Shown: positions 1 to 64,000, numbered from the stretch's first letter. The stretch is 64,000 nt of DNA from Auanema rhodensis (GCA_964057225.1 OZ059898.1:7874001-7938000), one strand, 5' to 3'. Numbers and translations are program-made. Notes: generated by a model not told the origin, from the sequence alone.

Positions 1-3000
1 TTATCCAGTCGGAATCTTGTAGTTTCTCGATGTCTGCACCTCGGGATCCGATGTCTGCAGTATTGTACGAGGTTTGTACATGATGTAATTCTACATTGCA
101 ACATACTTGTTTGATTTGGTGTAGCTGTTTATTTATAATGTTTGTTTGATTTTTAATGAACAGTGGGAGGGATTTTAGAGAAATAATCCATGATAGCGCG
201 ATGTTGCTATCGCTTACAATGTTGACTTTTGCCACTTTCGGGCATATGGTTACAATAGCTAATGCCATTCGTACTGCTAAGCGGATGGCTAATAATTCTA
301 ATCGAGGAATTGTGGTCTTATTTTTGGGTGCTATGCGGGATTTACCGTTGAGCAGAGAACTAATCTGCTCGTTTGTTTGGAAATATGAACATGCGGCCAT
401 GGCTTGGTTGCTTGCGTCAGCAAAGACCCATAACTGTGTTTTATGTTCAGAGAATTTAAAATATCTTTTCATGGTCAATTGCTGATTGTTAATGTGATTA
501 ATATGTTGTTCCCATTGTTTGATATTATCTGATTCAATGGGTTGGTCCCATGATAATTTTGTGTTTATGATTTCTCGCAAGATAAGTTTGAGAGGTAACA
601 GTAATGGTGCTGCTAATCCAATGGGATCAAATATTGAGTGTAGCTGACTGAGTAGAATTCTCTTGGTGTAACTTGTGTGAGTCGTTGTTATTTTTATTGG
701 GATAATGAAGGAGTCGTGTTCTTTATTAAAAGATATGCCAAGTATTTTGGTTGTCATGTTCGGATATCTGTCTTCTTCAGGAAGGTTCTGTATTACTTGT
801 TCGTCGTTTGACAAGAATTCGCGAACATGCATGTTTATTTCTGTAAATAGTTTTTGGGTTTCTTTACATTTCTTTATAGCTTCTGCTGTTGTATTTGCTG
901 TAAGAATGATATTGTCAACGTATAAGTTGTTCAGTATTTCCATAGCTAATGGGTTGTCTACTTTTGATTCTAAGAACCATTTTATGCCCATGTTCAATAC
1001 GCTGGGGGATGCAGTGATACCGAACGGTAATCTGTTGAATCGAAGGGTTATGATATTATTGTGAGATATTGGGTATTCTTTGTTTTTTATCCAAAAGAAT
1101 TTGCATAGATTTTTGTGATTCTCTGTCAGTTGTATTTGTAAAAATGCGGCTTTGATATCACATGTTATTAATATTGGTCTTGTTCTGCAGGAGATCATGA
1201 TGTCGTGTATATATGTGATAAATGATCGTCCTGTGTGTATTATCTCATTCAACGATGGGCTGTCTTTCTGTTTAGCGGAGGCGTCAAAAACGATTCTGAG
1301 AGGGTTAGCCTTGCTGGGCTTCCAAACCCCATGGTGGGGCATATAAAACTCTAAAGGCTTCTGGTGATTGTTGGGAATTTGTTCGACAATGTTATCTTTG
1401 AGGTAACTTTCAATGGTTGTAGTATAGTGTGAGAGCATTTCTGGATTGTGCAGTAACTTTCGCCATAGGGATACGAATCTATGGTACGCGGGCATTTTGT
1501 TGTTTTTAAGATTTTTGAAGTTATTTTTTAACGGGAACGGTGCAATAATGCGGTTGTTCTCAATTTTTATATCTTTTGAGTATTCTTCATAGTAATCAAT
1601 AGTGCGGTCTGCGTTGGCATTTTCTGTATTGATGCCGATAGAATCCAGTTCAAACAGATTAGTGAGGAGTTCTTTATGAGAGGTTTCTTTTGTTATTTCT
1701 TCTACTGTAGAGCATAATATTACTTTTTGTTGTGTATTATCATCGGGAAGAGGAGCTTCTCCATGTATCATGTGGCCGAATACCGAATTTTTCAATCTCA
1801 TACGTGAGGGGAGTTCGGTTTCTTCGTTTAAATGCATGAACAGTTTGTATCTATCCATACCTATCAGTATATCCGGAGTAAATGATTCTCCGTTTGTTTG
1901 TGGATTGGCTAATTTTATTTTTCTTGTCTTTATAAATTTCAAGTCTTCTTTAGATAGTTTTGGACAACGTATGGGTGTGGTTAACATGGGTTTGGTGAAT
2001 AGTTTTGTTACGATAAGGGATCCACTTGAGGTTCCAATAATTACCTTTACGTCCTGAACTTCGTGCGTTTCGGACAATGCTCCGATACCGTAAAAGGTTT
2101 TCTTTTGAGAACCAAGGATGGGCAATCCTAACTTAGTGGATAAGTCCTTGGATATAAAAGATCTCATGGACCCTTCATCTATGAGCATGCGTACTTGCTC
2201 ATATTTTTTACTATTGTGGTTGTATATGTTCGCCATTGCTGTTCGTAATATTACTTGACTTTCTTCAATATTATGTGTGTCGGCAATGTGATTAAGCGAT
2301 ACTGGTGCATTAAGTGCCTCAGTAGGGATTCGATTATTAGTGTCAGATTCTTGTTTATATTCTGTTGTTTTTTTATTCAATAATTCTTCTGTGGTGATCA
2401 GTAAAGCCTGATCTTTTTTAATTGTGGGAGTTTCTTTATCTTTTTGGATATTTTGCACGTTTTTTCTTCCTTGTGAGCACAAGGAGGAATTATGGTCTCC
2501 TTGGCAATTTCGACATTTTTGTTTTCTGCATTCGGAACTTTTGTGTTTCTCGGAAAAGCAAATCCAACAGATGGCCTTTCCGCGGATGCGGTGTCTTCTT
2601 TTCTCTGGTGTTTCAAATGTGGTGCAATGATAAAAGCGATGTTCGGATGAGTCGCAGAAAACACATGGCCAAGTTTGGGTTTTCCGTTGTTCTACGGAGT
2701 TTTCTTTATGTGCTACAGATGTGACATTCTCTTTGTGATTTCGAAACTTTTGTTCATGACTATTTCTTGTTTGTTCTTTTAGAAAAAAGGAATAGATTTT
2801 GTGGTCTACAGCTGTCAGCATTTCTTTAGTGGAATGGTAGTTGTTTGGATAAATTAGAATGTCTTCCACGATGTGGTATGGGAATTTGTTGAGAATCATC
2901 GCGGTACACATTTCGCGGGATACTGTAGCTCCGGCTGCTTCAATTTTCCTGATAAGTGCCTTGGTTTCCCCAAATGTTTCTTTACATGATTTTGCATTAT

Positions 3001-3823
3001 TGCTTGCAAATCTCAAATTACGTAGTTGTGTTAAAAGAGAGTTGATATCCGACGAATAGTCTCCAAATTCAGAAACTAATGCTTCACGCATGAGTTCATA
3101 ATTTTGAGCAGAGGGTTCTATTCCTCTGATTGCTATTTGTGAATCGCCTTTGAGGCTTTCACAGAGTAGGTTTACCTTTTCTAAGGTTGTAAACTGTTCA
3201 TTATCATGAACAAGTCTATCAAAACGGCCCCAGAATGATTTGAAGTTCTCTGGTTTGCCATCAAATGTAGGTAGCGACATCGCTGGTTTTTGGATGCTAG
3301 TTTGTTGGATGTGTAGGAATGACTTGATAATTTCCAGAAATTGATCATTCGATTTGTTTTCTGTTTCATTGTTTTTTGTTGAGCAATTGCTGTTGTGCTC
3401 AGATTCATTCTTATGAAGCGTTTTTCTCAGCTTTCTAAGTATGCGTTCGGCTTTCATGATGTGTTCGTCAAGCTCAATAATGGCGTTTTGAACCTTTTTA
3501 ATGTTGGGTTCAAAGTCTTCATCGGATGTGAAGGCGATGTACTGTTCGTCTAATGCTTTACGAAGCGTTTTGTCTGATGCTTCGTAAAATTTTTGGAATT
3601 TTTTCTCGTTATCTTGATGATTTTTCAACGATTCTTTGAATTGGTGTTGGACTTTTGTCCAGCGAATGATAAGGCAAGAGAGGGTTTCCTCTTCTTCCTC
3701 AGTGTGGAAGTCGCAATCTACCAGAATACCAGGAAGGTCCTTCACTTCCATCTCGTATCGTGTAAGCAGTTCTCCAAGAAACTGGTTAGATTGTTTGATA
3801 TGATTGACAAAAAGGAGTGACAT
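1..3823 (-). CDS. BEL/Pao Gag-Pol polyprotein (Gag, zinc knuckles, protease, RT, RNase H), 3'-truncated by window edge
   Basis: ATG at 3823. Gag motif LPTFDGKPENFKSFW and RT motif LYVDNI (~911-925) are in the same frame as the ATG; RNase H FADAS motif near 411-425. No stop-terminated ORF is listed in this frame, implying it is open to position 1. Confidence 0.85.
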   Translation of the reverse strand, partial: MSLLFVNHIKQSNQFLGELLTRYEMEVKDLPGILVDCDFHTEEEEETLSCLIIRWTKVQHQFKESLKNHQDNEKKFQKFYEASDKTLRKALDEQYIAFTSDEDFEPNIKKVQNAIIELDEHIMKAERILRKLRKTLHKNESEHNSNCSTKNNETENKSNDQFLEIIKSFLHIQQTSIQKPAMSLPTFDGKPENFKSFWGRFDRLVHDNEQFTTLEKVNLLCESLKGDSQIAIRGIEPSAQNYELMREALVSEFGDYSSDINSLLTQLRNLRFASNNAKSCKETFGETKALIRKIEAAGATVSREMCTAMILNKFPYHIVEDILIYPNNYHSTKEMLTAVDHKIYSFFLKEQTRNSHEQKFRNHKENVTSVAHKENSVEQRKTQTWPCVFCDSSEHRFYHCTTFETPEKRRHRIRGKAICWICFSEKHKSSECRKQKCRNCQGDHNSSLCSQGRKNVQNIQKDKETPTIKKDQALLITTEELLNKKTTEYKQESDTNNRIPTEALNAPVSLNHIADTHNIEESQVILRTAMANIYNHNSKKYEQVRMLIDEGSMRSFISKDLSTKLGLPILGSQKKTFYGIGALSETHEVQDVKVIIGTSSGSLIVTKLFTKPMLTTPIRCPKLSKEDLKFIKTRKIKLANPQTNGESFTPDILIGMDRYKLFMHLNEETELPSRMRLKNSVFGHMIHGEAPLPDDNTQQKVILCSTVEEITKETSHKELLTNLFELDSIGINTENANADRTIDYYEEYSKDIKIENNRIIAPFPLKNNFKNLKNNKMPAYHRFVSLWRKLLHNPEMLSHYTTTIESYLKDNIVEQIPNNHQKPLEFYMPHHGVWKPSKANPLRIVFDASAKQKDSPSLNEIIHTGRSFITYIHDIMISCRTRPILITCDIKAAFLQIQLTENHKNLCKFFWIKNKEYPISHNNIITLRFNRLPFGITASPSVLNMGIKWFLESKVDNPLAMEILNNLYVDNIILTANTTAEAIKKCKETQKLFTEINMHVREFLSNDEQVIQNLPEEDRYPNMTTKILGISFNKEHDSFIIPIKITTTHTSYTKRILLSQLHSIFDPIGLAAPLLLPLKLILREIINTKLSWDQPIESDNIKQWEQHINHINNQQLTMKRYFKFSEHKTQLWVFADASNQAMAACSYFQTNEQISSLLNGKSRIAPKNKTTIPRLELLAIRLAVRMALAIVTICPKVAKVNIVSDSNIALSWIISLKSLPLFIKNQTNIINKQLHQIKQVCCNVELHHVQTSYNTADIGSRGADIEKLQDSDWI

Positions 3824-4361
3824 TTTTGTTGTAGATGTAGGAATAATGCTTATATTCCTTTTTTGTTTTCTTTTTTCTTTGTTTGTTTGGTGATCACAGT
3901 ATATGTGAACGTAAGGAAATTGAAACCTCTGTTTCTAATTTCAGAGTTTGCTTATTGTTCAAGTCTGTTTGGTGTGACTTGACGTGGACTTATGATCGCC
4001 ACGATTTTTATTAAGTATGTTTTTTGCACAAACACGCTTGGTTCGACTTGTATCTCACCTGCCACGCGGGACTTAAAGCGGCTAAGATCTAAACTAGCCG
4101 ATGCACCAATTTGTGGCGATATACCACAAGTGTATAGTATAGTTGGAAGTAAAACACAAAGCGAATATGTAGAAAAGGGTTTATTGATGAATTAACAAGA
4201 CAAGCACGGAATAAAATCACTGACTGCGAACGTTGAAAATGTAAGACTGATCTCTTCTCGTGGGCGGTCGTCAGCCTGAAACAAAGAGTTAGTCATGCCA
4301 CATGTATAACACAACATGTGGTATGGATAAAAATTACTTAGGAAGTTAGAAGAAAGAAGAA

Positions 4362-4405
<44 letters not shown>

Positions 4406-4470
4406 AGGAGAAACAAATAAAACAATTGTTGAAGATAAAATTTATACAAACTCACTCGCTTATCGCGACA
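1..4470 (-). mobile_element. BEL/Pao LTR retrotransposon (element E), 5' part; runs off the window start
   Basis: Minus strand begins TGTCGCG at 4470 directly against 5S spacer sequence (4471 TCAGTCGATAAC). LTR ~4003-4470 contains a (GA)n tract. PBS-like TGGCGATCA at ~3994-4002, followed by gag-pol. Confidence 0.9.
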
Positions 4471-4753
4471 TCAGTCGATAACTGATTCCTTGCACCTCCA
4501 GTAACACCGTGGTATATGAGGTTCTGTAGATATGCTCGTACATCGGGGTCGTTAAGAATGTCAAAGAAGCGAGAGTATCTCGGAGACAACTTCTCAGAGA
4601 AAGTTGGTCGAGATGGTCACAGAAGCTTTCTGTACCGTGCTAAGCACGACTCCACAACTCCTCAATAACTTCGCCTTGCTATGGCGACCAAGATAAGCAA
4701 GCTTCAAAGTCAAAAAAGGAATGTTAAATTCAAATTTAATTAGGAAAATAAAA

Positions 4754-4872
4754 AGCTTACGGCACCCGGGATTCCCAAGCCGTCTCCGATCCAAGTACTA
4801 ACCGGGCCCAACGTTGCTTGACTTGCCAGATCGGACGGGATGGCGTACTTTCAACGTGGTATGGTCGTAAGC
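4754..4872 (-). rRNA. 5S rRNA
   Basis: 119 nt GCTTACGACCATACCACGTTGAAAG...GGGAATCCCGGGTGCCGTAAGCT followed by an oligo-T Pol III terminator; closely resembles C. elegans 5S. Confidence 0.97.
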
Positions 4873-5229
4873 GATGCTATTCCTCTATTAGTGTATCTAG
4901 TATCTACCACCATGCCATGGCTGTGCAACAGCTCTTATCTTTCATCAGTCGATAACTGATTTCCTGCACCTCCGGTAACAACGTCGTATATGAGGTTCTG
5001 TAGATATCCTCGTACATCGGGGTCGTTAAAAATGTCAAAGAAGCGAGAGTATCTCTGAGACAACTTCTCAGAGAAAGATGGTCGAGATGTTCACAGAAGC
5101 TTTCTGTTCCGAGGCTGACCACGACTCCTGAACTCCTCAATAAGTTCACCTTGCTCTGACGACCAAGATCAGCATGCATCAAAGTCAAAAAAGGAATGTT
5201 AAATTCAAATTTAATTAGGAAAAACAAAA

Positions 5230-5336
5230 AGCTTACGGCACCCGGGATTCCCAAGCCGTCTCCGATCGGGCCCAACGTTGCTTGACTTGCCAGATCGGAC
5301 GGGATGGCGTACTTTCAACGTGGTATGGTCGTAAGC
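5230..5336 (-). pseudogene. 5S rRNA variant with 12-bp internal deletion
   Basis: GGGCCCG joined to ATCGGAG; lacks GTTAGTACTTGG (+71..+82). Confidence 0.9.
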
Positions 5337-5693
5337 GATGCTATTCCTCTATTAGTGTATCTAGTATCTACCACCATGCCATGGCTGTGCAACAGCTCTT
5401 ATCTTTCATCAGTCGATAACTGATTCCCTGCACCTCCGGTAACAACGTCGTATATGAGGTTCTGTAGATATCCTCGTACATCGGGGTCGTTAAAAATGTC
5501 AAAGAAGCGAGAGTATCTCGGAGACAACTTCTCAGAGAAAGATGGTCGAGATGTTCACAGAAGCTTTCTGTTCCGAGGCTGACCACGACTCCTCAACTCC
5601 TCAATAAGTTCACCTTGCTCTGACGACCAAGATCAGCATGCATCAAAGTCAAAAAAGGAATGTTAAATTCAAATTTAATTAGGAAAAACAAAA

Positions 5694-5812
5694 AGCTTAC
5701 GGCACCCGGGATTCCCAAGCCGTCTCCGATCCAAGTACTAACCGGGCCCAACGTTGCTTGACTTGCCAGATCGGACGGGATGGCGTACTTTCAACGTGGT
5801 ATGGTCGTAAGC
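5694..5812 (-). rRNA. 5S rRNA
   Basis: Full-length 119-nt copy. Confidence 0.97.
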
Positions 5813-6168
5813 GATGCTCTTCCTCTATTAGTGTATCTAGTATCTACCACCATGCCATGGCTGTGCAACAGCTCTTATCTTTCATCAGTCGATAACTGAT
5901 TCCCTGCACCTCCGGTAACAACGTCGTATATGAGGTTCTGTAGATATCCTCGTACATCGGGGTCGTTAAAAATGTCAAAGAAGCGAGAGTATCTCGGAGA
6001 CAACTTCTCAGAGAAAGATGGTCGAGATGTTCACAGAAGCTTTCTGTTCCGAGGCTGACCACGACTCCTCAACTCCTCAATAACTTCGCCTTGCTATGGC
6101 GACCAAGATAAGCAAGCTTCAAAGTCAAAAAAGGAATGTTAAATTCAAATTTAATTAGGAAAATAAAA

Positions 6169-6275
6169 AGCTTACGGCACCCGGGATTCCCAAGCCGTCT
6201 CCGATCGGGCCCAACGTTGCTTGACTTGCCAGATCGGACGGGATGGCGTACTTTCAACGTGGTATGGTCGTAAGC
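6169..6275 (-). pseudogene. 5S rRNA variant with 12-bp internal deletion
   Basis: Same deletion as 5230-5336. Confidence 0.9.
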
Positions 6276-6630
6276 GATGCTATTCCTCTATTAGTGTATC
6301 TAGTACCTACCACCATGCTACGGCTGTGCAACAGCTCTTATCGTTCATCAGTCGATAACTGATTCCTTGCACCTCCAGTAACACCGTGGTATATGAGGTT
6401 CTGTAGATATGCTCGTACATCGGGGTCGTTAAGAATGTCAAAGAAGCGAGAGTATCTCGAAGACAACTTCTCAGAGAAAGATGGTCGAGATGGTCACAGA
6501 AGCTTTCTGTACCGTGCTAAGCACGACTCCTCAACTCCTCAATAACTTCGCCTTGCTATGGCGACCAAGATAAGCAAGCTTCAAAGTCAAAAAAGGAATG
6601 TTAAATTCAAATTTAATTAGGAAAATAAAA

Positions 6631-6749
6631 AGCTTACGGCACCCGGGATTCCCAAGCCGTCTCCGATCCAAGTACTAACCGGGCCCAACGTTGCTTGACT
6701 TGCCAGATCGGACGGGATGGCGTACTTTCAACGTGGTATGGTCGTAAGC
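6631..6749 (-). rRNA. 5S rRNA
   Basis: Full-length 119-nt copy. Confidence 0.97.
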
Positions 6750-7104
6750 GATGCTATTCCTCTATTAGTGTATCTAGTACCTACCACCATGCTACGGCTG
6801 TGCAACAGCTCTTATCGTTCAACACTCGATAACTGATTCCTTGCACCTCCAGTAACACCGTGGTATATGAGGTTCTGTAGATATACTCGTACATCGGGGT
6901 CGTTAAGAATGTCAAAGAAGCGAGAGTATCTCGAAGACAACTTCTCAGAGAAAGATGGTCGAGATGGTCACAGAAGCTTTCTGTACCGTGCTAAGCACGA
7001 CTCCTCAACTCCTCAATAACTTCGCCTTGCTATGGCGACCAAGATAACAAGCTTCAAAGTCAAAAAAGGAATGTTAAATTCAAATTTAATTAGGAAAAAC
7101 AAAA

Positions 7105-7223
7105 AGCTTACGGCACCCGGGATTCCCAAGCCGTCTCCGATCCAAGTACTAACCGGGCCCAACGTTGCTTGACTTGCCAGATCGGACGGGATGGCGTACT
7201 TTCAACGTGGTATGGTCGTAAGC
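7105..7223 (-). rRNA. 5S rRNA
   Basis: Full-length 119-nt copy; Gypsy element A inserted at -49..-52. Confidence 0.97.
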
Positions 7224-7283
7224 GATGCTATTCCTCTATTAGTGTATCTAGTACCTACCACCATGCTACGGCTGTTGTTACAT

Positions 7284-7696
7284 CGTTCCATGTTGGTTCC
7301 CCAGGGTTCCGGCTGGGTAACCACATGGAATTACTTTCTTTTCTTCCAAATATAAATGATAAAGAGCATAGAGAGAAAGGTTTATTTATGATAAAGTATA
7401 CAAATTACAATAATAAAAGTTACATAATGATTCCTAGTCGCAGCCCAAAGGACTCGTAAGGAAACCTTATATAGTATTCCTTACGAGCATAAAAAGTGGT
7501 TATATCAGGTCCGCGGAACTTGGTTCCGCTTGAATTGGGCTTTCTTTAATTAAACTTAATATGAAAAAATGTTCGTTCATTGTTGCATTGAATTCCTGTT
7601 TCTCAAATGTAGCGTCAGCTATTTGTTTTTATAATGTTCCGTTTTATAAGCGATTGACAATGTCAATCGCTCTACTTATAGGACACGTATGGAACA
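7284..7696 (-). mobile_element. Solo LTR of Gypsy family B, nested in the 5' LTR of element A
   Basis: 413 bp, near-identical reverse complement of 37040-37452; TSD ACAT (7280-7283 / 7697-7700). Confidence 0.93.
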
Positions 7697-8120
7697 ACAT
7701 ACATATCTCAAAGGAAAGCAGCTGACCATGGCAGCTGCTATTATAAAACTAATACAGATAGTTTTTAAGCAATTCTGAGATTATTCTAGATGCACTTTTT
7801 ATAAGCTTTGTAACATTTTGTGTAAACTGAGTAGGAGTTGTATGGATATATAAACCTGAGTCCTCAAGACTCAGGCATCTCATTATCTCATTATCTTATT
7901 TTCTCTTTATCTCATCATCATCTCTTTATATTCTCTTTCCTAACTCTAGCTTAAATCTTTGTATAAATTACTTTATAATGCGAACAATAAACCTTTATAT
8001 ATTTCATCTCTTGTTTCTTATTTCACCTTACATTACACACTTATATTTAAAATCATACTCATCTTCTCATAGTCTGTTTGGATCTCTCAACTTGGAACCA
8101 TTGAGAATCTAAATGGAACG

Positions 8121-8138
8121 TGGAGGTTCCACCGAGAT
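8121..8138 (+). promoter_or_regulatory. Primer binding site, tRNA-Gln
   Basis: TGGAGGTTCCACCGAGAT is complementary to the 3' 18 nt of metazoan tRNA-Gln (...ATCTCGGTGGAACCTCCA). Same sequence at 37453-37470. Confidence 0.88.
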
Positions 8139-9566
8139 CCTTCCTTTTGGACAGGATCTCGTAAAGGAACTCAAGCGCTACCGTCTACAACTGTTATTCA
8201 ATTAAAAATCTTATCTCTCTCTTAAATGTAAGCTCATAATATTTTCTCTTAAAAAAAAACTCTAAAACTTTTCTATTAAAAATTATATCCAAAAACTCTT
8301 TACAAAAACTCAGTTTTCTATTCATTATATTCTCATGAATCATTTTCAGTTATTCATAAGAGTACCTATATCATTCTCTCTATCCAAAATCCTATATACG
8401 AAAATTATTCAAATTCAATAAATAACTTTTCGAAGAATTATAAGTTTATTTTCACATTTTTGAACGAAAATAGTTAATTTCTTTATTTTAGAATTAAGAA
8501 ATAAAAAGGGAAATTGCTTCTATACCTTTCAATCTTACTCATCTTATCATATTATCTCAACCTTCATCTTATCATACTATCTTAATCATCCTATCATACC
8601 ATATTTTCATTATTTTCTTTATGTTCGTTTATAAAACTATTATTCTTATACTACTACACTGTATTCTCATAAACCCACCTCTCCCCCCCCCCCCTAATTT
8701 CATAAGCAAGAAATCCCGTATTAAACACGGCAGTAAAAATATTTATTAGGCGCAGCGTATCCAAATTCCGATTACCTTAGCACCTGAAAAAACGAAAAAT
8801 AATTAAATTAATCAATAAGTTTTAACTCATACGCAAAAACCATCCCCCCTCATTAAGAATAATGCCAGACACTCAAGAGACTCGAGCGGAGGCCGACACT
8901 CAGGATAAGACGTACGCCCCATAAAATAATTAGAGAATTTTTGAATTGAAATCTGCCCCACATTGATATAAATAATAAGAGTGGTCTCGCCATCATAGAG
9001 TCAGGGAGCAGGATGCAGAAGGCAGCTGACATACTTGTGACTCAGATAGGTTAATGAGGTCTGGGAAAATGAAATGATTGCGAAAAATTCTATTTTGTAT
9101 CCTTGTCCCAAAAGACTGGCAAACTATTAACTTTCATTTCATGCCTTTTTCACAATATAGAACTTGTCCCTTCGAAAAGGCACACTAGTTTCAAACCTGT
9201 GTTAGACCCGGACGAGCTATATTGGTAAAGAGATTACTTGCAAGACTAGCTACCTTCATGAAGAGTCGCGCACACAAACCCAACATTATTCTTTACGTTT
9301 TTCTATATATAAAATTATTTTGGCACACGTTGGATATAACAAATTTCCTTACAGGATACCAACGGTGCTGCCCAATACTGGTCCAAAACCTCCGCTGGAC
9401 CCTGCTGCCACTTCAAATATTATAAGAAGAAAAAGGCAACCGCCCGCAACATATTCTCCCCCCTCTGCAAAACAAGCGAAGTTAAGCATTAAAACAAAGT
9501 CAATGGTAATACATACCCCAGGACATCGCGGCATTCAAAAACAATTCACCAATCCCAGAGAAATGC

Positions 9567-12293
9567 GCATTCGCAAGAAAGGAAGTAAAATTTCTAGGAT
9601 ACATAGTTGGACAAGAAGGAATTAAACCGGACCCACATAAAATCAAGGCAATACAAGATTATCCCCAACCAAAATCAACAACAGGAGTAAGAGCTTTCAT
9701 GGGAGCAGTAAACTACTTCAGAAGGTTCATAAAGAATGCTGCAGGAATAGCAACACCACTCTACAACCTCACTCGGAAAGACACTCCGTTCAAATGAACA
9801 GAAGAAGAAGAAATTGCTTTTAATACTTTGAAGAGAACATTAACTCAAGCACCTGTGTTACAAGCACCAATCCCGAAGCGACCATATGTTATTGAAAGTG
9901 ATGTAAGTATGATAGCAGTTGGCGCTATACTACTTCAAGCGAAAGACGATCAAGAACCATTACATCCAATAGCTTTTGCTAGTCGGAAACTCAACAAAGC
10001 TGAAAGGAATTATCCACCAATAGAAGTAGAAGCATTAGCTCTTACATTCGCCGTCAAACAATTTCGCACCTACATACTAGGAACAGCAACCAAAATTTCA
10101 CGGACCATAGACCACTCACTAGTTTAATGACTAGAAAGGATTTAATAGGTCGTTTAGCAACATTTCAAATTGTTTTACAAGAATACGATATTGAAATTAT
10201 CTACAGACCAGGAAAATTAAACTGTATGTAAAAAAAATTGTATGTGACGCATTATCACGATATTTGGAAGATGAAATCAACGAAGCAAAACCACCAGCAA
10301 AGAAGAAAAACGAAAGAAAAACGACGGAAGATACTATTCATCAGATAAACACCTTCACGATAGCAGATATTCGATCAGTTCAGAATCAATCAAATTGGAT
10401 AAAAGAAACTATGGATAAAATAAAGAATAATACAGCTGGACGACAACTGACGGACAGATATATTGTGTACAACGATGTACTATACTCAAAACCAAAAACA
10501 GGCCTACAAGTACCACGAACAATTTTACCACGAGAAGAACACATAATTAATCCAATTATGAAGAAATTTCATGAAGATCCGACACTCGGAGCTCATCTAG
10601 GAATAAACAAAACAATGGACTCAATATCAAGACGATTTACATGGACTGGAATGCAAGAAGACATTACAAACTACATCAACAGATGTCTTGCTTGTGCGAA
10701 AAGATAGAACAACCCTCACGAAGCAACGGTGGAACCAATGAAAAATTTTCCAACATCAACAAAACCATGTCAAAGAGTACACATGGATATACTCGGACAT
10801 TGCCTAGGACAGAACAAGAAAACAGATATGTTCTTTCAATCCAAGATTCTTTTTCAAAATGGATAATCGCAATTCCGCTAATCAGACAAACATCAGGAGA
10901 AATTATATCGGCTATCGAAAAATATCTCTTCTATGTTTTTGGACCACCTGTCACTATCATCACAGACAATGGATCTAATGTTATTTCAAACGATTTCACC
11001 ACTATGTGCAGTAATTTTGTAACTACACACCCCACTACTATGCCGTATTACAAAAACGCTAACGGACAAGTAGAAAGATTACATCGGACGATCGAAGAAG
11101 CATTAACAGCCTACGTTAATGACGAACAAAACGATTGGGATAAGATACTTCCGAAGATTATTTTTACACTCAACATATTACCAAACGCCACCACTAAAAC
11201 ATCACCATACGAATGTTTGTTTGGACAAGTAGCACGTCTACCCATTGACAAAAACTTGGAAACACCGGAAGAACAAAATATCACGGATCAGCTCAAAAAC
11301 TTGAGAGATATTCAAGAAAAAGTCAAGGAAAAGATTGCCACCGATGAAGAAAGAATGAAGCAGAAATACGATCAAGCACATAGGACAAAAGAAAGAATAT
11401 TAGATATAGGAGATCGAGTATTTGTACAAAGAGCGAACCCAAGCAACAAATTACAAATACGAAGAGATGGACCTTACTGGATAGTGACAATTGAAGGAAA
11501 CAACATCAGCATAACGGATCAAGATGGAAATATTATAAAAGCTCACAAAAATAACATACGTTATTTTCCACCAGACGATAATCTTATATCAACAAGAAAT
11601 AATGAAGAAGAGGAAGAAGAAGACCAAGACATAGCAAACGAAGAAGAAGAAGAAGAAGAAGAAGAAGAAGAAGCAAGTTGGAATAATCTGGATGTATGGG
11701 AACAAACCAATAATACGGAAAATAACAACAACTGTTACCCAACAGGCAGTCCAGATACTCTCGCGCAACTGTTACCTATCACTGGGAATAACAGAGGAGT
11801 AAACGAAGAAGAAATTGAACATAATTCAGAAAAACCTGACGACCTTGCTATAGCAAGAGGAATAACAAATTCTAATATACAATTAGAAGATGAATCAACA
11901 ACAATCGACAGAATTCAAGAAGACCTCAGACAGCTGACACCTTTCTCTCAAGAAGAAGGTTCTAATCAAAACGATATAGAAGATAATAACGCAAAAACAT
12001 ACGAAAAGCTACGAGATCAATTCAAGAATGAAAACAGAAAGGAACTATTTGAGGACAGAAACAAAAACTCACCAACAATCAGAAATTGGAACACTACACT
12101 TGCCGCAGCACTAGGAATAGGAAATGAAAACTCACACCCGTATCATGTTAAACTACAACCCAAAAGAAAAACACAAGACGAAGAAATCAGGAATAATGGA
12201 GAATTGGAACTACATGGAAAAGCGGATCAAAGCAAAAAGCAGCAGAATAAATCTCCAACGCAAAACAAAGGAGAACAAGTACGAAACTTTTAA
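9567..12293 (+). pseudogene. Gypsy pol remnant: RT C-terminus, RNase H, integrase with long acidic C-terminal tail
   Basis: FLGYIV..GIKPDP, RAFMGAVNYFRRFIK, ESDVSMIAVGAILLQ, IAFASRKL, HLGINKT, ITDNGS, NGQVERLHRTI, GPY motif; frameshifts and a stop; gag/PR/RT N-terminus absent. Confidence 0.9.
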
Positions 12294-12496
12294 TTAACTA
12301 ACAAAAATCGTAGAATTGTAAAAATAATTTTTCTTTCTTTCGTATAGTACATTAAACATAAGACATAGATCAAAAACCACCGAAATTCTAATTTCTATCC
12401 TTTAATTTTAACAAATTGTAACAATCACTGCAAAAACAAACTATATAAAGAGAAAAATTTTGATAGCGAAAAATTCAAAAACACTTTTTACTCAAA

Positions 12497-13216
12497 ATGA
12501 CCTCCTCTCTCGCCAACGTCACACTCTCTACATTCCTCGCAACTCCAACACCACTGGTCCCTCTATCGACCACTATTGAGCAAGAATGGATAGAGGTAGA
12601 AAACCTTCGCGAAGGTCTTCTACCTATCAACTGCATGAAGCCGAACTTAGGACCTATAATAAGCCTCCAAACGAGCAAATTGGAAAAGAAGACACAGCAC
12701 ATCCTATTTATGATGGAACTATTGGAGCAAAAAACCAAAAACTATAAGGAAAACGATCTGAAGGAGCTTCGCCAGCATCAAAAAAAATGGACAGAAGGAT
12801 GCTCTCTCAGCCAGAAAGAGAACAGAATCCGACACATAATGCTGGGACAACCCGCCAGAACGCAGACCACAGCTGACATCTACAAAGCAATGCCGACGTG
12901 GATAACACAGATGACACAACAAGCTGTAGGAAATAGCGGAACCGAAGAAGAAGCATCGTGGATAGAGATAGGGCAAGACCTATCAGTAGTAATCAAAAAA
13001 CTACTGACAAAAAGGACTACCAACATGTCCGCATCAAAAAGAAAGGCAAAAGCAGTTAGCCAAACCATCAGAACAATGGAGCTGCTTGGACTAGCATCAA
13101 TGACAGAAACGATCCAGGAAATTTACCAACTGGCGGATTATAGAAGAGAGGAAAGGTTTAAATCATTTATAAAATTCTATCTCTTAAAATTTTTCTCTTT
13201 ATCAATAGTTTGTTGA
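12497..13216 (+). CDS. Accessory ORF of unknown function at 3' end of Gypsy element A (239 aa)
   Basis: ATG-initiated open ORF between pol and 3' LTR; element B has an ORF at the equivalent position. Confidence 0.6.
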   Translation: MTSSLANVTLSTFLATPTPLVPLSTTIEQEWIEVENLREGLLPINCMKPNLGPIISLQTSKLEKKTQHILFMMELLEQKTKNYKENDLKELRQHQKKWTEGCSLSQKENRIRHIMLGQPARTQTTADIYKAMPTWITQMTQQAVGNSGTEEEASWIEIGQDLSVVIKKLLTKRTTNMSASKRKAKAVSQTIRTMELLGLASMTETIQEIYQLADYRREERFKSFIKFYLLKFFSLSIVC

Positions 13217-13748
13217 AAAATTTGTTTTATCTCACGCCATTTTATTTTTTTTTTATTTTTCTCTCTTAATTATTATTTGCATATAACAGCTGAGGTCAGC
13301 TGACTTGTATCCGTTGGGGCATGTTACATACATATCTCAAAGGAAAGCAGCTGACCATGGCAGCTGCTATTATAAAACTAATACAGATGGTTTTTAAGCA
13401 ATTCTGAGAATATTCTAGATGCACTTTTTATAAGCTTTGTAACATTTTGTGTAAACTGAGTAGGAGTTGTATGGATATATAAACCTGAGTCCTCAAGACT
13501 CAGGCATCTCATTATCTCATTATCTTATTTTCTCTTTATCTCATCATCATCTCTTTATATTCTCTTTCCTAACTCTAGCTTAAATCTTTGTATAATTATA
13601 TTATAATGCGAACAATAAACCTTTATATATTTCATCTCTTGTTTCTTATTTCACCTTACATTACACACTTATATTTAAAATCATACTCATCTTCTCATAG
13701 TCTGTTTGGATCTCTCAACTTGGAACCATTGAGAATCTAAATGGAACG

Positions 13749-15570
13749 CTGTGCAACAGCTCTTATCAGTTATCTGTCGATAACTAATTCCTTGCACCTC
13801 CAGTAACACCGTGGTATATGAGGTTCTGTAGATATGCTCGTACATCGGGGAGCTCCGAGTGTCGGATCTTCATGAACACAGAGGTCGTTAAGAATGTCAA
13901 GGAAGCGAGAGTATCTCTGAGACAACTTCTCAGAGAAAGATGGTCGAGATGGTCACAGAAGCTTTCTGTACCGGGCTAAGCACGACTCCTCAACTCCTCG
14001 ATAACTTCGCCTTGCTATGGCGCCCAAGATAAGCATGCTTCAAAGTCAAAAAAGGAATGTTAAATTCAAATTTAATTAGGAAAAACAAAAAGCTTACGGC
14101 ACCCGGGATTCCCAAGCCTTCTCCGATTCAAGTACTAACCGGGCCCAACGCTGCTTGACTTGCCAGATCGGACGGGATGGCGTACTTTCAACGTGGTATG
14201 GTAGTAAGCGATGCTATTCCTCTATTAGTGTATCTAGTACCTACCGCCATGCTACGGCTGTGCAACAGATCTTATCGTTCATCAGTCGATAACTGATTCC
14301 TTGCACCTCCAGTAACACCGTGGTATATGAGGTTCTGTAGATATGCTCGTACATCGTGGTCGTTAAGAATGTGAAAGAAGCGAGAGTATCTCTGAGACAA
14401 CTTCTCAGAGAAAGATGGTCGAGATGGTCACAGAAGCTTTCTGTACCGGGCTAAGCACGACTCCTCAACTTCTCGATAACTTCGCCTTGCTATGGCGACC
14501 AAGATAAGCATGCTTCAAAGTCAAAAAGGAATGTTAAATTCAAATTTAATTAGGAAAAACAAAAAGCTAACGGCACCCGGGATTCCCAAGCCGTCTCCGA
14601 TCCAAGTACTAACCGGGCCCAACGCTGCTTGACTTGCCAGATCGCACGGGATGGCGTACTTTCAACGCGGTATGGTCGTGAGCGATGCAATTCCTCTATT
14701 AGTGTATCTAGTACCTACCACCATGCTACGGCTGTGCAACAGCTCTTATCGTTCATCAGTCGATAACTGATTCCTTGCACCTCCAGTAACACCGTGGTAT
14801 ATGAGGTTCTGTAGATATGCTCGTACATCGGGGTCGTTAAGAATGTCAAAGAAGCGAGAGTATCTCGGAGACAACTTCTCAGAGAAAGATGGTCGAGATG
14901 GTCACAGAAGCTTTCTGTACCGTGCTAAGCACGACTCCACAACTCCTCAATAACTTCGCCTTGCTATGGCGACCAAGATAAGCAAGCTTCAAAGTCAAAA
15001 AAGGAATGTTAAATTCAAATTTAATTAGGAAAAACAAAAAACTTACGACACCCGGGATTCCCAAGCCGTCTCCCATCTAATTACTAACCGGGCCCAACGC
15101 TGCTTGACTTGCCAGATCGCACGGGATGGCGTACTTTCAACGCGGTATGGTCGTGAGCGATGCAATTCCTCTATTAGTGTATCTAGTACCTACCACCATG
15201 CTACGGCTGTGCAACAGCTCTTATCGTTCATCAGTCGATAACTGATTCCTTGCACCTCCAGTAACACCGTGGTATATGAGGTTCTGTAGATATGCTCGTA
15301 CATCGTGGTCGTTAAGAATGTGAAAGAAGCGAGAGTATCTCTGAGACAACTTCTCAGAGAAAGATGGTCGAGATGGTCACAGAAGCTTTCTGTACCGGGC
15401 TAAGCACGACTCCTCAACTTCTCGATAACTTCGCCTTGCTATGGCGACCAAGATAAGCAAGCTTCAAAGTCAAAAAAGGAATGTTAAATTCAAATTTAAT
15501 TAGGAAAAACAAAAAACTTACGACACCCGGGATTCCCAAGCCGTCTCCCATCTAAGTACTAACCGGGCCC
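13749..15570 (-). repeat. 5S rDNA units, degenerate (genes ~14091-14209, 14565-14683, 15040-15158; 3' half 15515-15570)
   Basis: Same unit with multiple substitutions in the genes and a ~32-bp spacer insertion at ~13851. Confidence 0.92.
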
Positions 15571-15909
15571 TGTCGCTTGACAATTGGACTTTTACCTCCA
15601 AGTATCAGTCCAAGTATGGAGTTGGTTCGTATGAGTGCGGTATTATGCGTTAAGACAAGTAAAATGAAGAAAGGTTTATTCAACAAATGCAACAACAGTA
15701 AAGTGAATTACAGCAAGTGGATTGATTTTAGAACTTCCTAGAAAATCCTAAAATCAATTCAAAAATTGGTGAGACATAAAAAGTTCTCCCTTTTATAGGG
15801 AGGCACCAGATGGTTCAAGGGGAGGAGAATGTTCTTGCAAAAACAAAGTAAAAATGAGTTACAGTATAAAATTTACATATTTTTTCACGTCGACCGTGAC
15901 AGTCCGCGC

Positions 15910-16395
15910 CTAAAGTCTTCTTTTTTTGTTTGCTGAGCAGAGAGCAAAATGATGATCTGTTCCTTGACAGCGACTACAGGTTATGTTGCACTTGTCCATG
16001 TGTGCGGGGGCCAGGCATTTCACACAGATTCTTAGATGGTTACATCTGAGTGATCTGTGGTGGGCAGTTGAATATACTGGACAGTTGAACGAGCGATGGC
16101 CATCGGCAGGAGTTGATTCACAGAATAGGCATGAGTTAGGGTTCTTTAGGTTGGCTAGATTGTTGGTATTGTTGAGAAGAAGCTGCGATTGCAAATAGAG
16201 TTGGTCAATTTTTGCGTTTAGTTGCTCCAGAGCAGCTTCAATGTTGGAAGCACAAAGACGACTCTTTTCTTCAAGAATAATAATATGCTTCAGTTTTAAC
16301 GGTTCGCTTGGAAGCTGCTCCATATTTGAAAGCTTCAAATCATCGATGATTGATAGGAGGTTATCGTTCATTCTGACCGAAGTAGGTTCGGTCAT
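15910..16395 (-). CDS. Accessory coiled-coil plus triple zinc-knuckle protein of family C
   Basis: MTEPTSVRMND...CLFCESTPADGHRSFNC...CVKCLAPAHMDKC..CSRCQGTDHHFALC..KKRRL; preceded by a CTTCAG acceptor; ends 8 bp before the 3' LTR. Confidence 0.75.
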   Translation of the reverse strand: MTEPTSVRMNDNLLSIIDDLKLSNMEQLPSEPLKLKHIIILEEKSRLCASNIEAALEQLNAKIDQLYLQSQLLLNNTNNLANLKNPNSCLFCESTPADGHRSFNCPVYSTAHHRSLRCNHLRICVKCLAPAHMDKCNITCSRCQGTDHHFALCSANKKRRL

Positions 16396-16531
16396 AATGA
16401 TCGTCCGCAACTGAAGTATTTGTGAAATTTATCTCTATTTATACTATATTTTTGTACCTCCCCCTTGAATTTTTCTATTGTTTTCTTTAGATTCAAAAAA
16501 AAATTTTTTTTTATAGTTGTAGTTGTTGCAG

Positions 16532-16887
16532 ATGTCACAAATACCGTATCAGATTGAAGAGGAGATGGGAGAAGACGAGCTCGGTCCATATGAACTATGC
16601 GATCGATGTAAGGCGCAGGACACTCATCGCATACGGGAAGGCCCGGTAAGTATTGTTTTTTATTTATTTATTTATTTATATATTTATATATTTATTTATT
16701 ATTTTTTTTTATCTCAGTATTGTTGCAGATGACGGACGATGAGCTTTATCCGGAGGATGGAGTTGAGCCAACTCGGGAGCAGCTCATATACATGTTCCAG
16801 AGGATGCCGTTGCCTCCCAACTGCAGATTCTGCAGGGCAAAGAATCCCCGTCACCACGAATGTGTGAATTTTTTAAAGTGTTTTTAA
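16532..16887 (+). CDS. Antisense spliced accessory gene of family C (exons 16532-16645 and 16729-~16887), acidic CxxC protein
   Basis: TTGCAG|ATG, 114-nt exon, GTAAGT donor, AT-rich intron, TTGCAG acceptor, phase 0; conserved with the copy at 30281-30613. Confidence 0.7.
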
Positions 16888-18177
16888 ATTGTTCTTATAG
16901 CTAATTAATAAAGTTTTTTTTTCTTTTTTTTTTATTACTACAGTAAGATTAGTGTTTTAATTTTTATTTGTGCTAGACTCAGCTCAGTGTCTAGGATTTC
17001 TGAGCATTTTTCTCATTAATGATGTAATTATCATCACAATTTTTATTATCTGAATGATTAGTTTTTGTATGCTTATGATTATGATTATTATAATGATTGT
17101 TTGTACCCCTATTATATAAGATAATACTGGTATGAAAACAGTTATCAGGAGTAAGCATATCGATAATGCCCAATTTGTTTTAACTACATTCAGAATGTTT
17201 CTCCAGGTGTTAGCATTTGTCACAATGTTGATGATTGTTTTTTCAACATCTGGAATTTCACTATCCCATTGTAAGGTTCTTTGTATGATCATGCGGTGTT
17301 TTTCATTGGCACATGTTACAAAGCATTCTTCATAGATTTCAGAATTCTCTGAGTAATATTCCACAGCTGTAAGTGGCATGTGTGGAGCGCATTCAATCAT
17401 GTATATGTTCTCACTACATTGCATTGTGATCCAAGACTCCTTTTGTGATATACACATGAACTCGGCAACAGCCGTTCTTCTGCAGCTGTGACACCCGGAA
17501 AGTTTTTTAAATTCCGGTCGACAAGGAAAGTCGTACAGGAAGGTTCGAGACGACACATTCCCTTGTAGTTGAAGAACAACAGTTGATTCATCAGTTTGAG
17601 GAATAAGTGTTAATTTGTTTTCTTTCATGGTAATTAGGGTGTTCTTGGTTCATGGGTAATAAGTTTGCCTGATTGAAAATATTATCAGATGGACAGGTAC
17701 ATGTTAGTTCTTCCCTTTTTGATATTTTGCAGTTACACAACCTCAGTATTTTACAAGAGTTAAATTCATTTGTAGTTTGATATTTGGTTTTGCATGCTAC
17801 TTCACTCATAGTATGAGGTTCCATGTAATAACTGTTTAATGTTGATAATGCATATTTGGTGTTTAAATATCGGGTTGGTGGCACAATATGGGAGATTGAG
17901 CTTATATTAAAGTTTGGAAAATTAACAGTGTCGTATGGTTTTAAAAGAATATTAATATTGGCTTTGTGTTTAAATAGATCATACTTTAGCTCTAATGGTA
18001 TATTTATTTCCCACGAATCACATTCTACTATTTCATAAACTATTTCTTTGATTGGTTTAAATTCAGTTTGATAGAATGAGCAACCGTCTTCTAGAGACCA
18101 ACATCCGCAGAAAAGAGAACCACATCGCCTTGCACAACCAACTTGTGTTGGTCCTTCTTTTTTATCAAATTCTTGTA

Positions 18178-19725
18178 CACTGTGGTGCAAAATATTGTAA
18201 CCTCTTTATTTTAACATTTTTTTTTTCAAATGACGTTTTGTTCCAAATCTTTTTGTATTGTTTAGAAGCTTTTAAATTAACAAACATTTTATTATTGAGA
18301 GGAAAATTAATTAACAATATGGATGTGAGAAAAAGTGAAAATATTTTTTTTACAATTTTTGGGCAAAAATGAAGTTAAACAAAAAATTTAAAAAACACAA
18401 TTTTAATATGAAGTAGGACCTCCATTGTTTTCAATTACCTGAGCTAAACGTCTTGGCATGCTTGATGTCAAATTTGAACAGGTTTCAATTGATAGGAGGT
18501 CCCATGCATTTAAAATTGCTGTCCGAAGTTGTCTAGTATTTTCATACTGTCTTCCATCTTCGTACAGCTTTTTAACAAGAATACCCCATAGATTTTCTAT
18601 AGGGTTTAGATCAGGGGAATTGGAAGGCCATTTCAAAACACTAATATTATGTTCATCCAACCATGTTTTTGTGGACCAACTGGCATGGATGGGGGCATTA
18701 TCTTGTTGAAAAATCAAATTTTCACCAGGATAACTGTTGATATAAGGAATCAGACTATCTTGTAGGATAGCCTGATAGTCCTCGGAGTTTAGCGTGTTAG
18801 TTGTGAATTGGATCTGCAACTTTCCCGTTCAGGAAAATGCAGCCCAAACCATAACTGAACCTCCTCCAGCGGTACGCTTTGAGAAGTACCTCGACTCCTT
18901 ACGAAGGTCCCTCCAATAATTATGGACTCCGTCAGGACCATCGAGGTTAAACTTCTTCTCATCAGAAAATATGACCTAGAACAAAGAAATTAAAATCTAA
19001 GTTTTTTATATTCTGTTTACTTTTGTCCACTCTCGCTCCTCATTCTCTTCGGCAAAAATGACCCTATTTCTCTTATGAACAGGGGTCAAAAACGGGGCTT
19101 TCCTCATTTTAGCTCTCTTTATGGTTGTCGCTTGTGACAGAACCTTGCGTACCGTCCATCTCGATACGTTTAAATGCAGTTTGCCTGCAATAGTACTACA
19201 ACTGTTAGTAGAATTAGACGCTAAAAGTATAATTCGCCTCTTATCCCTGTCATTCAAAACAGGCTTCCTACCACAATTTGAACGTCTTGAATTGACGCTA
19301 CCTTCTGATAAAAAGCGGGTCACCGTGCTTCGTGCACGGCCCAGATTCTTGGCAATTGCTCGATGGCTCCAACCCGCGACAGAAAAGGCGTGGATTTGAG
19401 CTTTCTCAGCAACTGACAAGTCTCTGGTTCCGGGCATTATTCAGGTAAAGCCTGAATAAATTTCAAGAATTAGCAAAAATATTCAAAAAATTAAGTTGAA
19501 AGCAAAAAAAATTATTTTAAAGTTTTTTTTGATGATAGTAATGATCGCTGAAAAAAAGGTTTTGTTCATATATCTTTTTTATGACATGCGTTGACACCTT
19601 GCTTTATTTATGGTTTGACACATGTAGAAGTGTTTATTATTTATTTGTGAACATTGTTCAGAAAAATATTGATATTAAAAAAATTTAGATTTTTTTCGAG
19701 AGGTTACTATATTTTGCACCACAGG
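18178..19725 (-). mobile_element. Tc1/mariner (Tc3-like, DD34E) DNA transposon
   Basis: ~28-bp TIRs CACTGTGGTGCAAAATATTGTAACCTCT / AGAGGTTACTATATTTTGCACCACAGG; TA TSD at 18176-18177 and 19726-19727. Removing it restores env ...GEL-QEFD... Confidence 0.93.
18403..19437 (-). pseudogene. Tc3-like transposase, 45-bp intron (18976-19020), one in-frame TGA at 18829-18831
   Basis: HTH N-terminus; [41 protein letters not shown] motifs. Confidence 0.9.
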
Positions 19726-20520
19726 TAATTCTCCAATAGGATTTATAGCTTCACAAGTGTGATTACGAGATCCTGTTCCATAATAGGAATATTGAGTTTT
19801 GTATTGAATTGTGCTTTCTCGAGTATAATATAGCGTACTTTTCTGGCAAATGTATTCTGTTGGTTTTTTCGTTATTTCTATTTTACCGATAGATTTATTT
19901 TGGTAAATGAATTCTAAGCAAGCGTCTCTTATGCCTTTATTGAAAATGATTTCATTATCGTATTCTTGATAACAATTTGTTCTATTAATGCAAATTATAT
20001 TTATTGAATGCTTAATATGTGAGTTTGAACAAGATTCCACTGTTATTAATAATACCATGAGTGCTATGGATAATTGTAATGAAGTGAATGATGATGTTCT
20101 CATGTAATTTGGAATTTTAATAGTTTCTGGAATATCATTTTTCCATTTTGGAGTTACATTGTCAAATTTCGTGGTTACTGTGTTTTCCCTTTGTACGACT
20201 ACATCGTCTGAACTTGTTAATATTTTTGAATCAGGTTTTCCACTTCTAACTTCGGTTAGTATTGTTTGCCAATTATCATTTAAAAATTTATACCAATATT
20301 GATCATTTTATGAGCTTTCAATATTCTTTTAAAAATTGCTAATATAGTAAATAATAGCATAATTGGTATGAAAAAAGTTATCAAAGTCGCTAATGAATTA
20401 CATTGTGGGAAATATAATGCTTCCGCTGTTAGCAATTCAGAGGATTGGCATGTAGCCTCAACCGTTGGAATTATTCCAATAAGAGCTACTTTTGGAACAA
20501 TCGTTTTCATTTTATTTTTC

Positions 20521-23481
20521 TTAAAATAACTTTAACCATCTATTCAGATTTGATGGTGTGGATTCGTTTTCGGTTTGCAGAGTTATCTCATTTGTTTGAT
20601 CTTTCGCTTGCTCTAAGTTCGTATCATTAGAATCATTTTCGTTTCCTGCTTCGTTGATGATATTCATGTTGGGTGTATAAATGTCGAGTGGTATTACATC
20701 GTTATTTTGTTCACTTTCTTGAGTGTTTTCAAGGTGTTCAATATTTTCAACATTTTCAACCCGATTTCCTTTTTGTTTTACCGTTCCGCTGATTGAAAAA
20801 GAATTCACTTGGTATTTTTTATTGTATCTCATTGAGTGAGGTTCTGACGCAAACGGTGCTGCTTCTGCGTTTCTCACTTCTAGTGGATATATGTGGTTTA
20901 ATGAACGAATTGTTATAAGACCAGTGCCAGTTATTAGTTTTGCAGATCTAACTTCCCCATCTGAACTTTTTATCAGTTCTATTATGCGTCCTAATTTCCA
21001 TTTACCTCTACTTGAATCATCATTTTGTATTATAATAACTTCGCCTTCTTGTGGTTTCATTAGCGTGTATTGCAGGTTGTTTTCTGTTGTGTTTGTAAAT
21101 ATCTCTAAGATAAAGTAAATACTCGGAATAGAATTTTTTCCAGAATAGTTGAGTTACATAGTTAGATAACTCTATTGCTTCAATGGCTTGCTCTATAGTT
21201 TGTATTGTCCTGCTATTGATAGTTTTATCATAAATTCGGGTATTCGATACGTTTGCAGAAAGTGTAAACCTGATGGAACGGTTTAAAAAATCACAAGGTC
21301 TGATAGGCAAAATGTTCAGGTTGGATGGGTTTGGATGTGTAAGCGGGCAAGTATTCAAAATTGTTTCGATTTTTACAATTACTGTATGTATATCATCAAA
21401 TGACATTAATTTATTTCCAATTGTTTTGTATAGTGCTAACTTTGTTAGTCCTACTAGTCTTTTCCATGTTCCACCTTTCCATGGAGCCTGTGGTGTGTTG
21501 AAGTACCATTTAATATTCTTTTCGGCAAGATAATTGGTTAATGTTTTTTCATTTTTTGATTCATGGTTTTCTGTGTAAAACTCTATTACTTTAGCACTTA
21601 ATAACAAGTTTCCTCCATTATCGCTTCGTATTATTTCTGGAATACCTCTTCTTCCAATGAACCTTTCAAAAGCGTTTAAGAATGCCTTTGTTGATTGGTC
21701 AAAAACTATTTCTAAGTGTATAGCTCTTATAGCTAAACAAGTAAACAGACATATAAATATCTTTTTACCATCCTTTATGGTTATTGGACCTAATGAGTCA
21801 CAACCTGTACTCATGAATGGTTTTGTTAGAATAACTCTATCCTTAGGCAATGCTGGCATTAAGGACGTTCCAAACGGCAAAGCGTTGTATCTATTGCAGA
21901 TTGTTTTGAGAACTGATCTGACTATGCTTGATGGTCTACTTAAAAAGTATTTTTGACGCAAGAGTGTTAGAACAAAATCTCGCCCTTGGTGCATGCATTC
22001 TCTGTGTAAATGCATAATTATGTGTTCTGTGTACAGAGAATCCCTTGGAAGATACATGGGATTTTGAGTTCCAAACGGTAATTCCGAGTTGTTCAATCTA
22101 CTACGAACTCTTACGATACAAAACCTTTATGTTTTTTCGTGAGGAGATCTATTGTTACATGCTGTTGTGCTTTACTTATTAATAATTTGGTTATAATCTC
22201 ACTATCATTAGCTGTACTTTCCCAGTTTTTATCTAATTGCATTACCTTATTCAACCTTGTTGTAGCTGTGGGATGAACTTTTATGATCCAATGTCTCAAG
22301 AATTTACTTAATTTAACTATAGTTTTCAGTAAGGTATAGTTGTTGCTACGTAGTTTAAATATATCTTCAACTGGTATTTTTGTTATTTGTTGTTGTTCAA
22401 CGGTATCGATCAAGGTTGTTATATTCCAAATAGGCTCATATTCAATTTCTTCAATGTGTGATTTTGTTTGGGTTAACCATTGTGGTCCTTTAATCCACAT
22501 AGAATCACTTAGTTCTTGGAGACAAGCTCCTCGAGAACCAATATCGGCTGGGTTATAATCACCATTCACATGAAAAAGTTTGATTTTAATGTTATTTTCC
22601 TTCAATTTATCTATATACTTCCTTACATTGTCGACACGACAGCCTACATATGGTGGTAAAGTTTTCTGATGGTTAGCTATCCAATGTAAAGCTACCTTAC
22701 TGTTACTGGCTACGTGTACAGTTTGAAGATGATTGGTTGTAGATGTGATATTATCAGCTAACATAATACCTAATAGTATGGCAATCAGTTCTAGTCTTGG
22801 GATAGTCAGATTTCCTTTTTTTGCAATTTTCGACTTTCCACTTACAAGTTGGCTTATTTTACCATTGGTTTCAATGTATGTGCAGGCAGCAATGGCTAGT
22901 TTACTAGCATCAGTAAATACCCATAATATAGAGTCATTCAGATTTAACTTTCGTTTAAGTCTCAATTCCTTTTCATTTAATGATTCATTTATGGCTAAAT
23001 TCCATTTATGTGTTATTTCTTTGGGTAATTCAACATCCCAACCCTTGAATTGATCACTTGATTCTCTTAATATCAATTTTAATGGTAAAATCAATGGGCT
23101 TGCCATACCTAATGGATCAAATATTGAATGTATTTGACTTAACATGTTCCTGTGCGTGTTGATTTCAAATTTCTTTAATTTAAGTATAAGAAGTTTATTT
23201 GTGAGTTTATTCTCCAAAATATTCAAGTAATTTTTAACTCTTGCACATTCATTCTCTTGCGCAATTATTTGATTTACCGGCTCAGACAATTCAGAGTAAT
23301 CGGTCATTTTCTTATAGTTTTCAACTTTAGAATTCAGTTTATTCAAAAATTCTAATTCTCTCCCCATTTGGAGAATATATCTTTGAGCGGAGGACATTAT
23401 TTTAGCCTTCCTCAATGGATATTTCAGATTCAGCGATATTTTTATCGTCTTATTGTTTCTTGACAAGTGATTTCTTATCAA
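20521..23481 (-). pseudogene. C1 pol remnant: Gag N-terminus fused to RNase H region, then integrase and C-terminal domain
   Basis: IFDPLG, VFTDAS, TIPRLEL, NPADIGSRG, RFIGRRGIP..IRSDNG, WKLGRI; deletion junction at ~23200; frameshifts. Confidence 0.9.
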
Positions 23482-23936
23482 CTCGGATTTTCTACGAGTT
23501 CTTCGGAATTTATTTCTCCGGCGGTTCTATATAACCTTTAACACAGTGTTCTTTGGAATTCAACTGAATGATCCTGCCGTGGTCGCCAAATGTCGCTTGA
23601 CAACTGGACTTTTACCTCCAAGTATCAGTCCAAGTATGGAGTCGGTTCGTATGAATGCTGTGTTATCATCGGGGTCCTTGAGAATGTCAAAGAAGCGAGA
23701 GTATCTCTGAGACAACTTCTCAGAGAAAGATGGTCCAGATGGTCACAGAAGCTTTCTGTACCGTGCTAAGCACGACTCCTCAACTCCTCAATAACTTCGC
23801 CTTGCTATGGCGACCAAGATCAGCTTGCATCAAAGTCAAAAAAGGAATGTTAAATTCAAATTTAATTAGAAAAAACAAAAAGCTTACGGCACCCGGGATT
23901 CCCAAGCCGTCTCCGATCCAAGTACTAACCGGGCCC

Positions 23937-25987
23937 TGTCACGGTCGACGTGAAAGAATATGTAAGTTTCATACTGATTTTCACTCATTCTTACTTTGTT
24001 TTGCAAAAACATTCTCCTCCCCTTGATCGATCTGGTGCCTCCCTATAAAAGGGAGAACCAGATGGTTAAAACTCATGTCTCACCAATTTTTGAATTGATT
24101 TTAGGATTTTCTAGGAAGATCTAAAATCAATCTACTTGCTATTTTCACTTTACTGTTTGTTGTATTTCGTTGAATAAACCGTTCTTCATTAAAAAAAAAT
24201 ATATATAATAAATAAATAAATAAACAAATAAATAAATAAATAAATAAAAAACAATAAGCTTACCGGGCCTTCCCGTATGCGATGAGTGTCCTGCGCCTTA
24301 CATCGATCGCATAATTCATATGGACCGAGCTCGTCTTCTCCCATCTGATACTGTATTTGTGACATCTGCAACAACTACAACTATAAAAAAAAAAAAATTT
24401 TTTTTGAATCTAAAGAAAACAATAGAAAGATTCAAGGGGGTAGCTCGCGCCTTGCGCACCGTTGCCTTTTATTATATCAGGTATCAATTCTTTCGTTCAT
24501 TGGAAATGTTCAAGACTTTAACACCAAGCGGTAAATATCATGTTGTTCAGAAAGACATAGGATCCAATCCAATGCAGTTTGTAAATAGCGGGTTCTACTC
24601 CGTCCATTGTTGCTGCCCGGTAGTAAACACTGCAGATGTTTTTAGACGCAATAACTATGTCGCTCAGGCTACTATGATTGTAAATAACTCTTTTGATAAC
24701 AATAAAGTGTATCATTGTAAAAAAATATTATCTATGGATCCTAATTATATCTGTTCCCAACTTTCACAATATTGTAAAATAAAAGCTCCATTTGTATCTT
24801 TTCTACATTCTGTGTATGATCTTTCTCCAGCTGACATTGTTCAGACTTTAGATAACTGTGAAGCCATTAGAGCCGTGGGCGTCATTTTGTTCGATCCAGT
24901 CGTCCTTATAAAAAAATCCGGCATATTGCCTGAAATCGACGCGTCGTTTTCACGATATAAACAATTTGGCATCGAATATATTAGATTCTCCTTTGACAAC
25001 GACGTTCAACTCTGCTACACTCATCGATGGGATACTTACATTTTCATTATCAAGGCAATTGTTCTTACATCTACCACTTCCTTATACAGCTATGCTGTAG
25101 CCGAATTATTACAAATTTTACAAATACTTCAGTTGCGGACGATCATTATGACCGAACCTACTTCGGTCAGAATGAACGATAACTTCCTATCAATCATCGA
25201 TGATTTGAAGCTTTCAAATATGGAGCAGCTTCCAAGCGAACCGCTAAAACTGAAGCATATTATTATTCTTGAAGAAAAGAGTCGTCTTCGTGCGTCCAAC
25301 ATTGAAGCTGCTCTGGAGCAACTAAACGCAAAGATTGATCAACTCTATTTGCAATCGCAGCTTCTCCTCAACAATACCAACAATCTAGCCAACCTAAAGA
25401 ACCCTAACTCATGCGTATTCTGTGAATCAACTCCTGCCGATGGCCATCGCTCGTTCAACTGTCCAGTATATCCAACTGCCCACCACAGATCACTTAGATG
25501 TAACCATCTAAGAATCTGTGTGAAATGCTTGGCCCCCGCGCACATGGACGACTGCAACATAACCTGCAGTCGCTGTCAAGGAACAGATCATCATTCTGCT
25601 CTCTGCTCAGCAAACAAAAAAAGAAGACTTTAAGCGCGGACTGTCACGGTCGACGTGAAAGAATATGTAAGTTTCATACTGATTTTCACTCATTCTTACT
25701 TTGTTTTGCAAAAACATTCTCCTCCCCTTGATCGATCTGGTGCCTCCCTATAAAAGGGAGAACCAGATGGTTAAAACTCATGTCTCACCAATTTTTGAAT
25801 TGATTTTAGGATTTTCTAGGAAGATCTAAAATCAATCTACTTGCTATTTTCACTTTACTGTTTGTTGTATTTCGTTGAATAAACCGTTCTTCATTCTACT
25901 TGTTTTAACGCATAACACAGCACTCATACGAACCGACTCCATACTTGAACTGATACTTGGAGGTAATAGTCCAGTTGTCAAGCGACA
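23937..25987 (+). mobile_element. Non-autonomous family C element C2 carrying an RNA-virus fragment, inserted in a 5S gene
   Basis: 5' LTR 23937-~24190 (3'-truncated), 3' LTR 25642-25987, TGTCACG...GCGACA. TSD GGCCC (23932-23936 / 25988-25992). Split 5S halves at 23881-23936 and 25988-26055. Confidence 0.92.
24320..25633 (+). CDS. Chimeric ORF: 5'-truncated viral methyltransferase (~24441-25111) fused to family C zinc-knuckle protein
   Basis: ARALR..KDIGSN..VHCCCP..ADVFRR..LHSVYD..YTH followed in frame by MTEPTS...KKRRL. Confidence 0.8.
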   Translation: MDRARLLPSDTVFVTSATTTTIKKKKFFLNLKKTIERFKGVARALRTVAFYYIRYQFFRSLEMFKTLTPSGKYHVVQKDIGSNPMQFVNSGFYSVHCCCPVVNTADVFRRNNYVAQATMIVNNSFDNNKVYHCKKILSMDPNYICSQLSQYCKIKAPFVSFLHSVYDLSPADIVQTLDNCEAIRAVGVILFDPVVLIKKSGILPEIDASFSRYKQFGIEYIRFSFDNDVQLCYTHRWDTYIFIIKAIVLTSTTSLYSYAVAELLQILQILQLRTIIMTEPTSVRMNDNFLSIIDDLKLSNMEQLPSEPLKLKHIIILEEKSRLRASNIEAALEQLNAKIDQLYLQSQLLLNNTNNLANLKNPNSCVFCESTPADGHRSFNCPVYPTAHHRSLRCNHLRICVKCLAPAHMDDCNITCSRCQGTDHHSALCSANKKRRL

Positions 25988-26436
25988 GGCCCAACGTTGC
26001 TTGACTTGCCAGATCGGACGGGATGGCGTACTTTCAACGTGGTATGGTCGTAAACGATGCTATTCCTCTATTAGTGTATCTAGTACCTACCACCATGCTA
26101 CGGCTGTGCAACAGCTCTTATCATTCATCAGTCGATAACTGATTCCTTGTAGCTCCAGTAACACCGTGGTATATGAGGTTCTGTAGATATGCTCGTACAT
26201 CGGGGTCGTTAAGAATGTCAAAGAAGTGAGAGTATCTCTGAGACAACTTCTCAGAGAAAGATGGTCGAGATGTTCACAGAAGCTTTCTGTTCCGAGGCTG
26301 ACCACAACTCCTCAACTCCTCAATAACTTTGCCTTGCTATGACGACAAAGATCATTCAAATTTAATTAGGAAAAACAAAAAACTTACGACACCCGGGATT
26401 CCCAAGCCGTCTCCGATCTAAGTACTAACCGGGCCC

Positions 26437-28405
26437 TGTCGCTTGACAACTGGACTTTTACCTCCAAGTATCAGTCCAAGTATGGAGTCGGTTCGTATGA
26501 ATGCTGTGTTATGCGTTAAAACAAGTAAAATGAAGAACGGTTTATTCAACGAAATACAACAAAACAGTAAAGTGAGAATAGCAAGTAGATTGATTTTAGA
26601 ACTTCCTAGAAAATCCTAAAATCAATTCAAAAATTTGTGAGACATAAAAATTTTAACCATCTGGTTCTCCCTTTTATAGGGAGGCACCAGATGGTTCAAG
26701 GGGAGGAGAATGTTCTTGCAAAAACAAAGTAAAAATGAGTTACAGTATAAAATTTACATATTTTTTCACGTCGACCGTGACAGTCCGCGCCTAAAGTCTT
26801 CTTTTTTTGTTTGCTGAGCAGAGAGCAAAATGATGATCTGTTCCTTGACAGCGACTACAGGTTATGTTGCACTTGTCCATGTGTGCGGGGGCCAGGCATT
26901 TCACACAGATTCTTAGATGGTTACATCTGAGTGATCTGTGGTGGGCAGTTGAATATACTGGACAGTTGAACGAGCGATGGCCATCGGCAGGAGTTGATTC
27001 ACAGAATACGCATGAGTTAGGGTTCTTTAGGTTGGCTAGATTGTTGGTATTGTTGAGAAGAAGCTGCGATTGAAAATAGAGTTGGTCAATCTTTGCGTTT
27101 AGTTGCTCCAGAGCAGCTTCAATGTTGGAAGCACAAAGACGACTCTTTTCTTCAAGAATAATAATATGCTTCAGTTTTAGCGGTTCGCTTGGAAGCTGCT
27201 CCATATTTGAAAGCTTCAAATCATCGATGATTGATAGGAGGTTATCGTTCATTCTGACCGAAGTAGGTTCGGTCATAATGATCGTCCGCAACTGAAGTAT
27301 TTGTAAAATTTGTAATAATCCGGCTACAGCATAGCTGTATAAGGAAGTGGTAGATGTAAGAACAATTGCCTTGATAATGAAAATGTAAGTATCCCATCGA
27401 TGAGTGTAGCAGAGTTGAACGTCGTTGTCAAAGGAGAATCTAATATATTCGATGCCAAATTGTTTATATCGTGAAAACGACGCGTCGATTTCAGGCAATA
27501 TGCCGGATTTTTTTATAAGGACGACTGGATCGAACAAAATGACGCTCACGGCTCTAATGGCTTCACAGTTATCTAAAGTCTGAACAATGTCAGCTGGAGA
27601 AAGATCATACACAGAATGTAGAAAAGATACAAATGGAGCTTTTATTTTACAATATTGTGAAAGTTGGGAACAGATATAATTAGGATCCATAGATAATATT
27701 TTTTTACAATGATACACTTTATTGTTATCAAAGGAGTTATTTACAATCATAGTAGCCTGAGCGACATAGTTATTGCGTCTAAAAACATCTGCAGTGTTTA
27801 CTACCGGGCAGCAACAATGGACGGAGTAGAACCCGCTATTCACAAACTGCATTAGATTGGATCCTATGTCTTTCTGAACAACATGATATTTACCGCTTGG
27901 TGTTAAAGTCTTGAACATTTCCAATGAACGAAAGAATTGATACCTGATATAATAAAAGGCAACAGTGCGCAAGGCGCGAGCTAACGAATGTGGTCCGCCG
28001 TCAGTATTACTGGTTTCTATCCTAAAACACGAAAAGTTTTTTTGGATATCCTGTAATTGTTCATTAGTCAATATTTGTTGTAGCCTTATCAAGATTTTTC
28101 CCGATGAATCAAAATTAATTGATCTCATACGGTTATCTAAGACACTAGCCTTAATAGCAGCAGCTACACTACTATTAGGGTTGTTAAGGATAACGTTCTT
28201 TAAGACAGGGTCGAAGTTTTTATCGGCTGAAACAGACAAGAGAAAATCTCCCATACATTTATCATCTGTCGGAAATTTCTCACAACGATAACCAGCATCG
28301 TCCATAACAATTAAGTTATTAGACGAAGTGGAAGTGTAGTCCTTCATGTCCACTATGTGATACAATCAAGTATCACAAATCGTAGACGGAGTATCTACAC
28401 TTCAA
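26437..28405 (-). mobile_element. Family C element C3 (3' LTR 26437-26782 plus viral cargo), 5' end lost at array inversion junction
   Basis: LTR end abuts the 5S GGGCC site (3' half-gene 26381-26436); ORF ends 8 bp before the LTR. Confidence 0.88.
26791..28347 (-). CDS. Alphavirus-superfamily (tobamo/virga-like) methyltransferase-guanylyltransferase fused to zinc-knuckle protein (~518 aa); endogenous viral element
   Basis: LTNEQ..F..FRIETSNT..GPHSLARALR, KDIGSN, VHCCCP, DVFR, FLHSVYD, FSFDND..LCYTH parallel the TMV replicase N-terminal motifs (HSLAGGLR, DIGGN, VHCCMP, DIMR, ALHSIYD, FSF..YCH) in order. Confidence 0.88.
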   Translation of the reverse strand: MKDYTSTSSNNLIVMDDAGYRCEKFPTDDKCMGDFLLSVSADKNFDPVLKNVILNNPNSSVAAAIKASVLDNRMRSINFDSSGKILIRLQQILTNEQLQDIQKNFSCFRIETSNTDGGPHSLARALRTVAFYYIRYQFFRSLEMFKTLTPSGKYHVVQKDIGSNLMQFVNSGFYSVHCCCPVVNTADVFRRNNYVAQATMIVNNSFDNNKVYHCKKILSMDPNYICSQLSQYCKIKAPFVSFLHSVYDLSPADIVQTLDNCEAIRAVSVILFDPVVLIKKSGILPEIDASFSRYKQFGIEYIRFSFDNDVQLCYTHRWDTYIFIIKAIVLTSTTSLYSYAVAGLLQILQILQLRTIIMTEPTSVRMNDNLLSIIDDLKLSNMEQLPSEPLKLKHIIILEEKSRLCASNIEAALEQLNAKIDQLYFQSQLLLNNTNNLANLKNPNSCVFCESTPADGHRSFNCPVYSTAHHRSLRCNHLRICVKCLAPAHMDKCNITCSRCQGTDHHFALCSANKKRRL

Positions 28406-28409
28406 TATA

Positions 28410-28458
28410 AGGCATGTTCCATACGTGTCTTATAAAGAAGGCGGTTGACAACGTCAAT
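28410..28458 (+). mobile_element. Diverged fragment of Gypsy family B LTR 5' end with upstream AGGCA
   Basis: AGGCATGTTCCATACGTGTC..TATAA....TTGACAACGTCAAT matches 40781-40829. Confidence 0.8.
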
Positions 28459-28462
28459 ATTG

Positions 28463-28530
28463 TTATATTGTTGAAAAACAACTTACATTTCTTCAGAACA
28501 ACTCAGAGGTTTTTCTGTACGATTGCCTGC
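28463..28530 (-). repeat. 68-bp copy of the neighbouring RTK gene (56172-56239)
   Basis: TTATATTGTTGAAAAACAACTTACATTTCTTCAGAAC...GATTGCCTGC, one visible mismatch; spans an exon-intron boundary. Confidence 0.9.
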
Positions 28531-29026
28531 AAGTCAAGCAACGTTGGGCCCGGTTAGTACTAGGATCGGAGACGGCTTGGGAATCCCGGGTGCCGTAAGC
28601 TTTTTGTTTTTCCTAATTAAATTTGAATTTAACATTCCTTTTTTGACTTTGATGCATGCTGATCTTTGTCGTCATAGCAAGGCAAAGTTATTGAGGAGTT
28701 GAGGAGTTGTGGTCAGCCTCGGAACAGAAAGCTTCTGTGAACATCTCGACCATCTTTCTCTGAGAAGTTGTCTCAGAGATACTCTCGCTTCTTTGACATT
28801 CTTAACGACCCCGATGTACGAGGATATCTATAGAACCTCATATACCACGGTGTTACTGGAGGTGCAAGGAATCAGTTATCGACTGATGAACGATAAGAGC
28901 TGTTGCACAGCCGTAGCATGGTGGTAGGTACTGGATACACTAATAAAGGAATGGCATCGCTTACGACCATACCACGTTGAAAGTACGCCATCCCGTCCGA
29001 TCTGGCAAGTCAAGCAACGTTGGGCC
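28529..29026 (+). repeat. First plus-strand 5S unit (5'-truncated gene 28529-28601; 5' half-gene 28959-29026)
   Basis: 5S sequence resumes at +47 in the opposite orientation to the left arm. Confidence 0.92.
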
Positions 29027-29370
29027 TGTCGCTTGACAACTGGACTATTACCTCCAAGTATCAGTCCAAGTATGGAGTTGGTTCGTATGAGTGCGGTATT
29101 ATGCGTTAAGACAAGTAAAATGAAGAAAGGTTTATTCAACAAATGCAACAACAGTAAAGTGAATTACAGCAAGTGGATTGATTTTAGAATTTCCTAGAAA
29201 ATCCTAAAATCAATACAAAATTGGTGAGACATAAAATTTTAACCATTTGGTTCTCCCTTTTATAGGGAGGCACCAGATGGTTAAAGGGGGTGGAGTTAAT
29301 CCAAAAAATACAAATAAAACGTTACCGCAATAAAGTACGTATTTTCACGTTGACCGTGACATTCCCGGCA

Positions 29371-29832
29371 TTACGTATATCTTTTACGTTTGACGTCTCC
29401 ACAGACCACTCCATGGTGAGTATCGGCCTTGCACTTATAGCAGGATATTTCGCACATTGCTGAATGTTTTGGGTTTAAACATTTTATGCATAGCCCCAAT
29501 TCGTGTAAGCGTATGGTACGCTCTGGGGAGGAGGGGTAAATCGGACAAGCAGCTGTACGATGGCCATCAGCTGTAGGCTTGTTGCAGAATATGCAGGAGG
29601 CTTTAGGAGCCGTCTGAACAGCTAAATTATCGAGCTTTAGATTCAGTGTGCTGTTGATGTTGTCCAGACGCGCGGAAATGTGGTTGACAGCGCTGGCGAG
29701 GTTATCATAAAACCTTTTCTCTAGAACCATTAGCTGCCTTAGGTTGGCAGTGGTGTTGGGTAGATGAGAATATTTTTTGAGATCTTCCTCAAAGGAAGTG
29801 TTCTCACTTGAATTGGACGTTATTTCATCCAT
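29371..29832 (-). CDS. Divergent paralogue of family C accessory zinc-knuckle protein
   Basis: ATTCAG acceptor then MDEITS...CIFCNKPTADGHRTAAC..CIKCLNPKHSAMC..CYKCKADTHHGVVC..KRKRYT. Confidence 0.75.
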   Translation of the reverse strand: MDEITSNSSENTSFEEDLKKYSHLPNTTANLRQLMVLEKRFYDNLASAVNHISARLDNINSTLNLKLDNLAVQTAPKASCIFCNKPTADGHRTAACPIYPSSPERTIRLHELGLCIKCLNPKHSAMCEISCYKCKADTHHGVVCGDVKRKRYT

Positions 29833-30280
29833 TAGCACTGAATTGAGAAAAACAATGGTTTCCCTCTTTATATATTTGTTCGCATCTGTGGGTTGACCTA
29901 TGATAAACGTCCCATAGTTTATTGTAGAATAGTATGTGTTTACGGATACAATGTATAAAAAGCCTGTACAAAGGATTACTTCTTATGTATATTATTCGGA
30001 TAAATAAACTTGATGTTATCAAAGATTGAAGATCTTGATAAAAATATTTGTTTGTTTATAACTGTTGCATTTGTTTCTATATGTAGTGATTTTCTTTTGT
30101 TTATATTATTTTTATAACCTATTTTTGCTTTGTTTATATTTTTTACTACTGTACTACGTGTGATTAGTAATTTAATTTTTATTGTATTCGTGAAGTTTTT
30201 GTACTTCCCTCTTGAATTTTTCTATTGTTTTCTTTAGATTCAAAAAAAATTTTTTATTTTTATAGTTGTAATTGTTGCAG

Positions 30281-30613
30281 ATGTCACAATTACAGTATCT
30301 GGTTGAAGAGGAGATTGGAGAAGACGAGCTCGGTCCATATGAACTATGCGAACGATGCAAGGCGCAGGACACTCATCGCATACGGGAGGGCCCGGTAAGC
30401 TTATTATTTTTTATTTTATTTTATTTATTTATTTATTTATTTTTTTTTTTTTTTATCTCAGTATTGTTGCAGATGACAGACGATGAGCTTTATCCGGAGG
30501 ATGGAGTCGAGCCAACTCGGGAGCAGCTCATCTACATTTTCCAGAGGATGCCGTTGCCTCCCAACTGCAGATTCTGCAGGGCAAAGAACCCCCGCCACCA
30601 CGAACGTGAGGAG
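30281..30613 (+). CDS. Antisense spliced accessory gene (exons 30281-30394, 30473-30613), 3' exons lost
   Basis: Canonical TTGCAG/GTAAGC sites; 114- and 141-nt phase-0 exons, each with a CxxC..H motif. Confidence 0.7.
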
Positions 30614-30649
30614 GTAAGCTTATATATTTTAACTGTTAATGTAAGTATT

Positions 30650-33600
30650 GTTGTAGATGTAACATTATCAGCTAACATAATACCTAATAGTATGGCAATG
30701 AGTTCTAGTCTTGGGATAGTCAGATTTCCCTTTTTTGCAATTTTCGACTTTCCGCTTACAAGTTGGCTTATTTTACCATTGGTTTCAATGTATGTGCAGG
30801 CAGCAATGGCTAGTTTACTAGCATCAGTAAACACCCATAATATAGAGTCATTCAGGTTTTACTTTCTTTCAAGTCTCAATTCCTTTTCATTCCATAATTC
30901 ATTTATGGCTAAATTCCATTTATGTGTTATTTCTTTGGGTAATTCAACATCCCAACCCTTGAATTGATCACTTGATTCTCTTAATAATAACTTTAATGGT
31001 AAAATCAATGGGCTTGCCATACCTAATGGATCAAATATTGAATGTATTTGACTTAACATGTTCCTGTGCGTGTTGATTTAAAATTTCTTTAATTTAAGTA
31101 TAAGAACGAATAAATCTAATTTTGTATCATAATTTAAACCCAAAATTTTGGTAGTATTATGTGGGTATTTGTCTTCATTGTTCATATCTTCAGTAACTTT
31201 TGGATTGTTGCTCATAAATTCTCTTAAATTCATAGAAATGCCTTGTAAGATTTTCTTGGCTTTCTCGCATTTTATCTTAGCTTCTTCAACATTGTTTGCA
31301 TATAAAATTATATTGTCAACATATAAGGAATCGAGCAAGTGACTAGCGTAAGGGTCGGTATGATTATTGAGGTACCAAGCTAAGCTCATGCTTAATATAC
31401 CCGGGGACGCTGTTATACCAAATGGTAGCCGTTTGAATTGGTATGTCATGACGTTATATTTATTTACAGATTCATTTTCGTTTCTAATCCAGAAAAATTT
31501 ACAATATTTTCTGTGCTCTTCTTTAATACTTATTTGTAAAAATGCTGACTCAATGTCGCAGGTTATTATTATTGGACTTTTTCTACATTTTATTAATATA
31601 TCATGAATTTTGTGAATAAGTGTTTGGCCTGAATGCATAACTTGGTTCAACGATGGACTATTTTTTTGTTTTGCTGAAGCATCAAACACGATTCTTAAAG
31701 GTCGAGCTTTTTCTTTTCTCCACACTCCATGATGTGGTAAGAAAAATCCATCTTCGGCTGATTCATCAACAATTGGCTCGATAATTCCCTTTTGAATGTA
31801 TTCATTTATTAATTTTTTATACCATTCTAGTTGTTCTCTATTAGAGTGTAGATTTTTCCATAATGTCATAAATCTATGAAAGGCTGGCCATTTATTATTT
31901 TTCAATTTATTCAAATAATTTTTAAATGGAAACGGAGCTTCAATTCTCCCGGCTTTAATAGATAGTTCTTTACCATATTCTTCAAGATAATTCGCTGCTT
32001 CTGCATTGTTATCTACTATGGTGCTTATTCCAATAGTATCGATAAGGAAAAGCTCTTTCAGTTTTGTTTCTGGAGGTGGTTCATGACTTTGTTCCTCTTC
32101 AATGCTACATAGAGTTACAATTTTTTCAAGTTTAGTTTCTCCATTTATAAGAGTTCCAAATACAGATCCCTTACATAAAAGATCAGAGGGAAGTCTGAAT
32201 TCTTCATTGTCTTTTACAAACAATTTTAATCTATCTTGTCCAATTAAAACATCCGGTTCGAAAACTTCCCGATTTGTATCGGTATTGGCTAATATAATAT
32301 TGTTTTCTTTAATGAAACCTAAATCCTTTCTTGAAAGACAAGGACTATATATGTGGGAACTGATTTTTGGCTTAGTGAGCATTTCAGTTACAATTAAATT
32401 TTTCTCTTTAGTATAGAATATTGTGTTAACTATACTTGAAACATGAGAATGTTTCATTCCTCCAATACCATGAAATGTTTTTCTTTGTTTGGATTTAACT
32501 GGTAGTTTCATCCTTTTTGCTAGATCTTCTCTGATAAAAGATCGTTGAGAACAATCATCAAAAATAATGTTAACCTTTTCATAGCTATCGCTATTGTAAT
32601 TGAATTTTAAATTAATTTTAAATTTGCTTTTGCTGTTCGTAAAATTATTTGTCTTTTTTCTACGTCATGATTACCAACAATTGTGGTTAAACTTGTGGGT
32701 TCTTCATGTGCTGTTTTGGGAATAATTGTTTGATTATTTCTGGTCTTTTCTTCATCATTACCCCTTTGTAAAGAAATGTTGGTGATGACTCCATTTCTAT
32801 TCTGATTTCTTTTATTTTGGTAACAAACTGAAATGTTGTGATTATCATGACAGCTGTTGCATTTAAACTTTGGCCATGTGCAGTTTTTGCTTTGATGATT
32901 GTCTGCAAAGCATACATAACATAGCCTTTTTTCTCTTAAAATTTTCCTTTTTTCCGTTGTTTCAACAGGACACATATGGCTATTGTGTGAATTGTTCGCG
33001 CAAAAAACGCAATTCCTTCTTTGTTTCAAATCTTTAACTTCATTCAATCGAAATTGTTTTTTAGTTTGATCACCATCTGGATTTTTACTTTTTTCATTGT
33101 TAGTGAGATACAGTGATTTAGTGTTTTCAGTCATCTGTAGTAGTTTTACTTGCGCCGAAATATGTTCAATGATTTTCTCGTGGGACCATTCAAAATTTTG
33201 TTTGATGTGAATATCTTTGATTATTTCAAATGGGAATTTATTGAGTACGGTAGCAACATAAAGCTCTTTGGTAAAAGATCCTCCCGCCGCTTGAATTTGT
33301 CGCAGCAGAGCTTTTATCTCTCTTAGCGTTTAAGCACAACTATCGGCTCGTCTTGAAGCTTTTGGCACCTTATTCAACTTGTTGATCAGCGTTGCTGTAT
33401 CAACAGCGTATGAGGAATATTCTTCCTTCAAACAATTTTTCATAAACTCATAGTTTTCTTCGGTACCAGGAATTCCCCTAAGAAGATATTCGGCTTCACC
33501 TGATAAGGACTCACATAGGAAATTCACTTTTTCACTTATAGAGAAAGATTCATTGTTATCAATCATTCTCATGAATCTATCCCAGAATAAAGGGAATTTT

Positions 33601-34217
33601 TCCGGAGTACCGTCAAAGGTTGGAGTTTTTAATACGGGTCTTTGCAGTATTTCGTTAATCAGTCTTACTTCATTAACATGCTGATCATGTACTACCTGAT
33701 CGGGTAAACTGTTTTGTTTTTCTTGTACCTCGTTTGTACAATTTTCATATTCTTCTTCTTCTGTATATTCAACTCTTTCCCGAAGTTGTTGTAATTCAAG
33801 TTGTATTTCCATATCTTTGATTTTTTCTTTGTTTTTATCAATGAGATTTTTTAAGAATATCAACTTGTCATTTAATTCCAGTATTATTAAGTGGCATTGC
33901 CACGGATGTCTCCTTTTTCACCTTCTTCGATTTTTGTAAATTTTTTTGTTTAATTCTTTTTGGAGCTATTCTTCTAAAAGCTCACAAACTCTTTGAAAAT
34001 TAATTTCAATGGTTTCAATTGATTGGAGTTTATTCTCCAAAATATTCAAGTAATTTTTAACTCTTGCACATTCATTCTCTTGCGCAATTATTTGATTTAC
34101 CGGCTCAGACAATTCCGAATCGGTCATTTTCTTATAGTTTTCAACTTTAGAATTCAGTTTATTTAAAAATTCTAATTCTCTCCCCATTTGGAGAATATAT
34201 CTTTGAGCGGAGGACAT
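30650..34217 (-). pseudogene. C4 gag-pol remnant (Gag, zinc knuckles, protease, RT, RNase H)
   Basis: PTFDGTPEKFPLFW, CVFC..H....C, LRIVFDAS, CDIESAFLQI, RLPFG, LYVDNI, FTDAS; several stops and frameshifts. Confidence 0.92.
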
Positions 34218-35212
34218 TATTTTAGCCTTCCTCAATGGATATTTCAGATTCAGCGATATTTTTATCGTCTTATTGTTTCTTGACAAGTGATTTCTTGTCA
34301 ACTCGGATTTTCTACGAGTTCTTCGGAATTTATTTCTCCGGCGGTTCTATATAACCTTTAACACAGTGTTCTTCGGAATTTATTTCTCCGGCGGTTCTAT
34401 ATAACCTTTGTTTTAAACTTTCCTTATCAGTAAGCAACTGAAATATCCTGCTGTGGTCGCCAAATGTCGCTTGACAACTGGACTTTTACCTCCAAGTATC
34501 AGTCCAAGTATGGAGTTGGTTCGTATGAGTGCGGTATTATGCGTTAAGACAAGTAAAATGAAGAAAGGTTTATTCAACAAATGCAACAACAGTAAAGTGA
34601 ATTACAGCAAATGGATTGATTTTAGAATTTCCTAGAAAATCCTAAAATCAATGCAAAATTGGTGAGACATAAAATTTTAACCATTTGGTTCTCCCTTTTA
34701 TAGGGAGGCACCAGATGGTTAAAGGGGGTGGAGTTAATCCAAAAAATACAAACAATACGTTACCGCAATAAAGTACGTATTTTCACGTTGACCGTGACAG
34801 GGCCCAGTTAGTACTTGGATCGGAAATGGCTTGGGAATCCCGGGTGCCGTAAGCTTTTTGTTTTTCCTAATTAAATTTGAATTTAACATTCCTTTTTTGA
34901 CTTTGATGCATGCTGATCTTGGTCGTCAGAGCAAGGTGAACTTATTGAGGAGTTGAGGAGTCGTGGTCAGCCTCGGAACAGAAAGCTTCTGTGAACATCT
35001 CGACCATCTTTCTCTGAGAAGTTGTCTCCGAGATACTCTCGCTTCTTTGACATTTTTAACGACCCCGATGTACGAGGATATCTACAGAACCTCATATACG
35101 ACGTTGTTACCGGAGGTACAGGGAATCAGTTATCGACTGATGAAAGATAAGAGCTGTTGCACAGCCATGGCATGGTGGTAGATACTACATACACTAATAG
35201 AGGAAGAGCATC

Positions 35213-35331
35213 GCTTACGACCATACCACGTTGAAAGTACGCCATCCCGTCCGATCTGGCAAGTCAAGCAACGTTGGGCCCGGTTAGTACTTGGATCGGA
35301 GACGGCTTGGGAATCCCGGGTGCCGTAAGCT
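35213..35331 (+). rRNA. 5S rRNA
   Basis: Full-length 119-nt copy plus oligo-T. Confidence 0.97.
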
Positions 35332-35688
35332 TTTTGTTTTTTCTAATTAAATTTGAATTTAACATTCCTTTTTTGACTTTGATGCAAGCTGATCTTGGTC
35401 GTCAGAGCAAGGTGAACTTATTGAGGAGTTGAGGAGTCGTGGGGAGCCTCGGAACAGAAAGCTTCTGTGAACATCTCGACCATCTTTCTCTGAGAAGTTG
35501 TCTCCGAGATACTCTCGCTTCTTTGACATTCTGAACGACCCCGATGTACGAGGATATCTACAGAACCTCATATACGACGTTGTTACCGGAGGTGCAGGGA
35601 ATCAGTTATCGACTGATGAAAGATAAGAGCTGTTGCACAGCCATGGCATGGTGGTAGATACTAGATACACTAATAGAGGAAGAGCATC

Positions 35689-35807
35689 GCTTACGACCAT
35701 ACCACGTTGAAAGTACGCCATCCCGTCCGATCTGGCAAGTCAAGCAACGTTGGGCCCGGTTAGTACTTGGATCGGAGACGGCTTGGGAATCCCGGGTGCC
35801 GTAAGCT
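35689..35807 (+). rRNA. 5S rRNA
   Basis: Full-length copy. Confidence 0.97.
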
Positions 35808-36164
35808 TTTTGTTTTTCCTAATTAAATTTGAATTTAACATTCCTTTTTTGACTTTGATGCATGCTGATCTTGGTCGTCAGAGCAAGGTGAACTTATTGA
35901 GGAGTTCAGGAGTCGTGGTCAGCCTCGGAACAGAAAGCTTCTGTGAACATCTCGACCATCTTTCTCTGAGAAGTTGTCTCAGAGATACTCTCGCTTCTTT
36001 GACATTCTTAACAACCCCGATGTACGAGGATATCTATAGAACCTCATATACGACGTTGTTACCGGAGGTGCAGGGAATCAGTTATCGACTGATGAAAGAT
36101 AAGAGCTGTTGCACAGCCATGGCATGGTGGTAGATACTAGATACACTAATAGAGGAAGAGCATC

Positions 36165-36283
36165 GCTTACGACCATACCACGTTGAAAGTACGCCATCCC
36201 GTCCGATCTGGCAAGTCAAGCAACGTTGGGCCCGGTTAGTACTTGGATCGGAGACGGCTTGGGAATCCCGGGTGCCGTAAGCT
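36165..36283 (+). rRNA. 5S rRNA
   Basis: Full-length copy. Confidence 0.97.
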
Positions 36284-38871
36284 TTTTGTTTTTCCTAATT
36301 AAATTTGAATTTAACATTCCTTTTTTGACTTTGATGCATGCTGATCTTGGTCGTCAGAGCAAGGTGAACTTATTGAGGAGTTCAGGAGTCGTGGTCAGCC
36401 TCGGAACAGAAAGCTTCTGTGAACATCTCGACCATCTTTCTCTGAGAAGTTGTCTCAGAGATACTCTCGCTTCTTTGACATTCTTAACAACCCCGATGTA
36501 CGAGGATATCTATAGAACCTCATATACCACGGTGTTACTGGAGGTGCAAGGAATCAGTTATCGACTGATGAACGATAAGAGCTATTGCACAGCCATGGCA
36601 TGGTGGTAGATACTAGATACACTAATAAAGGAATGGCATCGCTTACGACCATACCACGTTGAAAGTACGCCATCCCGTCCGATCTGGCAAGTCAAGCAAC
36701 GTTGGGCCCGATCGGAGACGGCTTGGGAATCCCGGGTGCCGTAAGCTTTTTGTTTTTCCTAATTAAATTTGAATTTAACATTCCTTTTTTGACTTTGATG
36801 CATGCTGATCTTGGTCGTCAGAGCAAGGTGAACTTATTGAGGAGTTCAGGAGTCGTGGTCAGCCTCGGAACAGAAAGCTTCTGTGAACATCTCGACCATC
36901 TTTCTCTGAGAAGTTGTCTCAGAGATACTCTCGCTTCTTTGACATTTTTAACGACCCTGATGTACGAGGATATCTACAGAACCTCATATACGACGTTGTT
37001 ACCGGAGGTGCAGGGAATCAGTTATCGACTGATGAAAGATGTTCCATACGTGTCCTATAAGTAGAGCGATTGACAACGTCAATCGCTTATAAAACGGAAC
37101 ATTATAAAAACAAATAGCTGACGCTACATTTGAGAAACAGGAATTCAATGCAACAATGAACGAACACTTTTTCATATTAAGTTTAATTAAAGAAAGCCCA
37201 ATTCAAGCGGAACCAAGTTCCGCGGACCTGATATAACCACTTTTTATGCTCGTAAGGAATACTATATAAGGTTTCCTTACGAGTCCCTTGGGCTGCGACT
37301 AGGAATCATTATGTAACTTTTATTATTGTAATTTGTATACTTTATCATAAATAAACCTTTCTCTCTATACTCTTTATCATTTATATTTGGAAGAAAAGAA
37401 AGTAATTCCATGTGGTTACCCAGCCGGAACCCTGGGGAACCAACATGGAACGTGGAGGTTCCACCGAGATTCGTCTATAACCGACGAATCTCTAAGAACC
37501 ATATTTCGCTACATAAATTTAATTTTGTTGTCTTTCATACATCTAATTAAAGAATTATATTTCGATTATGCTATATGAATTTAATTTGAAATCCTTCTCT
37601 TCTTTATTTCATTCATTCAAAGAACTTTATTTTGATTTTGATTCATAAATTAATACTGAAATCTTATATACATTTATTTAAAAAGATATATTTTGAAACA
37701 ACTTAATTTTGAAATTTTTATATTCATTCATTTAAAAGAAACATTTCGATTTTTATCCATATTCTAAGATCTTTCATTCATTTTTGAGGAAAAACTTTGT
37801 TTATAACTATCATAAATTAATTTGAAATTCTTTTATATTTATTCATTTAAAGAAAGGTATTTCGATATTTTTTTTTCTGTCAATCTTTTCTTTTTCTGTT
37901 TTTTTTAATCAAAATCTATTCTATCTCTTATAAATTTTTGTTATAAAGTTTCAAACAATTTTTGAATGAAAAATGAATTAATTTCTTTCATGAATCATCA
38001 AAAAAATTCATTGTTTTATATATATTAAAATTCATTAATTTCTATTCTATCCTTTAAAATGTATTACTCCTTTATATATATATATATATATTTATGTACA
38101 AAACTATTCTATACTAGTACTATATTCCTACTATATTCCTACTATATTCCTATTTTATTTTTCTTTTATCTTCTTTTAAATTTTATCTTTTTCCCTCTCT
38201 TATTACTATTATTTTTTCTCTTCTTCCTAATATAACCCAGAAAACAGCCAAATAACTTTGAAATTTTTTATCTGAATCCCGAACCTAAGATTTACAATTT
38301 TGCATTTTGATCCTAAAAGTAGCCCGTGAGAAGCAATACCAGACTGTCTCGAGAACTGAGCGGAGGCAACCACTATTTTTGATATAAGACGTACGCATTC
38401 CTGATTTTGAAGATCCCTTTTTGGTCCTATTTTTGCAAATTTGAAAATTACGACAGAATTAGTCGAGAATGAAAGTGTTAGAGTGGTCTCACCATGAAAA
38501 ATCAGGGGAGCAGAATTTCGTTAAGGGAGCGATTTCTGTGATTTTTCATAGGCAAGAGAAGTCTGGGAAAGTGAATGTACGAGGCCTGAGCACCTAATCT
38601 TGTCGAAAGACTGAAAGGGAATACTGCTTAGATCACCGTCGTATATTTCACGCCTATTCGAGAGATGGGAACTTGATCCTAGAAAGGGCGCACCGGTCAC
38701 AGGCCCGTGTATGTACCCGATTGAGCAATTCTCCGTTAGAAGATTCGCTGCAGGCTGGCCCCCTAGCAAGCGTCACGCATACAACCCCATATTGCCTCTC
38801 ACGTTGTATATATATTTTTATAAGATTCGCATCGTTGGTATAATAATTTCCTTTCCAGGAAAACCAACAAG

Positions 38872-39081
38872 ATGACGGACTCGAAGAGTAAAAATCCTCC
38901 GCAGGATAAAACAAATCCACAGAGCGCAGCCCCCGGTAATGATACGCACGTCGAGCCAGTACTCGAGCAGAATCAAAGAAAGAGAGGACCTCCAAATGTT
39001 TATGAGCCGGACACGAAGCGCCGACCTACTGCTGCAAAGAAACCACCCGCTATACCGGGTACCCCCGCGAAAAAAAAATAG
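38872..39081 (+). CDS. Small basic proline-rich peptide (69 aa) of element B
   Basis: Follows a TTCCAG acceptor (38858); RKRGPPNVYEP resembles RRKRQPPATYSP at the equivalent position in element A. Confidence 0.5.
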   Translation: MTDSKSKNPPQDKTNPQSAAPGNDTHVEPVLEQNQRKRGPPNVYEPDTKRRPTAAKKPPAIPGTPAKKK

Positions 39082-39975
39082 GCACAACAGCTATCAAAAC
39101 TTCTCGCCACGCTATTACTCTTAGTAAAATTAAAACGTCTATTAACAAACAAACTCCTAAACGCAATTCTAACGTTATCAAAAGCTCTAGCTATGTTAGC
39201 ACAAATACTTCCCCTTGTAAAGATTATTCTCAAATATCATTTTCATACCCAAATACTGCTATTCTTTTTTCTCCTCTTCCTCGAAATTCACCAAACTATC
39301 AGAGAAAATAGAAGAAAACGCAAGAAAAGAATTGTATGAGGAACGGAAGAAGGAGCCACCCACAATTAAGAAATGGAGTTCAGCACTTAAATTGGCATTG
39401 GGATTAGAAGATAATTCTCCTACAACGCCAGCAAAGCCTTATCATGTGCCGATAAGGTATCACAGCACCATACCAGTAACAGAGCCGAAGAAGAGAGTTT
39501 CGAAGAGTCAGATCCCGGACCCAAACTTCGTGGCACCAACAGTACCAGTCATCCATAAGAAAAGACCGTCAACAGTTATTGGGACTACAAGTAAGAAGCT
39601 AGAACAATAGTAAAAATCCATAATTTCTATATAAAAATCACAAAAAGTATAATACCATTTTCATAATTTTCATCTAAACTTGAACCTATATATGATTTTT
39701 TTTTCTCATTTAAGTAAGACATAAAATTCTACACAAATTATTGTACATTTTTATTTTTTCACTCTCATAAAAATATTGTATCAATAACCAAAATTTCAAA
39801 ATAAAATTATACATCATACTTGGAATCTTTCAAAAATCACTGCAAAGTTTTAATCAACAATCTTCATCATTTTTTTTCACCTAACTGGTCAAAAAGGAGG
39901 CGACAAAAAGGAAGGAACAGACCGACCTAGTTTTAAAAAGGATAAAAAGGACAGAAAACAGTAACAAAGATAACA

Positions 39976-40578
39976 ATGTCCACCCAACTCCCTGAAGCCG
40001 TCGAAATTCCCCTCATGATGGCCAAAAAGAGATGGCTTTCAATTCAACTATTAGTAAGAGAATTGAAGCAGCTAGGCGCCAATACCATCGCCAACCGCCC
40101 CAGGAAAGAGAAGATCCTGAAAGAGTTAGTTCAAGGACTAACAAGTGCGAACACCAGTACTGAAACGCTCAAAATCCTATGTTACCAATACGACAAGGAT
40201 CAACTGTCGGAGGTTGACCACTGCATAGGACCATGGACCAACACAGCAGGAGTCATCCGAGATGCCATTGCTGAACTAAGGGACCAACTAGGTTATTCAC
40301 CTAGTTGCGATTCACCAGAACAGCAGACACCAAACTGGATTATTGCTGAGACCCATTCGGCCTATCAAGAATGGAGCCTGCAACATTGCAGCGAACTGCC
40401 ACCCACAGAGGCAAGAAAAAGCATTTTAAATGCTCTACAAATATTTCTGGCATCACCAGCAACCACCAAGGAAGAAATGGAAAGAAAAACGGATTTATGC
40501 AACAAGACTATGTATCTTCTCCACGACCTAGGATCATCACCATTACCAGAGATACACCAGTATTATGAAGAAGACTAA
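39976..40578 (+). CDS. Accessory ORF of unknown function at 3' end of element B (200 aa)
   Basis: Intact ATG ORF in otherwise AT-rich non-coding interior. Confidence 0.65.
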   Translation: MSTQLPEAVEIPLMMAKKRWLSIQLLVRELKQLGANTIANRPRKEKILKELVQGLTSANTSTETLKILCYQYDKDQLSEVDHCIGPWTNTAGVIRDAIAELRDQLGYSPSCDSPEQQTPNWIIAETHSAYQEWSLQHCSELPPTEARKSILNALQIFLASPATTKEEMERKTDLCNKTMYLLHDLGSSPLPEIHQYYEED

Positions 40579-41267
40579 AAAGAACCTTTGAAAGATTCCC
40601 AGTATGATATATGATATATTATTTTGTAATTACATCGTTTCCCTTCATTTTTTCTTCATTAAATTATTCTATATTATCAATATTCTTTTATATATTTTTT
40701 AAAACATTTCCTACAACTTTCACATTTGCATGGAATTTCACTTTCTCGATGTAGCTGAGGTCAGCTACTTTTTCGGTATTAGGCATGTTCCATACGTGTC
40801 CTATAAGTAGAGCGATTGACAACGTCAATCGCTTATAAAACGGAACATTATAAAAACAAATAGCTGACGCTACATTTGAGAAACAGGAATTCAATGCAAC
40901 AATGAACGAACACTTTTTCATATTAAGTTTAATTAAAGAAAGCCCAATTCAAGCGGAACCAAGTTCCGCGGACCTGATATAACCACTTTTTATGCTCGTA
41001 AGGAATACTATATAAGGTTTCCTTACGAGTCCCTTGGGCTGCGACTAGGAATCATTATGTAACTTTTATTATTGTAATTTGTATACTTTATCATAAATAA
41101 ACCTTTCTCTCTATACTCTTTATCATTTATATTTGGAAGAAAAGAAAGTAATTCCATGTGGTTACCCAGCCGGAACCCTGGGGAACCAACATGGAACGAA
41201 GATAAGAGCTGTTGCACAGCCATGGCATGGTGGTAGATACTAGATACACTAATAGAGGAATAGCATC

Positions 41268-41386
41268 GCTTACGACCATACCACGTTGAAAGTACGCCAT
41301 CCCGTCCGATCTGGCAAGTCAAGCAACGTTGGGCCCGGTTAGTACTTGGATCGGAGACGGCTTGGGAATCCCGGGTGCCGTAAGCT
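41268..41386 (+). rRNA. 5S rRNA
   Basis: Full-length copy. Confidence 0.97.
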
Positions 41387-41742
41387 TTTTATTTTCCTAA
41401 TTAAATTTGAATTTAACATTCCTTTTTTGACTTTGAAGCTTGCTTATCTTGGTCGCCATAGCAAGGCGAAGTTATTGAGGAGTTGAGGAGTCGTGGTCAG
41501 CCTCGGAACAGAAAGCTTCTGTGAACATCTCGACCATCTTTCTCTGAGAAGTTGTCTCCGAGATACTCTCGCTTCTTTGACATTTTTAACGACCCCGATG
41601 TACGAGGATATCTACAGAACCTCATATACGACGTTGTTACCGGAGGTGCAGGGAATCAGTTATCGACTGATGAAAGATAAGAGCTGTTGCACAGCCATGG
41701 CATGGTGGTAGATACTAGATACACTAATAGAGGAATAGCATC

Positions 41743-41861
41743 GCTTACGACCATACCACGTTGAAAGTACGCCATCCCGTCCGATCTGGCAAGTCAAGCA
41801 ACGTTGGGCCCGGTTAGTACTTGGATCGGAGACGGCTTGGGAATCCCGGGTGCCGTAAGCT
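41743..41861 (+). rRNA. 5S rRNA
   Basis: Full-length copy. Confidence 0.97.
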
Positions 41862-42234
41862 TTTTATTTTCCTAATTAAATTTGAATTTAACATTCCTTT
41901 TTTGACTTTGAAGCTTGCTTATCTTGGTCGCCATAGCAAGGCGAAGTTATTGAGGAGTTGAGGAGTCGTGGTCAGCCTCGGAACAGAAAGCTTCTGTGAA
42001 CATCTCGACCATCTTTCTCTGAGAAGTTGTCTCCGAGATACTCTCGCTTCTTTGACATTTTTAACGACCCCGATGTACGAGGATATCTACAGAACCTCAT
42101 ATACCACGGTGTTACTGGAGGTGCAAGGAATCAGTTATCGACTGATGAAAGATAAGAGCTGTTGCACAGCCATGGCATGGTGGTAGATACTAGATACACT
42201 AATAGAGGAATAGCATCGCTTACGACCATACCAC

Positions 42235-45200
42235 TGTCGGCAAATGCCTGACTATTAACAAAATATAATGATTTACAATATAAACATAACTCTTCTGAAA
42301 TACTAAACCATTATCTATTAACCGAATAATTGTATCATTAACCTATTGCGCAACATTCTCAAAGAATGTTGAACTTTTATCACCTCTATAGTTTACATTA
42401 ACGTGACCTTTCTATTCAAATATCAAATATCACCCTTAAGCTAAATCATATATAAACCCAAGAAACCTTCACTTTCGAATCTAACTTTTCTACCACTGTA
42501 CCATCTTTATTTAATAAACCTTTTAAACTCAAATCTGCGAAGTTCAACCCTGATAATACTCTCTTCGAGTATCAGCCTCCGTTAATACTCCTAAACGGTA
42601 TTAACTCCTGTATCACGTCGAACGTGTAATACTACAACTATTCCTCTGGAATAACTCTTGGATACATAGTCCAAATTGGTGCATCGTCCAAATCAGGTAT
42701 CAATTGTTAGAAACCTTATTTGTATAATTTTCTATTCTCACTTTTTATTTCTCAGTTCCTTTGTTTACTTTTCTTCATCATCACATTCTTTAAACTTCTT
42801 TGCTTCATCTCATCTCATCTGAATCTCTATCTCTATCTCAATCTCAAAATCAAAAAAGTTACCAACACATTTTGCAACAATTCAACTAAGAAATTCAAAA
42901 GTCATACATTTTGCATCAAAAAATCAAAAAACGGTAGCAATGGACCGTACTGAAGAAGTTTTCAATGAAAAACTCCACAATTTCGCAGACAAATTTGAGC
43001 AACTAGCCAAACTACTCATAAAAACTAAAACTGAGAACCAAGAAAACATTTCGCTTCTACGCCTACACACATCTCTCACACAACTTAGGTCTGAAGAATC
43101 ATCTCTCGCTACTCTTGCTTCTCTTCTCCCCGAACCTACGTTTTCTGAATTGAACAGAAGAATAAACGAGGTAACCACGCTTCATGCTGACACAGTAACA
43201 AGAGCGAACATCCTGATTTTGGAACTAGAAACCAAAACAGCTAAAAAACAACCCCTCCCCGATTCCGAAGACGACCAAGAGTCGGATCGGAATAAAAGAC
43301 CAACGCGAACTAGCTTTGGTCTCTCCGTTAAAACACCTCAACTTTCGATTCCCACATTTAACGGAGACTCCTTAACATTTCCACTCTTCTGGAACCAATT
43401 CAAAACCCTCATTCACAATGAACCTAGCCTAAATATACAACAGAAAAACATTTTTTTGGCAGAAGCCCTACAAGGACCTGCCAGGGTTCATCTCGAGAAT
43501 AAGCCTTTAAACGGCGAATTTTATCACCAAATAATCGAAACCTTACAAAACACATATCAACCGATATTAGCGGTTGACTTTCGCATATACCGTAATATCA
43601 GGAGATTACCTGTCGCAAAATCCGACCCCACCTCTTTGAGATCCCGAGTTAATGAGATTCGAGCTTTGCTCGACCAACTCGACAGAGCAAGATCTCAATA
43701 TATATACAATACTGAAGACCCAGCTTGGGTCACAGAGATATCTGAGAAATTTCCTGAAGAAATTATAGATATGCGCTGTTGGCGATCGCCCGGCGAAAAT
43801 ACTATAAGTCAAATTCTGAAGGACATAGAGGGTATAGCATACTCAAAGGAAACCTCGGCTTATTTAAGACGAGAACGATCCGAACCTCAGTATCGAGACC
43901 AAACTCAGCCTTTTTTCTCAAAACCCATCAAATCCTCAGAAAAATCAGAACGACCCTGCGTTTTTTGCGATAAGCAGGGTCATCGCCCTACAAAATGCCC
44001 CACGATAACCACCCCCCAAGAACGAAGAGAGATTATAAAGAGAAAAAATAGGTGTTGGATTTGCTTTAGTCCAACACACTCAAGCAGTAAGTGCAAATTC
44101 GAAAGTTGCCGAAACTGCAAAAAAGAGCATAATTATACTTTATGCCTACCTAAGCCAACCATCAAAATTACTAAACCGTCCATGAATTGCACCACTATAT
44201 CTAAATCTTTCCATCCTTCTCCCGCTTACCTCATGACTTCTCAAATCTCTCTCTTAAATCCTTTAACAAACACTTATCATACTAAAACCATATTTCTTGA
44301 CCCCGGAGCAACTCAAAGCTTCATCCATCAAAAGACAGCTGAGACATGCAACTTGAATACCTTAGCAACACAAAACATTACAGCAACCGGATTTTCGGGC
44401 AATAAAGAAACTTTTGAAACAAAAACAGTCGAAGCTATTTTGCAAACCCCATATGGAAAAATAATTAAACTAATTTTGCTGACATCCCCAAAACCACTCA
44501 CCGGAAACCTAAAATGCTGTTCTCTACAAATCCGGGATAGAGAATTTCTTGAAAAAACCAAAATTTCCGTCACCAATCAATTCATTAATGGGGAAACATT
44601 CTCACCCGACATTTTGTTAGGTATGGATTGGTATGATTCAGTAATAACTGAAGAGCCATCCATTTCATTACCATCGGGTCTAAAAATTAAACACACCCAC
44701 TTTGGTCCCTGTATTTATGGAAAAACAAATAATACCCATGAATCCATAGCCGTCCATTCCTTAATCATAAACCCTCAAATACCGGAGGAAGTTATGATTA
44801 AACAATTATTCGAAATAGATAGTTTGGGCATTGCTCCACATGAAGGAGCTTTGAACAAATCAGAACTATTCTATAACGAATATTCTACTTTACTTACGTT
44901 TGATAACGGCTACATAACCGCCCCTCTCCCACTAAAGAAAAACGCCATAAATATTCAATCTAACCGTAATCTTGCTTTGGCAACACTTAATCGTCTTCAA
45001 ATATCCTTACAAAAAGACCCCAATCAACAAAAATACTATCAAGAAACGTTCTCACAATATTTAAAAGAAAACGTAATAGAGTTAGTCCCGGCAGATGTTG
45101 AGGCGACCAGAACTTATTATATGCCACATCGCGGTGTGTGGAAACCCCAAAAAACCAAGCCTCTTCGCATAGTCTTTAACGCATCTGCTAAACAAAAAGG

Positions 45201-48200
45201 ACAACTCTCTCTAAATGACATAACCTCAACAGGTGAGAGCTTCACCAACAAAATTCTCGATATCTTGATAGGTATTCGTACCAAATCGTATTTTCTGATG
45301 TGTGATATTGAAGGTGCTTTCACACAAATACGCATAGCTAATGATTGTAAAGATCTCTGTCGCTTTCTTTGGTTGAAAGATGTCAATAAGCCGCCTACAC
45401 CAAACAATATAATAGAATTTCGATTTAATAGGTTAGCTTTTGGCATTACGGCAAGCCCCGCTGTACTAAACATGTCGTTACACGCGTATTTGAATAGCCA
45501 CACCTCACCATTTGTAGAAAAAACCCTAAGATATCTTTATGTAGATAATATTTTTTATACAACCAATGATCAAAAAGAACTAACCGATTTATATAAAGAT
45601 TCAAAGAAAATATTCTCTCAAATTTCGATGAATGTTAGAGAATACTTTAGTAACTCATCCCATTTTAACAACGAAATTCCGGCGATAGATCACCACCCAG
45701 ATAAAAATCCCAAAATACTAGGTGTACTATATAACGCCAGTAAAGATTCGTTTGTATTAACAGGACAAATGCGTATGCAACAGTCCTTTACTAAACGAGA
45801 TATGTTGAGTAGTTTACACAGCATATATGACCCCATAGGACTAGCGGCACCGCTCCTACTTCCATATAAAATTATTTTAAGACAAGTAATGAACAGCAAT
45901 GTCGATTGGAAGGAGCAAGTCCCCGAGGATCTCGTTGCCGATTGGAACAAAGCCAGCACAAAGATAGGGCCGTTCAACATTGAAGTTCCGCGGGAATTAT
46001 CTAGCAAAAGAGACAAGAAAGAACTGTGGGTTTTTGTAGACGCAAGCACAAAAGCTATTGCAGCATGCGCCTATTTAACTACCAGCACAGAAAGAGCTCC
46101 AATCATAATGGGGAAAGTAAAATTAGCCCCCAAAAATAGGACTTTGACCATCCCGCGCTTAGAACTATCCGCAATTTTTATGGGAATGAAAATCGCGGAA
46201 ACAGTATACAATAATTTGAACGAGCCGAATCTGGCAATTAACATTGCGTCAGATAGCCAAATAGCTCTATCTTGGCTTATAACGAAAAAAAGTGTCCCCG
46301 TTTTTATCAGTAATATGCGGCAAAACATTGAAGAAATAGGAAGAAGGTTGGAAGCTCAAAAAGCTTCACTACACTTCCACTATGTTGATACCGACCATAA
46401 TCCAGCAGACATTGGAACTAGAGGGACAACAGACCAAAATCTGTTAAAGGAACGCTGGTTGTTTTCTCCACCATGGCTATCACAAATGGACAACAGACCA
46501 ATAAAGGAACTCACCACTCCAATAGACGAAGACGAACCCCCCATGCTCATTCTACCCGTATCTACTGATATTCAACCATACGAGTCAATAATACAACCAG
46601 GAAGATTTAGTTCGTACTCCAAACTACAACGGACCACAGGTTTGGTATTTAAAGCCGCGCTAGTACTATTGCAGAAAATAAACAAAACTCCAACATCAAC
46701 CATGCTACAACGAGCGCAAAAGGAAAAGCAGCAATCCCAAACCGCAGATCTCTTTCTCATACAAGAGGCCCAGAAAAAATTAAAACAATCGGAAATAAAG
46801 CAATTTCGCACCACCAAGGATAACAACGGATTACGTATAATTCAAACACGTTTGCTAAACGCCAAATTGCCTGCATCCACAAAGTACCCCTTTTTACTAC
46901 CCAAAAAATCTGATTTAGGTAAACTAATTTTGCTTTCCATACATAAAGAAAATGCACACCTGGGAACTACACATATGATCAGCCTATTTCTTCAAAAATT
47001 CTTCATGGCAGGAACAAGGCAGGTATGCAAATCAATTATAAAAAAGTGCGTCCCGTGTCAAAAAATACTCAGTCGCCCATTCACCACAGATTTTCTGGCA
47101 CCTCTGCCAGAAGATCGAATTACAAAAGCTATGCCATTTAAGCATACGGGGCTAGACTGTATCGGACCCATTAAATATAGAAAAAGTGAACAAATATATA
47201 TAGTAATCTTTACATGTCTAACGGTTCGGGCAGTTCACCTCGAACCAATTAACGACATGACCTCTAATACATTCCTCAATGCATTTATAAGATTCGTAGC
47301 TCGCAGAGGATTACCGGACGTTATCCGTTCGGACAATGGGAGCAATTTTGTTCACTCGGCTAAGATACTTAACATGTTAGAAACTTATGATAGTGAACAT
47401 AGAACAAGTTTCACAAAATTTTTACAAAAACACCACATTACATGGATTTTTAACACTCCCAGTGCCCCATGGACTGGAGGAGTATGGGAGCGACTGGTTG
47501 CGATAGTAAAAACTTCGCTCTACAAATCATTGCAGCTTAAATTGGTCAACAAAGACCAACTAACGACGGCAATTATAAAGATCGAAGGAATAATAAATTC
47601 CAGACCGATCACCTATACAAATTCAGATAATGTAGACGACCGACCCCTGACACCAGCAGATTTCTTGAATAACGGCAGCCCCGTTCTCGTACCAGGAGGT
47701 AACGTAGAACAATTGGGACAAGCCTTGGATGAACCAAACCCAATACAAACGAATAAAGAAGCATTTGAAAATCTGCAGAAAGTGGAAATTATAGCAGAAT
47801 CATTCTGGGATCGGTGGTCCAAGGAATATCTTCTATGTCTCCGTAATGCCCACGCATCCACAAAACAAACGCACAGAAGTTCTAACCACCCAACGCTAAA
47901 TGAGGTGGTCCTTGTGGAAGAAGATAACCTGAACAGATGCAACTGGCAAATGGCACGCATTACTGCCCTACTACCGTCTTCGGATAACATATTCAGATCC
48001 GCAAGAATTAAATTAGGAAACGGCAAAGAACTCACGAAACCAGTTGAAAAACTCTACCCACTCGAGCTCAAGGACAATTTCGACAAAGGAAGAGAATCAC
48101 AGGAAATAACTGTCAATCATCTTTCACACACACCAACCAATCCGAACCGGCTAAGGAACATTTTTCGTTTTCTGATGCTAATACAAATATTTTCAGTTGC

Positions 48201-50581
48201 TATGACCCAACCGATAATCAGGTGTTCAACATCACAAGTGGTATTTCCAGCACAACCAAACCACTCAACAATATGCATCGACTCCAGCTGCCATAATCTC
48301 TCTGCACACCAATCCGAAATAATCCCACTACCTATTTCAGTTTTACCAAAAACAGCATCCGTTTCACGCTTCAACTTGGAGTCAACTCAGAATCAAACAT
48401 GCAAACTTCCTCACCCATGTGACTTCCCACCGCCATTCATCCTACATATCATAGGCAATCCTCACTGTAATCCAATCTTAGCTATTCTTATAGTACTTAC
48501 GCCATTAATTGGCTGCGCTCTTTTATTCATTAGCTGTGGTCTAATCTACAGAAGACTAAGAACATACCGCCGACAGAACGAGCCCACCATTTCGTACATC
48601 CCTTCCCTCCTATTCACACTCTTTTTTCTCATATGCCAGGCGCAAGCTTGTGGATCCCCCCACGCTCATAAAAACATAGAAATCTTTTGCGACGATATAC
48701 AAAACTGCACCAAAATAACCAACGAAGAAATTTCATTCAATCCCTTACAAAACTCTCTCTGCTCCTACATCAAATATCAAAACTCCACTATAGGAAAACT
48801 AGAAATTCAACTAATTCAACATAAATTTTCATGCCAAAAAGTTTCGCAAGGATTCACTAGAATAACTAACCTAACCATTCACTCCTCTCATAGATGCGCC
48901 GGTACAACTCATTGCCCCTGGGGCACCGGATGCGATGATATTCGACAGGATACATTTGTATCCGAACTATATTCTGCATACGAAAATCCTGGAAGAACCT
49001 ACTGCACCAGAGCCGGAGGAGGACTATTCAACAGCTGTGGACTTCCTATAGAAGGATGCATTTTATTTAGACCAACTTATCAACCAGAGAACAAAGAAGT
49101 ATACGAAGAGATCAAATGCATACAATGGAAGCAAGAAGTGCAAGCAAAATTAACGATCATATACCTCAACAACACTCAAAAATACGACATTTTGCTACAG
49201 CCCTACCGAAAATACGAGTTTCACGGAATATCATTACAGATTTCGTCAGTCACAGCAAAAGCAACAACGGAACTGTACAACAAAATTTTTTTAACATCTG
49301 AGACGAACAACTACATGATAACGGAGCAAATAAAACCAGCTGTTATATGCAGCAATGCAAGAATGGCGGCAGATAAGTTTAATGCATGCCACATAAGAAA
49401 GCCTTGCCCATGTTTGGGGGCCGCAGCACAGCTCTCTTGCAATTGCGATTCAGCGACGCAAAGAGAACTGAAAAAATATGAGCTTCCAAAAATTAATACG
49501 AATTATAGGATAACAAAAGAAGCAGGAACTATAACAGTTCTATCAAAAATGGAAGAATCAACGCTCACAATGCAAAACCCGCAATTTAGCATCGAAAGTC
49601 TATACACTAATAGACATCCTTGTTTTTCAGATTTTCAAATGATAACAGGATGTTATAAATGCAGAGAAGGAACAACGCTAAACATGACATGTGAAACAAA
49701 GGACGAGTTAAATGCAATACTGAACTGCGATTCCTTTTCTACTATAATTCGATGCTCCGACAAAAATCCCGCCACAACGATAAAACTATACTTCAATGAA
49801 CCCAAAGTACAAGAAAATTGTACTCTAACATGCGGAAGAGCAACAAAGCAATTTATCCAGCTAAGTACCAGATTACACTACATAAGTGACACTACAATTT
49901 CAGAAGAACTGATCAAACTACATAATGGAACATCTGGACTCTCTTGGAATCTCCCCAACTTGGAACCTCTAATAGAAGTGATCCAGAATAATTGGAAATG
50001 GATCGTACCCGTCGTAGCTGCAGGCACAGCATGTTCATATATCTTATACACAGCCCTCTCCTTTCTCGCTCCTTTCCTTCTACCAGCTATCCTCTCTTAT
50101 TGCTGTTTGAAAAATTCAAAGCGCAACCCTCGCCCGGCAATGTCGGCAAATGCCTGACTATTAACAAAATATAATGATTTACAATATAAACATAACTCTT
50201 CTGAAATACTAAACCATTATCTATTAACCGAATAATTGTATCATTAACCTATTGCGCAACATTCTCAAAGAATGTTGAACTTTTATCACCTCTATAGTTT
50301 ACATTAACGTGACCTTTCTATTCAAATATCAAATATCACCCTTAAGCTAAATCATATATAAACCCAAGAAACCTTCACTTTCGAATCTAACTTTTCTACC
50401 ACTGTACCATCTTTATTTAATAAACCTTTTAAACTCAAATCTGCGAAGTTCAACCCTGATAATACTCTCTTCGAGTATCAGCCTCCGTTAATACTCCTAA
50501 ACGGTATTAACTCCTGTATCACGTCGAACGTGTAATACTACAACTATTCCTCTGGAATAACTCTTGGATACATAGTCCAAA
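42235..50581 (+). mobile_element. Intact env-bearing BEL/Pao (Belpaoviridae) element D inserted in a 5S gene
   Basis: Apparently identical 441-bp LTRs 42235-42675 and 50141-50581; 5-bp TSD ACCAC (5S +13..+17; 42230-42234 / 50582-50586); PBS TGGTGCATCG (tRNA-Gly-like) at 42677. Confidence 0.96.
42940..50157 (+). CDS. Gag-PR-RT-RNaseH-IN-Env polyprotein (2405 aa) with phlebovirus-like glycoprotein
   Basis: Three zinc knuckles, FLDPGA protease, YVDN RT, FVDAS RNase H, IRSDNGSNF / GGVWERLV integrase, TM segments, HRCAGTTHC...YCTRAGGGLFNSCGLPIEGC, GCYKCREG, C-terminal TM. Confidence 0.96.
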   Translation: MDRTEEVFNEKLHNFADKFEQLAKLLIKTKTENQENISLLRLHTSLTQLRSEESSLATLASLLPEPTFSELNRRINEVTTLHADTVTRANILILELETKTAKKQPLPDSEDDQESDRNKRPTRTSFGLSVKTPQLSIPTFNGDSLTFPLFWNQFKTLIHNEPSLNIQQKNIFLAEALQGPARVHLENKPLNGEFYHQIIETLQNTYQPILAVDFRIYRNIRRLPVAKSDPTSLRSRVNEIRALLDQLDRARSQYIYNTEDPAWVTEISEKFPEEIIDMRCWRSPGENTISQILKDIEGIAYSKETSAYLRRERSEPQYRDQTQPFFSKPIKSSEKSERPCVFCDKQGHRPTKCPTITTPQERREIIKRKNRCWICFSPTHSSSKCKFESCRNCKKEHNYTLCLPKPTIKITKPSMNCTTISKSFHPSPAYLMTSQISLLNPLTNTYHTKTIFLDPGATQSFIHQKTAETCNLNTLATQNITATGFSGNKETFETKTVEAILQTPYGKIIKLILLTSPKPLTGNLKCCSLQIRDREFLEKTKISVTNQFINGETFSPDILLGMDWYDSVITEEPSISLPSGLKIKHTHFGPCIYGKTNNTHESIAVHSLIINPQIPEEVMIKQLFEIDSLGIAPHEGALNKSELFYNEYSTLLTFDNGYITAPLPLKKNAINIQSNRNLALATLNRLQISLQKDPNQQKYYQETFSQYLKENVIELVPADVEATRTYYMPHRGVWKPQKTKPLRIVFNASAKQKGQLSLNDITSTGESFTNKILDILIGIRTKSYFLMCDIEGAFTQIRIANDCKDLCRFLWLKDVNKPPTPNNIIEFRFNRLAFGITASPAVLNMSLHAYLNSHTSPFVEKTLRYLYVDNIFYTTNDQKELTDLYKDSKKIFSQISMNVREYFSNSSHFNNEIPAIDHHPDKNPKILGVLYNASKDSFVLTGQMRMQQSFTKRDMLSSLHSIYDPIGLAAPLLLPYKIILRQVMNSNVDWKEQVPEDLVADWNKASTKIGPFNIEVPRELSSKRDKKELWVFVDASTKAIAACAYLTTSTERAPIIMGKVKLAPKNRTLTIPRLELSAIFMGMKIAETVYNNLNEPNLAINIASDSQIALSWLITKKSVPVFISNMRQNIEEIGRRLEAQKASLHFHYVDTDHNPADIGTRGTTDQNLLKERWLFSPPWLSQMDNRPIKELTTPIDEDEPPMLILPVSTDIQPYESIIQPGRFSSYSKLQRTTGLVFKAALVLLQKINKTPTSTMLQRAQKEKQQSQTADLFLIQEAQKKLKQSEIKQFRTTKDNNGLRIIQTRLLNAKLPASTKYPFLLPKKSDLGKLILLSIHKENAHLGTTHMISLFLQKFFMAGTRQVCKSIIKKCVPCQKILSRPFTTDFLAPLPEDRITKAMPFKHTGLDCIGPIKYRKSEQIYIVIFTCLTVRAVHLEPINDMTSNTFLNAFIRFVARRGLPDVIRSDNGSNFVHSAKILNMLETYDSEHRTSFTKFLQKHHITWIFNTPSAPWTGGVWERLVAIVKTSLYKSLQLKLVNKDQLTTAIIKIEGIINSRPITYTNSDNVDDRPLTPADFLNNGSPVLVPGGNVEQLGQALDEPNPIQTNKEAFENLQKVEIIAESFWDRWSKEYLLCLRNAHASTKQTHRSSNHPTLNEVVLVEEDNLNRCNWQMARITALLPSSDNIFRSARIKLGNGKELTKPVEKLYPLELKDNFDKGRESQEITVNHLSHTPTNPNRLRNIFRFLMLIQIFSVAMTQPIIRCSTSQVVFPAQPNHSTICIDSSCHNLSAHQSEIIPLPISVLPKTASVSRFNLESTQNQTCKLPHPCDFPPPFILHIIGNPHCNPILAILIVLTPLIGCALLFISCGLIYRRLRTYRRQNEPTISYIPSLLFTLFFLICQAQACGSPHAHKNIEIFCDDIQNCTKITNEEISFNPLQNSLCSYIKYQNSTIGKLEIQLIQHKFSCQKVSQGFTRITNLTIHSSHRCAGTTHCPWGTGCDDIRQDTFVSELYSAYENPGRTYCTRAGGGLFNSCGLPIEGCILFRPTYQPENKEVYEEIKCIQWKQEVQAKLTIIYLNNTQKYDILLQPYRKYEFHGISLQISSVTAKATTELYNKIFLTSETNNYMITEQIKPAVICSNARMAADKFNACHIRKPCPCLGAAAQLSCNCDSATQRELKKYELPKINTNYRITKEAGTITVLSKMEESTLTMQNPQFSIESLYTNRHPCFSDFQMITGCYKCREGTTLNMTCETKDELNAILNCDSFSTIIRCSDKNPATTIKLYFNEPKVQENCTLTCGRATKQFIQLSTRLHYISDTTISEELIKLHNGTSGLSWNLPNLEPLIEVIQNNWKWIVPVVAAGTACSYILYTALSFLAPFLLPAILSYCCLKNSKRNPRPAMSANA

Positions 50582-51045
50582 ACCACGTTGAAAGTACGCC
50601 ATCCCGTCCGATCTGGCAAGTCAAGCAACGTTGGGCCCGGTTAGTACTTGGATCGGAGACGGCTTGGGAATCCCGGGTGCCGTAAGCTTTTTGTTTTTCC
50701 TAATTAAATTTGAATTTAACATTCCTTTTTTGACTTTGATGCATGCTGATCTTGGTCGTCAGAGCAAGGTGAACTTATTGAGGAGTTGAGGAGTCGTGGT
50801 CAGCCTCGGAACAGAAAGCTTCTGTGAACATCTCGACCATCTTTCTCTGAGAAGTTGTCTCCGAGATACTCTCGCTTCTTTGACATTTTTAACGACCCCG
50901 ATGTACGAGGATATCTACAGAACCTCATATACGACGTTGTTACCGGAGGTGCAGGGAATCAGTTATCGACTGATGAAAGATAAGAGCTGTTGCACAGCCA
51001 TGGCATGGTGGTAGATACTAGATACACTAATAGAGGAATAGCATC

Positions 51046-51164
51046 GCTTACGACCATACCACGTTGAAAGTACGCCATCCCGTCCGATCTGGCAAGTCAA
51101 GCAACGTTGGGCCCGGTTAGTACTTGGATCGGAGACGGCTTGGGAATCCCGGGTGCCGTAAGCT
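51046..51164 (+). rRNA. 5S rRNA
   Basis: Full-length copy. Confidence 0.97.
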
Positions 51165-51985
51165 TTTTGTTTTTCCTAATTAAATTTGAATTTAACATTC
51201 CTTTTTTGACTTTGATGCATGCTGATCTTGGTCGTCAGAGCAAGGTGAACTTATTGAGGAGTTCAGGAGTCGTGGTCAGCCTCGGAACAGAAAGCTTCTG
51301 TGAACATCTCGACCATCTTTCTCTGAGAAGTTGTCTCAGAGATACTCTCGCTTCTTTGACATTCTTAACAACCCCGATGTACGAGGATATCTATAGAACC
51401 TCATATACCACGGTGTTACTGGAGGTGCAAGGAATCAGTTATCGACTGATGAACGATAAGAGCTATTGCACAGCCATGGCATGGTGGTAGATACTAGATA
51501 CACTAATAAAGGAATGGCATCGCTTACGACCATACCACGTTGAAAGTACGCCATCCCGTCCGATCTGGCAAGTCAAGCAACGTTGGGCCCGATCGGAGAC
51601 GGCTTGGGAATCCCGGGTGCCGTAAGCTTTTTGTTTTTCCTAATTAAATTTGAATTTAACATTCCTTTTTTGACTTTGATGCATGCTGATCTTGGTCGTC
51701 AGAGCAAGGTGAACTTATTGAGGAGTTCAGGAGTCGTGGTCAGCCTCGGAACAGAAAGCTTCTGTGAACATCTCGACCATCTTTCTCTGAGAAGTTGTCT
51801 CAGAGATACTCTCGCTTCTTTGACATTTTTAACGACCCTGATGTACGAGGATATCTACAGAACCTCATATACGACGTTGTTACCGGAGGTGCAGGGAATC
51901 AGTTATCGACTGATGAAAGATAAGAGCTGTTGCACAGCCATGGCATGGTGGTAGATACTAGATACACTAATAGAGGAATAGCATC

Positions 51986-52104
51986 GCTTACGACCATACC
52001 ACGTTGAAAGTACGCCATCCCGTCCGATCTGGCAAGTCAAGCAACGTTGGGCCCGGTTAGTACTTGGATCGGAGACGGCTTGGGAATCCCGGGTGCCGTA
52101 AGCT
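51986..52104 (+). rRNA. 5S rRNA
   Basis: Full-length copy. Confidence 0.97.
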
Positions 52105-52460
52105 TTTTATTTTCCTAATTAAATTTGAATTTAACATTCCTTTTTTGACTTTGAAGCTTGCTTATCTTGGTCGCCATAGCAAGGCGAAGTTATTGAGGAG
52201 TTGAGGAGTCGTGGTCAGCCTCGGAACAGAAAGCTTCTGTGAACATCTCGACCATCTTTCTCTGAGAAGTTGTCTCCGAGATACTCTCGCTTCTTTGACA
52301 TTTTTAACGACCCCGATGTACGAGGATATCTACAGAACCTCATATACGACGTTGTTACCGGAGGTGCAGGGAATCAGTTATCGACTGATGAAAGATAAGA
52401 GCTGTTGCACAGCCATGGCATGGTGGTAGATACTAGATACACTAATAGAGGAATAGCATC

Positions 52461-52579
52461 GCTTACGACCATACCACGTTGAAAGTACGCCATCCCGTCC
52501 GATCTGGCAAGTCAAGCAACGTTGGGCCCGGTTAGTACTTGGATCGGAGACGGCTTGGGAATCCCGGGTGCCGTAAGCT
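52461..52579 (+). rRNA. 5S rRNA
   Basis: Full-length copy. Confidence 0.97.
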
Positions 52580-52935
52580 TTTTATTTTCCTAATTAAATT
52601 TGAATTTAACATTCCTTTTTTGACTTTGAAGCTTGCTTATCTTGGTCGCCATAGCAAGGCGAAGTTATTGAGGAGTTGAGGAGTCGTGGTCAGCCTCGGA
52701 ACAGAAAGCTTCTGTGAACATCTCGACCATCTTTCTCTGAGAAGTTGTCTCCGAGATACTCTCGCTTCTTTGACATTTTTAACGACCCCGATGTACGAGG
52801 ATATCTACAGAACCTCATATACCACGGTGTTACTGGAGGTGCAAGGAATCAGTTATCGACTGATGAAAGATAAGAGCTGTTGCACAGCCATGGCATGGTG
52901 GTAGATACTAGATACACTAATAGAGGAATAGCATC

Positions 52936-53054
52936 GCTTACGACCATACCACGTTGAAAGTACGCCATCCCGTCCGATCTGGCAAGTCAAGCAACGTTGG
53001 GCCCGGTTAGTACTTGGATCGGAGACGGCTTGGGAATCCCGGGTGCCGTAAGCT
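52936..53054 (+). rRNA. 5S rRNA
   Basis: Full-length copy. Confidence 0.97.
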
Positions 53055-53875
53055 TTTTGTTTTTCCTAATTAAATTTGAATTTAACATTCCTTTTTTGAC
53101 TTTGATGCATGCTGATCTTGGTCGTCAGAGCAAGGTGAACTTATTGAGGAGTTGAGGAGTCGTGGTCAGCCTCGGAACAGAAAGCTTCTGTGAACATCTC
53201 GACCATCTTTCTCTGAGAAGTTGTCTCCGAGATACTCTCGCTTCTTTGACATTTTTAACGACCCCGATGTACGAGGATATCTACAGAACCTCATATACGA
53301 CGTTGTTACCGGAGGTGCAGGGAATCAGTTATCGACTGATGAAAGATAAGAGCTGTTGCACAGCCATGGCATGGTGGTAGATACTAGATACACTAATAGA
53401 GGAATAGCATCGCTTACGACCATACCACGTTGAAAGTACGCCATCCCGTCCGATCTGGCAAGTCAAGCAACGTTGGGCCCGATCGGAGACGGCTTGGGAA
53501 TCCCGGGTGCCGTAAGCTTTTTGTTTTTCCTAATTAAATTTGAATTTAACATTCCTTTTTTGACTTTGATGCATGCTGATCTTGGTCGTCAGAGCAAGGT
53601 GAACTTATTGAGGAGTTCAGGAGTCGTGGTCAGCCTCGGAACAGAAAGCTTCTGTGAACATCTCGACCATCTTTCTCTGAGAAGTTGTCTCAGAGATACT
53701 CTCGCTTCTTTGACATTTTTAACGACCCCGATGTACGAGGATATCTACAGAACCTCATATACGACGTTGTTACCGGAGGTGCAGGGAATCAGTTATCGAC
53801 TGATGAAAGATAAGAGCTGTTGCACAGCCATGGCATGGTGGTAGATACTAGATACACTAATAGAGGAATAGCATC

Positions 53876-53994
53876 GCTTACGACCATACCACGTTGAAAG
53901 TACGCCATCCCGTCCGATCTGGCAAGTCAAGCAACGTTGGGCCCGGTTAGTACTTGGATCGGAGACGGCTTGGGAATCCCGGGTGCCGTAAGCT
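53876..53994 (+). rRNA. 5S rRNA
   Basis: Full-length copy. Confidence 0.97.
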
Positions 53995-54814
53995 TTTTAT
54001 TTTCCTAATTAAATTTGAATTTAACATTCCTTTTTTGACTTTGAAGCTTGCTTATCTTGGTCGCCATAGCAAGGCGAAGTTATTGAGGAGTTGAGGAGTC
54101 GTGGTCAGCCTCGGAACAGAAAGCTTCTGTGAACATCTCGACCATCTTTCTCTGAGAAGTTGTCTCCGAGATACTCTCGCTTCTTTGACATTTTTAACGA
54201 CCCCGATGTACGAGGATATCTACAGAACCTCATATACGACGTTGTTACCGGAGGTGCAGGGAATCAGTTATCGACTGATGAAAGATAAGAGCTGTTGCAC
54301 AGCCATGGCATGGTGGTAGATACTAGATACACTAATAGAGGAATAGCATCGCTTACGACCATACCACGTTGAAAGTACGCCATCCCGTCCGATCTGGCAA
54401 GTCAAGCAACGTTGGGCCCGATCGGAGACGGCTTGGGAATCCCGGGTGCCGTAAGCTTTTTGTTTTTTCTAATTAAATTTGAATTTAACATTCCTTTTTT
54501 GACTTTGATGCATGCTGATCTTGGTCGTCAGAGCAAGGTGAACTTATTGAGGAGTTCAGGAGTCGTGGTCAGCCTCGGAACAGAAAGCTTCTGTGAACAT
54601 CTCGACCATCTTTCTCTGAGAAGTTGTCTCAGAGATACTCTCGCTTCTTTGACATTTTTAACGACCCCGATGTACGAGGATATCTACAGAACCTCATATA
54701 CGACGTTGTTACCGGAGGTGCAGGGAATCAGTTATCGACTGATGAAAGATAAGAGCTGTTGCACAGCCATGGCATGGTGGTAGATACTAGATACACTAAT
54801 AGAGGAATAGCATC

Positions 54815-54933
54815 GCTTACGACCATACCACGTTGAAAGTACGCCATCCCGTCCGATCTGGCAAGTCAAGCAACGTTGGGCCCGGTTAGTACTTGGATCG
54901 GAGACGGCTTGGGAATCCCGGGTGCCGTAAGCT
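54815..54933 (+). rRNA. 5S rRNA
   Basis: Full-length copy. Confidence 0.97.
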
Positions 54934-55290
54934 TTTTGTTTTTCCTAATTAAATTTGAATTTAACATTCCTTTTTTGACTTTGAAGCTTGCTTATCTTGG
55001 TCGCCATAGCAAGGTGAACTTATTGAGGAGTTCAGGAGTCGTGGTCAGCCTCGGAACAGAAAGCTTCTGTGAACATCTCGACCATCTTTCTCTGAGAAGT
55101 TGTCTCAGAGATACTCTCGCTTCTTTGACATTTTTAACGACCCCGATGTACGAGGATATCTACAGAACCTCATATACGACGTTGTTACCGGAGGTGCAGG
55201 GAATCAGTTATCGACTGATGAAAGATAAGAGCTGTTGCACAGCCATGGCATGGTGGTAGATACTAGATACACTAATAGAGGAATAGCATC

Positions 55291-55409
55291 GCTTACGACC
55301 ATACCACGTTGAAAGTACGCCATCCCGTCCGATCTGGCAAGTCAAGCAACGTTGGGCCCGGTTAGTACTTGGATCGGAGACGGCTTGGGAATCCCGGGTG
55401 CCGTAAGCT
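55291..55409 (+). rRNA. 5S rRNA
   Basis: Full-length copy; last gene in the array. Confidence 0.97.
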
Positions 55410-55917
55410 TTTTATTTTCCTAATTAAATTTGAATTTAACATTCCTTTTTTGACTTTGAAGCTTGCTTATCTTGGTCGCCATAGCAAGGCGAAGTTATTG
55501 AGGAGTTGAGGAGTCGTGGTCAGCCTCGGAACAGAAAGCTTCTGTGAACATCTCGACCATCTTTCTCTGAGAAGTTGTCTCCGAGATACTCTCGCTTCTT
55601 TGACATTTTTAACGACCCCGATGTACGAGGATATCTACAGAACCTCATATACGACGTTGTTACCGGAGGTGCAGGGAATCAGTTATCGACTGATGAAAGA
55701 TAAGAGCTGTTGCACAGCCATGGCATGGTGGTAGATACTAGATACACTAATCGAAATATTTTTTCTGGCAATTCTTTTGTTGAGAGTTATAAATATGTAT
55801 TAGGAAGGTACAAACAAGAACAAATCATATCACATCTGAATATATATACAACTGGGAGCATTCATACAACCTTTTGAACTGTTCAAAAGTGAACAAAAAC
55901 AATAACATGAACTAATC

Positions 55918-60006
<4,089 letters not shown>

Positions 60007-61092
60007 ATTATACAATATTCAGTAACATCTTTGGGAGAGAATTCCGAATAGACAAGGCAGGATTGAAGTTTTCTTGATATAAAATTGTGATCTGTCTGAA
60101 AAAAAAAGAAGATTTTAGCTATGAAAACATTGGAAATGATACTATAAACAAGCAACAATTAAAAGAAGATGAGCGAAATTAAAAGTGTATTACGGAAGGT
60201 GAAACATCAAAAAAGAGTTGAAAAAAGCAATGAAAAGTCTGTCCTGTAATGAGGATCATCGTGTACAAAGGAAGCCGGAGCACAGTGACAACTGTGGCTA
60301 AAGGGTTCACTACCACTTTTCACCAAATAACCTCACATTGATTCGTCGTCGGTTCTTCTCATTTTGCTATGAAGTTCATAAGCCTAACAGCTGTCTATGC
60401 GAGTTTAAACAGATACTGCATTCCCAGTCTATCATATAGTATTTATGTTTCAGAGAGAATAGCAGATCTAAAATGTGAAAAGGACGAATTCCGATGCGAA
60501 GGTATAAAGAAGTAAAGAGAAGGTGATAAGCTCTTATTTTTCAAATGAAAATAAAGAGAATGAAACTTTTGATATCAACAGCCCACACTTAGCAAAAGGA
60601 ATTGAAATGCTGACCTCATGTCGATTATGATTTGTCAGAAATTCGATAGCATCAAAACAATTTGTTAATTAAAGAAATTTTTATGTTAAAACATGTACTT
60701 ATATCTTAAAAGTAGAAGACAAGTGATAATTGGCAAACCTCTTTCTAAAAAAAATACTACATGATCGGACTTCAATGCTATGCTTTCTCAGATTAATCAT
60801 ATTTCATTTAATAACACATTGCCACTCAAATTTTGTTTTTTATATGATATATTATATTTTACCGTAATTAGATTTAGCCTATATAAGCCTGTTCAAATAC
60901 GCAAAGTGACGTGACCTTAACGCGGCAATCAAGCTGCAGCTGCCATGAACTGCAGCATCCTAGTAGTAAACTTGGACATTGTGAACTATTCTACATATCT
61001 ATCATCTGATTTATTTAAAAGTTTATTAGCTTTATCGAATATATTCATATACTATTAAACCTAATTCCCCGATTACTCAATATTTTAATAGA

Positions 61093-63347
61093 ATGTCTTT
61101 ACTAAATTTTACTCCGCTTACTGTGCATGGAAGACCGTATGCTATTCAAGAATATAATGGAAAGATAACTAATGGATCTCAAGATGAATTTAAAATTGTA
61201 AATAAAACAGAGATTGTAAGTTAAAACTGTGCTGTTATTGTAACCATATTTTTTCACAGCTTTCTATGTATCCTAATTTGGAAAAATCAAAACTTAATTG
61301 CTTGCAACATAGTATTTCCCGAGATGATATGCGAGGCGGTTTTGCTACTCGGGATTCAAATGGTATACAACAAGCTTGGGATAGATGGTAATTCGGATAC
61401 TGTTTGGTAATATTAATTTTGTTTGGCTTAGGAATCAGGAAGGTATAACGGGAGTTGTAGATCATGTAGCTAATGCAACCGAGACAAGCAAATTGTGGCC
61501 GATTTCAAGATTAGGTATGGTTCCCCGTTTATCTACTATTGTTTTTTTTAATATTTGCAGGAAAAGGAATTTTAAAAGTTCAAAATAGTGTATCCTTCAT
61601 AGCTTCTAAAGTATTTCCCACCTTAGCCCAAGAGCGGATCGAAGATTTGCTACAAAAATATGGTCATACATTAGATTGGTATAATTTTTATTGGTTATTG
61701 GAAATTTATTTTTAAATTTATAGGAAAACCTCATGGCTTCGATGTATAGCTATTCATGAAAATGGAAGACGTTTTGCAATTTGCCAACAGAACGATTATA
61801 TTAGAGTTTATACAGTATCCAATAGGAATGACAGTTCAGCACCACTAACATTGAAGCATCCTTCTCAACAAAATGTTGCTTGCATGGCTTGGCAGTATGT
61901 ATTTAACGGCTCATTGTTGTTCAAAGCAAGTTTTTTCAGAATTTTCGATCATCGTGTATTGGCCGTAGGCGCTGGGAGTACGGTAATAATTTGGAGACTA
62001 ACCAATAAGACGTTTAACTTAAAGTAAATCATAATGTATAACGAGTCTTCTAATTCTAAAATATTTAAGACCATCCGCACAATGTGCTCAGATTATTGAC
62101 CTCTCTGTGGGACCAGTTACACAATTAATTTGGGATAAAACGTCCAGTAACGGATTATTAGCTGTAACTCCGAATTCAAGCAAAATTATGGTATGCTTTG
62201 ATGCGCATATATAAAGTTAGACTTGCCTTTTTAGGTGATAGACGCTAGCAATGGCGAGGTTGATTCTTTAGGTGCGTGGACAGGTGGATGTATAACCCGG
62301 ATTATACCAGCGCCTGATGGAAAACAATTAGCAGTTTTATATATCGGAAATCTCATAAGGTTGACTAAAGTTGAAAAAAAATTATTTTGTTTCTTTTAGA
62401 GTCTATGATAGAACTTCGTGGAGTTCTGAGAAGTGGAATAACTTAGATGGGAGAGCAGTTGATGCTGTATGGTCACCAAATGGAGGTAAGTTTTTTTTTC
62501 TGACATTTTTTCTATTTTATCATTTTAGATTGCCTTGTTTTTTCCACTGAAAATAGTCATAAGCTTTTCTCTATTTCTTTCACTCGAAAAGAGATAATAA
62601 ACGAAGATGGTCGGACAGAGACGTAAGTTTCTATTTCTAGTTTCATATATTTCAGCATTTTTCAGAAAATTAATAGGTGAATCAGTAGCTCAACCAGTGT
62701 ATGATGTTAGTGCTGTTGAATTTGATGCATCAGAGCTCAATGTTCTCAACGCAGTGGAAAGACCTATTCAAATTATCGGAGGCGAAGTTCAATCATTATC
62801 TTTAAGTCCTGATGGCCAAAGGCTCACTGTTCAATTCAAACGTACGCTCTATCTGTTTTATATTATAAATTTATGTATTTTAGATAATCCAGAGGTTTTC
62901 GCTCTATTTGTTGTTGACTGGTATCCAGTTTTAAGGCTTATTCCAATGTATTTTAGGTGTATTTTACCTTTAATCATTTTGTTTTTATAGTGGGTTGGTG
63001 GAAGCTCCCGCTTATGGTAATGTGGTTATATCCCAATTTGTCCCACAGTTCAACTATGGATCACTTCTCTGCATTGTAATCTCCTTTTTTCTTTAATGTC
63101 TGAATTTATTTCTTTGTAGGTTTGGTCTGGTGGTAAAGTACAATATTTACCTTTAGTTTATGGTAATAATGCTTCCTATGGAGTTGCCGGAAATATATTG
63201 GGCTATAATCCTAATAATTCTAATAATTTTAATAACATATCTCTTTATCAACACTCGATTGATAACTCTTTGAGATCCGTTGATCTCTCAATGAGTTTAC
63301 GGGATTCTCTACATAATGAAACAGGTGCTTCCGGTGATAAACATTAA
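61093..63347 (+). CDS. AAAS: ALADIN-like WD40 nucleoporin, multi-exon
   Basis: LKHPSQQNVACMAW, VLAVGAGSTVIIW, RPSAQCAQ, WTGGCIT..APDG, WSSEKW..LDGR..AVWSPNG, IGGEVQSLSLSPDGQRL match human ALADIN motifs in order. Confidence 0.8.
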
Positions 63348-63498
63348 CTAATTTTTATTTTTTCCGGGTTATTGAAATGCATGTACATTACTATATGGTA
63401 AATTAAAGCTCTAATTGTTTTTCTATATACAAGAGATCTTAAAAAAGCTCAAAAACTAGCTCAAATACAGAACTGAAGAGCAAGCAGAGAAAAAACTA

Positions 63499-63978
63499 TT
63501 AATAAAGACACGTTTTCTTCATAATATCGAAAAACTCCTGTTCATTAACTTTACCATCGGTACTTCCATGAGATGCTTCTTTAATCATATCGTTTAACTC
63601 TTCAATGGCCAAGTCTTCTCCAAGTTCTTTGGCGACCTAGAAATCAATGTAATAATTATGGGTAAAGAAACTTTGTTAATACCTGTTTGAGATTTTCAAC
63701 TGAAATCCACCCTTTTCCTTCTTTATCAAACAAACGGAAAGCACTTCGCATCTCCTCTAACGACTTATCGGTTTCAGTAGTATCTTTTAAAAGGTCCAAG
63801 AACTCTCCAACATCGATAGAATCGGGATCTTCAAATAAGAAGATTAGAGTTTTTAAACATTATACGATTTACTTTCTTGTCCTTTAACGGTTTTAGATTT
63901 CATATCCTTGATCTTTTTAGTCATTGTCTCGATCTGGGCATTTCTAGGATCAAACCCCAAACCTCTCATCACAAGCTA
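63499..63978 (-). CDS. Centrin-like EF-hand protein, 3' exons (5' end beyond window)
   Basis: [28 protein letters not shown]|[38 protein letters not shown]; C-terminus is centrin-typical. Confidence 0.8.
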
Positions 63979-64000
63979 AATAAAATAATATAAAAAATAA

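Follow-up and report, generated by a model that had tools for sequence, protein, structure and literature searches.

A truncated capping domain from a nege/virga-like RNA virus, attached to a BEL/Pao retrotransposon in two inverted copies within a nematode 5S rRNA gene array

RESULTS

Layout of the locus

In a 64-kb stretch of Auanema rhodensis DNA (the window), an endogenous viral element (EVE) is joined to an LTR retrotransposon in chromosomal DNA, both having the same polarity. We think it probable that a truncated piece of a nege/virga-like virus was captured once, recently, by a template switch during reverse transcription of a BEL/Pao element, that it was then copied into a neighbouring sister element to give the two inverted copies now seen, and that it has no capping activity. 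The locus is a fresh record of viral capture and possibly a source of antiviral small RNA.

The original prediction was of a viral capping enzyme fused in frame to the element's zinc-knuckle protein, in copies termed C2 and C3. Both ORFs are open as claimed (518 aa in C3, 437 aa in C2), and the non-element sequence they share, put at ~670 bp, measures 672 bp (24441-25112 = 27983-27312). It stands in place of 29 bp (predicted, ~30 bp) of the virus-free sister element C1. The parts are as follows.

15571-23666, minus strand: C1, virus-free sister element, used as reference
23932-23936, plus strand: C2 left target-site duplication GGCCC (= 5S rRNA gene nt 64-68)
23937-24190, plus strand: C2 5' LTR, of which 254 of 346 bp remain, with the same sequence as the 3' LTR
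24191-24440, minus strand: remnant of the family C antisense accessory gene (intron tract, first exon, upstream flank; exons read from sequence)
24320-25633, plus strand: C2 fusion ORF, 437 aa
24441-25112, plus strand: C2 viral fragment, 672 bp, a capping-enzyme core lacking both the catalytic His and the Iceberg region
25113-25633, plus strand: C2 acceptor-like CTTCAG and accessory knuckle ORF (ATG 25148), variant B
25642-25987, plus strand: C2 3' LTR, followed by the right target-site duplication at 25988-25992
25988-26436, no strand assigned: single 5S repeat unit, the 449-nt loop between the inverted arms
26437-26782, minus strand: C3 3' LTR, whose end falls exactly on the target site at 5S nt 64
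26791-28347, minus strand: C3 fusion ORF, 518 aa
26791-27311, minus strand: C3 acceptor-like site and knuckle ORF (ATG 27276), variant A
27312-28347, minus strand: C3 viral coding part, matching codons 1-345 of a nege/virga-like replicase, with a complete capping core
28348-28400, minus strand: probable viral 5' leader, ~53 nt, structured
28401-28457, plus strand: patch 1, from an F-like retrotransposon family (internal-region end and LTR start), opposite to the virus sense
28463-28534, plus strand: patch 2, a 72-bp copy (97%) of host tyrosine-kinase gene exon/intron DNA at 56172-56243
28529-28601, plus strand: 5S gene nt 47-119, the first plus-strand 5S piece
29027-34800, minus strand: D, a related element with two LTRs

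All 5S pieces left of 28529 lie on the minus strand. The array holds 28 5S units detected by Rfam, one of which separates C2 from C3. The inverted arms (24441-25987 and 26437-27983) are identical at 1505 of 1547 positions, with perfect runs of up to 225 nt.

The retrotransposon family

Family C belongs to BEL/Pao (Belpaoviridae). C1 encodes Pao RNase H/peptidase A17, integrase, a phlebovirus-G2 env and both accessory genes, and the sisters C1 and D carry Peptidase_A17, DUF1759, DUF5641, a triple knuckle and LTRs with a 5-bp duplication. The element's knuckle protein is of the Gag-type triple-knuckle kind. The family inserts into 5S rRNA genes and has two accessory genes behind env; all of its copies in the window are deleted, with C2 and C3 retaining only LTR, knuckle gene and accessory remnant. 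For C2, matching LTRs and a target-site duplication had been predicted: the GGCCC duplication is present and the LTRs are 100% identical, but only over 254 of 346 bp, the last 92 bp of the 5' LTR and the primer-binding site having been lost together with gag-pol-env. C3 has no 5' LTR at all, and in neither copy is the viral insert surrounded by two full LTRs and a primer-binding site. D has its 3' LTR ~630 bp upstream of the C3 viral part, and the two are oriented alike. C1 shows that copies of the family have exchanged sequence, its LTR having a run of 8 D-type sites.

The antisense accessory remnant of C2 has a 12-bp deletion relative to C1 and D. The A-run after its 5' LTR was considered as a poly(A) tail and rejected, as it is the intron's own A-tract, found in C1 and D. 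Two further observations run against our preferred account: the LTR identity of C2 (254 bp) and its target-site duplication would also be expected from fresh retrotransposition of a chimera, and the missing 5' half of C3 could be a later loss.

Identity and extent of the viral part

The Pfam profile Vmethyltransf (PF01660), suggested earlier as a check, matches both ORFs (E 6.5e-21 and 1.9e-19). Vmethyltransf was also the first Atlas match (0.90, with low recognition), and the predicted fold (mean pLDDT 64.5) was matched by Foldseek to chikungunya nsP1 (E 2.4e-7). By core motifs, profile and predicted-fold matches, the viral part qualifies as an alphavirus-supergroup capping domain by descent.

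A full HMMER scan gave 312 matches at E ≤ 0.001. The best 150 of these are 23-55% identical, and 117 of the 150 are at least 1,700 aa long. Identity reaches 55% with the closest sequence and 29-35% with the closest that bear names. Names were attached to 10 of 20 matches looked up: eight are replicases of nege-, virga- or bluner-type viruses or of Wuhan house centipede virus, one is from tomato fruit blotch virus and one bears a generic FtsJ label. Matches in BFVD agree with a nege/virga/kita-like placement of the nearest named replicases. In a quick tree built from 70 of the 150 matches (ids up to P0070, aligned over >150 aa, plus P0001), the viral part is sister to relative P0001 (SH-aLRT 99), with weak deeper nodes. 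The named matches support nege/virga/kita-like replicases (Martellivirales), rather than tobamoviral ones, as its nearest relatives. The capping-enzyme identity originally proposed stands.

Neither a helicase nor an RdRp piece was found within the window. Word-seeded protein searches returned nothing for the viral part against longer proteins (0 of 3018 candidates), the knuckle ORF (0 of 6) or the whole fusion (0 of 7997); these are weak blanks, the HMMER scan having given 312 matches. The PDB sequence search gave no match, and no close relative appeared among 12 candidates in viral contigs (single-sequence query) or 338 in metagenome contigs. An alignment scan of viral contigs yielded 51 loci, 50 at 19-37% identity and one at 45% over 33 residues.

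The captured piece looks like the front 1.1 kb of an RNA virus, up to an apparent 5' leader. The start of the C3 ORF aligns with the N-termini of the relatives themselves, the region 28335-28403 is structured (z -3.66, 0 of 200 shuffles), and the ~53-nt leader falls within the 6-207 nt range of relatives' leaders, as estimated by a rough rule at 18 of the 51 viral contig loci. Because of this fit, synthesis probably ran off the viral 5' end.

Truncation of the capping core

As predicted, C3 keeps the conserved His, Asp, Arg and Tyr, and C2 begins just after the His, the sole core motif that it lacks. The C3 core residues are His120, Arg127, DxxR 187-190, Cys226/233, Tyr314 and His316, each conserved in 128-148 of the 139-149 relatives aligned at its column. 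What had been overlooked is that the domain is truncated: the Pfam match spans profile positions 9-207 of 310, and only 31 viral residues follow Tyr314 before the cut, compared to a match extending 107-151 aa beyond the Tyr in five full-length relatives. The Iceberg region, required along with the core for a functional MTase-GTase, is therefore missing. This region (about 155-260 aa) is reported as essential, and Semliki Forest nsP1 Delta270-537 retains <1% of both activities (PMC4392871 and its Table 1). Since the Iceberg region is absent, the equivalent alphavirus truncation is <1% active and C2 also lacks the His, the viral capping enzyme is predicted to be inactive, and the proposal that the element gained a capping activity of its own fails. 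A domesticated domain would be full-length, under purifying selection and kept across species; the viral domain is truncated. The locus is no evidence for a retrotransposon with its own capping enzyme.

Reading frame across the junction

Both ORFs run through the virus/element junction into MTEPTS...KKRRL without a stop, as originally noted. Since the 35 nt before the knuckle ATG are open in all three frames, the in-frame match of virus and knuckle is a 1-in-3 chance and probably incidental. The first 40 aa of the C2 fusion are read from the antisense gene's non-coding strand. Four other ATGs stand between the TATA box and the start codon of this ORF, whose frame hangs on an A13/T8 tract. An acceptor-like TTCAG lies ahead of the knuckle ATG by 15 nt in family C, where the CTTCAG acceptor position is 25132 in C2 and 27292 in C3, and by 5 nt in D; this conserved site, if used, likely bypasses the fusion. 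No knuckle or retroelement fusion was seen among the 150 best-matching relatives. A literature search lying mostly outside subscription papers turned up neither a retrotransposon protein fused to a viral capping domain, nor a nematode with a nege-like EVE, nor a Pao element that targets 5S genes.

Origin of the second copy

The earlier statement that the copies differ by several substitutions and carry different LTR variants was borne out. In the viral part, C2 and C3 differ at 6 of 672 bases, all six being transitions. In the element part (knuckle segment plus LTR) they differ at 33 of 871 (p = 0.0002 versus the viral part), and the knuckle segment alone shows 15 differences in 528 (p = 0.014). 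The first element difference is at 25184. The C3 knuckle gene (variant A) differs from that of C1 at 5 of 528 positions, while the LTRs and knuckle gene of C2 are of a different variant (B). Because the element part differs from C3 far more than the viral part does, this comparison shows C2 to be a recombinant at the sequence level. Also counting against our preferred account, no microhomology of note was seen at the C2 left junction, and of the viral differences three are synonymous and three non-synonymous (143 and 526 sites, respectively), a synonymous share above neutral expectation, with numbers too small to test. At two of the three amino-acid differences, C3 has a residue shared by just 6 of 148 relatives in one case and 6 of 147 in the other, compared to 58 and 95 for that of C2.

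Support in independent assemblies

Contigs were checked in four runs from three studies (X1, X2, X6 and X10). The virus/element junction is bridged with 37 element-side letters in X1 and X2 and with 30 in X6, one below our 31-letter rule; none of the pieces listed bridges it in X10, or bridges the C2 left junction (24440/24441). Contigs in X1, X2 and X6 extend 25-30 bases past the C3 left boundary. DNA-type runs of three studies contain the locus sequence, which occurs in 11 of the 14 rows listed, in 10 of them with at least half of its words. None of the listed carriers is an RNA run, which has no bearing on expression. Repeats are very abundant in the region, and the full stretch is not covered by any one contig.

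In X1, one contig continues without a break past the C2/C3 divergence point. This run has almost no viral contigs of the C2 type, and it contains a joint lacking virus that could be C1 or an empty C2. The pattern hints that the C2 viral insert is absent from the X1 isolate. In X2 and X6, contigs break at the divergence point at about 2:1 depth, which hints at only two copies of the viral piece, with the caveat that contig depth is not copy number. Alleles collapse at some sites in X2 and X6; we rejected this as proof of gene conversion, as near-identical paralogues may share one contig path.

DISCUSSION

A proposed route of capture and copying

Insertion of the viral RNA by recombination during reverse transcription, as first proposed, gains support from the polarity shared with the element, the one shared junction and strong precedent; for these reasons we favour template-switch capture. 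Minus-strand synthesis on family-C RNA would have passed through the 3' LTR and the knuckle gene, jumped to viral genomic RNA (at about nt 1,090) from a point 35 nt upstream of the knuckle ATG, and run off the viral 5' end. The single LTR end would then have been inserted at the 5S site that the family targets, and the end without an LTR would have been sealed by end-joining, with templated patches, at the place where the 5S array changes orientation, giving C3. That C3 is one-ended is suggested by its precise LTR end at 5S nt 64, the absence of a 5' LTR, the patches and the strand flip. A variant-B sister element would next have gained 672 bp of viral DNA, joined on one side by homology (a 71-bp identical stretch) and on the other without it, to become C2. 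In-frame reading would be incidental, with knuckle protein likely still made from the acceptor by its own ATG.

The claim that the chimera transposed after capture is weakened by the recombinant nature of C2 (p = 0.0002), which DNA-level copying from C3 fits at least equally. C2 may nevertheless stem from a second reverse transcription, in which an RNA carrying the virus was packaged together with a variant-B RNA, the enzyme changed template and later returned, the product integrated beside C3 and the internal region was lost later. We regard this as somewhat unlikely. Identical LTRs over 254 bp, a canonical GGCCC duplication and six viral differences that are all transitions speak for it, and copy-choice capture is the accepted model (PMC5177903 and 10.1101/127498). 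However, C3 lacks a 5' LTR promoter or leader for a packageable RNA, the two copies sit one unit apart in a 28-unit array, and X1 may hold a virus-free C2 (a hint only). DNA-level copying from the adjacent C3 explains C2 at least as well, and we slightly favour it over recombination between co-packaged RNAs. An artefact of assembly, or contamination by live virus, is barely credible: repetitiveness and the lack of a spanning contig leave room for it, but the sequence recurs in DNA-type runs of three studies (11 of the 14 rows listed), contigs in X1, X2 and X6 cover the junction and pass the C3 left boundary by 25-30 bases, and nege/virga-like RNA viruses have no DNA stage.

As to present function, the 1.5-kb inverted repeat made up by the two copies is a putative source of antiviral dsRNA. 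That the locus now serves as such a small-RNA source, with convergent or read-through transcription giving a 1.5-kb hairpin whose stem holds 672 bp of virus, seems to us unlikely. The near-identical arms (1505/1547, perfect runs up to 225 nt, 449-nt loop), inward-facing LTR promoters on both sides (C2 5' LTR, D 3' LTR) and the family's own antisense gene would suit it, and EVE-derived small RNAs in mosquitoes (10.1101/127498) and Dicer products in a parasitic nematode (PMC11445058) are known. Yet read-through should be halted by the AATAAA signal of the LTR at the end of each arm, the virus of origin is not known to persist, and the C2 insert may be absent from one isolate, so selection is not required. 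A bolder version, which we rate as quite improbable, sees a heritable antiviral hairpin locus in the making: a one-ended virus-retrotransposon cDNA would have entered the 5S array, inverted ~27 kb of it and been copied to the neighbouring sister, and would now feed viral dsRNA to Dicer, with one- and two-copy isolates segregating within one species.

The fusion as the element's own capping enzyme, tethered to RNA by the knuckles, is highly implausible. C3 does have all four defining core residues in an open 518-codon frame, and there are known cases of retrotransposon proteins with a functional viral helicase domain fused to them (PMC4686597, PMC5563155). Against this are the missing Iceberg region, the lack of His in C2, the rare C3 residues at two of three amino-acid differences (6/148, 6/147 relatives), the lack of a C3 promoter and the absence of any such fusion among 150 relatives. 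Moreover, the host already caps polymerase II transcripts.

Comparison with known systems

Capture of RNA-virus sequence by retrotransposons is usually deduced from insertions that are old and decayed. At this locus the junctions are preserved to single-base precision, a sister element free of virus lies alongside and capture seemingly reached the viral 5' end, making the route directly readable. The locus records a nege/virga-like virus lineage in the host germ line and, if copy number varies between isolates (a hint of which comes from one run), antiviral small-RNA immunity from nematode EVEs could be tested by comparing them. It is a further case of a known phenomenon, exemplified by eBxnv-1 and mosquito EVEs. 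Virga/nege-like EVEs in insects were reportedly described by Kondo et al. in 2017.

eBxnv-1, a nodavirus RdRp inside a Bel/Pao (Tas-clade) element of Bursaphelenchus xylophilus, likewise pairs a nematode-type BEL/Pao element with a truncated plus-strand RNA virus replicase gene, and is described as recent, polymorphic among strains and proposed to stem from copy-choice capture (PMC5177903). It differs in being a polymerase, single-copy, in a separate ORF and expressed at a low level, whereas our locus has the capping core of a nege/virga-like virus, which shares a frame with the knuckle gene and occurs as an inverted pair within a 5S array, one member of the pair lacking a 5' LTR. The insect SF1 helicase fusions (in LINEs and LTR elements) also join a virga/nege-like replicase domain translationally to a retrotransposon protein; those are full-length domains in which every motif is present, have been retained across insect families and suppress silencing weakly (PMC4686597, PMC5563155, PMC6338049). 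Ours, in contrast, is another domain, is truncated and did not turn up in any of the relatives searched. LTR-associated EVEs of Aedes aegypti resemble it in sharing the polarity of the neighbouring LTR element (there 543 of 614) and in lying in an LTR cluster; for these, small-RNA output (piRNA) is reported (10.1101/127498), whereas the copies here form an inverted repeat. With MTase-GTases of the alto group the locus shares core His, Arg+7, DxxR, paired Cys and Tyr and an nsP1-like predicted fold, but not the Iceberg region, nor, in C2, the His (PMC4392871). Finally, family C resembles envelope-bearing nematode Belpaoviridae such as Atlas virus in its Pao peptidase A17, integrase and phlebovirus G2-like env, and differs in targeting 5S rRNA genes, in its two accessory genes behind env and in the deleted state of its copies in the window (PMC9094657).

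Viral identity of the captured sequence

Two members of LTR retrotransposon family C, here called C2 and C3, carry the viral sequence within fusion ORFs:

24320-25633, plus strand, C2 fusion ORF (437 aa)
26791-28347, minus strand, C3 fusion ORF (518 aa)

These coordinates and strands are as first proposed from the sequence. The common stretch, put then at ~670 bp, is 672 bp long and is absent from the virus-free sister element C1; in C2 it stands in place of 29 bp of C1 (~30 bp by the original prediction). Both ORFs match Pfam Vmethyltransf (E values of 6.5e-21 and 1.9e-19), the comparison by which the prediction was to be checked. The viral part was modelled with AlphaFold from an alignment of six sequences (mean pLDDT 64.5), and the predicted fold resembles chikungunya nsP1 (E value 2.4e-7) and virga/nege-like replicases.

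A full HMMER scan returned 312 relatives of the viral part. Among the best 150, 117 are polyproteins of at least 1,700 aa and none carries knuckles or retroelement sequence; those whose domains were scanned contain a helicase and, in most cases, an RdRp. Named relatives are nege-, virga- and bluner-like (28–35% identity). The closest, P0001, is a 196-aa fragment encoded on a public contig of 1004 bp. It shares 55% identity with the viral part and groups as its sister (SH-aLRT 99) in a quick tree with weak deeper nodes. P0001 comes either from an extant virus related to the source or from a further endogenous copy, in the genome of a related host.

The C3 ORF starts where the relatives' proteins start, behind a structured leader of ~53 nt (z = –3.66), a length inside the range of leaders in viral contigs (6–207 nt; 18 of 51 contigs). 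Hence, the viral genome is represented in C3 by approximately its 5'-most 1,090 nt. No further pieces of the virus were found elsewhere within the 64-kb window.

Sequence of the locus is present in DNA-type runs from three studies. The virus/element junction is crossed by contigs of two runs (X1 and X2), which reach 37 letters into the element, and by those of a third (X6), which reach 30; contigs of all three extend beyond the left boundary of C3. The left junction of C2 is bridged by none among the contig pieces listed.

Viral helicase domains joined to proteins of insect LINEs and LTR elements (PMC4686597, PMC5563155, PMC6338049), together with Aedes EVEs associated with LTR elements in the same polarity (10.1101/127498), make a captured viral domain in a retrotransposon a known kind of event. 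The closest case described is eBxnv-1, a nodavirus polymerase inside a nematode Bel/Pao element (PMC5177903), and Virgaviridae-like viruses are on record for two parasitic nematodes (PMC11445058). Searches of the open-access literature showed neither a fusion of a capping domain nor a nege-like EVE of a nematode. The capture in C2 and C3 is real and unusually legible; the functional novelty originally proposed for it is not upheld.

Capping activity and the in-frame fusion

Alphavirus-type capping enzymes are described as a Core (His, DxxR, Tyr) plus an essential Iceberg region of 155–260 aa; Semliki Forest nsP1 truncated at residue 270, which leaves 20 residues of the Iceberg, is reported to retain <1% of both activities (PMC4392871). 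The Core is complete in C3 and the His is missing from C2, as predicted. However, only 31 viral residues follow Tyr314 in C3, whereas in five relatives the Pfam match runs 107–151 aa further. Because the Iceberg is cut away in this manner, and C2 additionally lacks the His, capping by the fusion product appears unlikely, contrary to the proposal that the element could have gained its own capping activity. C2 and C3 differ at three amino acids. At two, the C3 residue is rare (6 of 148 and 6 of 147 relatives, versus 58 and 95 for the alternative); the third does not discriminate (6 and 6 of 33 relatives). Thus the only copy with the His bears the rare residues at two positions.

The in-frame fusion is probably incidental. 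The 35 nt from the junction to the knuckle ATG are open in all three frames, so a sense-orientation capture would have a one-in-three chance of being in frame. Both family C and the diverged element D have an acceptor-like TTCAG ahead of this ATG (at 15 and 5 nt, respectively), which suggests that the knuckle protein normally comes from spliced or trans-spliced RNA that drops upstream sequence. The C2 ORF begins at the fifth ATG downstream of the TATA box; this ATG lies on the non-coding strand of the family's antisense gene, and the reading frame relies on a homopolymer tract. Between the two viral parts there are 3 synonymous (143 sites) and 3 non-synonymous (526 sites) differences, which lean away from neutrality in numbers too small to test.

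Origin of C3

The 3' LTR of C3 ends precisely at the 5S target, and there is no 5' LTR. At the other end lie, in order, the viral leader, 57 bp of F-like LTR border, a 72-bp patch and a 5S gene from nt 47. The 72-bp patch copies exon/intron DNA of a host tyrosine-kinase gene that sits just past the array's right edge (55754).

28401-28534, patches at the left boundary of C3
56172-56243, source of the 72-bp patch

The 5S array switches strand at this boundary, left pieces all being minus and right pieces all plus, and a ~27-kb inversion of the array is probable. In the inferred course of events, a chimeric run-off cDNA bearing a single LTR integrated at one end, and the other end was repaired with the inversion. 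The alternative is that the 5' half of C3 was lost later.

Origin of C2

C2 was thought to have arisen by later transposition of the chimera, given its matching LTRs and TSD. The duplication is canonical and the LTRs are identical over 254 bp; the 5' LTR, however, lacks its last 92 bp, and the primer-binding site and gag-pol-env are also deleted. The viral part differs from C3 at only 6/672 positions, but the knuckle segment differs at 15/528 (p = 0.014 against the viral part) and the LTR at 18/343 (p = 0.0002 with the knuckle segment added), while the C3 knuckle segment differs from C1 at only 5/528. This pattern indicates that C2 is a recombinant with a sister element of variant B, rather than a transposed copy of C3. 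Its right junction is homologous (25113-25183 identical) and its left junction non-homologous.

We slightly favor DNA-level copying of the viral part from C3. The copies lie one 5S unit apart, C3 lacks a promoter and leader of its own, and exchange with D is visible as a run of D-type sites in the LTR of C1. The X1 run also resembles an isolate having C3 and a virus-free C2, although its virus-free joint might be C1, and contig depth is not copy number. A second round of reverse transcription, only somewhat less probable, would account for the identical LTRs and target-site duplication, and has precedent.

Inverted repeat

C2 and C3 form an inverted repeat (arms 24441-25987 and 26437-27983; 1505/1547 identical; loop 449), with LTR promoters pointing inward from the C2 5' LTR and the D 3' LTR. 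Read-through or convergent transcription would give RNA double-stranded over 672 viral bases, and a present role via such transcripts is possible. LTR poly(A) signals count against read-through.

Family C in the 5S array

A 5S rDNA array, with 28 Rfam matches, makes up the window, and LTR elements are nested in it. The types of element and the style of the introns suggest a nematode host. Family C belongs to BEL/Pao and has an env resembling phlebovirus G2. Together with D, it inserts in either orientation at 5S nt 64–68, and four ends share this site; a search of the open-access literature showed no Pao element that targets 5S genes. Downstream of env are an antisense, intron-containing gene and the sense knuckle ORF:

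16450-16865 and 30272-30620, plus strand, antisense accessory gene of C/D encoding CxxC motifs; it follows env and precedes the knuckle gene
15913-16395, 25148-25630, 26794-27276 and 29374-29870, accessory knuckle ORF

The knuckle ORF is a duplicate of the Gag triple knuckle after a leucine-rich helical region, with its three knuckles spaced as in the family's own Gag; no homologue was found among 6 candidates. Changes between C1 and C2 (9 synonymous, 7 non-synonymous) suggest constraint.

The internal deletions of C1 and D are complementary. Other features of the elements are as follows:

15571-23666, minus strand, C1; most of gag, protease and RT gone
18400-19440, minus strand, Tc3-like DNA transposon within the C1 env gene
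29027-34800, minus strand, D; most of the RNase H region, integrase and env gone
37041-41198, plus strand, element F; identical 412-bp LTRs, short ORFs without Pfam matches (39946-40578 scanned), probably non-autonomous
42232-50581, BEL/Pao element G; inserted near 5S nt 12–16 with an ACCAC duplication
42823-50157, plus strand, G; gag-pol-env in a single intact ORF of 2444 codons, envelope of phlebovirus G2 type, LTRs 99.8% identical
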